A stretch of DNA of 63,231 nt, filler included, from Klebsormidium nitens (Eukaryota > Plantae > Klebsormidiophyceae), in NCBI GenBank assembly GCA_000708835.1. It is 4 parts of 4 records of this genome, joined end to end, with 100 filler letters (N's around TTAATTAATTAA, not from the genome) between each part and the next. Parts side by side here need not be neighbours in the genome. Positions count along the whole stretch, not along the records: positions 60,716 to 63,231 come from DF238517.1; 3 more parts are not named here. One strand, written 5' to 3'. The position numbers were made by a program, and so were the translations under genes. The notes beneath the pieces are model-generated. The model made no database searches, was not told the DNA's origin, and saw only the letters and a list, made by a program, of their open reading frames with translations. Positions 1 to 63,231 of this stretch are shown here, in pieces; position 1 is the stretch's first letter; every line of letters starts with the position of its first letter.

Positions 1-163
1 CAGGCCTTCCCCGTACGGATAGCCCTTGCACCCATCCAAGTCGGAGGGTTCACACGACTAGGGTCGCGAGCACCCCCCTCCTCCTTCTTTCGGGTCGAAG
101 CCAAGCTCAACAACCACAGAGGATCCGCGCTCATTCACGATCGCGTCGCGGAAGTCAACACCC

Positions 164-664
164 TGTCAGAATTCGGTGATATGGTCAGCCGAATTACTAT
201 GTGATTAGGGTTCGATCCGTGTAGGGTTTGGACTAGTGAGCGCCGGCGTTCGTGTACGGCGATTAGGCGGTTAGACCTTTAGGCGGATTGGAGGTTACTA
301 AGGCGGTTGAGAGCGACCATCAGTGTAAGCCGTAGATGAGGCTATTGAAGGCTAAAATTCAGTGTGACTGTAAGCTAGGCTAGTGAGCCTAGCAGTGTGT
401 GACTTTAGGCTAGTAAGCCTAGTAGGCTAGTGAGCCTAGTGGAACGGGAAGACCCGTGAGACAATAGCGGAGAGAAACACTATTGTGATACATCATTCGA
501 AGAGAAGTTTGTGGAGAAGGAAGCCGCTTGTTAGCGCTTCGTGTGTTCCACTTGAGATGCATGGCTGGCATCAATGAGTCATGATGATGGGTGCCGAACA
601 ACACGATAACACCCACTGACGAGTAACTCAACTACACTACGACTCCCTACCATGAGTTTCAACA
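164..664. mobile_element. Solo LTR (501 bp) with 5-bp TSD
   Basis: Starts TGTCAGAA and ends TTTCAACA. CACCC flanks both sides (159-163 and 665-669). Removing it restores element A's integrase sequence. Confidence 0.85.
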
Positions 665-1374
665 CACCCTACCTTCCCGCTCCGGAGGACTCCTTGGAGT
701 TTGGCTCGTAACCCAAAAACACCCCGCGCTCGCTCACCAACTCCATTTTCTTCCGGTTTCCCTTGGGCACGTGGATGTAGGCCCGCACTCCAAACACCCG
801 CAAGTGGCTAAGGTTTGGCTTTTCCCCGTAAACATCTCTCACGGGGTCTTGCCGGGCACGCTTGAGGGCACCCGGTTCCGCGTGTAGTTAGCAATAATTA
901 TCGCTTCCGCCCACAACTTCGGATCCAACTTGGCGCCTTCTAGCAAAGCCCGCCCCCTTTCCTCGAGCGCCCGATTCAAAGGCTCCACTGAACCGCTTTG
1001 TTCGGGAGAGTCCCCCACGTTGGTCCATTGCACCGTCCCTCCATTGCCGAGGAGGGCCGTCAAACCCTCGTTGACGTACTCCCCACTTCGGTCCGTCTGC
1101 ACCGACTTGACCTTCTTCTCGGATTGCAACTCCAACCGAGCAAACACGCTCTCCATGACTGCGTGACGCCGCTCTTCCGCTTCATCGGTTGCACCACCGA
1201 AAGCTTGCTATAGTCGTCGAGGAAAGTGGCCAAGTCCCTACTCCCCCCTATGACGTTACCGGCATGGGCCCGCACATGTCCATGTGCACTAGCTCGAGGG
1301 ACTCCTAAGAGTCCAACTCCTTGAGGAACGGCGTCTGGGTCTGCTTCCCCATGATGCAAGGCTCGCACACCATG

Positions 1375-1772
1375 TGTTAAAATCATACACACATGCTTGC
1401 AAGAACGTAGGGTCTAACCACCCTGTTTACAAGCGCCTTTACCAAAGAAGCGCTCTCCTCCCAACAAGCATCTCTTAGTATGAGTTTTCATCCCCATACA
1501 AACGTCCAAGTTATACTAGTCGAGCTTACAATCAGCCCTCTAGTGCGCAACCTCGACAATCCACGGTCGTCGTGGAACTCGATCGTCACTCTACAATGTA
1601 CTCATCTAACGGCTGAAATCGTACTACTCCTCATACGTAAAACCTCCATGATCGACCACTCACACGGGGTAACATTTCAAGATCGTACGGTCTCAATTAG
1701 CCTAGCTAAACTAGCTAGTAACCACGGCCTACACCAGCAATTTGCCCGCCTAACCAACCCCAACTTCCAACA
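1375..1772 (-). repeat. 3' LTR of the gag-protease element
   Basis: TGTTAAAATC...CTTCCAACA, collinear with 3644-4026 (roughly 80-85% identical by eye). Confidence 0.9.
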
Positions 1773-1808
1773 CTCCCGCGCGGACTAATTGTTGAGTGCT
1801 CCCCCGCG

Positions 1809-3558
1809 CTAGCCTCTACGGCCCGTCTTCTTCTTGGCCTTCGGCGTCACGGTCACCCTACCCTCGTTCGCCTCGCCGCCGCCGTACCTCGCCGGCGCTA
1901 CTCGTGCCCGCTCCGGATAATGCTTGTTGCCTGCTTCCGGCGACGTCGCTTCCTCACTCTCAACAAAAAACAACCTCCCCAACCATGTGTGCTCCCACGA
2001 CTTTTGCTACGGTTGCTCCCACGGCCTCCGCTACACGCGCTTCCACGGCTTTCGTTGCGCCGCGCACCTCCGTCACCATTTTCGTGGGGGCCTCCGATTC
2101 CCCGACGCTCACATCCACCGATTGGGTCTGTTTCAACCCATCGTCCGACTCATCGTCCAACTCAAGGTCAACCTCAATGAACTTGACCGGCTTCACCTCC
2201 ACCCGCTTTCTCTCCGCAACTACGGGCGGCTTCCTTGCCGCCTCTCCAGTCCTCCCACCCACGTTGGCCGGCCTTTTGACCGCCAAGAACGCTCTTCCCT
2301 TTTTCACCGTTGCAATCTCCCACAACGCGTCGCGTTGCACGGCCTCCATGCGGACTACAACTCCCTTCTCGAACCGGGCTACTCCTCTCTCAAAGCAAAC
2401 CCTTGCTCCCGCGTCATTTGCTTTCCACATCGCCAACAAGTTCGCCCTTGCTCCGGGAACGTGCCAAACCTCATTCAAGGTTACCATGCTCGCCCCAGTT
2501 GGCGTCTCACACTCCAAGAGAACCTTTCCAACCCCACCGCCTTCAAGGCTTCTCCCCCAATCCCCCCAATTTTCTTTGTACGTGCAAGTCTGTCATAGAT
2601 TGCGAATTTACCCCTATTTGCCGTGATGTGTTACTTCCCGAATCGACGAGCAATACCCCCGCCGGCACCCGCGCCTCCTTGTGCCACGCCTTAAACGCCA
2701 CACCTATAAACTCTTGCCGGTTCTCACCTCCGCAACCCGTACCACCCCGGACTTTCCTACACATTGAGAGGATGTGTCCCCTCTCCCCGCAATTGTAGCA
2801 CTCCTTGTCCACGTTAAACTTCCGACAAATAGTCCCGGACGTGGCCCTTCTCACAGCAAGCATAGCAAGTTCTCGTGTCAGGTTTTCTCCCTCCGGTGAC
2901 TATCCACTCGCTTGACCCCTTGGCAACGGTTACCTCGTACCATTCCCGCTTGGCAGCAAACGCCGAAGCCGGCATATTCTCCTTTATCCCTCCCCTCCAG
3001 AGTTCCTAACACTGCGTCCAACCTCAAACGTTGCTCCATTGGCATGAGCTCGGGTTGAACCGCATCCAACGTCAATTCCATTTCACCCAACTCTAGAAGC
3101 TCCACTAGAGTTGCATACTCCTTAGGCAACCCATTCAACGCATGGACCGCCCAATCTACCTCCGAGACGGTTTGCACCGCCGTCTTCAAGTCCATCTTGA
3201 TGTGGCGGAAGTCTCCCACATACTCCGCGACGCTTTTCTCGGGTGTCAACTTCAAGCCTAAAAAGTTCAACCCTAACTTCCTTCAAGCCTTTAACGCCGT
3301 ATCCGCCCCGGCAAAGAACTTTACATATGCATCATCCGTATGCATAAGCATCAAACCTCCCGCTTGGCTTGACAACTACTTTCCTTCTACAGACTCCGGC
3401 TTGTCTAACACACACAACCACTCTTTATAGGCAAAAAGAACCCGGAACTTGTCCTTCCACGTGGACCACTTCTCTTCGTTTAGAACTGGGATCCGAGCGG
3501 TGGCCTCGTTCACTCCCGCCAACTCTTCCACGGTAACGGTTTCCTTTACCGTTCCCAA
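1809..3558 (-). pseudogene. Disrupted Copia gag-protease ORF
   Basis: ORF pieces 3376-3558, 2878-3270, 2543-2863 and 1960-2517, then a -HYPERARVAPARY- linker ending at TAG 1809-1811. Several stops and frameshifts. Confidence 0.8.
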
Positions 3559-3643
3559 ACGCTCCTCAAGATTTTTCTGTTCCCCTTACAACGACCGCTT
3601 CATCCTCTTCAATACCTAGAGTGCGTCGTGTGGGCTCATAACC

Positions 3644-4026
3644 TGTTGAAATCATATACACATGCTTGCAACAACATAGGGTCTAACCACCCTGGTTACA
3701 AGCGCATTTACCAAAAAAGCGCTCCCTTCTCAACAAGCATCTCTTGATATGAGTTTTCATCACAAAACAAGCCTCAAAGTCATACTAGTCGAGCCTACAA
3801 TCAGCCCTCTAGTGCGCAACCTCGACAATCAACGGTCGTCTCTTGATCGTCACTCTACAGTGAACTCATCTAACGTACTACTCCTCTTATGTCTAACCTC
3901 CATGATCGACCGTTCACACGGGGTAACAACTCAAGATCGTACGGTCTCAAGTAGCCTAGCTAAAGTAGCTAGTACCCACGGCCTTAAGCAACAATTTGGC
4001 CGCCTAATCAACCCCAACTTCCAACA
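3644..4026 (-). repeat. 5' LTR of the gag-protease element
   Basis: TGTTGAAATC...CTTCCAACA, followed directly on the minus strand by the PBS. Confidence 0.9.
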
Positions 4027-4299
4027 CCACGGCCTTCTCCTCCCGAAAACGCCTCGGCATTGATCCCCACACATCGAACCCATCCTTCTTCGACCATCTT
4101 CGGCAAGCTCTCGTGTTCGCAACCGGGGGTCCTCCTCATCTCTTCCAGCCCTGCCTTGTCCCTGCGCATAGTTTCAACTTGCCCTCATTTTGGCCCGTTT
4201 GTGAAAGCGCGCACGGTAGCCGCTGATAGAGAGCGCGGGCAGCCGCGTCGTCGTTACGCAGAGATTCAATTTTGGGTCCCTTCTAGACCTCCATGTGAA

Positions 4300-7200
4300 T
4301 GTTGAATTTAAATAGTACTACTATTGTGTGAGCACGATCAAGATCCTAGATGATTTTGTAGCCGTTCATTGAGTTTGGTTATTACCCCTTGGCAATTACC
4401 GGCCATTGGCAATCACCCCACTGGCATTTACCCCACCGGCAGTTACCCCATTGGTAGTTACCCCATTGGTAGTTGCTCCCTAGACCAGCATGGACTCGTT
4501 GGATATGCATCTTTGTGAAATCCTGAGGCCAGGCCGTTGATGTTTGAGTTGACTCACATTTAAGCTAGAGTTGGCTTCGACCAAGTAGACCTAGCCCCGA
4601 AATTATGACTTGGACCATTGACTTATATTGGACACTTATTTCCTAATAGTTGTGCTTGACTTGGAACGCGCTCTAAGGCGCTTGCTTTCAACAGGTCATG
4701 AGACCACGACGCTAGGAGTGAGGGAAGAGTAGTAAGCCGTTGCTAGCAACAACAATTCTAGGTTGGTGAAAGGTATTCCAGTGGGGGCTAAGAAGTGGAG
4801 TAACACTCTATCTCGCGACGCCCGTGAAAATACCTACAAACTTCTCGGCACAGGGGAGTACCCATGTCACGCCCGTTGATGTCGAGTGCGTTTCATGTCG
4901 AGCGCGCTGCGCTTGCAAACGCGCCGTGCACCGCATAGCTAGCTAGCGCGCGGCTCTAGCCGCCGCGGCTATCACATTGCCGGATGCGCTCTCGGGTCCG
5001 GGTTCACCCGCGCTCGCACATGCGCGAGCACAGGCTCCGACCTATCGTGCATACGACATACGCGGTCCCTGGTCGCTCTAGATGCTAACCAAACCGTATA
5101 TGCATTGGCTTCTGGCCGTTAGATTTAGCGATAGACGCTTATCAGACACCGCCAGCTCGACTCGGTTCGCACCCGGTCTTCCCGGTAGCAACCCGATCTA
5201 GCATATCTGGCGAACATTCGATCCCTTCGATAGCGATCGCATTTTGACCGTCCGATGACGGGGTCGACGGCTCACATTCCGCCAGCATATTGGTGTGCGC
5301 GCCAACATGGCGTCACCTCGTTTGACCACCATCCATTGGGATAGTATATTTCGACTCAATAGTTGCGCCCATTCATACGTGTAGCGTGTTACTCAGTGTA
5401 GCGTTACATTAGCACAGACTTTACATTCTACGACGACTCACATTCGACAGATTTTGTTAGACCTACCGGCACTTTGACGACGTTACGTAGCTTTCGATTA
5501 TAGTGTGACTGTAGACTCCGTTGCATTAGCGCGATACGTACATACCGAGGACCTTTGTAGACTCGATAGACATTAGCGACCCTGCGCGCCACCTTGCCAT
5601 TCTTTGTGCAAGTGGTTGCTCGTTTTGCCCTTGCATCTACCTAGCTTGCTTCCTTCTTGTCTCGCCATTGCTTCCGCTCATGCATGACAGCCAGCCCTTA
5701 GCGACCACTTGGCATAGCAGAGTCATTGCTCGTTGCCTCCACGTTGCCGTGTGCCCTAGAGGAGCTTGGCCACGTGACGGCTGCAAGCTCGTTGGAGACT
5801 AGAGCCATGATGCATATCATGCACGGATTGTCAGGCTGCATTTAGCCGTAGCTTGCATAGCATGTCATTACGCAAGGCCGCATGGCCCATTTTCAATTTC
5901 CTGACTTCACGTCAGACGGCCTCGACTCGATTAGGGCTCGATCCAGACATGCATGACACCCAGCCCAAAAAGCGTTGTTTGGCTAGCTAGCGATAAAGAT
6001 GGCTTAAGGACTCGAGGTCAATATAGAGCCTCTAAATGTTGACAACTAGACGGTGTGGTCATAGAGGATGCAACCCTTCCTCAAACACAAGAAGTTGTGG
6101 AAAGAGGTTACGAATCCGGCCGCTGATGCGAAGAGGACCGAGGAAGCAAGAGCTTTGATAGGCTTGCACGTTCGGCAACAGCACCTTAGGACAATCTTAG
6201 TTGCAGACAATGCCAAGAAAGCTTGGAACGCGCAAGAGAAGACCTACAAGGGCAAAAGTGCAGCTCGGAAGTTGTCCCTCAGGCATGAGTTGAGCACCCT
6301 CAAGATGAGGTTTGGTGAGTCCGTTGCCGATATGTGGGTAGGGCACAAGACCCTTGCCGGGACTTGGTTGCTGCTGGTGTTAAGATGAAGCGGGATGATC
6401 TATCCTTTACCGTGCTTGCCGGGTTGACTAGCCGGGTCTGAGGGGCTGGTACGGTGTTGACGTCGGCCAAGGAGGAGCTCGACTCGGTGAAGTTCTTTCC
6501 ACGTTGCAGGTGTTGAGCTGAGGCATGGGCTGTCAGCCTAGGAGCAAGACAGCGGGGCCTCGGGCTCGGCAAAAGTGGTAGCCTATGCTGCCGAGGGTGG
6601 CAACTTTGCCGGGAAGGGCAAGGGAGGCCCGGGGAAGGCTTCCATAGGTTGCCACAAGTGAGAAAAGCTTGGGCACTTTGAGAGGGAGTGCATGTCAGGG
6701 CCCCGAGAGCCCGAGAGGCCCAAAACGGGAAAAAAGTGCTACACTTGCGGTACCCCAAACCACTTCAAGAGGGATTGCCCAAAGAAGGGGGAAATCAGGG
6801 CAGGGAAGGGGTTGCTTTTGAAGCCCGGGAAGGGTTGGACACCGGGAGGTGGATTAATGACTCAGGGGCTTCCCAACACATAATGGGGTCCAGAGCCTTT
6901 TTCTCGAGGTTGGAGATGCTTGAGCCGGGGGCCCGGAGAATCAAATTTGAGAACAATTTGGTTCTTTGAGGAAGCCGGGGTTGGCACCGTGGAGTTGCGG
7001 TGTGAGACGCCCTTCGGAGAGCGGGATAACCGTCTCCGCGAGGTGGCATATGTTCCCGATGTGGCGGAAAATGTCTTTTCGGTGAAGAATTCGACCGCGG
7101 TAGGGGCGGCGGTTGTGTTTGTCAGGGAGGTGTGTAAATTGACCGTGGCCGAAAGATTGTGCTTCGGGCGGAGGATAAAGTGGAGGGCATGTCGATTGTC

Positions 7201-9765
7201 TGCCAACCGAAAGCAACGTGGGAGGACACGTGCTTGCTCGTGAGGGAAGCCGAGACCCCGGTGTTGTGGTATCGGAGATTGGGGCACGCCGGATACGAGA
7301 GGTTGGCCAAGATGGTCGACCTCAAGCATCGGTCGGGGTGTGGGGGTAAAAGCCGAGGCGTTTCGGGAGGAGAAGACCGTGGTTGTGCGAGCCTTGCATC
7401 ATAGGGAAGCAAAGCCGACGCCGTTTCCCAAGGAGTCGGACTCTAAGGAGAGGACGGGGCCCTCGAGCTAGTGCACATGAACGTGTGCGAGCCCATGCTG
7501 GTGACGTCAAAGGGGGTGTGTAGGTACTTCGCCACTTTTCTCGACGACTATAGCAAGCTTTCGGTGGTGCAATCGATGAAGCGGAAGAGCGACGTCACGG
7601 CGGTCACGGAGAGCGTGTTTGCCCGGTTGAAGTTGCACTCCGTTAAAAAGGTCAAGTTGGTGCAGACGGACTAGGGTGGGGAGTAGGTCAACGAGGGTAT
7701 GACGGCCCTCCTCGGCAAGAGAGCCTGGACGATGCAACGGACCACGGTGGGGCACTCTCCCGAACAAAGCGGTTCGGCGGAGCGATTGAACCGGACGCTC
7801 GAGGAAAGGGGGCGGGCTTTGCTACAAACGCCCGATTGGATCCGGAGTTGTCGGCGGAAGCGATGGTTACCGCTAACTACACGCGGGATGGGGTGCCTCG
7901 AGCGTGCACGGCAAGACCCCGTGGGAGACGTTTACGCGGAGAAGCCAAACCTTAGCTACTTGCGGGTATTTGAAGCGCGGGCCTACATCCACGTGCCCAA
8001 GGGAAACCGGAAGAAGATGGACTAAGTCCAAGGCGTCCCGGGTCCTCCGAGCGGGGGATAGTAGAGTGTTGACTTCCCGCAATGTGATCGTGGATCAGCG
8101 AGGATCCTCTGTGGTTGTTGAGCTTGGCTCCGACCGAAGGAGAAGGGGGTGCTCGCGACCCTAGTCGTGTGAGCCCTCCGACTCGGATGGATAAAGGGCT
8201 ATCCCCACGGGGAAGGCCGGCACTCAGCCGGGTGCAGGAGCTATTTCTATGGGGAAGGCCGGCACCGAGAGAGATGGGGTTGATTTTCCGCAGAGCGGAA
8301 GCGAGGAGATCGGGTTGCCCGTCGAAGGGGACGGGGATACCGAGGATCTCACGAAAGACGAGATGGCGGACCGCAGATACCCCACTAGAGCGAGGCGGGC
8401 GTCCAAGGAGTGGTACCGGGCAATTACGGCGGCGGAGTCGGGGGAGCACCCCAAGGGGTCGGGGGAGCATTCGGAGCTCCCAACGTATCAGAAAGCCATA
8501 GGGGGAAGAAGAGAGCGAGCTCTGACGGAAGTCGATGGACGAGGAGATGCAATCCTTGTTGGAGAACGGGACGTGGGAGCTTCTCAAAAAACCGGAGAGG
8601 GTGAAGCCGATTCCCATGAAGTGGGTTTACAAATTTAAGCGGGATGAGCGCGGGAACGTGGAGCGGTATAAATCTTGCGTAGTGGCAAAAGGGTACATGC
8701 AAAAGCAGGGAATTGACTTCGAGGAAGTCTACGCCCCGGTGAGCAAGCACACGACTTTGCGGGCGCTTCTTGCGGTGGTCGCGGAGCGCGATTTGGAGTT
8801 GCACCAGTTGGACGTCAAGACGGCGTTCCTCAACGGTGAGCTTGAGGAGGAGAAGTTCATGCTGCAACTGCAGGGGTACGAGCAGGACGGATCCCGGAGC
8901 GCACCCTGTACGGATTCGCCAGGCGCCGCATGCGTGGCACACGCGTCTGAAGGAGGAGCTCGGGAATATCAAGTTCGTGGCATCCTCTGCGGATGCGGCG
9001 CTCTTTTCGGGAGTGGTGAACGGGGGAGCAAGTCTACCTCATCGTGTGGGTCGACGACGCCTCATCGCGGCCGAGGGCGGAGTGGATAGCGAAGGTGAAG
9101 GCGCACTTGGTGGAGAAGTTCGACGTGCGGGAATTGGGGGAGGCGATGTACTTCCTCGGGATGGAGCTGTCGCGCGACCAATAGGCGCGCACCCTAAAGC
9201 CGACGCTGAAGAAGGTGACGGGGGAGCTAATCGCAAGGCACGGATTGATGGGCGCGCGGGTGCGCTTGGTGCCTCTTGCCACGGGGGAGAAGTTGACGAA
9301 GGAGGGGATGCCGCTTGACACGGCGAACTTCTCCAACAACGAGCTCATTAAGAGTATGTTGCACTTGAGTGTGTGCACGCGGCTCGAAATCGCTCAGACC
9401 GTGGGGGCCTGGCGCGCGCGGTGGTGCGCTACTTGGCAGGAACGGGAGCGGCCGGAATCACCTTTGAAGGGAGCGAAGACGTTCTAGAGGGGTTTTGCGA
9501 CGCGGAATCTGTGGGGACGCGGATTCAAGGCGTTCCACGACCGGGTACGTCTGCCTGATGTTTGGGAAGCGGTGAGTTGGTCAAGCCGTCTGCAGGCAAC
9601 GGTGGCAATGTCGACGGTGGAATACTTGAATGCGGCACAGGTGTAGGTGAAGTAGGCGCTGTGGTTTCGCAAGTTGGGGGGAGACTTGGGGCTGGAGCTA
9701 GGGACGGTTTAGATCTATCGCGACAAGCAAGGGGCAAAACTGCTTCTTTGAGCTCGAAATTGCCG
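4300..9765 (+). mobile_element. Degenerate Ty1/Copia element C (5' LTR, PBS, gag-pol pseudogene), 3'-truncated within RNase H
   Basis: LTR 4300-4693 (TGTTGAA...TTCAACA) and PBS GGTCATGAGACCA at 4694-4706. Motifs in Copia order: gag (AKKAWNA...RKLSLRHELSTLKM), knuckle CYTCGTPNHFKRDC, protease WINDSGASQH, integrase LWYRRLGH and FLDDYSK, RT KWVYKFK...HQLDVKTAFLNG, RNase H GFCDA. Confidence 0.92.
4865..5958. mobile_element. Solo LTR-like insertion (1094 bp) with 4-bp TSD
   Basis: TGTCA...TGACA termini. CCCA on both sides (4861-4864 and 5959-5962). Noncoding interior. It sits between the PBS and gag of element C. Confidence 0.7.
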
Positions 9766-11713
9766 TCCTTCTTGACAACATCGACGCGACTTCGTTTGCT
9801 TGCTCACCGAGATAAATTCGCCGCCACCCCCGGCACAACATCACGTTGTACTGAGTGACCAGACTTTCTACGGTCGATGTCGCATACCGCAGCTCGAGCG
9901 AGCCGTTCCTTTGGACCATAGGGTTCCCTTGTCCCTACATGTGGATTCTCGGCCCACTCCTCAAAAACATTTCAAAGGTCTCAAACAGGCTCTTGTCTCC
10001 AATAGGTGTCGGGAGCTACCCAAATCAACGAGCTTGTACCCGTCGATACACACCCCCTCAATAATGGGCGACACCCTTGGGAGGCTTCGCCTTTTTCTAG
10101 TGGTCCGACTTGTGCTCCCGCTTGTCCGACTTTTCTGCAGTTCCGGGCATTGTGACCGAACTCCCCGCAATTATAGCACTTAGGCCCCTTGCCACGGCTC
10201 TAATCATGTCGTAGACTTTCTCCTTGCTCCCTTGCCGCCGGGCCACATGGGCCACAGCGGGGTCGGCCACACTGCCACTCTTTTCCTTGGGCAACTCCTC
10301 AAACTGCCGCTCGTGCACAAAGAGGATCACATCCATCAAGCTTATGGCGCCCCCCCAGCCTTTAGAATTGTTCTCAAGGAATCTAACGTCTTGGGCAATC
10401 CCGCAAGCACGCTCCATGCCAAGTTTTATTTTTGCTCTTTCTTTCTTGTTCTTTTTTGTCCCGGCTTCATCTCAAAACACAAAAACTGGTGGCGACCAAG
10501 TCTGTTTGCCCGTCCAACATACATGGTCACGGGATCATGTTCGACTTCATCTTAAAATAATGCAACTCTTGCATGAGCTGCATCTTCCTTGCATTGATTT
10601 TGTTTTTGTAGGTCTTCTCAAGGAATTCCCAAGCCTGCTTTGCAATTTTGCAGGCTTCAATGGTTGTCCTTAACGTTCAGTTCGATGATGGACAACGTTG
10701 CTTTTAATCGAGCTGGATGCGCTACGGGATCCTTAACTCCATTCCATAGATCCATGGAAGTCAGAAAAAACTCAATCTTTAAACTCCATGTTCTGGAGTT
10801 CACCACACCCAACTTATCGATGTGGGTCCTGTATCCGTCGGTCATTTCGGAATTGCGTTCCCTTTCTCTCTTTCTCAAAACCAAAGGTGAAATTTCCTTT
10901 CCGGGCTTTCCTCGCCACTTGATTCCCCTTACGGAATTACGAATGTCGCTTTGCTTGAAGAGCATCCACGATAAAGCGGACCGCCCCCACCGATGCCTTC
11001 ATTGACCGAAGAGAACCATTGGCCGACCTCGGCGCAAAGATTCAACAATCGCCTTCCTGGAGGCCTACTATTGAATGCTTGCCCTCTCACTCCCTAGGCG
11101 CCGTGGTACGCCGTCGTGCGCCATGGGCCCAATACCTGTTGAAAAACGGCGTTGTTGAGAATGAGTGATCGAATGGTCAAGTTCAAACAATGTATATCCA
11201 GTATTTGGAGTCTAGCGATCCTAATGCATGGTGTCCGTGTGCTATGCTAGACCCACCCAACTAGAGTCACACTCTTAGTCTAGATTTATGCTGATAGCCT
11301 AGTAGACTCGATTACCGCGGATAAGCAAGTCCGAAACTTTCGGACAACTCTGAATATCTACGGCTAGTATCGAACCTACTCATCACGGCGGTTTTCACTA
11401 TTAGTTATCCGAATGCACATTTAATTGCCAACCGTAACCACCCATTACCGGCAAACTCCCGTCGACGTCACCCAAGAGATTGGGCACACTATCTAACGGT
11501 CGAGATGCCCGAATGACTATTACGATAAGCGTCGAATTGAAGTAGGCCCGATAATAGCCGTCGATGTACGGTACGGAGTAGAATGTTTGGATTGACCGAG
11601 CGATTCACCATTGAGCATACTAGGCTAGTAGTGTCGACTCAGAGATAGGCCATGATCCCCAAACAATCCATACACATTGTGCGAACTTGATTGATTCAAT
11701 ATCACTCCCAACA
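9766..11713 (-). mobile_element. Truncated Copia element D (5' LTR, PBS, gag, protease), tail-to-tail with element C
   Basis: LTR 11137-11713 (minus strand TGTTGGGAG...TTTTCAACA). PBS GGTATTGGGCCCA at 11136-11124. Gag N-terminus IDKLGVVNSRTWSLKIEFFLTSMDLW and protease-like KLVDLGSSRHL. The left boundary is approximate. Confidence 0.8.
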
Positions 11714-13800
11714 GCGCTGTTTTTCAACTTTGAAATGAAGATGAGGTGTCGCAAATGCGGCAAAATGCGAGACATCGATGGCATTGTGCAGGCAGCCTAC
11801 GGATGCAAGGAGCTCCATAGAACAGCAAAAGTTCGTGAAAGTAGCCTTTACATGGCATGAGGCAGTCACGGGGAAATGCGGAAAAGAGTGTAGATAGTCA
11901 ATTTGTGCAGAGGTTAGCACGTACAGTGGATTCGAGAGCCAGTTCACAAGCTACAAAAAGCTTGTGCGTGGAGAGAAAACTGTGGGACTTTATGGTAAGC
12001 CTCTAGTGGTCGTTGGAATCGAAGGAGTGAAGCTAGACTTTATTACCTCAGGTGGTGTGGGTACGGTATCTTTGACGATTCGGCCCCGCTTTGAAGGCAA
12101 TGCGAATTTGTTTGTTGTAACCAATGGCACCCAACACGGAAGCACAATTTGTGCTTGAGAAGAACCGCGCAAATTGAGTCCGGAGGCGTGGTTTGCATGA
12201 CGGTCATTAAGCGAGGAGGACCGTGGAAGATATATGTCACACGTGAGGAAGCATGGAGCGTTCTCTGAAAGGAATACCGGATTGTTGCCACGGCTTGAAC
12301 GAGGTCAGTGAAAGCGAAAAGCGTGGTAAACTTGGTCGATGGAGGTCCTGGAATCGACCTCGTGGAGTCGGACGAAGGGGAGAGAAACGTCAAACAGAGA
12401 GCCGGGTATCTTTCTGGCGGCCGACGAGAGACGGTGCACGGGTTCAAAAGAGGTCGATTGCATGGGCGAAGTTTGAAATAGTGCGCTCGCGATCAGTCGT
12501 AGCCGGTTTGCGGCACCATCTCAAGAGAAAGCCAAAGTGGGCCGTTTGCATAAACGGTGTGCTATGGTGCGCGGAGCTGCGAAGGAGTTGGAGGACATTG
12601 GAGACGAACATGAAGCCCACCGGGCGGCGCATAGCAACTCCGTTAGTGAGAAACGTGTAACAAAAAGCTCGTGGAGCTCCAGAAGAAATGGCGAATTCCT
12701 GGTCGGGAGCCTGCCAAATGGTGTTGACTAGTAGTGGAAGCGGCAGCAGAAGCCGTGGCAAAAGACGTTGCCAGCACTGAAGAGCGATGCACCATATACT
12801 ATTGGGAGTACGAGGATGGCAAGTGAAGGCGTGCGGAGGTCGCCAAAGGCGAAATAGAGATAGCTTGCAAGAGAAGCGTGATGAGCTAGTGATTCGTTTG
12901 GATGGGAGTAATAGTGTTCGATGATTGCGTAATCAGCCAAATTACTTTGTGTCTTGTCTTGCAGTACACGTACTGTCGCTTCAGCAACGCCTCGGCAACT
13001 CTCGTCTTCGAACTGCACCATGGTAAGCTTTCCAGCAAACAATCTAAGCTGGCTACCGAAATAAGCACTCCGGTTGTTCATGGAATGATGCACACTTAAT
13101 GCACCGCCAAACTTGCCTTACCGCATACCATAGAGAAATAATACAATTGCTCAAGGAACTTCCGTTTTGGCACACCTGGACCATCTTGTAGGGCTGGCCG
13201 CTTGTAGTCACGTTTCTGCAATCTACACCTTAAGTTTGATCTCAGCAATCTATCAAATGTATGGTTCATGTGCAGCCGTTTTTGATCAAGTCACAACTCT
13301 ATCATCGACGGCTAAAATCATATGCGTACGCGCTTGAGCACAATGCACTACAGCAAACGAGCCTCTACGGCGTGACAGAGTAAAGTTCGAACTGCGATAG
13401 GGGTTGCACTAGTGAGCGCCGGCGACGGTGCGTGCACGGCGGTTCGACGGTCAAAGTGTTAGGCGGTTTGAAGGTTAGGAGGTTGAAAGGACTGCCGATT
13501 AATGCATAAATGAGGATATCAATACTATTAAGGGAGTGTAAGTGATTCTGTGATTTTGGAGGCTGGATGACTCGCCTAGTCGGCTAGTGAGCCCAGTAAA
13601 TTGAAGAGATTTCTCAGAGACAGTGGTGATAAGACACACCGGCCATTGACATCTATCTTACAAGAAAAGTGTGAAAAGAGAAAGATTTATCGCTTCTGAG
13701 GCGCTTCGTGCAAAATCCTCTTGGGATGCATGGCTGCCATCAACGCATTCGACAATGATAAGCACGAGTGCCGGACAACCAAAATAAGTCCCTATGGGAC
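11714..13800 (-). mobile_element. Ty3/Gypsy-like gag-protease relic with adjacent LTR-like sequence
   Basis: Minus-strand fragments: gag-like 12728-13093, KHKLCFRVG knuckle-like, and ATFTNFC protease-like. About 13390-13760 shares blocks with the solo LTR at 164-664 (CTAGTGAGCGCCGGCG; GATGCATGGCTG). Boundaries approximate. Confidence 0.5.
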
Positions 13801-14492
13801 AAATCTAGGTTGGGCCTTACAACAGGGTTCTGAGACTTTTGAATCAATGGCAATTGTGCCATGGACGATGTTCAATGGCGGCAGTGCAAATCAAATTAAG
13901 CGGTTACAGTTGCTCACTGAGACGCTAGCGTAATCAACGTCTCAAATCTCACGTCAATCTAGTTAGTAACACAATAGGTACACTGCAGACCGATGACACC
14001 GTCATCAATTTGAAGCGACTGTAGCTTCATGCGACCATTTTAACGAAATGGTCACTGAATTTCGGTCACTGAATATAGCTATATAGAGCGGCAATCCTTG
14101 ATGTGGTCATCGGTTTCAACACGCGTCTTGCAATGCAACAATGCAAGAAAGGTGGCTAGGCTAGGCCCCGGCTAGGCCGGGCTTCAAATTTGATCACGTC
14201 CATGGATTGACTGTTTTGTACTCTTCAGAGTTCTCAAGAGTGTCGTTCCCCCCCGTATCGGACCCGTATCGGGCCCGTATCGTCGTTCGTAGGTCGACTG
14301 AGTCTGCACATTTTGAAACCTTCATGATCGCGATCGAAACTTCACATTTGTCAAGATCTCAAAACGATCCTAAGACGCACTGAAAACTATTAGATACTGA
14401 GCACCTACGGTACTAGTCGAAAGAAGTGAAGGAAATGAAAAAGGGGTGAAGAAGAGCCGTGTAACTACGGTAGAACGGTAGATAAATAAATA

Positions 14493-14524
14493 CTGATCAA
14501 CTGATCAACTGATCAACTGATCAA
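14493..14524. repeat. (CTGATCAA)x4 tandem repeat
   Basis: Four exact 8-bp units. Confidence 0.9.
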
Positions 14525-15166
14525 GTAATAAAGTAAGCAACTATTGAACTATCAAGAAAGAAGTCTAGGAAATGAATTCAAGGGGATCCCACAGGCTCTA
14601 TGCCAGTTCGTTGACGGAGTTTCGTCACCGGGCGGCCAGCCGGCCAGATACAAATCACCTGGGCGGTCGGCTCTATCGCCCGGGCCCTGTAGGCTGTGAT
14701 TACATCCAAGTCAATGCCAACACACCGTACCGCTAGTCCGGTTGGGCGGAAATTCAAAAGCTGGAAAGGCCAAAATCTGCCGAATATCTTTTAAATCATA
14801 GAATGATCTGATTTCGAGGGGCAAAACGGGCCCAAAATAAGCAAAATAAGCTGAATTCTAGAGTTTGCCGAAAATTTCAAACAAGTGGATCGGAATTTGA
14901 CTTGCCCAAGCTGCGACGTGATACCTATATGAAATCAATCATTGGGCAAAGTTTCCCATCCGGATTAGGTACGGTACCAACCGGCGTGTGCCTTCGCTAC
15001 CACCCGGGGTCCCTTCCCGGCCAGCCAGGTCCGCCCCAGGCTGCCAGTTAAAACTTTTTGAAACCCTGCCCACTATGCCAAGTACATCATCTAGGTATGT
15101 AGTAAATTGTAATAGAAGTCTAGACTCTAGCGTCCACTTGATTGGTTTTATTTTGGCTGTGCCTGC

Positions 15167-18100
15167 ATGAGCCTTGAGCACTCGATTAGGGCCAGCTCTT
15201 CAAGTTCAACTCCAATGGCGCTTCATGCTGCGGCTTTCCAGCAGGTGGCGGCCACCATCCCTGGCGCGCCCCTCAGCCGGGCGCCCTCCTCCTCCCGGCA
15301 GCACTGCCCCTCTTCCCTCTTTGACAAGCTGCTGGAGCGCCCCTTTGCGGGGGCGCTGTTGCCGGCCCCCTATGCCCCCTGGCCCAGTGCTGCACCCGGC
15401 GGCCCTCGCTGGGTGCCTGCAGCGGTGGTGTGTGCCGCGGCGGCCGCAGCGGGGCCCTCCGCGGCAGCGGTGGCGGCGGTGTCTCCGGCCGCCAGCCTGG
15501 CGCAGGGCCAGCTGCAGAGCCAGTGAGCACCACGCACAACATGCCCTCAGGATGCTTCTGCTGACTGCGGCATGGCGCTGGCAGCCACTGGCCGGCAACC
15601 ATTCACTGTCCGTCAATAAGTGCTGCGCCGTACGTTTATACCATTGGAATTCCCGGTTGTGCAGGATCAAACGCCACACTGTGAGCGTGTTTGTTGCGGA
15701 CGAGAGCGGAATGATCAACCGCGTGGCGGGCGTGTTTGCGCGGCGCGGCTACAACATTGAGTCGCTGGCTGTGGGCCTCAATGCGGACAAGGCGCTCTTC
15801 ACCATCTCCGTGTCCGGTACCGACTGCGTCCTGCAGCAGGTCATGAAGCAGCTCTACAAGCTCGTCAACGTGCGCAAGGTCAGCACCCGCGCCGCCTCCC
15901 CTCCTTCTTTGCGTGCCCCGGGCACCCTGCGACGGAGTGGCCACCTGGTGCACCAGTGCGGCCAGCCTGCCCTCACTAACGCGTGTGCGCCCCGTGCCTG
16001 GCTGCAGGTGGAGGACCTGTCGCTGGCGCGCCGCGTGGAGCGCGAGCTCATGCTGCTCAAGCTCAACGTCACCCCCGCCTCCTGGACTGAGGTCAGCCCG
16101 CTGCTGGAGCCCCACTGCTGTGCCCCCTCCCGTCGAGAGCACCTTTGCAATTGGCGGGCCCCTGTGACTGGTTTGTCACGCGCCCCATCTGGCGAACAAA
16201 GTGATTGGGCTCGGTGGTGGTGTGTGCAGATCATCCAGCTGTGCGAGATCTTCCGCGCCAAGGTGGTGGACGTGGCCGACACGTCGCTGACCATTGAGAT
16301 CACGGGGGACCCCGGCAAGATGGTCGCCTTCCAGAACCGCATGGCACGCTACGGGATCAAGCAGCTCGCGCGTACCGGCAAGGTCCGCCCGCCCGCCCTC
16401 GTGCCTGCAGGCGCACATCCCCCACTGCCAGCCTGCCTTGTCGCAGCAACAGGATATTGCAGTTATAGTGCCAGGTGCACCCATCGTGTGCGTGACCTTT
16501 TATCGTGCCCCCTGTCCTGAGAGGTCCTCTGATGGTTGCAGATTGCGCTGCGGCGTGAGCGCGGGTCGGATGCGAGCGCAGTGACGGACGTGGAGGCGGA
16601 GGTCAGCCCCGCACCCACCGCGCAGGAGGGGCCCGTCAAGCCGGAGCTGGACGATATCGCAGCGGCCAGCCCGGGGCTTGAGGTGAGGCGCCGGCTCAAC
16701 GGGAGGGCAGAGAAAGGGCCACATGCGTGTTGGTAAAAGGTATTGTGTCAAGTGGTTTTGTGTCAGCCAACTAGGTGAACTGCTGTCGGGTCAGAGATGC
16801 TCTTCAAGGAGGGGGGCGTATTTCGTGCTGAGTGGAGGTGTGACGCGTGGCGTGGTGCGCGCAGGGCGACGTGTACAGCCTTGACGCGGACAGCATTGGC
16901 GTGTGGGACTGGAAGATCACGGAGGAAGAGGACGACCTGGCCGGCACCGGCCTGCGCGCGCACACGCTCAGCCTGCTCGTCGACGACTCTCCCGGCGTGC
17001 TCAACCGCGTCACCGGAGTCATTGCCCGCCGCGGCTACAACATCCAGGCAAGGGCCGCCGGCACAATGCAAGCATGTTCTGGCAGGATACGCACCTTGTG
17101 TTTCTGACCGTGCACTTTGCGGATGCCCGCCGCATGGCCGCGTTGTGAGGCTTCCCTTTTGGGCGTGTGTGCAGAGCCTGGCGGTGGGCCCCGCAGAGAC
17201 GGCGGGCATCAGCCGCATCACGACGGTCATCCCGGGCACGGACGCGTCCATCCAGAAGCTGCTCAAGCAGCTCTACAAGCTCATCGACGTTGCTGAGGTC
17301 AGCCGCAATGCTGAGGCGCTCTTGCTCCGACGTTTTGTGTGGGCTTGCTCTTCCCAATTGCTTGTCTTTGTATGGCAGCATCTGCCGGCCCCGACACTCC
17401 TGGGTTGTTGCAAGTGAGATGCAGACATTCCGGTCAGTTGGGCGAGCATAGACGTGAGGCTTGTGAACCAGCCTCGCTCCGTCTCGTTATGTCCCCTCAG
17501 TATACTGTCCCTTGCCAGCGCCCTCGCTCCCTGCCTCCACGCTTGCCCCAAGGTGTCCTCGTACTTTGCTGCCCGCCTCCCCTCGCTGCGCCCGCGCTCA
17601 CTCTCGTCTTCCTCGCCCCGCCTCCCCTCCTGCGCGCTGACCCGCTGCTGCTGCCCCGCAGGTGGTGGACCTGTCGCACGTGCCCTTCTGCCAGCGCGAG
17701 GTGGCGCTCATCAAGGTGGCTGCGGGCCCGTCCGACCGCCGCGCCTGCATCGACATCGCCGGCATCTTCCGCGCCAAGATCGTGGACACCTCCCCCACCT
17801 CCATCACACTCGAGGTAAGCGCCGCGTGCGAACTGCCCACCTTGCCGCTCCATCATGTCATGCTTCGCGACTCGACCTGTGCTCCTTGCCGCACTTGATG
17901 CCTCTGTGCACCGCTGCTGGAGCGCGCCCTGACGGGGCCGCTGTGGCGTGTGTGGTGTGTGCAGGTGACGGGCGACCTGGAGAAGATCGCGGCCGTCCAG
18001 CGGCTGCTCGAGCCATTCGGCATCATGGAGGTGAGCCGCGCCCCTGTGGGCAGCCGCGCCACACCCCGGCCGCGAGCAGCGGGGTGGGGCGGGGGGGAGT

Positions 18101-18314
18101 GCTCGCTACCTAGCTGCAGGCGGCTGGAGTGCATGCACGCAGGGCCGCAGTGGACGGCAGCGTCCTGTGCTCTGACTTGGTGTGAGGTGCTGAGTCTGGC
18201 AGGCTGTGTGCGCAGGTGGCGCGCACGGGGCGGGTGGCTCTGGTGCGCGACTCCGGGGTGGACACGCGGTACCTGGAGGGACAGATTCAGCCACGACCAT
18301 TCGGGATGGTCTAA
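15167..18314 (+). CDS. AHASS: Acetolactate synthase (AHAS) small regulatory subunit, plant type with two ACT modules and a probable plastid transit peptide; multi-exon
   Basis: Ser/Ala-rich N-terminal exon 15167-15522. [36 protein letters not shown], then a second copy [35 protein letters not shown]-terminus [23 protein letters not shown] at 18312-18314. GT-AG introns join in frame where checked. Confidence 0.93.
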
Positions 18315-19334
18315 ACGGAGCGTGCTGGCAACTCGGAAGAAAGACACAGATGAAACTGTCGTGCATCTGGAGTCGAACCTGAAACCCGTTATCTTCGCAA
18401 GTCAATTTCTAGCTTTGTGTTTCGTTCTTTGAACCAGATCAAGCTCACGAGGCAAGTTGGCATGGCTTGAGTGACTTGTTGCTGGAAGTTTCTTGAGGCT
18501 TTGACTCATGTGGCATATGGGTCGGTGTTTGACAAACGAGCCGGTGTTTGACCACTACTCCAAGTAGACAATTACGACGACTTGTACGTTTGCTTAATTT
18601 CATGGAATGCTGCATATGCTTTCAGTAGCGACTTTTCAAAAGGTTCGAAGCGTTCCCAATCAGTGGATATGGAACTTAGGCCGCCTTTTCTCAAAACCCT
18701 TCCAAGAACAATTTTGTGGCAACAACCGGAATTAACTCCGTGCAACAGATGGGCCGGATGGAGAAGTCGGCACGCAACGTACATATCAATGAAGCGATCT
18801 ACCACATCACTAGACGATGCACTGTGTGTATGGGGGTTCCAAGCACTTCAAACACATGCATGTCACGGCCGCATTGACATTGACCATCGAATATGGCGCT
18901 TCTTCGAGTTGAAGCTATGCTTGGATCCTATTGACTCAAAAATGAATGTTCCAGTTTCTCCTTGGGTGTCTCAACGAATGACCTCAATGCACCCTACTAA
19001 GTTCCAAACGTGTGCTTTGCCTTTCGTAGTGCTTTCAGAGTGCTCCATGCACGCGCCTCGATCGGATGATCGGATGGTTGCAGTGCCCGTCTCTCGCAGT
19101 TCGGACCTAACACAATCCACTGACGGTTATCACTATGTTAGGCCGACAGTGTAGCATGATGAGTCGCTAGCACGGATTCCATTGAACCACGGGTACGCTG
19201 CTGCCCGAGCTAGCTTCGGATTATACCTATTACATTCTTAGCCCCGGCCTTGAGAATCGGTAGGGTAGCTTAGTAGGCGTTCGGTGACCTTAAAACATCA
19301 ACTCTCATATTACTTAGGATACCTCTGTGATGCA

Positions 19335-19465
19335 TGATGGTCTCTTTTCAAATACGGCGTAGCCAAATAGGCCATAGGCTTCTCATGGCACACAAATGTC
19401 TTGAAGTTCGTGAAAGCCGAGTGATGGTCTCTTTTCGTACTCGCCGTAGCCAAATAGGCCATAGG
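19335..19465. repeat. 44-bp direct repeat pair, 87-bp period
   Basis: TGATGGTCTCTTTTC...CGTAGCCAAATAGGCCATAGG at 19335-19378 and 19422-19465. Confidence 0.85.
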
Positions 19466-20356
19466 AATGGAAGCCGCAAAGCCGAGTGACATACGAGTCA
19501 CTCTGGAATCCTCGTCAACCGGAGGGATCACGCGGGGTCCGTACCGTCGGGACGGTGGGTACCCTTCCCAAGGTTCGAACTTTCGCAGGCCCCGATCGAA
19601 ATGTCACACGTGGCAGGCTGCGAATACGTACGGAAGGATTTGGTGTGTGATCGGACCGCTTTGGCTCTTCGCTAGCCCAAAGGTCAAGATCGAACGGTAT
19701 TGCTTAAAAATCTGAGACTGTCCTCGATCAGCGTTGCTAAACCTGGTCTTGCTGCCCTTTCAGCAGTTCTGGACAGATGCTCGTGGCGAAAGTAGGGACA
19801 ACGAAGGAGGCCGCCGCTTCTGACAAGGTCTTTCCCATGGTGCACGTGGGCCACACGCTGCAGCCCCGTGATTGGGCCAATCGGCCCCCTCGCCCCGATT
19901 CGCGGATTTGGCCTCACTTTTTGTGGAGTCTTGACTGCAGCAATGGCCAAGAGAGCCATCCATGATTCCATTCATCTTTCGTGTCACTGCGGACTGCTAG
20001 GAGAGACTTGGATGCTGTCGAGAGGCATGAGCACAGATCCTTGTGGCCGTGAGAGCGAAGACCAAAGTTGTTTGAGCTTGAATTGCCGGTCATTTGATCT
20101 ACCTAGTAGCCCCAGGAAAGCTTATTATTCAGTGCTCCTTCTGTGAACAATATAAGGTTGCAACATTGCAGCTGACGGTGGTGGAACTGTGATTGTTGAG
20201 GGCAGTGACGGTCGGCATTGCTTGCCAGGAGCAGAGATCTACAACAGATTGCACTGGTTTCGCACAGCATTGGCCACCTGCCTCTATCGGAGCAGCCCCC
20301 TGCTGCTGTGCAACCTTTTGTAGAGCCCCCCTGTGGCTCTCCCTCCCCCTGCCGCC

Positions 20357-23300
20357 ATGCCTGCCGCTGTGGTCAGCCTCCCGCCCCGCCCTGCGCCGCT
20401 GGGCAGCTCCCCCGTGCAGCCTGCAGATCTGATCCCCGCCCTCAAGGCTGCCGCACTGAATGGGCTTGCAGCAAATGGGCATACAACCAATGGGCACACG
20501 CACGAGGATGACTCAGATGAGGAGGCGGGATGGGCCGTGCCGCAGGACCGCGTGGCGGGCTACGGCGTGGACCAGAAGGACGTGGGCACCCCGGACGACT
20601 GGGTGGCGCGCCACCCCGAGCTGGTGCGCCTCACGGGGCGGCACCCATTCAACTGCGAGCCCCCGCTGCAGCGGCTGCGCGAGCACGGTTTCATGACCCC
20701 CGTCTCGCTGCACTACGTGCGCAACCACGGGGCCGTGCCAAAGGGGGAGTGGGACAGCTGGCGCATCGAGGTGTCGGGGCTGGTGGGGCGGCCGTGCAGC
20801 CTGAGCATGGCGGACCTCCTGGCGCTGCCGCGGCGCACGCTGCCGGTGACCATGGTGTGCGCGGGGAACCGGCGCAAGGAGGAGAACATGGTCAAGCAGA
20901 CCATCGGCTTCAACTGGGGCGCCGCGGGGGTCAGCACAACGGTGTGGGGGGGGGTGCGCCTGTCCGACGTCCTCAAGCACGTCGGGGCGCACGGCAAGCA
21001 CGAGGGGGGCAACTATGTGTGCTTTGAGGGGGAGGAGACGCTGCCGGGCGGGGGGGGCAGCAAGTACGGGACGAGCTTGACTATGGAGGTGGCGGCGGAC
21101 CCTGCGTGTGACGTGTTGCTGGCGTTCGAGCAGAACGGGGAGCGGCTGGAGCCGGACCATGGCTTCCCGGTGCGCACCATCATCCCCGGGTACATCGGGG
21201 GGCGCACCGTCAAGTGGCTGCGCAAGATCGAGGTGACTGCGGGGGAGAGCCAGAACTACTACCACTTCAACGACAACCGTGTGCTGCCCAGCCAGGTGGA
21301 TGCAGAGCGCGCCAACAGGGAAGGTGAGCTGCCGCCCTGGCCTGCGCAGGGGGGCGCTTGTGGACCCCCAAGGGCCTCCTCATTGAGGCAGGCGCGGGGG
21401 CCCAAAGTTGCATCTGGGATAGCAGGGGGTTCTTGCGGGAGAAGGCCTGTAGCCTGCCTGTAGATCACTGCCTATGCTGACGCGCTCTTTGCTCCAGAGC
21501 CCTCCCCCCCGGTGTTGATCCTTGCTGGATGTCGTCTGAGAGCGGTGGGGCGTGTGTGCGTGCAGGCTGGTGGTACAAGCCGGACTTCATCATCAACGAG
21601 CTCAATGTGCAGTCGGCCATCTGGTCCCCCGCCCACGGGGAGGTCCTCTCCATCGCCAACGCCCCCGCCAAGTACACAATCAGCGGCTACGCCTACTCAG
21701 GTACGCCTGCCCGTTTTGGTGTACGCTTCCCCATCTCCTGCTCAATCTGGCCAACGGGGCTGCTGGGTAGCGCTTGCTGACGTGCTCTGTAGAACTCTCA
21801 TTAACCCCCGATTGCAGGGTGATCTCACAGCGTGCGCCTGGGTGGCTGCAGGTGGGGGCCGCAAGATCATCCGCGTGGAAGTTTCGGTGAACGGCGGGGA
21901 GAGCTGGGAAATGGCAGAGCTGGCGCACGGGGCGCCCCCCACCGAGTATGGCAAGCACTGGGCGTGGTGCCTGTGGCAGCTGGAGGTGGACGTCATGGCG
22001 CTGTTCACCACCAAGGAGATGGCCGTGCGCGCCTGGGACTCCAGCATGAACACGCAGCCGGACAAGATCGCCTGGAACGTCATGGTGAGCAACTGGCACG
22101 GGCCGGGAACTGCTGGGGCTGCTCCGAGGAAGCTACATGCTGTGCTAGAGTCTGGTAGAAAGAAAGTCTCTGGTTGCATTGACACTTAGGAAGTTCCCCT
22201 TTCTACTTCGAAGGGCTGGCGCCACAAAGGCTTCCCCTTCAGATTTTTCATGTTGGTTCAGAGTTGTACGCATTTCAGATGCAACAGCATTGGCCCAGTT
22301 GCACAGATTTAACCAAGTTATTGGGCAGCTTGATGTTGTCATCAGGCTCTGATGTTGTCACTCGTTGCCCGCTCGTTGACGCCCCAGCAAGAGCTCTGAT
22401 GAGGGTTGCAAACTTTTTTATTGGTCTTTGCCCACTCTTGCTTTGAGATTCGGATCCTCTCCTCGCTGCTCGTTTCTGCGTGTTCTGACGCGCTCGTGCG
22501 CCTGCTATGTTGCAATGCAGGGCATGATGAACAACTGCTGGTTCCGCGTACGCATCCATCCATGCCGCACGCGCGAGGGGGGCATCGGGCTCACATTCGA
22601 GCACCCGACGCGGCCGGGCAACGAGAAGGGCGGCTGGATGGTCAAGGAGAAGGAGGAGGCAGACGCGGCCGCAGCGGCAGCCGTCCCCGCTGCGCCGACA
22701 ATGAAGCGCAGCGTGTCGCAGCCGCGCATGGCGGCCGTGCAGCGCAGCATCCCGCTGAGCGAGGTGAAGAAGCACGACAGCGAGAAGGATGCGTGGATCG
22801 TGGTGCACAGCAAGGTGTACGACGCCACGCGCTTCCTGGACGACCACCCGGGGGGCGGCGAGAGCATCCTTATCAACGCGGGGACCGACTGCACGGAAGA
22901 GTTCGAGGCAATTCACAGGTGAGTGGGGAAGGGGCCTTAATGGTCTCCGGCAGCACCGATCTACTTGTGCCTTTGAATTGAGGACTGTGTTGCCTGATCA
23001 GATGGGAACCACGTTGGGTGAAGAGATTTGGACCCGTCTTCAATTGTGATGACTCTCAAGCACAGTGCGCATTGATGTGGCTATGTACTCGCAGTTTCGT
23101 GTGCACTCACGTAAGGAGAGGGCCCACGCCAGTCAGACTTCGCTGGGAAGCTTGTCTCAGTGTTGGGATGCTGTGGGTCTCCCTCACCCCTTGGCTCGTG
23201 TCTTATTTGCTGCCCTGGTGTGTTGCTGAGAGGGGTGTGTGCGTGTGCTGCAGCGCCAAGGCCAAGGCGATGCTGGAAGATTACTACATCGGTGAGCTGG

Positions 23301-25388
23301 CGGTGACGTCCACGCTGGGCGACAGCACCCCCGAGGGCAGCCTGCGCGGGGGCTCCCGCTTCCTCAGCGCGCCCACGCTGGACCCCCTCACCGAGGAGGC
23401 GGAGCCGGCGGTGCTGTACGCGCTGAACCCGAAGGAGCGCATCCCGTTCAAGCTCATCCGCAAGGACGTGCTGAGCAAGGACGTGCGCCGCTTCCGCTTT
23501 GCGCTGCAGACCCCGCAGCACCGGCTGGGCCTGCCCGTGGGCAAGCACATGTTCCTCAGCGCGCACATCGACGGCAAGCTCGTCATGCGCGCCTACACGC
23601 CCACCTCCTCCGACGACGAAGTCGGCTACTTCGACCTCGTCATCAAGGTCAGTGCCATGACACGCCCGGCCACACCAACGCACGGCCGGCCTGGAACATG
23701 CGTCCCGGTATCCTGTGGGAACACTTTGCACTCAGGCCGAGGCCCAGGACCCCGTGTGCCCCGCTCGTTCGATTGCATCTCGCTCCAGCCGCCCTGGCAG
23801 GTGTACGTCGATCCGTCCTGTGCTTGTGCCGCGCGCGTTCCCCGCGCCTGACGCATGTCTGCCCGCGTGCAGGTGTACTTTGGCGGCGTGCACCCCAAGT
23901 TCCCGGCGGGCGGCCTGCTGACGCAGTACCTGGACGGGCTGGCCATTGGGCAGACGGTGGACGTGAAGGGCCCCGTGGGCCACTTCGTGTACCACGGCAA
24001 CGGCGCCTTCAGCGTCAACGGCAAGCGCAAGCACACCGCGCGCATCAGCATGCTCGCGGGGGGGTCCGGCATCACGCCCATGTTCCAGGTGCGCCACCCC
24101 TGCGCTCGTCCTCCTTGGCCAGCCCCGTGCACATGTAGCTGCTCGTGACGCTTTTGTCTGGAGATTGATGGCCCTTGGGACTGGAATGCTTCGAGCTCGT
24201 GACTAAAGGCGTTTTGGTCCGGCAATACCCTGTTGTTGTCTGGGATCAGCGTGCTCGAGTGGGTCTCGGTCGGCTTGGCATCAACCGCTGACGGGCTGCG
24301 GGGTGCGGATGTGCAGGTGCTGCAGGCGGTGCTGAAGAACAAGGACGACCCGACGCGGCTGGCGCTGCTGTACTGCAACCAGACGGAAGCCGACATCCTG
24401 CTGCGGGAAGAGATGGAGGCGCTAGCCGCCGCCAACCCGNNNNNNNNNNNNNNNNNNNNNNNNNNNNNNNNNNNNNNNNNNNNNNNNNNNNNNNNNNNNN
24501 NNNNNNNNNNNNNNNNNNNNNNNNNNNNNNNNNNNNNNNNNNNNNNNNNNNNNNNNNNNNNNNNNNNNNNNNNNNNNNNNNNNNNNNNNNNNNNNNNNNN
24601 NNNNNNNNNNNNNNNNNNNNNNNNNNNNNNNNNNNNNNNNNNNNNNNNNNNNNNNNNNNNNNNNNNNNNNNNNNNNNNNNNNNNNNNNNNNNNNNNNNNN
24701 NNNNNNNNNNNNNNNNNNNNNNNNNNNNNNNNNNNNNNNNNNNNNNNNNNNNNNNNNNNNNNNNNNNNNNNNNNNNNNNNNNNNNNNNNNNNNNNNNNNN
24801 NNNNNNNNNNNNNNNNNNNNNNNNNNNNNNNNNNNNNNNNNNNNNNNNNNNNNNNNNNNNNNNNNNNNNNNNNNNNNNNNNNNNNNNNNNNNNNNNNNNN
24901 NNNNNNNNNNNNNNNNNNNNNNNNNNNNNNNNNNNNNNNNNNNNNNNNNNNNNNNNNNNNNNNNNNNNNNNNNNNNNNNNNNNNNNNNNNNNNNNNNNNN
25001 NNNNNNNNNNNNNNNNNNNNNNNNNNNNNNNNNNNNNNNNNNNNNNNNNNNNNNNNNNNNNNNNNNNNNNNNNNNNNNNNNNNNNNNNNNNNNNNNNNNN
25101 NNNNNNNNNNNNNNNNNNNNNNNNNNNNNNNNNCTGCGGGAAGAGATGGAGGCGCTAGCCGCCGCCAACCCGGACCGGTTCCAGATCTGGTACACCGTGG
25201 ACCGCTCCGAGCCGGGGTGGGCCTACAGCACGGGCCACATCAACGAGGCCATGATGCGGGACCACCTGTTCCCCGCAGACGAGGAGTCGATCGCGTGCAT
25301 GTGCGGGCCACCGGGGATGATCAAGTTCGCGTGCATACCCAATCTCGAAAAGATGGGCTACGCAGCCGACCACTACTTCGCGTTCTAG
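20357..25388 (+). CDS. NIA: Assimilatory NAD(P)H nitrate reductase (Moco, dimerisation, cytochrome b5 and FAD domains); multi-exon; spans an assembly gap
   Basis: [92 protein letters not shown] in GCCGCCATG context at 20357. TAG at 25386-25388. Confidence 0.97.
24440..25133. other. Assembly gap whose flanks overlap by 39 nt
   Basis: 24401-24439 is identical to 25134-25172. Merging the two copies gives continuous NR sequence ([18 protein letters not shown]). Confidence 0.85.
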
Positions 25389-26938
25389 CCACGCCCACAC
25401 CGGGTGCCCCAGTGTTGCATAGAAGCTAGGGTAGACGCAAACCTGTACAAAATTGAGTAAGCATCGAACCGTAGCCAAAGAAATTAAAACAGAGCACACA
25501 AAAATGTAATGTTTATGGTCCCAATTGTCCGTTCACCAAAGCCATCCAAGTTGGTAGTCTGTCGATCTTCTTATTGTATGAGATTCTAGCAGCAGATACA
25601 GCTACTATTAGCTGATTCCCTGCAAAGGTGCAAAACAGCAGGATCATTGTAATTGGAAATTGAAGTTCATGCCGGTCTGCAAACACGGCTTTTGGTTTTG
25701 GGACAAGCTCGCGCTTGTGTATCCGCGTTAGCTTTGAAGACGTGCATCCACGTTCTCTCCCCGTTCGCTACTGTGCGAATCATGCGTGCACTCATGTACA
25801 ACTTTTTCAGTCTTCGAAGAGGTGTAAGAAAGTCGGAAGTCGTGTCACGTTCACATGGTTGAGCAGTGCTGCCTTCATCGATCCATTTTCCGACTAGATT
25901 GATGGCGACTGTTTCTCTCGTTGGATCCGCTCATCACACTGCAATCATTCAATAGTCAACTTCGGGACATGAGCGGTCACTTCCGGTTTGTTGTACAGTC
26001 CATGAGGCGTAATGCGTTGATCGAGCGAAGCTGTGCCAGCGAGACTGGGGTAAATGGAGTCAACCGGACTCTTCCGCTATATAGCATGTCCTAAGATTGA
26101 ATTTCCGCGTGTCGTGCCGTGATGAGTCGAGGCTGTNNNNNNNNNNNNNNNNNNNNNNNNNNNNNNNNNNNNNNNNNNNNTTAATTAATTAANNNNNNNN
26201 NNNNNNNNNNNNNNNNNNNNNNNNNNNNNNNNNNNNCATACCTTTGTACCTTGGTCGTACGGTAATCACCTAGGCTCAGCAGCCTGCCAGCAGCACCGAA
26301 CTGCATTGCATGAGGAAGTGGGGCCACTGGCGGTTGCAATACCGGTAGTTGGAATTAAAACTCAAATCCTCATGTTTTTGACCTAATACGGGCACATTTT
26401 GCATTGGTACAGCCTACAGGTGCCCACCCGGGAAGCTTATAAGCAGGCACACCGTTACGGGAATATGACACTTGTCAGAGTCTTGCTCAGCTTTGGCCGT
26501 TGTCCCCACCTTGTCCAGACCGGATCCGAGTGTCAGACTTGGAACCCAATTGGCAGAGGATCGTCCTTCATTGTCACATTTTAAGGGTACCCTTCTCGGC
26601 TTGGGCAAGGCGTTGCAAAGGACCTCTGTAGGTTGGCAATTGCAGCGAGGGAAGGACGCACTTTGGTGGCGGAAGTGGCAGGAAGTGCAAGACCGGAGAC
26701 GGGTGGAATAATGAGAGCGCTGGCCGCAGCATCAAAAATGGCTGCTTGCTGACCCGGGACGCCTGCGCAGGGGGCAAGGGCATGTGGCGGGTATGGGACG
26801 GCCTCTAGTCGTAGAGAAAGCAAGCCAAGAGGGTTGCCACCTGAGTCATTGCTACACTGCAAAGGTGTGCTCAATAGACTCGGCTAGGTAGAGCAAGGTT
26901 CCATTCTGTGAGCCAGACGAAGCAGATTGCACGAGACT

Positions 26939-28507
26939 ATGGATGATAATAGCGTCGATGACATCATCAACCGATTGCTTGATGTGAGAACAGGGCGCCC
27001 TGGCAAGCAAGTGCAGCTCTCGGAGGCGGAGATTCGCAGCCTGTGTATGACCTCACGGGAGATCTTCCTGCAGCAGCCGGTGCTCCTGGAGCTGGAGGCG
27101 CCAATCAAGATATGCGGTGAGGGTGTATTGCCAATTGCAGCGCACAAAACCCTAAACTGTGAAGTCCTCCCTCCCAGCAGCCGCCTGTGCCCGTTACCAC
27201 CTGCGGTGGCCCCACTGTATCGCCAGCAGCGCTAGGGTTTGCAAGCAGGCTGGATTTTTGCTGGGGCAGGCGGTTGGGGTGCCTGTGTTTGACTGCAACA
27301 GTTCATGCCAGGAGTATGCTCAATGTGAGGTGTTGAGTTGCCTCTTTCCCCGGTTGCTTGACTGGCGCTGTGTGTGTGCAGGGGATATCCATGGGCAGTA
27401 CTCGGATCTGCTGCGGCTGTTTGAGTATGGGGGCTTCCCACCTGAGGCCAACTATCTTTTCTTGGGAGACTACGTGGACCGCGGCAAGCAGAGCCTAGAA
27501 ACCATCTGCCTGCTGCTGGCATACAAGATCAAGTACCCGGAAAACTTCTTTCTGCTGCGCGGCAACCACGAGTGCGCGAGCATCAACCGGATATACGGCT
27601 TCTACGACGAGTGCAAGCGGCGCTACAACATCCGGCTCTGGAAGGTCTTCACCGACTGCTTCAACTGCCTCCCCGTGGCTGCACTGATCGACGAGAAGAT
27701 TCTGTGCATGCACGGCGGCCTCTCCCCCGAGCTGCGCAGCCTGGACCAGATCAAGAAGATTGCGCGCCCCACCGACGTCCCCGACGCGGGCCTGCTGTGC
27801 GACCTGCTGTGGGCGGACCCCGACAAGGAGGTGCAGGGATGGGGGGACAACGACCGGGGCGTGTCCTACACCTTTGGCAGCGACACCGTGCAGGAGTTCC
27901 TGCAGAAGCAGGACCTCGACCTCATCTGCCGAGCGCACCAGGTCAGCCGCCGCCCCAACACTGCCACCCTGCTGCGCTGCGCTGATGCCCGCTTGATCAC
28001 TGCTGCCGCCGTGCAGCCACTGTCGGCCCGGTCCTGCGGGGCCCCTGGACTGCTTTACCACAGGTTGATTTGTGCATCCCTCTATGCATGCCCAGTGCGG
28101 TGCTGCTCCCATGGCACTGGGCCCCTGGTCATCCCGTGTGCACACCTGCCCTGGGCGGTGCAAGCTGTCCTGATGCCAGCCCCAGTGTGATGCCCTGCTG
28201 CTTGCGCGGCCATCCCGTGTGCTGCGGCTGCGCTGGGTGGGTGGCTGACGCGCGGGGGTGTGGCGTGGCGGCGGTGCAGGTGGTGGAGGACGGGTATGAG
28301 TTCTTTGCCAAGCGGCAGCTGGTGACCATCTTCTCCGCGCCCAACTACTGCGGCGAGTTTGACAACGCGGGGGCCATGATGAGCGTGGACGAGACCCTCA
28401 TGTGCTCCTTCCAGATCCTCAAGCCGGCGGAGAAGAAGGGCAAGTTCGGAGGTGCATCCGCGTACGGAGGGGGACGGCCAGGGACACCACCTCGAAAAGC
28501 AATTTGA
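26939..28507 (+). CDS. PP1: Ser/Thr protein phosphatase 1 catalytic subunit; 3 coding exons (26939-27116, 27382-27941, 28280-28507)
   Basis: [39 protein letters not shown] and SAPNYCGEF. Exons join in frame. Confidence 0.97.
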
Positions 28508-31500
28508 CAGGTGAGATCGTGTGCCTCGCTTGAACCGTTGAAGAGGGGGCTGTTGTTGGCTGCACTGCGAGGAAGAAGAACATGGCTGCACTCTGAGCAA
28601 GAAGTGTTCTTTGGAAGGGCGAAAGAGAAAGGAGCGTTGTTGGCACAAGGTGGGCCTGCGCTGTGGGGGGCTGATTGATGATCCGACATCATGCTTGTTG
28701 TCTTTGATGTTCCAGCCTCTCATGCCAACTTTTTCAACTTCGTATTATCACCACTGAAAAAGGGTGAAGGAGATTTGATGTCGGAAACCAGAAGCATGGA
28801 CTCAAGGGAAAGTGCTTGGCTGCGCGTCGAGGTCTGCACTTTCGACACCTCCTGCGTGGCAAGCGTGCTGATAGGAGACTTTGCATTCTTTCCTTCCCTA
28901 TACTGTTTCCGCTAATGCAATGGCCACGACATTGTTCTATTAACCTCTCCTGTCGCTCAAGATTTCATAGAGTTGAAAATTGTCATGCAGGTGCGCGACA
29001 TTCTCGGAGCAGCCAGCGGGCAGTGTGTTAGCAGCGATCAGGCAACGGCCGACTGCGCCAGTGCCTCATTATCGAAAGCCACGGGGCCAGACTCTGGTGG
29101 AGGCCGCCGGAGGGTTCGACCTACAACCCTTCTCCTGTAAAAATGTTCTCAAGGGTCTCACCCTTGTGTTGGTTGGACGAGTTAAGCACCATATGGTGCG
29201 CTTCAGTCGACTCGTGTCCTTTTGAAGAGGTGTAGGGCGGATATTTGAATCATCTTGGACAAAAAGGTTTCTATATGTGACGATCACAACTAGGTTAAAG
29301 AGAGTGTTTGCAAGTTGTTGTCGCCATTATACATATGTCGGTCCACATATAATTTGTCAACATCTTTTACAATAGTTGGTAAGTGGCTTCTGCTTTGATG
29401 CGTGCTGCGTGTGCCCCTTTCATGGTTAGCAAAAGTCACAAAGCTAAACTCGCTTACGGAAAACTGCAACAAGACTTGATCCGTCACTCAGGATGACCAT
29501 GATCTTTTTGTTGCACCAAGTCGACTTCTTATGCGGTTCTGGATTTTTGCGATAGAATGTTGGTAACCGATTGGAACAAGCACCAGCGCGATTATATGGC
29601 ATTGCATGTCATCCCGGATACATTTATCTATGACTCGCTCATAATGTACATATGCGATGCAAACGCCCCGGTCGGAGGCTAGTCGCATTACGCAAGCTTT
29701 CCCGTGTTAACATCTGATTGATGCTTCCGAGACAACCTTGGTTCCAATATTCGTAATGTCGCGTTGATCTTTTCTTTAATCAATCCTTCAATATCAGAGA
29801 CGTGGCTTAGCTGAGCATGAATTGCCGACATACCAGCGTGATACCAGCCTTTTCCACCTGAAGATTACTTCTGGCATGTTTGAGGTTTCATTGAAGCGAT
29901 TGCAATCTAAACTAGACAAACCTCCCAATGCAGTGCGCCCGGAATATGGTTCAGGGTAGGACGCCCGGGCTGCGTAGTACACCATAATTCATGCAGTCTC
30001 TTATCCACCTTGTCGAGCGTGCGCGCTTCTAGGGACATGCGAAGTGAGCACGGGGACCCGTTATTTGAGGGCGTGACCAACTCAAAACGGTGGTGTTTGT
30101 CATTTCAAAGGCGTCAAAATCCGTGCCAAATATTTGTCTGAAAAACAGTCATCGGTGATGAGTACGTATCACAAAGCCTCTTAGTAATTATTGCAAGGTC
30201 ATAATACGTAATTAGTATTATCTTGACTGCGGCCTTAAAATATAGAAAGTGGGAGCCCGGTCGAGTCGACCATCAAACCCTTTCTAATGCTACTAGAGCG
30301 TTTAGGCGCTCTAATTGTCCATAGCTTGACAAACATAAATCATTTAGCTAAATAAGGCCTTAAATTGGCATATACTATAAAGTTGCTTTAGTATATTCAA
30401 CATACAATCCCTAACCTAGGCGCAAGCATTTGAAGTGATTGGGGTTGCAGGACTCAGAATCATTGACGATGGTTCGCCATTATTCGTTAGTTGATTACTT
30501 TGTTGGCCGGTTGTTTTGTCTTTATCACATACATATTCTTCCATAGCTAGCGTTTAGAATTGCCAGTTTCAAGTATGCGGCAGCGAATGACGCGGATCAT
30601 ATAGAAGCAATGACAAAACTTGACGAATTTTGACAGAATGAAGTCGATAGAGAACATGCGCGCAAAAAACTATATTGGCTCGAATTGAGTAGTGTCCTAA
30701 CCTTCTTATTAATCAAGGATATCGATAAGATTCTGCGTATACTTCGTATAGTATAATCACACGTTGGCTCGCATGCATAAAACTGGTCAAGCTTTCATCT
30801 GATCTATTATTCTTAATTTCTCGCAATAAACTCATACAAAGTAAGAAACATTTTTACATTACGCATATCGAATTTTCGAAGTTTCAATTTAGCTACCGGC
30901 ATTGACGTGGTAACTCGAGAAACCGTCATAAGGATCTTATGCATGATTGTTAACGCCGTGCTCTATAGGCACATTGCTCGGTTGCTAGAATGAGCTGATA
31001 GAGCCAATTCATATCTCTATATGACTACCTTGTCATTGTTTGTCCCAGAGACAGAGACTCTGCGCGGCAAGATCTCGGTTATTGCTGCCCAAGACGGCAA
31101 GTACTTGTTAACAGGTATGTAAGATGTACTTGACTTCCGACCCAATGCATTATGATCCCCAACTTAGTAGGGCCCGCGCTCTACGTACAAGCGGCCCAAT
31201 TTTATTTATGCGTAAATCCGGCGGGGGCCATTGTAAGATGATGGTCTAGGGTTAACCATGCATCGATTCGTCAATTTGATTGTGGGTCGCTAGAAGTGAA
31301 TCAAGAGCTTGATCCCTTGATGAGCAGATCGATCACTTCACACCATGAAACATTTTGTAATCTGGGCGCCCATTAATCAATCACCTAGAGGACAAATGGC
31401 ATTTGAAATGTGCATGAATTGCCCTTCGATTAAGTTGGCGACATGTTCCTCGTTTTGAGTCTTGTCTTGATTAAGCTACGATTGCTTACGGAGGAAAGTA

Positions 31501-31863
31501 TGGCATCAGCTTTGCATACAGATATTGCAATCTCGATCATTTCGATATATGCATCACGATTGTGCCTCATGCATATTTGCTTCCACCCTATCTCCTTAGC
31601 AACAATGCGGCAACGATCCAATCGAAATCGACTCGATCGAACCCAAACTAGGTGTGTGTATATAATCAAGACCGTGAAGCGCGTGACAAATATTGACAGT
31701 GGTTTGTTTCAGCTTTTTGTGTGATGCCGACTCGGGCATTGTTACAACATGTAAAGCACTCAAGGAAGAGTTGGTCAATGTGATATATCAGTAAAACATG
31801 CATGTGTTGAAAGTTCGATGAAAACCATGGCGATCCACCAAAGATATTCTCCACAGATGGAAG

Positions 31864-33816
31864 TCACAAGATGTGCCACTGTGTTTCGAAAGTGTTGCAG
31901 ATTCGGCCAATGCAGCATGCTCCGCTTAGGGGGAACTCCGATACTGCAAAGATGGAGTCAGGAATAAATTAGATAACAACCTCGGATCCGGACGTTTGTG
32001 CCGTCACAGACGCGAGCGAGGGGTGCAGCCGAAAGTCAGGTGCAGCCGTAGAGCGCCTGGTGACCATCAGGGAGCACGGACAGAGGGCGTACCTGCGACC
32101 ATCTCGTCGACGTACTGCGCCTCGACCTTGCCGTGCGCCATGGCGCCCACCTGCAGCAGCAGCAGCCAAAACGGCGGGCAGTGCGTCAGCGCGAGTTGTG
32201 CCGCACCGGCTGCTCTTGGACGCCCTGTCTAGCGAGGCAAGGGGCGGAGGGCCAGGTCGGGACCGGGCCGCCGGGGTGCCCCAAGCGGGGCTTGTGCTCA
32301 CTGAGAAGCCGCTTCATGATTAGTGCTGAGAGAGGTATGCTCAAGACGACTCGTCGGTCTGCTCCAGTGGCGCTGCTGTGACTAAAGGGGCAGTTGCGCA
32401 GCCGGCGCGCAGGAGCCCCCCATCACCGCATGGCGCGGGGCAGGGCGGGCGGGGTTGGGGCGAGGCGGGGCGCACTCACCACAAAGGCGACGGTGGACGC
32501 GGGCGGCAACGCGGCAACGTACTGCGGCAGGAAGACGACCTTGGGGGAGCTGTACGAGAGGCCTGCACGCAGCCACACCGCGCGCGCCTCAGTGGCAGAG
32601 CCTCTACTCAGGACGAGCGGAGCACAGCAGGCAGAGGCGCACCAGGCGCAGTGGGAAGCTGGGCAGGCCACAAGTGAGGCAGAGCAGAGGGTGGGGGCTG
32701 ACCGACGCGGCGCGTGGCGGGGGGCAGGTACTTGGTGACGGGGTGCTTGACGACGCGCAGCAGCTTGTCGGGGCCGTTGCTGGCGCGGATGCTCAGCTTC
32801 TGCAGCAGCTGGACTGCACGCCCGGCCAGGCAGCGCGGCACGGTCAGCGGGGGGAGAGGACGGTGCGAGGAAAGAAGGAGAGCAGCCGTAGGAACAAAGG
32901 AGTTCGATTCTGAAGACCATCTAGAGAATGGAGGACATGGACCAAACACAAGGGCACTCCTTGCGAATGACAGATACCACCAAGTAGAGGTGCCTCAGGG
33001 TAGCAGGTGCTGGCGGGGCCGGCGGCTCTCCCTCGCCCCACCGGACACAGCCGGGCAGCAGGGGGCGGCGCGCGAGAGTGGCGCGTGGGGCGGGGCCCGT
33101 ACCCATGAGGCCGCAGAAGCGGCGGAAGGTGCGCGGGATGCGCAGGTGCGGGTTGACCTGGATGAGCACGTTCTTCTCGGTGGCCACGAAGATGGCCCGC
33201 ACGCGGCCGGCCTTGTTGAGCGGGCTGTCCAGGATGGCCAGCAGCTCCTGGTGCAGAATGTCGGGGCGGTACAGTGCGGGGTCGCGCCCGTGCTTGCGCA
33301 AGAAGTTGGCGTGGTCGTCGCAGTTGAGCAGCACGTACCCCTGCACCCACACCCGCGTGCGCCGCGCTCAGAAAAACAACGAAGTGCACCCCTTTTGGGT
33401 CCGCCTTCAAGACAGCTGCAGTACTGAGGACTGGGTTTGTAGCGGCACCAGTAGCCTGGTGGGGACGGGCGCCAGCAAGGCGTTCGCAGCGGGTGGCCTG
33501 CCCCCTGAAAGTCCAGTGCCAGGCTGTAACCCACTGCGAGCATGGCCGGCCCTCCCCTGCTCCGCCCCGGGCATGGTGGCACACTCATCAATGGACCGCC
33601 CCCCACTGCGTCAACCGGTGGCGCCAGCCCCCCCATTGGTGGCGGCCCAGGGCACGTGGGGCTCACCTTGCCGACCTTGGCCGCCTCCAGGGACGCCTTC
33701 TCCAGGATGAAGATCACTCCGCCCTCAGCATCGCCACCGGCCGTGCTGGCCCCCTCCCCGCTCGGCACCCGCGCTGGCCGTTCTTCTGGCGGCCCTGCAT
33801 CGGGGGCCTCCGCCAT
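31864..33816 (-). CDS. EMG1: 18S rRNA pseudouridine methyltransferase NEP1/EMG1 (SPOUT); multi-exon
   Basis: [67 protein letters not shown] and [15 protein letters not shown]...WHIL*. Confidence 0.95.
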
Positions 33817-34274
33817 GGCGACTCGTACGCAGGGGCCCTGCTCACCCCCGCAGTCAGTGGGGGGTTCAACAGGAAAGGCTAGACCGAGAGGACCCTGTGA
33901 GCAATGATGCGCTGCCTGCTAGAAAAGATGAGTTACTTCGACGTACCTGCATCAGAATCAATGGCAAATCGGAGGGGCAACACCACTACTATTGCCCCAA
34001 ACAACAAGCAGCCACGTGAAGAGACTACGAGACGCAGAAGACGGCTGAATGAGCTTTCAGAACGCTGAAAATGGTCTTCGATCAAACAAATGCAAATGTC
34101 TCATGGTTCAACTTTCCTATGCGCGGATCATTTGACTCTGGCACCCGAGAAAGACTCTGAGACGGTGAACACCAGTAGACTCGCCATCCTAGTTTTGGGA
34201 CCCAGGCGGTAACGACAAAATGACCATTGCCATTGGCCTCAGCCTGAGTCCGAGTCAGTGCCATTGCCATCATC

Positions 34275-34300
34275 ATTGGCATTGGCCTGCCAATGCCAAT
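34275..34300. promoter_or_regulatory. Perfect 12-bp inverted repeat of tandem CCAAT boxes in the EMG1-RPF1 divergent intergenic region
   Basis: ATTGGCATTGGC-CT-GCCAATGCCAAT is directly visible. A regulatory role is inferred. Confidence 0.5.
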
Positions 34301-34502
34301 AGCTGGCGCCTTGACTCTTGAGGCTTGCGGTCAAGCATTGCGTGCATCAATCACTTCTCTAGGACTACCGTAGCTGGCATTCGCCTTCCGCCCGCTGCTT
34401 GTGCCAGAGTGCTGCGAGTTCTTTTCTTGCTATTCTACAGGACGTGCTCGTCTGATCGCTGACGTTTGGCGTCCGAGTGTGTGTCTGCTTCGGTGGTGCA
34501 GC

Positions 34503-36194
34503 ATGGCGGGGGGAGGGGAGGGGCGGGCCCCCAAGCGGCGGGGTTTGCCTTCGGGTATTAAAAACAAGGTGAAGCGGGGCGAGGTGCACGCGCGGGTGCA
34601 GCAGGAGAAGAAGAAGGAGAAGAAGCAGCGGGTGCTCAAGAGGAAAAAGGAGGAAGAGGCGGCCGTCGCGCTGGGCGAAGCGGTGAGCACGCCGCGTGAT
34701 TGACGAGGGGGGAGAGGCCGGGGAGGGAGAGACCTGCTCGTCGCCCCATGCTTCTGGAACCTGTGTCTTTCTTGTTTGTGGACAAACCCACTGAATGACT
34801 GACACTCAGGCCGTGTCTCTTGCTCTTGCCAGCCACCCCCGAAGAAAATCCCCCGGACCATTGAGGGGACACGCGAGGTGGACGACACCCTGGTGCGCCC
34901 GGATGATCAGGAGGTACGCACCAGTGCATACGGCGTCCACTGGTCCTGTGGCGCCACACGCTAGTGGGCTGAAGCTGCCAGCGGGGGCGCACTCGCTTGC
35001 ACTTCTTTGAGACTGCTTGCGCTGATGCTCCTTGCGATTGGCGGGGGACTCCCACCTTGCATTGCTGACCATGCAGCAGGCAGGGCAAGCCAGGCCGCCA
35101 CCTAGGGACCTTCTCTGGGTCTGAGCATCGTGGTCCTGCTAGAGCGCCCTGCTGCTGAGGCGCGTCCGGTTGCGTGGGGGTGCAGCTGCAGGCGGAGGAG
35201 GCGCAGGACGAGTTCAGCGGCCACTTTGCGCGTGCGGTGGCGCCCAAGGTGCTGGTGACCACGTGCCGGCGCCCGTCCAAGGGCCTGCTGCGCTTTGTGG
35301 CGGAGCTGCTGGGCCTGCTCCCCGGCGCGCACTTCTACAAGCGCGCCGACTACGCGGTCAAGCAGATGGTGCAGTACGCCACCGCGCGCGGCTTCACTGC
35401 GCTGCTCGTGCTGCACGAGAACCGCAAGCGGCCCAACGGGCTGCTCCTCGTCAGCCTGCCCGCGGGCCCCACCGCGCACTTCCGCCTCAGCAGCCTCAAG
35501 CTGCGCGCCGACATCCCCGGCGCGGGCCGCCCCACGCGCCACATCCCCGAGCTCATCCTCAACAACTTCTCCACGCGCCTCGGCCTGCGCGTCGGCAGGT
35601 ATGCCGCCCCCACCCCCACCATAGAGCAGGGCAAGTGCAGGCACTCCCTTGAGACAGGCGCTGCTGAGGATGCTGCGGGGAGCGGGGCGGGCATGCCGAC
35701 GGGGAGGTGGCCGCAGGTGCGCCGGGCCTCACTGGTGCGCGTGTGTGTGCGGCTGGCGTGCAGGCAGCTGGCGTCGCTGTTCCCGCAGGCGCCGCAATTC
35801 CGCGGGCGGCGCGTGGTGACGTTCCACAACCAGCGCGACTACATCTTTGTGCGGCACCACCGGTACATCTTTGAGGAGCGCGGCGGGCGCAAGGGCGGGG
35901 CCGACCCTGGCGCGCCCGTGCTGGCGCGGCTGCAGGAGTGCGGGCCGCGCTTCACGCTCAAGCTGCTCAGCCTGCAGAAGGGCACCTTCGACTCCAAGGC
36001 TGGCGAGTACGAGTGGGCGCACAAGGTGAGCAAGGCGACCTGCCCCACTCTATCCTAACGCGCATGCTCTGATGGCGCTGCACGACGGGGCGTGGCGGTG
36101 CGGCAGGGCGGCCGCGGGCTGTGGGCGCTGACGGGGGTGCGGTGTGGCTGTGCAGTCGGACATGGACACGAGCCGGCGGCGCTTCTTCCTGTGA
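34503..36194 (+). CDS. RPF1: Brix-domain ribosome biogenesis factor RPF1-like; multi-exon
   Basis: IKNKVKR basic N-terminus, PRTIEGTREVDDT, PKVLVTT, GPTAHFRLSS, PELILNNFSTRLG, RRVVTFHNQRDYIFVRHHRY, LQECGPRFTLKL and RRRFFL* (TGA 36192-36194). Confidence 0.93.
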
Positions 36195-37802
36195 GCTGGC
36201 TGCAGGCGCGGGGCCAGGCACCGCGGACCCTGAGCAGGCTAGCGAGCCTGCGCAACCGATGACGTGCCGGCAGAACCCTCGAACAACTCCGTTTGGGTGA
36301 ACCGCAGAGAGAGCGGATCCTGCCGTTGAGGTGCTCTGTGCTATTAGTCTAGTTGGCAAAGATAAGACACCCGAGTTCCTCGTGCTGCGGGTGAAGGGCT
36401 TCACACAGTGGAACGAGCTTGTGTCGTTTACATGACTGTTGTACACCTGAGTTCGGCTCCTCTGTAATTGCCGGCTTTAATGAGTTTCTAAGCACTCCGC
36501 GGAGTCTATCAAAGTGCTTACGTGTTGTTCCTGTTTCTGTCGCTCGGGAATTCACTTAAGGATCTGGTTAGCCCTAAGGGAAATCAATCAATGGATCTGG
36601 AAGGCTGGGTCGAAGCCTCGCTTAATTGTTTGGGTCTCTACAGCCGGTGGCAGCCTCTTGCCTTGATAGCCAGAGAGACCGTCTGCCTATGTTCAGGGCG
36701 CAGGCTCAAGGGTTGACCTGCAAGGCAGTCCTTGCTGGCGCTGCCAAGAGGCAAACGTTCAAAACGAGATTGCGCGGAGGCTTTTGTGTCCGTCCTTGAA
36801 GGACAGTGCGGTGGAGCTCGCGCTGATCGGTTGGCGTCGAAACTTGCAACATGCAGCCCTGCCTTTTCGAACTCCGCTGAGTCTGCTGCTTTTCGTAAAG
36901 TGAAGAGTGAGGCGAGGGATAGACAAATGCGAATATTTATGCCCGCAATAACCTTAGTTCTCTATCAAGTGCACAAGAAAACGTAGGGTCGCTAATGACC
37001 CTCATGCTCACTTATACAGTTCTGACTTGTACATATGTTTGCACAAACATTGCAGTAGCTGATGCAATGATCAACCGCAGTCTATAATCAAATTTAAGGT
37101 GCCGCCGACAGTGCGCACGCAATGTACGATGAGGTGGTCCACACCATGTGCAGCCGCAAAATATATGATTGCGGTGCATGTACCAGCAGCTCCGACGTGT
37201 TGGTGCATCAGAGAGATCGATCACCTATAAACACACCTGTCAATTCCGGTTTGCACCATGGCGGCTGCTCTTGCATGCTGGCCGAAGAGCATACGTCACT
37301 CCATAACCTTTGTTTAACACTGCCATGAGGTACACCGCAAGCACAAACTAGTCCTTGTTAGCCTGCGTCAATGAATGGGCAGATTTGAGACCAAGAAGCG
37401 TCCGGCTGGAGCCGGCGCAGCATCCGGAGCCGCCGGTCCGTGCACGCCTCAGGCTGGCCCAGGGCTACCCAAGCGCGGGCTGCACTGCCCACCGATGACG
37501 AGCCGCGTGGGCGTGGGCCGCCCCTAGCTGGCGTGACCGGCCACGCCGAGTCCGCTGGCAACGTCATCACGGATTCAAAACCTTCCGGGGTCTGTCCAAA
37601 CAGATACCTCAAGCAACGCGCAGTCTGCTAAATATCCACCTACAAGCCGTAACACCTTGCACCATCGGATGGCATACCTTGCTGCTACAGTGATCCACGC
37701 CGCAGTGACCTGCCTGCGTCAATTAAATAGGTGCTAGTGCGAGCGTCGAGAATGATGGTACCTAAGGGCGGTCATTTCCATCTGGAGCGGCACATCCGCC
37801 CC

Positions 37803-39805
37803 TCATGCTGGCACGCTGGGCAGCTGCTGCGACGCCCGCTCCTCCAAGCCGGCCTCGGGCGGACCTGCCGCGGGGCCTCCGCACGGCCACAGGCTGGGCA
37901 CCGCGGCGGGCAGCTCGTGGACGGACGGCAGCGCCAGGTCGGCGCCCTCGCAGCGCTCCTGCCGGCCCACCTGCCACACCGCACCACACATCGAGACCGT
38001 GTCAGCTCATGGCGGGCACGAGCGGGGGGCTGCGGCCCCAGCCCAGACGGGGACCCCTGCCACAGGGAGTCAGAGGACCGTTGGTACGTGAAACACAAGC
38101 TGCGCTTCCCTTACAGGCCCGCCGCAGTGCTGCTGCGCCATCAGTGGCGCATGCGCTGGTGCCGCTGGGCAGTGGTGGGTGCCTCACCAGCACGGTGGCC
38201 AGCCCTGCCGCCTTGCCCGCGCCAATGTTGCGCAGGGAGTCGTCAAAGAAGAGGGTCGACCGAGCATCCGCGCCCGCAATGCACAGCGCGCGGGTATACG
38301 CCTCTGGCTGTGGTTTGCAGACTATGCGAGGGGGTCCCGATTCAAGCGCCGCCTGCAGGCCTGCCAGGCTGGCCTCCGCGCCCTTGCGCCCCGCACGTGC
38401 CAGCCGCAGGGCGACCTGCAGAGGAGCAGCAACATGGCTGGTGAGACCCATGAGCAGCGGGGCCAGTGCCCCCTGGTGGCTCTCAAGAGCAGGCGCAGCA
38501 GGCAGGGGAGGGGGGCTTGGGCGGGGCGCGCGGCGGGCACCTTGATGGTCTCAAGGGAGCTCTCGCGGCGCAGGGAGCGGGGGGGGTGGGGCTGGGCGCG
38601 CCTGAGCTGCAGGGGCTGTCGGAGGGGGAGGGGCAGGAGGGGGCGTCCTCGGGGAGGGAGGGGGTGGCGCTGCCGGAGGCGCAGGGGGACGGGTGGCCGG
38701 ACAAGGAGGGGGGCGGGGCGCCCTGGATGGACTCAAAGCAGATGACGCCGCGGAAGCAGTCGGCCAAGCCCAGGATGTCGAGCACGCGCGCAGCATGCTT
38801 GGTGTCCGCGTTGGTGAACACCTGGCAGCAGAGGGAGCAGTGAGCGGGCAGCGGGGCAAGCAGAAGCAGGACGCAGCCAGGCACGCTGCGCAGAGGGTTC
38901 CTCCGACGGGGGTGGCAACGCCACAGAGCGGGAGAGGGCAAATTGCAGGTCATAAGCTCTGGGTGGCACGGCTTGCCAATGACGAGCAGGCACCAGGCGT
39001 AGAGTGGGGGGGACACTCACCCACTTGGTCTGGGGCAGGCTCTGGAGCAGGCGGCGCAGAGCGGGGTCTGGGGTGAGAGCGGTGGAGTAGGGCAGGCGGC
39101 CTGCACGAGGCAACGCAATGGAGCTCAAGAAAGGGGCGGGCAGGCAGACAGGCAGCCTAGAAGTGCACGCACTGGAAGAGGGCCAGCACGGGCAGAGCGC
39201 CGCGGTCGGGGGCGAGCTGCAGGTGGCTGTCGCAGGGAGGGAGGAGATGCTTGCTGACCGTGCACGTAGTCGTGCCAGTCGTCGTAGTCGAGGTGGTGGC
39301 CCACGGCCTGCAGGCCGGCCATGGTGGTGCCGTACTTGGAGTACAGCTCGCTGCACAGCTCATCCACGCTGGCCGCAGGGATGCCCAGCCGCTCCACCAT
39401 GTAGTCTGCACCACGCAGCACGCACAGCGCGCATCAGCGTCGGCCAGGGAGCAGAGGGGAGCAGCGGGGAGCAGCAAGAGGGGACACGGAGCAGCCTGGC
39501 CCACAGGCGTGCAAGAGGCAAGGCGGGCACCAACGCCCACCCTGGATGTTGGTGCGGCAGGCGGCGGCCAGGCCGGAGCTGAGCGGGTACAGCGTGTCGT
39601 CCAGGTCAAAGAGCAGCGTCTGGAAGGGCCTCCCCGCAAAAGGATCGCCGCTGTTAGCGGACCTGCACAGGAAGACGGAAGTGAGAGTGGGGCACAGCAG
39701 CAGGGCGAGGCAGAGTGCCGGAGATGGGAACACGGCGAGGGGGCGGCTACACCACTACCGAGAAAGAGCACCGCAGGAGACTCACCCTTGTCCCTGGGAA
39801 CCCAT
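37803..39805 (-). CDS. HAD-superfamily hydrolase, pyrimidine 5'-nucleotidase (SDT1-like); multi-exon
   Basis: LLFDLDDTLYP (motif I), YGTTMAGL, VFTNAD (motif II), IVCKP (motif III) and FFDDSLRNI (motif IV). The start exon MGSQGQG is inferred. Confidence 0.88.
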
Positions 39806-40632
39806 TGGCAACAAGCGCTGGAGGGCGGCTGCGGTTCCCGGGCGAGACGAGCACTTAAATTAGTCTTTAATGGCTGCACGGCACTAGCGTAGGGGCAGAG
39901 GAGGAACGGACTCAGGAACCTGCCCGAATCAGAGGGCGTCGCACCGCGGGGGTCACGGACAGTACTAGAGTCTAGTCCTACACCCCTACAGTCTACAGCA
40001 GCCTCGAAACGACGAATGGCTCATGAATCCGATATTCCGAATTGCAGGAGCGGAGTCATGGCTGTTGCAACTAGGACTGGCGGGGGCATGCATCGGGCCT
40101 CCCTGAACTGTAGAAAAGTTAAACTATAAAAGTTTGTGCTTGTGGAAAGCGACGCGTTGCAAATTCAACGCCGTCAACATGAGTCTGCGTCTGCCCCTGG
40201 TCCGCTCGGCTGCTGTGCAGACTCGTGCAGACAGTGCCACTTCGCCATGTCGTGAGGTCAGCTAGGACTCACCATTGCGAACGGCTGCACGAGTTCACTT
40301 GTGGCCTACGATTGCTGACGCGGGGGCCGCAGGTGGCATTGCCCTCTTCGTGTTTCTGAAGGCTGAAGGCATTGAGAGTAGCTTGATTGCTAGGCTGAAA
40401 CTATGCAGATGCGGCAAGCGGGAACAATGCAGCTCTAACTTGATCATTGTTGCGAGCAAGAGCAATACCGGACGGCCAACGCGTTGCTGGCGGCCCTACA
40501 GAGTGGCCCGCCCCTTGGTTCCAGATCTCCAAGCCCCCAAGTGCCGCGCACAGCCCTGCATTGCAGCCGCCGCAACCTGACCTGTAGTTGCTCACCTTTC
40601 CGGTGTGCCCTTCTTCTGGTGCGCTCGCGGGC

Positions 40633-43187
40633 ATGGCTGCGTCTGGTGCGTGCGTGGCCGGCCTGGACCTGCTGGCCGGCCCAATGATGGGGCCCACCGC
40701 CGGCAGTAGCGCTGCGCAATCCCCTCGCCGCCGCACCAGCTGGCACGGCGACACGCGGGGTGCGGGCAGAGAGGAGCGCGCGGGTCGGCCGCCGCGCAGC
40801 CCCGCAGGGCCGGCCCTGGGGCGCAAGATGTGGGCCCCGCCGCTACCGGAGCGGGGGGGGACAGGCCGCACGCGGCGCATGAGCACAGGTGGGGTTAGGG
40901 CGGAAGTGCCGCAGGTGGAGGCGCAGCGGCCAATGATGGACGAGCTGGAGCGCACAGCGGGGCGAGGCATGGACGAGGGCGCGCACGGAATTCTGGATGG
41001 AGGGCTGGAGGAGCTGCCAATCAGGTACGCTTTGCACAGTACAACAGCGCCAGATCTGGGTTGCGCTCTGCGGAGAAAGCGCCAGGAAGACAGGTGCCGT
41101 ATGAGCGAAGCAGGCTGCGGGCTGCTTGCGGCAAAGAGGAGATGTTACTGCTGCAAGGCAGCTCCATTCTGCAGCTTGCGCGGCTGTCGTTGGGGCGCAG
41201 CGCTACTGTAGCAGGCCACCGAGACTCGTGTGCAGATCTATGAATGTTGTCTGATTGACATGCCGCAATGTGCTAGAAACGCTGCATACAGTGATTGCTC
41301 CCTGTGCGTCTCTGGTGCACGATTGCCGGGTGTCCTATCAGTGCCCCGGCGCGCCTTTTGGTGTTGCTGACTGTGCTGGTCTTGGCGCTGCGTGCAGGCA
41401 CGACCTGGCCATGTGCGTGGGCGTCCACGTGTGCCCGCACCCCGATAAGGTGAGCGCGCCCAAAGCACGCCACAACCGCTCCGCCTGTTGCAGCCCGAAG
41501 CAAAGCCAGGGCAATGAATGGCCCGCGACTGGGCATCAGCGGAGTTGGTCTTCGGGGTGGTTCCCCTCCCACCTCGCCTGTCTGGCACACAGATGCCACA
41601 CGGTCCACGGTGGGCTGTTGCAGCGGTGGGTCACAAACTGCGCGTGCGCACGTCCTTCTCCTTACTCACTGCAGCACGCGTGCGGGGGGGTGACATGGCG
41701 GTGGCGTTGCGGTGCAGGTGGAGAAGGGCGGGGAGGACGCCTACTTTGTGAGCGCGCGCGGCGGCGGGGTGATTGGCGTGGCGGACGGCGTCAGCGGCGT
41801 GGCGGAGGACGGCATCGACCCCGCGCTGTACTCGCGCGAGCTGATGGCCCTCGCGCACGCCGCTGCGGAGGCGCTGCCCGCCGCGGCGGAGGACCCGCGC
41901 TCCGTGCTGGAGGCGGCGCACGCGGGGGTGCGCGCGGCGGGGGCGTGCACGGCGGTGGTGGCGGCGCTGGAGGGCGGCCCAGGGAAGCTGCGCGTGGCGA
42001 ACCTGGGGGACAGCGGGCTGCGCGTGCTGCGGGGGGGCCGAGTGTGCTTTGCCACGCCGGTGCTGCAGCACTTCTTCGACTGCCCCTTCCAGTACGGCTC
42101 CGAGAGCAGCGACAGCACGGCGGACGCAGAGGCGTTTGAGGTGCAGGTGCAGGCGGGGGACTGCCTGGTCATGGGCAGCGACGGCCTGTTTGACAACATG
42201 TTCGACCGCGACATCGAGGCCGTGGTCAGCCTCTTCAACGACACGCCGCACGCCGCCACCACCACCGGTGAGCCAAGGGGGTACCACAGGCAAACTGTGC
42301 TGGCGTGCTGGGGCGGCTCTTGCTGCTGCTGTGTTGGCGCTGCTATTGGTGCCGCAGGCTGGGGCCCCGCGCGGGGGTACTGTGGGTGATTGGGGTGGGC
42401 GTGGCTGACGCTGGTGGGTGGCGTGTGCGTGTGTGTGTGTGCAGCGGTGGCGCTGGCCAATCTGGCCAAGAAGCACTCCATGGACGCCGACTACGAGTCG
42501 CCCTACATCCTGGAGGCCATCAAAGAGGTGCGGCGCTCCCTGCAACCTGCCCGCCTCTCCTGTCTGAACCCATGGAAGGAGACGTGGACTCCAGCTTCTG
42601 ATGCTGGACACCCACACTGTTTCGTCTGTCTTTCGACTTTGTGGCCGCGAAAGTGCCACTGCAAGTTGGCTATTCGAGCCCCGGTGGGCAATTCGATGGT
42701 CGGTCACAGGGTCACTTTACCCTCAAGTCCTGCTGGGTTACCACGTGACCAGGCCAAGCTTTTGGCTCTGCTTCGCGCATCAGGTACCACTCGGTGTGGG
42801 GGCTAGGGATTGGAATCTATGGTCCATGTTCTCTTCCCATCCGTTCTGTCTCTGCCCTTCTCTCAGCCTGGCTCCCCGTGTGTGGCGCGGCGCTGATGCG
42901 CGTGGCGGGGTTGCGTGCAGGGGTACGACGTGCCGTTCTGGAAGAAGATGCTGGGCCAGAAGCTGACGGGCGGCAAGAAGGACGACATCACGGTGGTCGT
43001 CGCCAACATCGTGGCCGCACCGCCGCACCCCTCCGCCGAGGATGACGACGCCGACGCAGCAGCAGCGGAGGACGACACGGGCGAGCAGGCGGCGAGCCCA
43101 CCCCCCTTGGAAGCGGCGGCAGCAGCCGCAGGGCAGCACGCGGAGGGGGGCGCACACGAGGACGGGCAGCCCGGTGCCGCGGGCTGA
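40633..43187 (+). CDS. PBCP: PTC7-type PP2C phosphatase, PBCP (photosystem II core phosphatase)-like; multi-exon; start codon uncertain
   Basis: HPDKVEKGGEDAYFV, VADGVSG, ANLGDSG, HFFDCPFQ, MGSDGLFDN and ESPY..EA..GYDVPFWKKMLGQKLTGGKKDDITV. The C-terminus matches what I recall of Arabidopsis PBCP. Confidence 0.88.
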
Positions 43188-44970
43188 CGCGCGTGGGAGA
43201 CGGCCCCTGTACAGAGCAGGCAGACGCGGGCCAGTCTGTCGACAGTGTGTATGACATGCGCGGTGTGCTGCAGGACATGCCCGGGATGCCTTGGGGTGGC
43301 GCTCATTGGGACCTGCGGCAGCCACATATCATAACGGGTTGTTAGCAAGCTGCTTCCGCTCTTTGGAGCAAGGAGTTGAATAATCAAGTATATGTCTAAA
43401 GGTGAACAAACAACCAGCTTGGGGGATGTAGGGTATCCAACTTAACCGGACATCACACATTGCACGCATATATGCGCATCGAGGCAGCAAATTGAACTTG
43501 AAGACCTCAACTAATACCGGTAGGTTTGCTGTCCAATTGTGTTTGGTTCACCTGCAATAGAGTTGAATAAGGCGTGGATGCAGACGGTTGAAGTTGGCTG
43601 ATTACAAGCCAGCCTGCAGTTCTAAGGTTCGGGTATGTACATTCAGACACACGCCGCGCATGACGCTATCGACAATCAAAGCTTTCAACGTGGCAAAGTA
43701 TTTGTATGTTTGTAGTCTCGGCATACTCGTCGCGAGGCCAATGATGCCTCGATGAATCATGATATTGACAATCTAGCGATCGAGGGCTTGAACAGCCAAC
43801 TGTTGGGGTGCCATCATATATGTGGTGCGCGTCAGGAACTAAAAGCATCCAGGGCCGCACGCGGCACACAGAGGCCGCCCATGACCACGCTTCGTATACG
43901 TACAACTTGATGCTGCAGCATCATGCACATATGCACGTGATCGATTGATTGCCATACATAGGCTGCTACTAAGTATGCAACGTACATAGGTTAGAAGGAC
44001 TTGCTTTGGTTTGTGTAAAATCCGCCGGCCTTGGCTAATGACATATCAATGTGTTAAGTATATGAATTGAAATTTGATTAACCCCTCAACTTTCAGTGCA
44101 AGAACGGTGCCGTCGCGCTGGCCGTGCGCAGCATGCATTGTCAGGGTGCGCTGCATTATGGTACGCGTGCGTATATACGCGCGCAGGCACATGACTAAGG
44201 TTGCGTACGTCACGTCCTTATATAATCTTAGCGCCGTCGAGCTGCATGGCTGGCCCCAAGCATGGTAGAAGTTAATCGTCCGAATGATCGAGTTGCTAGT
44301 CGTGTCATAAAATTGAAACGTATCCTGAACGATTGCGACGGGCCATATATAACGTTAGTACCATGCAATCTGGGGCATGTCATACATCATTATATGGCGT
44401 GACCGAACGTTATAGGATCAAACTTTCGATTTAGCGCTAGTAGCTTCACGCGCACCCGTCACACTATGCATGATGATCTCTTTTCACAAGGCCGTTTTCA
44501 TTGAATCNNNNNNNNNNNNNNNNNNNNCTATTAGGGACTGGTGACATCGGAGTTATCTGACGGCCCGGGGGAAGGCCCCAGAATTTTGTCAGCCGTCCGA
44601 TGGACCCCCCTGCCATGAATAAATTTGACTCGGAAAACACTCGCGAGCCGAACTCCGGACCAGGTTAGACCTCAGTTAAATCCAAACCCGCTAAGATTTC
44701 ACTCGCGCCGCAAACGGCGGAACCTCGAACCCGACTTGACCCACCGGGCACTGACCTCGCTAAACATTCGGAGCACACCTGCCACGTGACGTACCGACGA
44801 GAGCCCGGGACCACTGAATGTGCCCTAAATCTACTCAGAAAGTTACCGTCCGTGAGTTACAAGTCCCGGTACATACCATCGACTTGGGTACCAGGGAACC
44901 TCAGGTCCAAGTTCAACTAGCAGTGCCTTATTTCTGAGTCTCTGAAATATCGATTGAGCCCCCAAGGCCG

Positions 44971-45185
44971 CAGGGTTTGTGCGCCCCCAGGGTTTGGTGC
45001 GCCCCCAGGTGTACACGGTTTGTTGCGCCCCCAGGTCTACAAGGGTTTGGTGCGCCCCCAGGTCTACAGGGTTTGGTGCGCCCCCAGGTCTACAGGGTTT
45101 GTTGCGCCCCCAGGTCTACAGGGTTTGGTGCGCCCCCAGGTCTACAGGGTTTGTTTCGCCTCCAGGTCTACAGGTTTTGTGCGCC
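44971..45185. repeat. 26-bp minisatellite, about 7 full units plus partials
   Basis: Consensus GCGCCCCCAGGTCTACAGGGTTTGGT, head-to-tail with no spacers. Confidence 0.93.
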
Positions 45186-45539
45186 GGGGACAATCAGGAA
45201 TTAAAACCTGGACAGCTACGGTACCAACCGGGCACCGCATTACGCAGAAAATCCCCAAGGACTGTGTCCCGTACGTATGCGGTACCAACCGACTGCCCTA
45301 CTGGTCTGGTAGGTAACCTGCAATCCCCCATGACAGGGCGACCACAGGGCTACCGGGCGGCCGGGCCGACCGTAAGCTCCCGCTCTTTTTGAACCCCTCA
45401 GCCCGAGGTTCCAGCGTGGACATGTCTGACAAGACACCACATCTTCTACTGCACAGACTGTAGCGTACCTTGCAATACCACCGGTGCTACTTCTAAATAG
45501 AACCGCACCCCTATTGACGCTCGTCGCATCTATCAGAAA

Positions 45540-48465
45540 TCATGGCGCCGAGCAGCTAGAAACGCGATAGAAGAGCGATTGCAGTATGCAGACCGTAGCA
45601 TTTTTCGAGCAATTACGGGTGATTGAAAATGGCCATCGAAGACCAATACAGCCCAGCTTGGCGAGACTCTCCAGCATAGAAGGAGGCAGGAAGATATAAG
45701 ACACCAGGTAGAAGTGAAAGCATTGGAGGCTGCCATGGCATGCCAGGTGAGCTGCATGCCGAGTGAATTCCACTAGGTCTGGGGCTAGGGTTGAATAAGC
45801 AGACCTTGTGACAAGGCTCTTCTATACCTACAACCTCGAGTCAATGCTTGCTCCTTCGCTTTGCAGAACGCCTTGCTTGACTGCTGGAATACCTTAGGTA
45901 GCACACCCCTGCTTCTATCATCTGCTGTAGGTCTCATGCATACTGCGAAGCAACGCATCAAGGGGGAAGTTCAAACTCGTCCTGCATCGGTCCGTTCGTA
46001 GGCTTCTTCGATTGCTCATGGCAACCTTTTGCACGTCTTGCAGGCAACCAGAACTGTTGCCTCCGAGGACAGCGAACCTGCTTTACCAGCAATCAAGAGG
46101 CTAAGTGCGCAGCATGACAAGACAAAAACACCCCAAGAGCAGGCAAGGCCGCTCATGCTTACCCTTTTTGTCAGCTCAAGAATTTTATTTTGCAAGATCG
46201 AATAAACTCTTGGACCATGCGTGACAAACACCCTTGCCAGAGCTCCAGCTATGTTATGTGGCGCCCCCTGATTTGCTGGGGGGTCCTTGCAGGATGCTCG
46301 GTCTGAGTCCAGCTCACAGCATGATCACCTTGGGGCAAGGAGAGGTGTTAAACGCAAGCAGCAGAGCACGGGAGGCTATACAGAAGAAGACAACAGTTCA
46401 TCAGACTCCGGGCTGCAGGTTAGCAGCATTCTGCAGCTTCTTGCACCTTTATCATCATGCTACTCAGATATTTTTCTGGAACAGACATCCAGACAGAGCA
46501 TCAATGACTAAGCAACTCACCCCCTTGCCCACAACCCGTTCAGGAGTCCTCCCGAGACAATTCACAAGAGAGTAGTGCGGGCAGCGAGGACATCGGACTT
46601 TCAAACAACCGGGAGGCAAGGTCTGAGGACAGCCGCCCGGCAGGTTCGTTAGACAATTTCATCGACCCTGCCAACAGCCCCCTCGAAGGCCCGTTCTTCC
46701 ATGCAGCTGTCGACAACAAGGAACGAGCAGCACGCGCTGCAGAGCAGGTTAGCTCCCTACTTGTGCCTTTCCATGTGGCTTTACACCTCTGCCACCATTG
46801 ACGAACAGGTCTCTCCGCAGTAAAATAAACCGGTGGGCTTCTGGAAACACGACCTATTCCATCGGATGCAAACTGCTAGTGAGTCACAGGATCCGCCCAT
46901 ACCGCCCCCAATGCAAGGACGGAGACCTCCGAGAGGGTCTTTTGCAAAAGAGTTCCAACAATGACTTTCCGCATACCCACCCATGCCGCCCTGCACGTAG
47001 CCTAACATTCCCGCCTCTTCTCATGCAGTCACGAGAAGGAGTGGGGCAGCTCGAACCGGTATGTAGACGCACCCATCCAATTCTGCAGCGTGTTTGCCGC
47101 TTAATCTTTTCTTAAGTACTTATTGTTGTCTCATGAGTTCCCTAAATGCTTGCATTCAGAAGGGACATCCAGAATGACACAACGTCTTGTGCTTCCCAGC
47201 GAACTTACAGTGAGTCCACCATGCGAGTGCCATTTGTTGAGCGTCGAACCACGTCAGCGGAGACGCACAGACATTCTAAACATTCTTTTCATCTTGTAGG
47301 TAAAGAAACCGTCGAGTAGCGGCGAACGACGTCGTGACGAGGGTGTGTTTGATGAGGAGATCGCAGAACCGGACGCCGAATGGAGCGGAGACGATCTGGA
47401 CCTGGTGAGTGGTGTCTTTTTCGATCTCATCGAGTCATGGCCACGGGCTCGAATGCACTCCAACGTATGTGCCTGACGCTACATCGTGTTCTCGGTCCAC
47501 AGGGTCAGGACTGCTTGATCGAGGACCTCGCGCAAGAGATGGTGAGGACATCTGTCCGCGACCCGGAACCGGTGAGCACATCCGACTCTTTTCGTCTTGA
47601 GCACGAGTGCTGTTTACGGTTTCTGTAATCCAGAAAGTATCACGAGAACAAGCGAATTTTTAGAATCCATGAACGATCTTTGTAAGAGCGGTGCTGATGA
47701 GCATGTACGGGCTGATAGAGTGAAAGGCTCCTTCGTAATGGTTGACGTGGCATTTTGGGAGGCTTGAGCGCCCCTCGCGTGCTGGGTGGTGCGGCTGTGT
47801 CTGCCGGAAGCCGTTTTCCGGACCCTTTTGCAAAACACCCTCTCGGAGGTCTCAGTACCCGGTATGAGTGGTCTCGCATCCGAGGCGGCGTCTCGCTCTC
47901 GGTTCAGCTATGAATGAGTAAGCATCCGTGATTCTGAGGTCCTGCGTGGGTCGAACGTCGTTTCTGTCGCCGTCTGACCCGCCCTCTTGCGTTCACGAAG
48001 GGCCCGACCACGACTATCGTAGAGGAGTGGAGGCGTCTCGTGAAGGGCGGGTATGCGGTGGCGAGTGGGCTGCTGACGACGATCATGAAGGACGGTAGGG
48101 TGAGGAGAGGAGAGAGAATCGGCCGAGTGCGACGAACCATCTCGTGATGTGATCTGCAGCCCGCTTGCTGGGCGACAGCGGCGGTATGCTGTGCAGATGC
48201 TCAGCTATGCGCCTCTTTCGTGTCGCGCAGAGACGAAGAACCCGCAGCCTGGCCGGTGGAGGCACTTGACGCGCAAGGAGGCGAGCTTCTGCGCACCGGA
48301 GGACAACATGCTGTACATGACGACGGGCAAGGCGAACGACGTGATCGTGCTGGACGTGGCACTACATTGTCCGGCCGGTTGTCAAAAAGCGCACTACGAT
48401 TTGCCCGGGGCCCGCAAGATACGGGGCTGTTCATCCAGCGGGGCCACGTCAAATGTACGGAATTT
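45540..48465 (+). pseudogene. Degenerate multi-exon gene relic ending in a Prim-Pol-like domain
   Basis: Exon-like blocks bounded by CAG| and |GT, for example DARSESSSQH...GLQ and KKPSSSGE...DDLDL. A stop interrupts the first block. Joining the blocks into one gene is an inference. Confidence 0.4.
48001..48465 (+). pseudogene. Prim-Pol (bifunctional primase-polymerase) N-terminal domain fragment with a putative spliceosomal intron at 48095-48230
   Basis: Splicing gives EEWRRLVKGGYAVASGLLTTIMKDETKNPQPGRW...NMLYMTTGKANDVIVLDV, which parallels LADHGLYGIPV...NGVAILTGTSGLFVIDID in the 61520 ORF. The second Asp of DxD is absent, and a gap cuts the sequence. Confidence 0.55.
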
Positions 48466-48933
48466 NNNNNNNNNNNNNNNNNNNNNNNNNNNNNNNNNNN
48501 NNNNNNNNNTTAATTAATTAANNNNNNNNNNNNNNNNNNNNNNNNNNNNNNNNNNNNNNNNNNNNCCGCTTCACCCCACGCTATATTTCGCTGCCAGCTA
48601 ATCGATAGTTAAGTTGTCCGTAGCTCCACGCTGAGTTACGCTACAGTTAGCTGTGGGTTAGTATAACTCTGAGCCATACGGGAGTGGGAACTATGAGTAG
48701 TGTTTATTGTAAACCGCTAGTGGTCCCAGCGTTCCGGTGGTCTTCCTAGTGCAGTACAGCTACTGATTTATGCTGTGTAAAAGCCAACTTTGTACGGTAC
48801 GTAGAATCTTTACAAAATCTGCCCGAAGTAGTTTTCCTCGGCATCCAACAAAATCCGTCGACGAGATATTCAGATATTCCGGTTTAAACGGGAATGGGCC
48901 AACCGAACATTGAAAATCACTCAGTGTTTTCGG

Positions 48934-49422
48934 CCCGGGGTGGCAGCTCCCTGGATAACCCGTAGTATCTGCCAGAATATTCAACGATGGAGGGGCTTGC
49001 TTTTCCGATATATCTATCGACAAATAATTCGATATTTCCAATATATTCGATATAAAAGCTTGCTTTCCAGGATTTTGCACTGTATAAATATCCAAATTAT
49101 CGAATAAATGCAGGTATAAGCTCATATTTGTATCTTATCAGCAATATATCCAATATAACTGAATATATTCGGGTCTGAATCCTAGCATATCCGTGCTGGC
49201 ACCCTATTATTGGAAGTATTTGGTATCTATCCGGTTGAATAAATTGAATAAACATTACCCCCCCTTGATAAACTCTGAATAAAAGTGGTGATATGTGCAC
49301 AGCTCGAGGAGACGAGTGCGATGGTGCTGACAAAACTGGAATATTCGTTCGGATTCTTGACGATAAATGCATTTATCGAAATTTATTGCATTTATTTTTA
49401 TCCACGGAGCTGCCACCCCGGG
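48934..49422. mobile_element. MITE/foldback-like element with an AT-rich core
   Basis: 25-bp inverted repeat CCCGGGGTGGCAGCTCC(C/G)TGGATAA at 48934-48958 and 49398-49422, one mismatch. Weaker symmetry extends outward. No TSD identified. Confidence 0.55.
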
Positions 49423-50310
49423 GTTTTTGGGCCACTCAAGGTCCCCGAATATCCTCCAAACGATGGAAATTAACGTACTGGATTTTCCCGATACTTTTGG
49501 GGTTTTCCACGTCGTACAACAGTTTCTGTAGGGCCCGGTTTTTGCCGAGTTTAGCAGTGCATTGCAATATGATGCATGGGGTCTTGCCCCGGTCAACACT
49601 GACATCAAAAAGGAATTCTGACTTTGAAACCGGGGCGCCCTCCCACCCACCCAGTCACAAGGATTTTATAAGATGTGACAAGGAAGTTGAAGGAACCCTT
49701 GTACTAAGTTTTAGACTTTTATTTCACGTTAAAGTGGGCGTAGGCGTCACGCCGCCGGCATCGCCGAAGCGCGACGGCGGCACAATCTGGGCAAGCTATC
49801 ATCGTCCGATACATTCAACTCGTACTTTATTGCCGTCCGATCTCAAATGCACTCGCGAGTGCAGACGCCCACTTTAAAGTGGGCGTTCTGTTCCGCGGAA
49901 CGCCGGACGCTAAAGCAACTTCGGCAGCCGTCGGCTACAATCCGTCAGTGTTTGTACCGTAGATTTCATTAAATCGACGGGTCTGCATGCACTTTGTTCT
50001 TGAGCCGAGACTCGGTCCTCGTTGAAACTCATGACTGCGGCGTACGGTAAACCGGAAATTTGCCTAACTATGATTAGGCCGGAGCCACGGGCGACGGGCT
50101 ATTTCAATATCGCTGTGGCTTGTTGAGACCTGCGCCGCAAGGCGCCGGAGTCGCCGGGTTCTACAGTGCTCTCAATCTGCAGGTCACAGAAGTGACTTCC
50201 ACACTGCGGAGGCTCACCTTCTATTTACGATTGTTTGCTCCGGGTAGTGGAGACCACAGTGATTCTGCATGCGCCGCTCTGTGGAACACCCAAAAAGAAC
50301 GAAAAAGAAT

Positions 50311-50378
50311 GCACTTCTGCGAGATTTGAACCCGTGAATTTTTGGCATGTGACTCTGCGCTCTGCCACTACGCTACGA
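50311..50378 (-). repeat. tRNA-derived Pol III head (SINE-like)
   Basis: A-box TAGCGTAGTGG, B-box GGTTCAAATC and downstream T-runs. The cloverleaf stems do not close. Confidence 0.55.
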
Positions 50379-51286
50379 CCAAATCCCCCGGGGACAATGT
50401 TGTCCGCGGAAATTCGAGCCGAAGGGGTTTTTGTAGGGGCACGCATTGATGTGTCACATATTGTACCGGGGCCCGCACGGGGATCGATATTGCCCTCCTA
50501 CCCGCCCATGAATGTGGGTCGGGCCGCCCTCCCAACCCCCCTCATTGAAGCAATTCTCTCAAATAATATATGCTTTCTATATTGAGGCGAGCAGCTATAA
50601 ATCCGCCGCAGGGCGCGCGGCGGATTGTATCTTCCTAGTTTTCCGGGGGGGTCGGATGAGCAGCGGCGCCGCAGTTCCGAGTCCTCCGCCGTTCGAGACG
50701 GTACCGTACATTCCCTCCGGAACGGGCGCAAGCATTCGTACCGGTATACCGGTTGTGTCTCGTACGGTAGCGGAAAACCCGCACTCGAATGAACTTGCAA
50801 GCGCGGAATACTTCCACCAGGCAAGATACACGTATGTACAAACGCAAGTGTATTAGAATGTACGAAAATGTTAGAACCCATATTCAGATAAAGATACACA
50901 TATAGGCAGACACCTACTGGAGACACCAGCTATCCAAGGCAGCGTCTCCGCCCAGGCGTATTGATTGAAACGTTTTAAAAAGTTGTAAAAACAGCCCACT
51001 GCCACTGCCACTGGGGCATCGTGCCAAAACACCTTTGTAGCGGTGCATTGAAGTCCGGGCTTTCGAAGTTTTGAGGGGGGCATGGAAGCCGGTTTTGAGT
51101 AGACCCCGAATTTGTCCGAGAGGGTATGGAAGCCGGCTTTGCTTTTTCTTCTCCAAATTCACTTTCTGGGGCGGGGTTATGAAAGCTGGTTCATAAACTG
51201 TTGAAGGGGTTATGAAACTTACTTCGCAAGCTAGCGCGCGCTATTTCAAGACGAGCGACTCGTTTCGGGGGTTCAAACGGTTTTTA

Positions 51287-52096
51287 GCTCGCCCGTATTT
51301 ACACCCCGATTCAGAAGTTTTATAACGTGGACTTATTAACCCTACAGGCGATTGGGGCCATTCTCAATTGGTTTCAGAAATTTTGGAAATTTAGGCAATT
51401 CCTATTATGAGATGTTTGAGGTGCAAGCACCTTGAAAGTTGATTTGAGGTGGCCAATACAAAAATGGCAATAAAATACTAGGACGTGCGCCAAATGGCCT
51501 TATTTTTGCCACGAATTGTGGTGACCCTTGTGCGGGAAGGCTCCGATCTTGACACCTCGAATGGATTCTTCTCGGTCTCATTGGTGCTTTATGAACACAA
51601 TGGCTTGCTGTGTTTCCCCAGTGGCTTTCGCCGAAAAAACCGTACTCGAAAGCCGGTGGCAGGCGTACAAAGTCACATGTCCGCCGCGCGAGTTCCGTCG
51701 AGGATGGAACGCTCTGAATTTTAAATTCCATGAGTCTCGTGTCAACCCCAATTCATTGGTAACGAACCGTTCTGTGAAGCACGCGAGTTTTGCCCATCAA
51801 AAAGTGATACATGCAAAAAAGCAAAAAATATGGAGTCAGGCTCGAACCCGCGACCTCGCGCTAGGCGCTCGGACGCTCAGCCCGGCCACGGACTACGGCG
51901 TCAAGAGGCCATGATCTCGCGCAAATGCTGGCGCATTGGTGGCCTAATCGCCTGATTTATTGTATAGAGGGTTGTGTTCAATTTGGTTAGGTCAAAGGAA
52001 ACAACCTACTAAAGTGTTAACTGTAACCGGGTTAGATTGCGACGTCATCCGGATTAGGTTACGAAACTTCTGAATCGGGGTGTATACGGGGCGAGC
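51287..52096. mobile_element. MITE-like element bounded by ~33-bp inverted repeats
   Basis: GCTCGCCCGTATTTACACCCCGATTCAGAAGTTT (51287-51320) versus the reverse complement of 52064-52096. Confidence 0.55.
51831..51900 (-). repeat. tRNA-derived Pol III head (SINE-like)
   Basis: A-box-like TAGTCCGTGG, B-box GGTTCGAGCC, then TATTTTTT. The T-stem is mismatched. Confidence 0.55.
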
Positions 52097-54451
52097 TTTA
52101 GCGGACATCCGGATCTGGGGTCCTTCTGGCAAACTAATCTACGAGGTGATATTGAACTTTGCCTACAGGTCGCCGGGCACCAAGTTTGCCGGAAGCGTGG
52201 AGCGAAGCACCGAGGCTAGCTACCAGGGAGCTGGAGTATCTCTTGAAAGGAGTGTTGTAACCGGTTAGCTTTCAAAATATCTCCCGGGATCATCGACCGT
52301 GTCAACAGTGATCAGACCGACTGGTAACCCGGATAGGTCTAAGGTAACCCCACAAAGTCCAGAGAATTCCAAGTACATTCCAATTCTACCATTGCCTTGT
52401 TACCCTGGGTACTAAAATGCGGCGACAGATGCGTGGAGGATATACCGACACAGTCGCTCTACCAAGAGTTCCCGAGGAGTCATTTCCGACGGCGTCTGAA
52501 AATGGCCGTAGATTCCGTTTGACAGAATTGACGTGACGTACGATCCGTCACTACATTCTGTCGCTAAAATGCAAAATAGCCCGCACGCGCGGCATCCAAT
52601 CCGGCGTTTCGACGATAAACGCGCATTTATGTAGAATATGGACCGATTCTATCCGATTGGACCGATTCTATATCTATGCTATGGACACTGTAGCACGTGG
52701 CCGATTAATATTGCATATTATGTCGCCACGACACCTATACGGTTGACGTGGCAATTCTGCACCGTTGATTGCGTACCATGTCACCATTGCTTAACGGCTA
52801 CTTGCTGCAGTTGACCGTTGCGACTGCTAATCTATCTTGTGAGCACTTGCTTGTTATGTATCTTGCACCTTGTGACTGGATCTACGGCTCACCTATAAAG
52901 GTGGACTTCTCCACCGTGTAAGTCCTCATTCCTGGTTTCCAAGTTTGAGGCATCCAATCTCTAGCAAGTTTCTCAACTCTCGAGCTCCGCTCTTCCCGCT
53001 AAGCTCCCTACTAGTGTATAAGTCTCCAATTTCCTTGTGAAATTAGCCTGAGATTGCTGAGAAGTTCAGTAAAGAGTTTGCTGTACAACGTCCGGGGTCC
53101 CCGCATAAAGACCATTGGATTTGGCCGTAATGCTGTAGTTTAAAATTCAATCAAGTTTTGTGCCAAACAAATAATGCTGTGTAATCGATAGATACGTACA
53201 GTAAACTTTGCACAAAATGCCCGAATGGTTGAGACCACTTGTTACTCGGCGTACAGCAGAATTCGGCCGTTTGTGTAATGGCGAGGGGCAAACCCAACAT
53301 GGAAATCTCCTCAAGGCTTGACCATCACTTCAGTTGCCCGTACATAAGCTTAACGTCCTAGATAACCCACTTTTTCCGACTTTTTGGCGTTGTACGGTAG
53401 GTTTAATTCGCTCGATAAACAAAAGATGGCCCAGGGGGGACTCGGCCGGGTCGTTCGGAACGAAATATATGAGTCAAGGTCCTCAGACCGGGCCGCCCTC
53501 CCGCCCCCCCTAAGAGGAGAGACAATTTATCAGGACTACGGTTACATTTTGGATTTAATTTCGATTCTTGTATCGGGCAGTGCACGGAATTTTTTCCCGC
53601 CCTCCCACCCACCCATTATGATGTGACCGGGCCGCCCTCCCACCCACCCTCAGCCTTGCCATTTGAAGAATATTGTGCTTTCTTCATTGAGGCGAGCTGC
53701 AAAATCCGCCGGAGGCGGATTGCTTCGTCCTAGTTTTCCGGCGACAGACCCCAAAGAAGGATTTCGTGTCCCCGTACTTGAAAAGTCTTGAATATTCTCA
53801 GATCTAGGAGGTTCCTTGAAGGTTTTAAGCCACGTATACCGTATGTCTAGTATCTGAATGCACCTGGTTCTAATCTCGGTATTACAAAAAATCCTAGAGC
53901 GTTTTTCAAGCCACTTCGAAGGTGAGAGGGGAGGAAAAGATGGGAGCAAATATTGTACTACCTACTAGGGGTCAAAACTTCGACTAGAGACCGGAGGTTG
54001 CCAGGGTTTAGATGCTCATCCCCTGGAAGCTAGCCGGTTTTTAAACCGGAGTTCAGTGCACCACTGCACATGTGTTTCGAGTCTTGACACGATGCAGGCA
54101 CGATGCCCAGGAAAGAAAATCTTGCTAGGATCATGGATGTATTACTTCTGCGTCTTTGACCAAAACACGTTCTAAAACCAGAGTTGCCACCCCGTGCTTC
54201 ACATGCCGAACCGCATGCAAGCTAGAAAAGGAGTCCCGGGGCCGAAGGAGGCTTTCAATGAAATCTGTGCGTGAAACATGACCTTACCATGTAGCGAGCG
54301 TTGCCGAGTAAACTATGTGCCTCAGGTCTGTGCAGAGGTCGAAGTACCAACTATTTTACCAGGTCAGCTAGAAGCCCATCCGTTTTAGCAAAGCTGGGGG
54401 TTATGATGAGACCGCGGCATTGCCCCACGTTGGACTCATCCCTTTGCACCC

Positions 54452-57096
54452 ATGAGCCTGCTAGTAATTGAGCTCAAGGGTGCCAGGCTCCGTTTTCTGA
54501 TCTGCCTTTACTGCCTTATGACTGTCCTATTGAGTTTCACCGCACTTCAGGTGATAGTACCCACTTTCCAGGATTGCAATGCAAAAAGGCAGATTGGCAT
54601 CCGCGCAACGGATTCTAGTGGCCCGCGCTGCGCGAATGAGCTGTCAGACGCACTGGCGAAAGTTGCAGACCAGGTGGACAAGCTTGAAGGGGTGGTCCTT
54701 CAGTTTGAAAGTGAGACACAGGTACGGGAGCCCCAACGGCCCTTGATTGAGGAAGCAATATGTGTCTGCGCACCACTGGCTAGGCTGCCACAAACATTAC
54801 ATCGAGCAGCGTTTTCTTGTGCCGTCATGTTCCTGCAGGCCCGTTCTTGTCCCTAGCCTAGTGGTGTTTTGGAATTGCTAAGTCCCTGTTGCAGACCTCC
54901 ATATTCAAAATGCAGGCATGGGCTACAGCTAGATCAAAAGATTCGCCCCTCATCTGACGCAGCTTGTGACTAACGTGATTCACTTTGAACAGCACAGTAC
55001 TTTACATAAAGAAGTGAATGGTAAGACGTAAATTTGAAGCATTGAAGGTGTGCGCCGATTCTTCCTGAAACTGAGGATTGACGTCCTACAAGGGCAGATG
55101 CCCCCTAGTGTTGCAGACCTGATGTGGTTCTAGCGGCCACGTCAGTGAAATCCTTGGTTGCATGGTTGAAGATACTCAGAAGGAGCAAATTTGACAAGAC
55201 AAAGTAAACAACCTTTTTAGGGGCGCCAAGGAGGTCTGTGCAGATTGAGGGTTCTCTCACGTTGTTCAGTTTCACACTTGAGGAGTTCCTACCGATCCCC
55301 ACCCCTGATGCAGGCAGCAACTAAAAAGATTGGCCGGCGGAGCAACTTCGAGCAAGTCATCAATGGAGTGGCCCACGACGTGAAGGTGTTGAGAGCAGAG
55401 CGGCCAGTGAGCTTGTTCCTGGGGGGTCGCGTTGTCATGTGTTGGGTTGACTTCTTCCAGCAATACTTTTACCTTGACTCCCGGGACCGGGGCTTGACAC
55501 CGCACCTGTGTGGGGGCACTGTGTGGGAGCATGAAATCACAAGGACTGTCAAGAGAATTGTGCGCTCAGGCCAGCGAGTGGTGGACATAGGAGCTTGCAT
55601 GGGGTGGTGTACCGCCGTCTTTGCGGGTGCGGTAGGGGAGACCGGGAAGGTGCTTGCGGTAGAAGCAAACCCTCGGCTCAGCGACATGCTCGCTCGCACA
55701 ATGCAGGTAATCACCACGCTTGTTGATGAGTTGCCCAACGCCACCGGTCCATACGAATTGTCACCAATGGAGGCCTGCACAGAATGCATGAAACTGCCTT
55801 GTTCAAAGCAAAGTTCCTGGGTGTTTCTAGAAGCTGGACAACATTTCTCTTTACTTTCCCCCCAATTGGTTGCTATGTTCAGTTCAGTATACGGAAAGTT
55901 CGTTCTGATTGAGGCTGAAGCTCGCCTGGCCAGAACAGAAAAACCGCGACTCAATGCAAGTTCGTCAAAGATAGATCGCCCTACCTAATGTTAAGCAACT
56001 GAATCGTACCTTCCTCAGGAGTTGAAAAAATTAACCAGGCGCAATATTGTCTTGTCAATCAAGCCATTGATTTCGCATTGAAACCAACACGCAGCATTGC
56101 TAGGAATTAAAGTTCCTGATTGATCCATCTGCCTCAAAATTCATATTATTGTGTTTATTCTAAGAAGAACCAAATGGAGGTCTTATCAAATGACGCCAGG
56201 CAGGAGCACGGATACCAGTCCGAATATGTTCGAAATCAGGACCATACTCAATCAGTGGTGGTCCATACAAGATGCTGGATCCCTCGACTCTTGATGCAGG
56301 AGCATCCACATGTTCGGGTAGTGAACAAGGCGGTTGGGAGCCAGGACGACACACAGGTCTTTGTGGAGAACAAGATGACGTATTGCCCTGGGAACAGGGT
56401 TGTGAGGGAAGCAAATGCAAGCCTTGAGCCGGTGGAGTACGTGAAATTGGATACACTGCTTTTAAATGAAGGGTGGGACCGTGTGGATGTGATCAAAATC
56501 GATGTGGATGGCCATGAGTGGCGGGTATGGGAGGGGATGCAGGAGACGCTGTTGGAGAACCCTGATCTTGAGCTACTCCTTGAGGTGAGCCCTTGCAATG
56601 ACGAGATTCATCGAAATGGTGGGGAGTTGGCCGGCAGACGTGTGTTTTTTTTCAGAGTGATTGACTCGTGTTCTCTTTATTATTCATTATTCTGAAACTT
56701 GCTCTCAGCACTTTCCAGTTACGAGACCAACAAGCAGTTGCTAGCTTTACGTTAGAAAAAGAAGCCTGCAATCATTATTCCATCTTCATTTGTCTGACCT
56801 ACCGGTACAAAAGTGTTTAGCCACAACCTGAATGTACAGCTTGCAGCACAAACCCCACTGGCCCGAGTCGGACAATTGTGTCATACTCCTGAACAACTTT
56901 CTTATTGTCCTTGTAGATCAATTTTCAACGAGATAGGGTGAATAGGATCGATTCAAAGCTGTATTATGAAGCCTTGAGGAGCAAATTTGAAAACATGTTC
57001 ATCATAAGGAGAGAGGATGGTTTGTTGATGCAAACGAGTCCATCAGAGCTGCTTGAATCGTTTGGTAACGTCAATCTATATTTAAAAAATAAGTAG
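54452..57096 (+). CDS. FkbM-family SAM-dependent methyltransferase with an N-terminal membrane anchor; multi-exon model inferred
   Basis: Hydrophobic N-terminus (FLICLYCLMTVLLSFTAL). YLDSRDRGLTPHL...WEHEIT, motif I VVDIGACMG, VLAVEANP, NKAVG, KLDTLL...VDVIKIDVDGHEWRVWEGM. The final 60-codon exon 56917-57096 ends in TAG. Confidence 0.8.
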
Positions 57097-59687
57097 TCAT
57101 TTTCGATCGCACCACAACAACAAAGCTATAGCCCGATCACGTCGCCATCGTTTTGCGGATACCAACCGCTTACATACAAAGGAGACACATGACCGGTTGC
57201 AAAAGCTTACCAACCGGATGACTTGAACAGGGCAAAGTTGTTGTAGCAATAAAGTTGTAGGCCGCGACATCCCTCGAGTGTCTCATAATGTACGTAAAGG
57301 AATCAGGCTCCGATTGCGTCGGAAGGGCGTCAAAAGATCAAACCTTCGCTTGTCTTTGGACCAGTTGATCCATAAGGCAAACAAGAATAGTGACAGGATT
57401 CTAAAGCCTGATTTACTATGGTGTGATCACATTGTGACAAAAGGTCGACCGCCCCTCAGAGCTCGCCCAATACCGGATGCGACGGGCTAGGCCGTATAGG
57501 CTCGGGGAACGTGACGGATGGATTCATGGATCTAGTAGGGGGACGCTAAATCGAAACTTAGGGAACTCTGCCAAGTGAATCTGGATCGAACGCAACACGG
57601 TACGCACTATGTAGCAAAATTACAACACATATTCAAAGCTCTCCGATCTCATGAATTCCGGCAAATCAAGCTGGCTATTTGCGGTACAAACAAAGGCAGA
57701 ACATGCCTTTGAGTGCTTATGTAAGATGAGAAAAAGAGTCTTGAAACCATCAAACTTCTACGGTATGGCAGGCTTGCACCATGGGTCTTGATGCTATGAA
57801 CGAGAGAACATCGGAGGGGTGTCATAATCAAGCACCTTGGCGTATCCTAATGCGGCTACTTCCAGCGATTAGATATAGCCGAATAAGCTGATTAGTGCTC
57901 ATGAGTGTTCAGATCTCTTTTAAATGTCATACAGTTTGAAGGACCTCAGAAAGTGAAGCGAGCGCGCGTTTGAAGCTTGCTCATTTGCTCTCAGTCGTGG
58001 ATGTATAGCCGACTCCTCTCTCAAGCCGTTAGAAACGTCTCGCAGTTAGAAAAGACACCTTAAAACAATGTAAAACATGGATGCGACTGAGTCGTGGTTG
58101 TATAGCCGGATTCATAGGCCTGTTCCGTTTTGCTTTCCGTTCTAGTTCGGTATTCGGTGTACAGCGTGGCAGCTTGTCCGAGGAGATTCAAGACCGGACG
58201 AGTCGAGCGGCTGCAGTGTTCGAAGGAAGAGGAGGCGCGTGGCGCGTCAGAGACTAGGTGGACCTGTCAAAGCGTCCATTGTCCAAGGCCGCGCACGCGA
58301 AGGAGGAGTCGGAAGCCACGCGTAGCGGGGCCCGTGTAGATAAGGGCGAAGATTTGGGTAGTGATTTCGGGTAAAAATGGGGAAATCAGTTCATGTAGCT
58401 TAGAGGCGAGCGTTTCGTCTGGTGGTGCATGTAAATCGGTGGTGCATGTAAATCAGGTCTAGGCCGAAACACATATTTTCCAGTCGAACCAAAAAAGGAG
58501 TAGGATCGAAACCAAGCGCATCATAAAGACTTGTAGTTAGATTCGATGTGCAAATAGATCCTAAGAGAAGACTTGAGAAGTGTGCAGTAAGCGCTTCATG
58601 AGAATTTGACTCGTAGGCCTAGCAGAGAAGTTAGGAACAACACATTTCGGGGGAGAAGAAAGGAGGGAAGAAGCATATTTTTGGAGCGCCTCAACCAAGT
58701 GTTTTTTCGTCATGTCGCAATCGACTTTTCGTTTGTGGCAAGTGCATCATTTTGCAACGGGCTGCTTGGAGCTTGGCGCGCGCGCGTACCATGTGGATCG
58801 CACTCATACAAGTCGAGTTTGGGGAAGCATGGTACCCCTTGCAAAGCCGCAAATCAGCATAAGGGCGTGTGAAGTACAATACGCTCTTAGGTTCGTGACT
58901 CGTGCACCAATCTTAGCCTCGCTTGTAGCTAGGACTCGGACGAGCCTCTATACCAACGACCCTATATATGCCCTGACACGCGTATAAGCAGCATGTGTCT
59001 TAGCCCATTCTGCCAGTGAGCACGCCGCACGATGCCCATATTATCTAATAGGGGCGATGGGTTCATGCACTACAAATGACAAAATGGGTACAACATGTCT
59101 TCTTAAACTGCGGCACTCCGGCGCGCGAGCGCGCGGCGTACACGGTTGTTGCAAGAGCGTTGAACCTCCAGCCATGATATCTCAACCGGGAAAAAATGCA
59201 TTCCATGCCAAAAATGCTAGAAGAGCCCCACCCCCCAAAACTTACCGAGCAGGTACGTTTGAGGACCACCGTACCTAAAACTTAGTGCTCCCGTACTGGG
59301 TTTGTGACTTCTGGTACCAATAAAAAGCTGGCATGTCTACCTACTGTTTCCATGCAAATTTCTCTCTACCGTACTACAAGTATCACAATCCTCCCAGCAA
59401 CAACATCCTTTTCTGCCACCTCCAAGAGGACGTTCAATATGTAAGAGGACGTTGCCGCCTCAATCACGAATCAATTTCAATCAAATTCCTTTCGATCTTC
59501 CGACTCAAATTTCAAAGGCGAATCCCTCATCAATCCCCGGCACTTGATCGAGGAAGCGGAGTGAAAATATAACAGTTGCACTGTTTCGGCTACTATCCCG
59601 ACTCTCCCCCTAACTACCGAAATCGTTTGCTAGGTTCTATTCGTTGAACCAGCCGAACCTTATGCGATAGGGCGACTTAGCCTTTCG

Positions 59688-59888
59688 GACTAGTCGGCCC
59701 TAGATCGCTTGAAGGTACTCTAATAGGCTTGAGACTTGTCGGCCCTAGATCGCTAGCGGCTCGCGCACATAGTCTAAGTCTATCGGCGGTCGCACTTAAG
59801 ACTTGTCGGCCCTTGTTCGCGAGCGGCTCGCGCACATAGTCTAAGTCTGTCGCCGGACCGCATACCGGCCGCACCGGTGCCGGCCGGA
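59688..59888. repeat. 67-bp tandem repeat (two full units and one partial) followed by a GC near-palindrome
   Basis: AGACTTGTCGGCCC...GCGGCTCGCGCACATAGTCTAAGTCT at 59732 and 59799, partial unit at 59688, then CCGGCCGCACCGGTGCCGGCCGG at about 59866-59888. Confidence 0.85.
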
Positions 59889-60715
59889 CCGGAATGGACT
59901 GCGCCGAACCGCAGCCGGTCGCATCCCAACTCTTCCCGGATTATGCGGGCGAACGAAACTCACCGAGTTTACGTATACAAAAGGTTCCTCGGAATCTTCG
60001 AATAGAGGCTTCGCGGCTTAGTAGAGTCTTATTTTACCTTAGAATCCGCCTTGCTCGTAGACCTGCTGTATGTGTACGGATTGACTGAGCACGCAAGTCA
60101 ACGCGCGCGCGTATGCAGTAAGTGCAGACTGGGTCGGAGTCACGTAGGTCGAGTAGATACGCAGTGATATATTGCATAGTGCACAAAATACGAGGCAATC
60201 AGATCGGTATGCAGAAAAAAACAACACAAGGAAAACACACGATGGCACAGGCAATAAAACAACAATGGCTGCCGCGGTGCGCGGCGGTGATAGGCAAGAC
60301 ACTTGGTGATCCCAGGCGGATCCCGTTCTCCTTTGGTGTGAGAAGGAATGAACAATTGTTTGGGATCGCTTGGTATATCTACAAGTCTCTATACTATCTA
60401 GCCTCGGTTCCAGCGACCAGAAATCAAGCTGGCAACTGGCTCCCGTTCCAAAATGTCTCAGGCCGCTACTTTAGAACTGGTTTTTTATTCTACGGCCATC
60501 TTACTTAAGCACATAACTTATTCTTAATTCCCTTCTACGTAGCTTCCCTGCAGCTTCCTCGTCTCCAGAATCTTCCGCCCACAACTGCCACGATCTGTGA
60601 GTTTTATTACAGATCNNNNNNNNNNNNNNNNNNNNNNNNNNNNNNNNNNNNNNNNNNNNTTAATTAATTAANNNNNNNNNNNNNNNNNNNNNNNNNNNNN
60701 NNNNNNNNNNNNNNN

Positions 60716-61087
60716 AGAGCCACCGATACATATGTCATGGTCCTGAAGACGTTCAAAACTGCCAAAAAATTCGGTCAGCAGGAGTTCGAGTTGCCAAAAA
60801 GGCTCTCGCACTACATCGAGCGCTCGATCGAGCTAGTTCCAAGAGCATACTTTGTGACATTGCTGAGCGACCTCGGCCAGCCCATGAATGACAACTATTG
60901 GACGCAATTCATTCGAGAGATTCCCTTTTCAAAGGGCCGCCATCTCACGACCAATCACTTGAGGCACGTATTCGTGACCGACCGCTACGATAAGGACGCC
61001 TCTCTTTCAGATAGACAGTCCGTTGCCGGTCGCATGTTACACAGCGTCTCGACTCAGATGCGTAGCTATGAGAGAAAACGCAGCTAA
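60716..61087 (+). CDS. Tyrosine recombinase, C-terminal catalytic half (PLV/virophage OLV11-like); the 5' part lies in the gap
   Basis: Open from the gap edge. FKTAKKFG (catalytic Lys region), TNHLRHVFVT (N-x-x-R-H, box II) and RMLHSVSTQMRSY (second His and Tyr nucleophile). The box I Arg is not visible. Confidence 0.8.
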   Translation, partial: RATDTYVMVLKTFKTAKKFGQQEFELPKRLSHYIERSIELVPRAYFVTLLSDLGQPMNDNYWTQFIREIPFSKGRHLTTNHLRHVFVTDRYDKDASLSDRQSVAGRMLHSVSTQMRSYERKRS

Positions 61088-61425
61088 GCAACCTCGATCG
61101 ACCCGTCGCTCACAAACCTCATTATATTGTCTCCTCCCTCCTTCTTGTCAAAGGTTGGAGGAGTTGTGATGGCAAACCCCGCCTCCAGCAATCTCTCGAG
61201 AGTGCGTTTCTGCGTCCTACCTCCAGTCTGATACCTCTCATATGCTTGTGCTAGAAGTATTAAGTCCTTGTTTCGTGCGTAGTAGCGTCTACCGGATCGT
61301 TTGTGGGCTTCAGGATCGCGGAAGTAGTTCCTTCTGGCTGTCAGGCAGTGCCTGCACTCGCAAGTGAAGATCTCGTTGTCGTAAGTATCTTTTAAAGGTT
61401 GGTCTGCGGTCGAAGACGACATCAC
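61084..61425 (-). CDS. Small basic hypothetical protein with CxCxxC and a YYARNKD helix; possibly Zn/DNA-binding
   Basis: 113-aa intronless ORF (FTCECRHC; RRYYARNKDLILLAQAYERY). Its stop overlaps the recombinase stop by 4 bp, and it starts 94 bp from the Prim-Pol ATG. Confidence 0.6.
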   Translation of the reverse strand: MMSSSTADQPLKDTYDNEIFTCECRHCLTARRNYFRDPEAHKRSGRRYYARNKDLILLAQAYERYQTGGRTQKRTLERLLEAGFAITTPPTFDKKEGGDNIMRFVSDGSIEVA

Positions 61426-61519
61426 TAATCTGCAGCTAGAAAATATTTCTCAGACATCGCCCGCGCCGCGTTTATTCCTCGTGAAAATTTCCTTCCTCCA
61501 TTGGAGAGAGAACTTCAGC

Positions 61520-63231
61520 ATGCAAGCCGCCAACATCCCTTGCTCTCTCGAGCACACCATTGACGCCCCTGCAATCGAGGCCCCAGAGGCTTTGCCCCTG
61601 AGGGAGGAGGATGCTGCGACCCACGGCGCCCCTGACGTCAGGCCGGCGCCGTCCAACGTTTTGAGCATCAAGGATGAGATATTGCGCCTCGCTGACCACG
61701 GACTGTATGGAATCCCTGTGCACATCAAGATCAATGCTCGAGGCAAGAAGCAGAGCCGGTTTCCTTCCACCTACGCGCACATCGTCACTGTGGGCAATTG
61801 GGAGGAGCACATCGGCGCAGTGCTCGATGCATTTGAAAACCCCAACGGAGTGGCCATACTGACCGGCACGAGTGGCCTATTCGTCATCGATATCGACGTG
61901 GGAGAGAGCAGCAATAAGAAGTCGGGGATGGAATTCTGGCACGGGCAAGTGATGGAGTATGGGGAGCCTGAGACTCTCTCCGTTCGCACGGGCTCTGGAG
62001 GCCTCCACTACTACTTTCGGCTCGATAAAACCACCGGCTTGCACGAAACTACCAATTTTGCTGGACTCACGCTCGATGGGCAAAAGTTCGGCGTCGACGG
62101 GCGCGGCACCGGAGGGGTGATTTTTGCACCCCCGAGCAGGTACGGAGAAGGCAAGGATACACACCGCGAGTACACGTGGGTGGCCGGAGGTGATGGTACG
62201 GTTAAGGGTATGGCCCCGTGGCTCGTGAGCCTGATCAACCGAGGGCGCGCCTTTGAAGGGTTCTCGAGAAATGCAAATGGCCAAGTGCCTCACCGTGATG
62301 AAGCCGATTCCGAGGAGATCGTGCCAGAGGCCGTCGACGACGCAGAGGTTGGCGGTTCTTTGGCCAAGGCGGCTCCGGGCTTGGCGCACAAGGAAGTGAA
62401 GCAATTGGTGAGGGAGAAGGCGAAGGATTGCTGTTCCTTCTATACCGGCTCGACCATCCTACCGGACGGCAACAGATCGTTTCAGTTCAGGGTCAAGGGG
62501 TCGCGACAATGCTACCTGGGAAAAACGCATAGAGGGTCCAACAACTTCACGGTGATTCAAGGGTGCACCGGTGACTTTCAAGAGCTCTACTACAACTGCT
62601 TCGGGTCCCATTGCTGTGGCAGCAAGCCGAAGCTGCTGGGGCGTCTCACGATAGCCGGTGCTCTCGAGCAAGCTGGGGGTGGTGCTTTTGGACCCAAGGA
62701 TCAGCAGCCGTCGAGCCTCACTAAGCTGGCCGCTAGGTTCTCCGACCCGTTCATGCTGTCAAACGTGAGTAAGAGCGATATTGGTAGTGCTTTGATATTC
62801 AGCAAACTGTTCGAGCATGACAGGCGGGTCGTGTATGACTCAGGGAGATTCTGGACGTGGGATGCGACGAGTTGGGTGCCGTCCGATACGGAAGCAGCTC
62901 TGCTGAAGACCTCGTTTATGTACCACATGGGACGAGTCAAATCGTTTTGGTGCGATCGGCTGGAATGTGCTGTTGCCGAAAAGGTTCGGCCGTTGACGAC
63001 TCGCAGAGACAATGCTCTGAACGAACTGCAGTCCCAGGCCTCGGAGAGTGCGGACAAGAGCGAGAAGGGTGTCTTGAAGGGCATTCAAAAGGCGGAGAAG
63101 GCTATCATGGCAGACTTCGACATGGAGATGAAGAAGATACCCGAACCGGTGTGGCGTGGGGCAGCGGTCGAGTCTGTTCCCATCGCTCAAAGGTGTCTCA
63201 TTCCTTTGAAAGTGAATCTACGAGTGCGGGA
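61520..63231 (+). CDS. Prim-Pol primase-polymerase fused to a Zn-binding-like module and D5_N-like domain (D5-type primase-helicase N-terminal part); 3'-incomplete
   Basis: Translated by hand: 570 codons with no stop to the window end and no introns. Motifs: NGVAILTGTSGLFVIDID (DxD), VRTGSGGLHYYF, VDGRGTGGVIFAPPS, CYLGKTHRGSNN...YYNCFGSHC, and GSALIFSKLFEHDRRVVYDSGRFWTWDATSW. Confidence 0.88.
   Translation, partial: MQAANIPCSLEHTIDAPAIEAPEALPLREEDAATHGAPDVRPAPSNVLSIKDEILRLADHGLYGIPVHIKINARGKKQSRFPSTYAHIVTVGNWEEHIGAVLDAFENPNGVAILTGTSGLFVIDIDVGESSNKKSGMEFWHGQVMEYGEPETLSVRTGSGGLHYYFRLDKTTGLHETTNFAGLTLDGQKFGVDGRGTGGVIFAPPSRYGEGKDTHREYTWVAGGDGTVKGMAPWLVSLINRGRAFEGFSRNANGQVPHRDEADSEEIVPEAVDDAEVGGSLAKAAPGLAHKEVKQLVREKAKDCCSFYTGSTILPDGNRSFQFRVKGSRQCYLGKTHRGSNNFTVIQGCTGDFQELYYNCFGSHCCGSKPKLLGRLTIAGALEQAGGGAFGPKDQQPSSLTKLAARFSDPFMLSNVSKSDIGSALIFSKLFEHDRRVVYDSGRFWTWDATSWVPSDTEAALLKTSFMYHMGRVKSFWCDRLECAVAEKVRPLTTRRDNALNELQSQASESADKSEKGVLKGIQKAEKAIMADFDMEMKKIPEPVWRGAAVESVPIAQRCLIPLKVNLRVR

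Follow-up and report, generated by a model that had tools for sequence, protein, structure and literature searches.

The window analysed here, a stretch of 63,231 nt from Klebsormidium nitens, ends in a compact group of three genes. Its last 2.5 kb, which follow a 100-base linker, hold part of a tyrosine recombinase (YR) gene (60716–61087, plus strand; 123 codons), a convergent 112-aa open reading frame (61084–61422, minus strand) and the 5' part of a Prim-Pol primase-helicase gene (61520–63231, plus strand; 570 codons at 61520–63229 with no stop). All three are intronless within their visible extents, as an earlier note on this sequence had proposed, and the stop codons of the YR gene and the small ORF share the four bases CTAA (61084–61087), the overlap described there. 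The small ORF and the primase gene are divergent and separated by a spacer (61423–61519) that measures 97 nt from ATG to ATG; the 94 bp previously given for it are obtained only when counting from a GTG at 61425. Variant contigs span this spacer in 4 of 4 runs, and it is likely to be a shared promoter region. Because homologues exist for each of the three ORFs, they are not chance reading frames. The linker (60616–60715) is an artificial placeholder made of 44 N, TTAATTAATTAA and 44 N, with identical copies at 26137–26236 and 48466–48565. It had been treated as a gap, and its 100 bases cannot be the true size, since 227 codons (681 nt) are required for the hidden YR portion alone.

The YR fragment corresponds to residues 228–350 of a protein of about 350 aa, and its identification as a catalytic half was borne out by K-T-A-K, N-H-L-R-H and M-L-H-S motifs and a Tyr at position 61067. 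It holds K241, R310, H336 and the nucleophile Tyr345; the box I Arg falls within the gap and is present in full-length copies. At loose contig ends in runs X2 and X8 the YR reading frame carries on into the gap. YR had no Pfam or PHROG match, and YR profiles searched against PDB sequences returned nothing relevant. A profile built from IMG/VR viral YRs alone nevertheless matched the window YR with an E-value of 2.9e-19, and the nearest Atlas clusters of a full-length relative (P0021) are from Preplasmiviricota (score 0.98). The window-YR profile matched 117 ORFs in 120 IMG/VR loci at E<1e-3; these loci had been chosen by one YR motif, and R194, D196, R310 and Y345, all outside the selecting motif, occur in 67 of 67 viral YR rows. 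Klebsormidium and retrieved viral YRs have in common PP.R..D, KTAK..G.Q, LRH, M.[HS]S and the terminal Tyr, with Asn/Ser replacing the His of HxxR. Compared with the 67 viral members, however, the Klebsormidium YR is only about 17–27% identical, and its branch, set apart from all of theirs, is very long (2.83 changes per column in a quick tree). From its sequence it appears to be of the virophage/Polinton-like virus (PLV), or OLV11-like, type, a label assigned from the description of the YRs of PLVs and Organic Lake-group virophages in the available text of PMC4642659 and not from an alignment of OLV11 itself.

The small ORF encodes a basic protein that had been called Cys-rich. A CxCxxC motif is indeed present, and it contains all of the protein's merely three Cys residues; a second motif is RRYY..RNK. 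Homologues fall into 6 clusters at 67–95% identity, and an alignment of 20 rows has 45 invariant columns. Searches of Pfam and PHROGs gave no match, its profile, run against 3,161 viral ORFs, gave no significant match (lowest E 0.016), and its Atlas similarity (0.90) is weak and to unnamed clusters, one of them viral. The protein is likely to be a DNA-binding accessory or regulator.

The Prim-Pol ORF was recognized by Pfam (PF09250, E 2e-15) and, as first reported, is uninterrupted for at least 570 codons. It is 85% identical to K. nitens KFL_003750020 and 72–97% identical to other copies. The window part of this primase-helicase of about 900–950 aa comprises the Prim-Pol domain (DxD at 124, His163) and then the start of D5_N, and it includes a putative zinc finger (C331-H337-C360-C365) whose C/H residues are conserved. 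Describing the locus as a D5 replicase module is accurate for longer copies, which carry D5_N and SF3; within the window, where the primase is cut at the end, neither D5_N nor the SF3 helicase was detected by Pfam. A full-length copy (P0081) matches Prim-Pol and D5_N, with DUF5906 below its cut-off, and supplied the SF3 P-loop that the earlier note had proposed to look for, a Walker A reading GPTNSGKT. The SF3 helicase of the window primase should likewise be located past the window end. Both enzymes were also modelled. The YR model, from a shallow alignment, was unusable (pLDDT 38) and did not confirm the fold, and the primase model was of low confidence (pLDDT 44.5). Matches of the latter to PDB were non-significant, with the pRN1 primase-polymerase on top (E 0.05), while its Foldseek matches were headed by giant-virus proteins at TM-scores below 0.2, the first being a Bodo saltans virus D5-family helicase-primase. 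In the wide search a generic helical hairpin took up the results, so that the structural comparison hardly probed the putative zinc finger.

YR, small ORF and primase were found on 36, 30 and 13 distinct contigs, respectively, as told apart by nucleotide size. Linkage was read from contigs of identical size: 14 of the 30 small-ORF contigs equal a YR contig, 8 of the 13 primase contigs equal one carrying YR or the small ORF, and a size of 5,190 nt is common to a piece with YR and a primase piece that includes the complete helicase. The three genes are thus repeatedly linked across contigs. In run X2, 136 contigs fell on the module, with 48, 25, 34 and 29 of them at 99% identity or above, 95–99%, 90–95% and below 90%. 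Copies are many, diverged and often broken, variants occur within one sample, and 25 of 40 listed variant sites are synonymous versus 28% expected (p 7e-6). The YR fragment is 98% identical to P0019 and P0037. No support was obtained for the proposal of a recently integrated, possibly intact copy: the nearest copy of the module, at 97% identity, is broken, and full-length sequences make up 12 of the 37 YR records. In X1 and X2 the depths add up to a mean of about 94, against 7–13 for contigs of the exact copy, a ratio that suggests some ten copies but is no true copy number. Scans of viral contigs, metagenome contigs and prokaryote genomes yielded no true locus of the module family, the last giving one 46-codon chance match (L001), and no close relative was found in IMG/VR.

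To the left of the linker lies repeated non-coding DNA (59614–60615). A unique flank contig of 5,575 nt stops at 59613, depth is higher beyond it, and the segment contains a direct repeat with 67-nt spacing; it has no Pfam or Rfam match, and its membership of the element is uncertain. Run X5 covers the module with no contig over 59420–60615, a hint that the repeat is not a conserved element end, although the absence of a contig proves nothing. No tRNA or other Rfam target was detected in 44528–63231. IMG/VR cluster profiles and Pfam revealed no major capsid protein (MCP), penton, ATPase or protease in the window, where the element is truncated at both edges, and no match to a Sputnik-type MCP or cysteine protease; the MCP profiles were those of IMG/VR loci and of Pfam rather than ones seeded with a PgVV-group MCP. 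Capsid, ATPase or protease genes were likewise not seen linked to any module copy. In K. nitens, a conserved host gene lies two gene models away from the primase copy kfl00375_0020, an indication of nuclear integration in that genome. By Augustus order on scaffold 375, at most one gene model stands between the primase and the host gene and one precedes the primase before the scaffold start, in models that miss intronless viral ORFs.

The match of the YR to the viral YR profile and the three-gene linkage support the view, already taken in the earlier note, that the module is a mobile element from the PLV/virophage gene pool and not a host gene family. To our knowledge, Cryptons and DIRS, the eukaryotic YR-mobilized elements, lack a primase-helicase. 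The YR is the sole enzyme of a Crypton, which has no replicase gene, whereas here a primase-helicase is linked to the YR in the window and in other contigs. In DIRS-type retrotransposons the YR is accompanied by a reverse transcriptase and an RNase H; neither was found in 44528–63231, the DNA upstream of the YR being hidden in the gap. Unlike Cryptons and DIRS, the Klebsormidium YR matches the viral family, has no Pfam match and has no adjacent reverse transcriptase. A transpoviron is not indicated either: in the available text of bioRxiv 2026.10.13.758929, those elements combine pPolB with a DDE transposase and no capsid, whereas the replicase here is Prim-Pol/SF3 and the integrase a YR; transpovirons nevertheless draw on the same gene pool as the module. 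PLVs are elements of 15–30 kb with terminal inverted repeats, of which 2.5 kb of interior would be covered here, and carry a double jelly-roll MCP, a penton protein and an A32-like packaging ATPase. They use pPolB or a primase-SF3 helicase as replicase, and the module has the second, with the SF3 Walker A taken from longer copies; its YR is one of the two PLV integrase types (OLV11-like YR or rve), which are common in PLVs and not universal.

On balance, we think that the module is probably the replication-and-integration end of a PLV endogenous in a Klebsormidium-type alga. Among the alternatives raised in the earlier note this one is favored because seven K. nitens PgVV-group capsid loci have been tabulated and because an end module of this kind has been published. 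The pairing of YR and primase-helicase known from PLVs appears in the available text of PMC11296320 as an end module of entomopoxvirus-associated PLVs and Gezel-14T, in which both genes cluster beside an inverted repeat and the terminal repeat is proposed to serve as origin and recombination site. Two differences from that description are apparent: the Klebsormidium primase is a Prim-Pol (PF09250) with a putative zinc finger where theirs is a D5-like AEP/TVpol, and a small conserved ORF lies between YR and primase. According to the accessible parts of two preprints, there is a correlation between YR and AEP replicases in this group of viruses (bioRxiv 2026.10.13.758929), and among the information-processing genes of PgVV-like PLVs none is commoner than Yrec (bioRxiv 2022.07.28.501842). 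For K. nitens, PMC10120064 (Tables S1, S4, S5) tabulates 7 MCP loci, PgVV-group and not virophage, four of them 71–86% identical to the reference copy, on contigs BANV01000556, 000572, 001558, 001713, 002520, 002626 and 002767; a K. nitens MCP is credited to the Gezel-14T preprint in Bellas Table S4. The match between these loci and the module in copy number and divergence crosses assemblies and is circumstantial. Speaking against a PLV are the lack of a capsid, ATPase or protease gene linked to any copy seen, the absence of a close IMG/VR relative, the long separate branch of the YR and the gene order on K. nitens scaffold 375. Two uncultivated virophage-type contigs from IMG/VR (L076, L080) carry the same YR family, a Prim-Pol/PriCT_2/D5_N/SF3 primase-helicase, with PriCT_2 in place of the Klebsormidium C/H-rich domain, and an MCP cluster that is Sputnik-type per Pfam. 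A third contig (L158) has a YR of the family (300 aa aligned, 21%), a Prim-Pol helicase and a weak Capsid_N match. The collection was pre-selected for viruses, so the capsid content of these loci cannot prove that YR and primase are always capsid-linked.

In an endogenous PLV, recombination by the YR between short sites at either end of the element would release a circle. An origin close to this end would be where the primase-helicase is loaded to open the duplex and make primers; a host or giant-virus polymerase would likely carry out the bulk of elongation, and the YR would integrate progeny circles elsewhere in the chromosomes. The small basic protein, whose gene is divergent from that of the primase, would be a DNA-binding regulator. 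Genes for capsid, penton and packaging ATPase are predicted farther on in full-length copies, and a giant virus would likely be needed to make particles. The streptophyte alga Klebsormidium is a close relative of land plants. If the module is of PLV origin in this sense, it gives the replication and integration genes of an endogenous virus family in a culturable streptophyte alga and a plant-lineage system in which to test such elements as an inducible defence against giant viruses. We did not find the module in Klebsormidium described in the literature; supplements of the Gezel-14T preprint may already map K. nitens PLVs.

It is possible, though we hold it to be clearly less likely, that the element consists of nothing but these three genes and is a capsid-less YR transposon of about 4.5–6 kb that replicates itself and derives from a PLV end module. 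Such an element, with a virophage-type YR, a small regulator and a Prim-Pol/SF3 primase-helicase in roughly ten copies per Klebsormidium genome, would excise as a circle, be amplified by its own primase-helicase and reinsert. An integrase plus a primase-helicase is a minimal module and self-sufficient in principle, and the many contigs with mostly synonymous variants, the absence of the family from IMG/VR and the shared 5,190-nt contig size all fit. Autonomous AEP-SF3 modules are hypothesized, with no example shown, in the available text of bioRxiv 2026.10.13.758929, where the multi-copy AEP-SF3 genes of Bodo saltans virus, which come without an integrase, are considered possibly autonomous; the top match of our low-confidence primase model is from that virus, whose genome has 12 AEP-SF3 genes. 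On the other hand, neither a terminus nor an empty site nor host DNA on both sides of a copy was observed, the seven K. nitens PLV capsid loci roughly equal in number the module copies that the strain seems to have, and the fully readable contexts of the YR family, in an admittedly biased set, are all viral contigs. We found no description of a capsid-less YR-plus-primase element in a eukaryote. If this were one, it would be a transposon class not found described, a PLV end module turned autonomous in a nuclear genome of the kind hypothesized in the preprint, and direct support for PLV replication modules evolving as independent mobile elements.

Origin of the module as a fragment of an endogenized giant virus (Nucleocytoviricota), or as a primase cassette brought by one, is improbable. 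Phycodnavirus-like inserts in Klebsormidium (PMC5294986) and an OLV11-like YR in at least one giant virus (PMC4642659), both from the available text, would agree with it, as would the giant-virus proteins heading the Foldseek list, but that list rests on the low-confidence model described above. Moreover, the left flank has no capsid or ATPase profile match and no viral Pfam family, no NCLDV core gene was found among the 66 ORFs of 44528–60615 on that side, and many diverged copies show the same order of the three genes, which a single large insert would not. Slightly less probable still is contamination or a mis-joined contig, with the 2.5-kb piece having no relation to the host genome: it does follow a placeholder linker that no contig bridges, and its exact-match contigs are shallower (6.8 in X2; 10.6 and 12.6 in X1) than the left flank (21.6 in X2; 24–34 in X1), but both sides of the join match exactly in the same runs, an 85% homologue occurs in K. 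nitens on a scaffold that also holds conserved plant genes, and the low depth, as a sign of a sub-population or contaminant, is largely explained by GC bias (Spearman correlation of depth with GC -0.90 in X1 and -0.75 in X2). A mis-join could still be right for the exact local join only.

In the available tables of PMC10120064, the PgVV-group (PC_0089) PLVs of K. nitens, known here by MCP position alone, are from the same host genus as the best named match of the module. The identity spread of their MCP loci resembles that of the module copies.

The module at 60716–63231, consisting of a tyrosine recombinase (YR), a small ORF, and a Prim-Pol primase, is a real multi-copy, virus-derived unit for integration and replication. 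The ORF set described in the earlier note was confirmed: the C-terminal open frame of the YR (123 codons, ending at 61087), a convergent small ORF of 112 aa (61084–61422) whose stop, as described, overlaps that of the YR frame by four bases, and a Prim-Pol ORF of 570 codons that starts at 61520 and runs past the window end. The spacer between the last two, previously put at 94 bp, measures 97 nt and is 94 nt only when counted from an upstream GTG. Neither the YR frame nor the small ORF had a Pfam match, while the 570-codon ORF matched Pfam Prim-Pol (E 2e-15) and, in a PHROGs search, four primase families. The Prim-Pol half of the Prim-Pol/D5 replicase claimed earlier was thus borne out; the D5 half was not, as it lies mostly past the window end. 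This copy of the module is cut twice, by the gap at 60616–60715 on one side and the window end on the other. The gap is a 100-base placeholder (44 N, TTAATTAATTAA, 44 N), with identical linkers at 26137 and 48466, and the ∼1 kb directly before it is repeated DNA. No contig bridging the gap was found among the run contigs. Loose ends in two sequencing runs (X2 and X8) extend the YR frame beyond the gap edge, which means that the gap conceals 681 nt or more. A recent and intact insertion, as suggested earlier, is therefore conjecture for this copy.

The full YR, as defined by nine longer relatives and their cluster members, is 350 aa. Twelve of 37 YR records are at least 335 aa long, and 11 of these 12 keep all five tested motifs. 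A YR motif scan covering 16 of 64 parts of IMG/VR returned 120 loci, and in these motif-picked loci 117 ORFs matched the window-family YR profile at E<1e-3. A second scan added 36 new loci, 32 of which matched as well. An alignment of the algal family with a dereplicated set of 67 viral YRs shows R194, D196, R310, and Y345, counted outside the selecting motif, as invariant. The His of HxxR is Asn or Ser throughout the alignment, and H336 of the algal YR is found in 18 of the 67. A profile built from the viral YRs alone matched the window (E 2.9e-19), and in the Atlas a full-length YR relative adjoins Preplasmiviricota clusters (score 0.98). Identity to the 67 viral YRs is only 17–27%, and a quick tree puts the algal family on a separate branch as long as 2.83 changes per column; no close relative was therefore found among them.

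Scoring of 7,996 candidates yielded 18 primase relatives, 11 of them 72–97% identical (four being annotated K. nitens proteins), three 37–46% identical, and four distant. The nearest copy (P0003, 97%) has a late start and ends in a shifted frame. Longer copies carry D5_N and an SF3 helicase, and all primase-helicase parts are present in a 901-aa protein (P0081) with the Walker A sequence GPTNSGKT. Among the nine copies reaching Walker A, three have GKT, four AKT (P0001, P0006, P0011, and P0085), one AKI, and one EKT; AKT may be a variant that the helicase tolerates or the mark of a lineage whose helicase is dead. A C331-H337-C360-C365 motif between Prim-Pol and D5_N is conserved even in the distant relatives and looks like a putative zinc finger of the kind seen in PrimPol and in herpesvirus primases. 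A second primase-helicase family was also observed (P0014 and P0093, on JGI/IMG contigs of 26,126 and 6,409 nt). It has its first ∼55 residues (MEASNKSRALEHTIDAP...) in common with the window family, whereas overall identity is 36–37%, which suggests a replicase swap behind the shared start region.

The reading we lean towards is that the module is one end of a family of endogenous Polinton-like viruses (PLVs), of a kind already on record for Klebsormidium. It works like the primase-helicase and YR "end module" that Barth and colleagues describe beside the PLV inverted repeat, with signs of mobility (PMC11296320). Among information-processing genes in PgVV-like PLVs, the YR occurs most often (bioRxiv 2022.07.28.501842), and in these viruses YRs show a correlation with AEP and PolA replicases (bioRxiv 2026.10.13.758929). 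Bellas and colleagues list seven loci for the PgVV-group major capsid protein (MCP) in K. nitens, four of them 71–86% and one 29% identical to the reference locus, and one whose match is a 299-aa gene of its own (PMC10120064). A capsid, ATPase, or protease cluster was found in 43 of the 44 IMG/VR YR loci of at least 12 kb, a collection pre-selected for viruses; two capsid clusters were counted, one without a Pfam name. Two viral contigs (L076 and L080) carry the YR family alongside a Sputnik-type MCP cluster and a protein with Prim-Pol, PriCT_2, and D5_N. In a PLV-like IMG/VR contig (L158), the same YR family accompanies a fusion of Prim-Pol with a helicase of the herpes origin-binding type. 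A capsid-less autonomous element is a less probable but serious alternative. The module has the integrase and replicase of a PLV, a group itself defined by three structural genes, and autonomous AEP-SF3 modules have been hypothesized (bioRxiv 2026.10.13.758929). Capsid, ATPase, and protease profiles had no match in any frame of the window, which holds just the part of the element between the gap and the window end, and the sole identification among the 66 ORFs of 44528–60615 was an FkbM-type methyltransferase gene. A giant-virus fragment is improbable. Giant-virus inserts do occur in Klebsormidium (PMC5294986, PMC11244446). Cryptons and transpovirons were ruled out by features tested in the module. 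No description of the module was found in the literature searched, though preprint supplements may contain one.

Linkage across copies was approximated by genes lying on contigs of identical nucleotide size. Two clusters contributed 15 members each, out of 20 and 16 respectively. Among the matches listed, 14 of 30 small-ORF contig sizes equal a YR contig size, 8 of 13 primase contig sizes equal a YR or small-ORF size, and one size (23,298) is common to all three. By the same size matching, one 90% YR cluster pairs with two small-ORF subfamilies, one ∼70% identical to that of the window (JGI/IMG contigs of 6,086, 9,058, and 12,298 nt) and one 90–95% (8,351, 19,929, and 63,523 nt), suggesting that copies have recombined at the junction of YR and small ORF. 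The left flank matches exactly over 5,575 nt in runs X1–X3, which come from a single sample that may have given rise to the window and so are not independent. Module contigs of mixed identity number 92 in X1 and 136 in X2; from other studies, a sludge metagenome (X5) contributes 75 and a second organism (X8) 19. That the module is an artefact is very improbable. Among the best-supported 40 of 557 variant sites, which are no random sample, 25 are synonymous versus 28% expected (p 7e-6), pointing to purifying selection between copy lineages. One primase copy of K. nitens (kfl00375_0020) is located two gene models away from a gene that moss and green algae share as a conserved gene (Supplementary Data 8 of PMC4052687), indicating nuclear integration there. 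The window itself probably comes from Klebsormidium or a close relative. The scaffold of another copy (kfl00562_0070 on kfl00562) carries a tRNA-Met at 21,423 and a U2 snRNA at 26,189 (PMC4052687), a possible target-site lead.

A YR catalytic set, a primase, and, in longer copies, a helicase are observed, and their linkage is stable. YR integration uses a circular donor and proceeds without target duplication (PMC4642659, PMC12220804). In the endogenous PLV reading, the YR would cut a circle out at the ends of the element, the primase-helicase would start replication from an origin close to the same end, extension may fall to a polymerase of the host or a giant virus, and the YR would then reinsert the element. 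The small protein is basic, conserved, transcribed divergently from the primase, and weakly similar to unnamed viral proteins; from these sequence features, our guess is that it may be a DNA-binding regulator.

Elsewhere in the window, a long inverted duplication (3–1369 and 7333–8218, arms 83–94% complementary) lies among retrotransposon remnants, near a copia-like RT fragment (8526–9089, named by eye). GC-rich host genes, also named by eye, occupy 15171–43400 (acetolactate synthase small subunit, PP1, Nep1-like, Brix-domain, HAD nucleotidase, and PP2C). A nitrate reductase-like gene (20324–25388, by eye) is broken by a 694-N gap that looks like an assembly duplication because the same peptide flanks it on both sides. 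GC3 is 0.88–0.89 in two host-gene exons versus 0.58–0.68 in the module, and GC falls to ∼0.49 past the linker at 48466. The FkbM-type gene (55221–56695) lies in unique DNA and is split across two frames, and a ∼26-nt tandem repeat is present in seven copies at 44963–45180.
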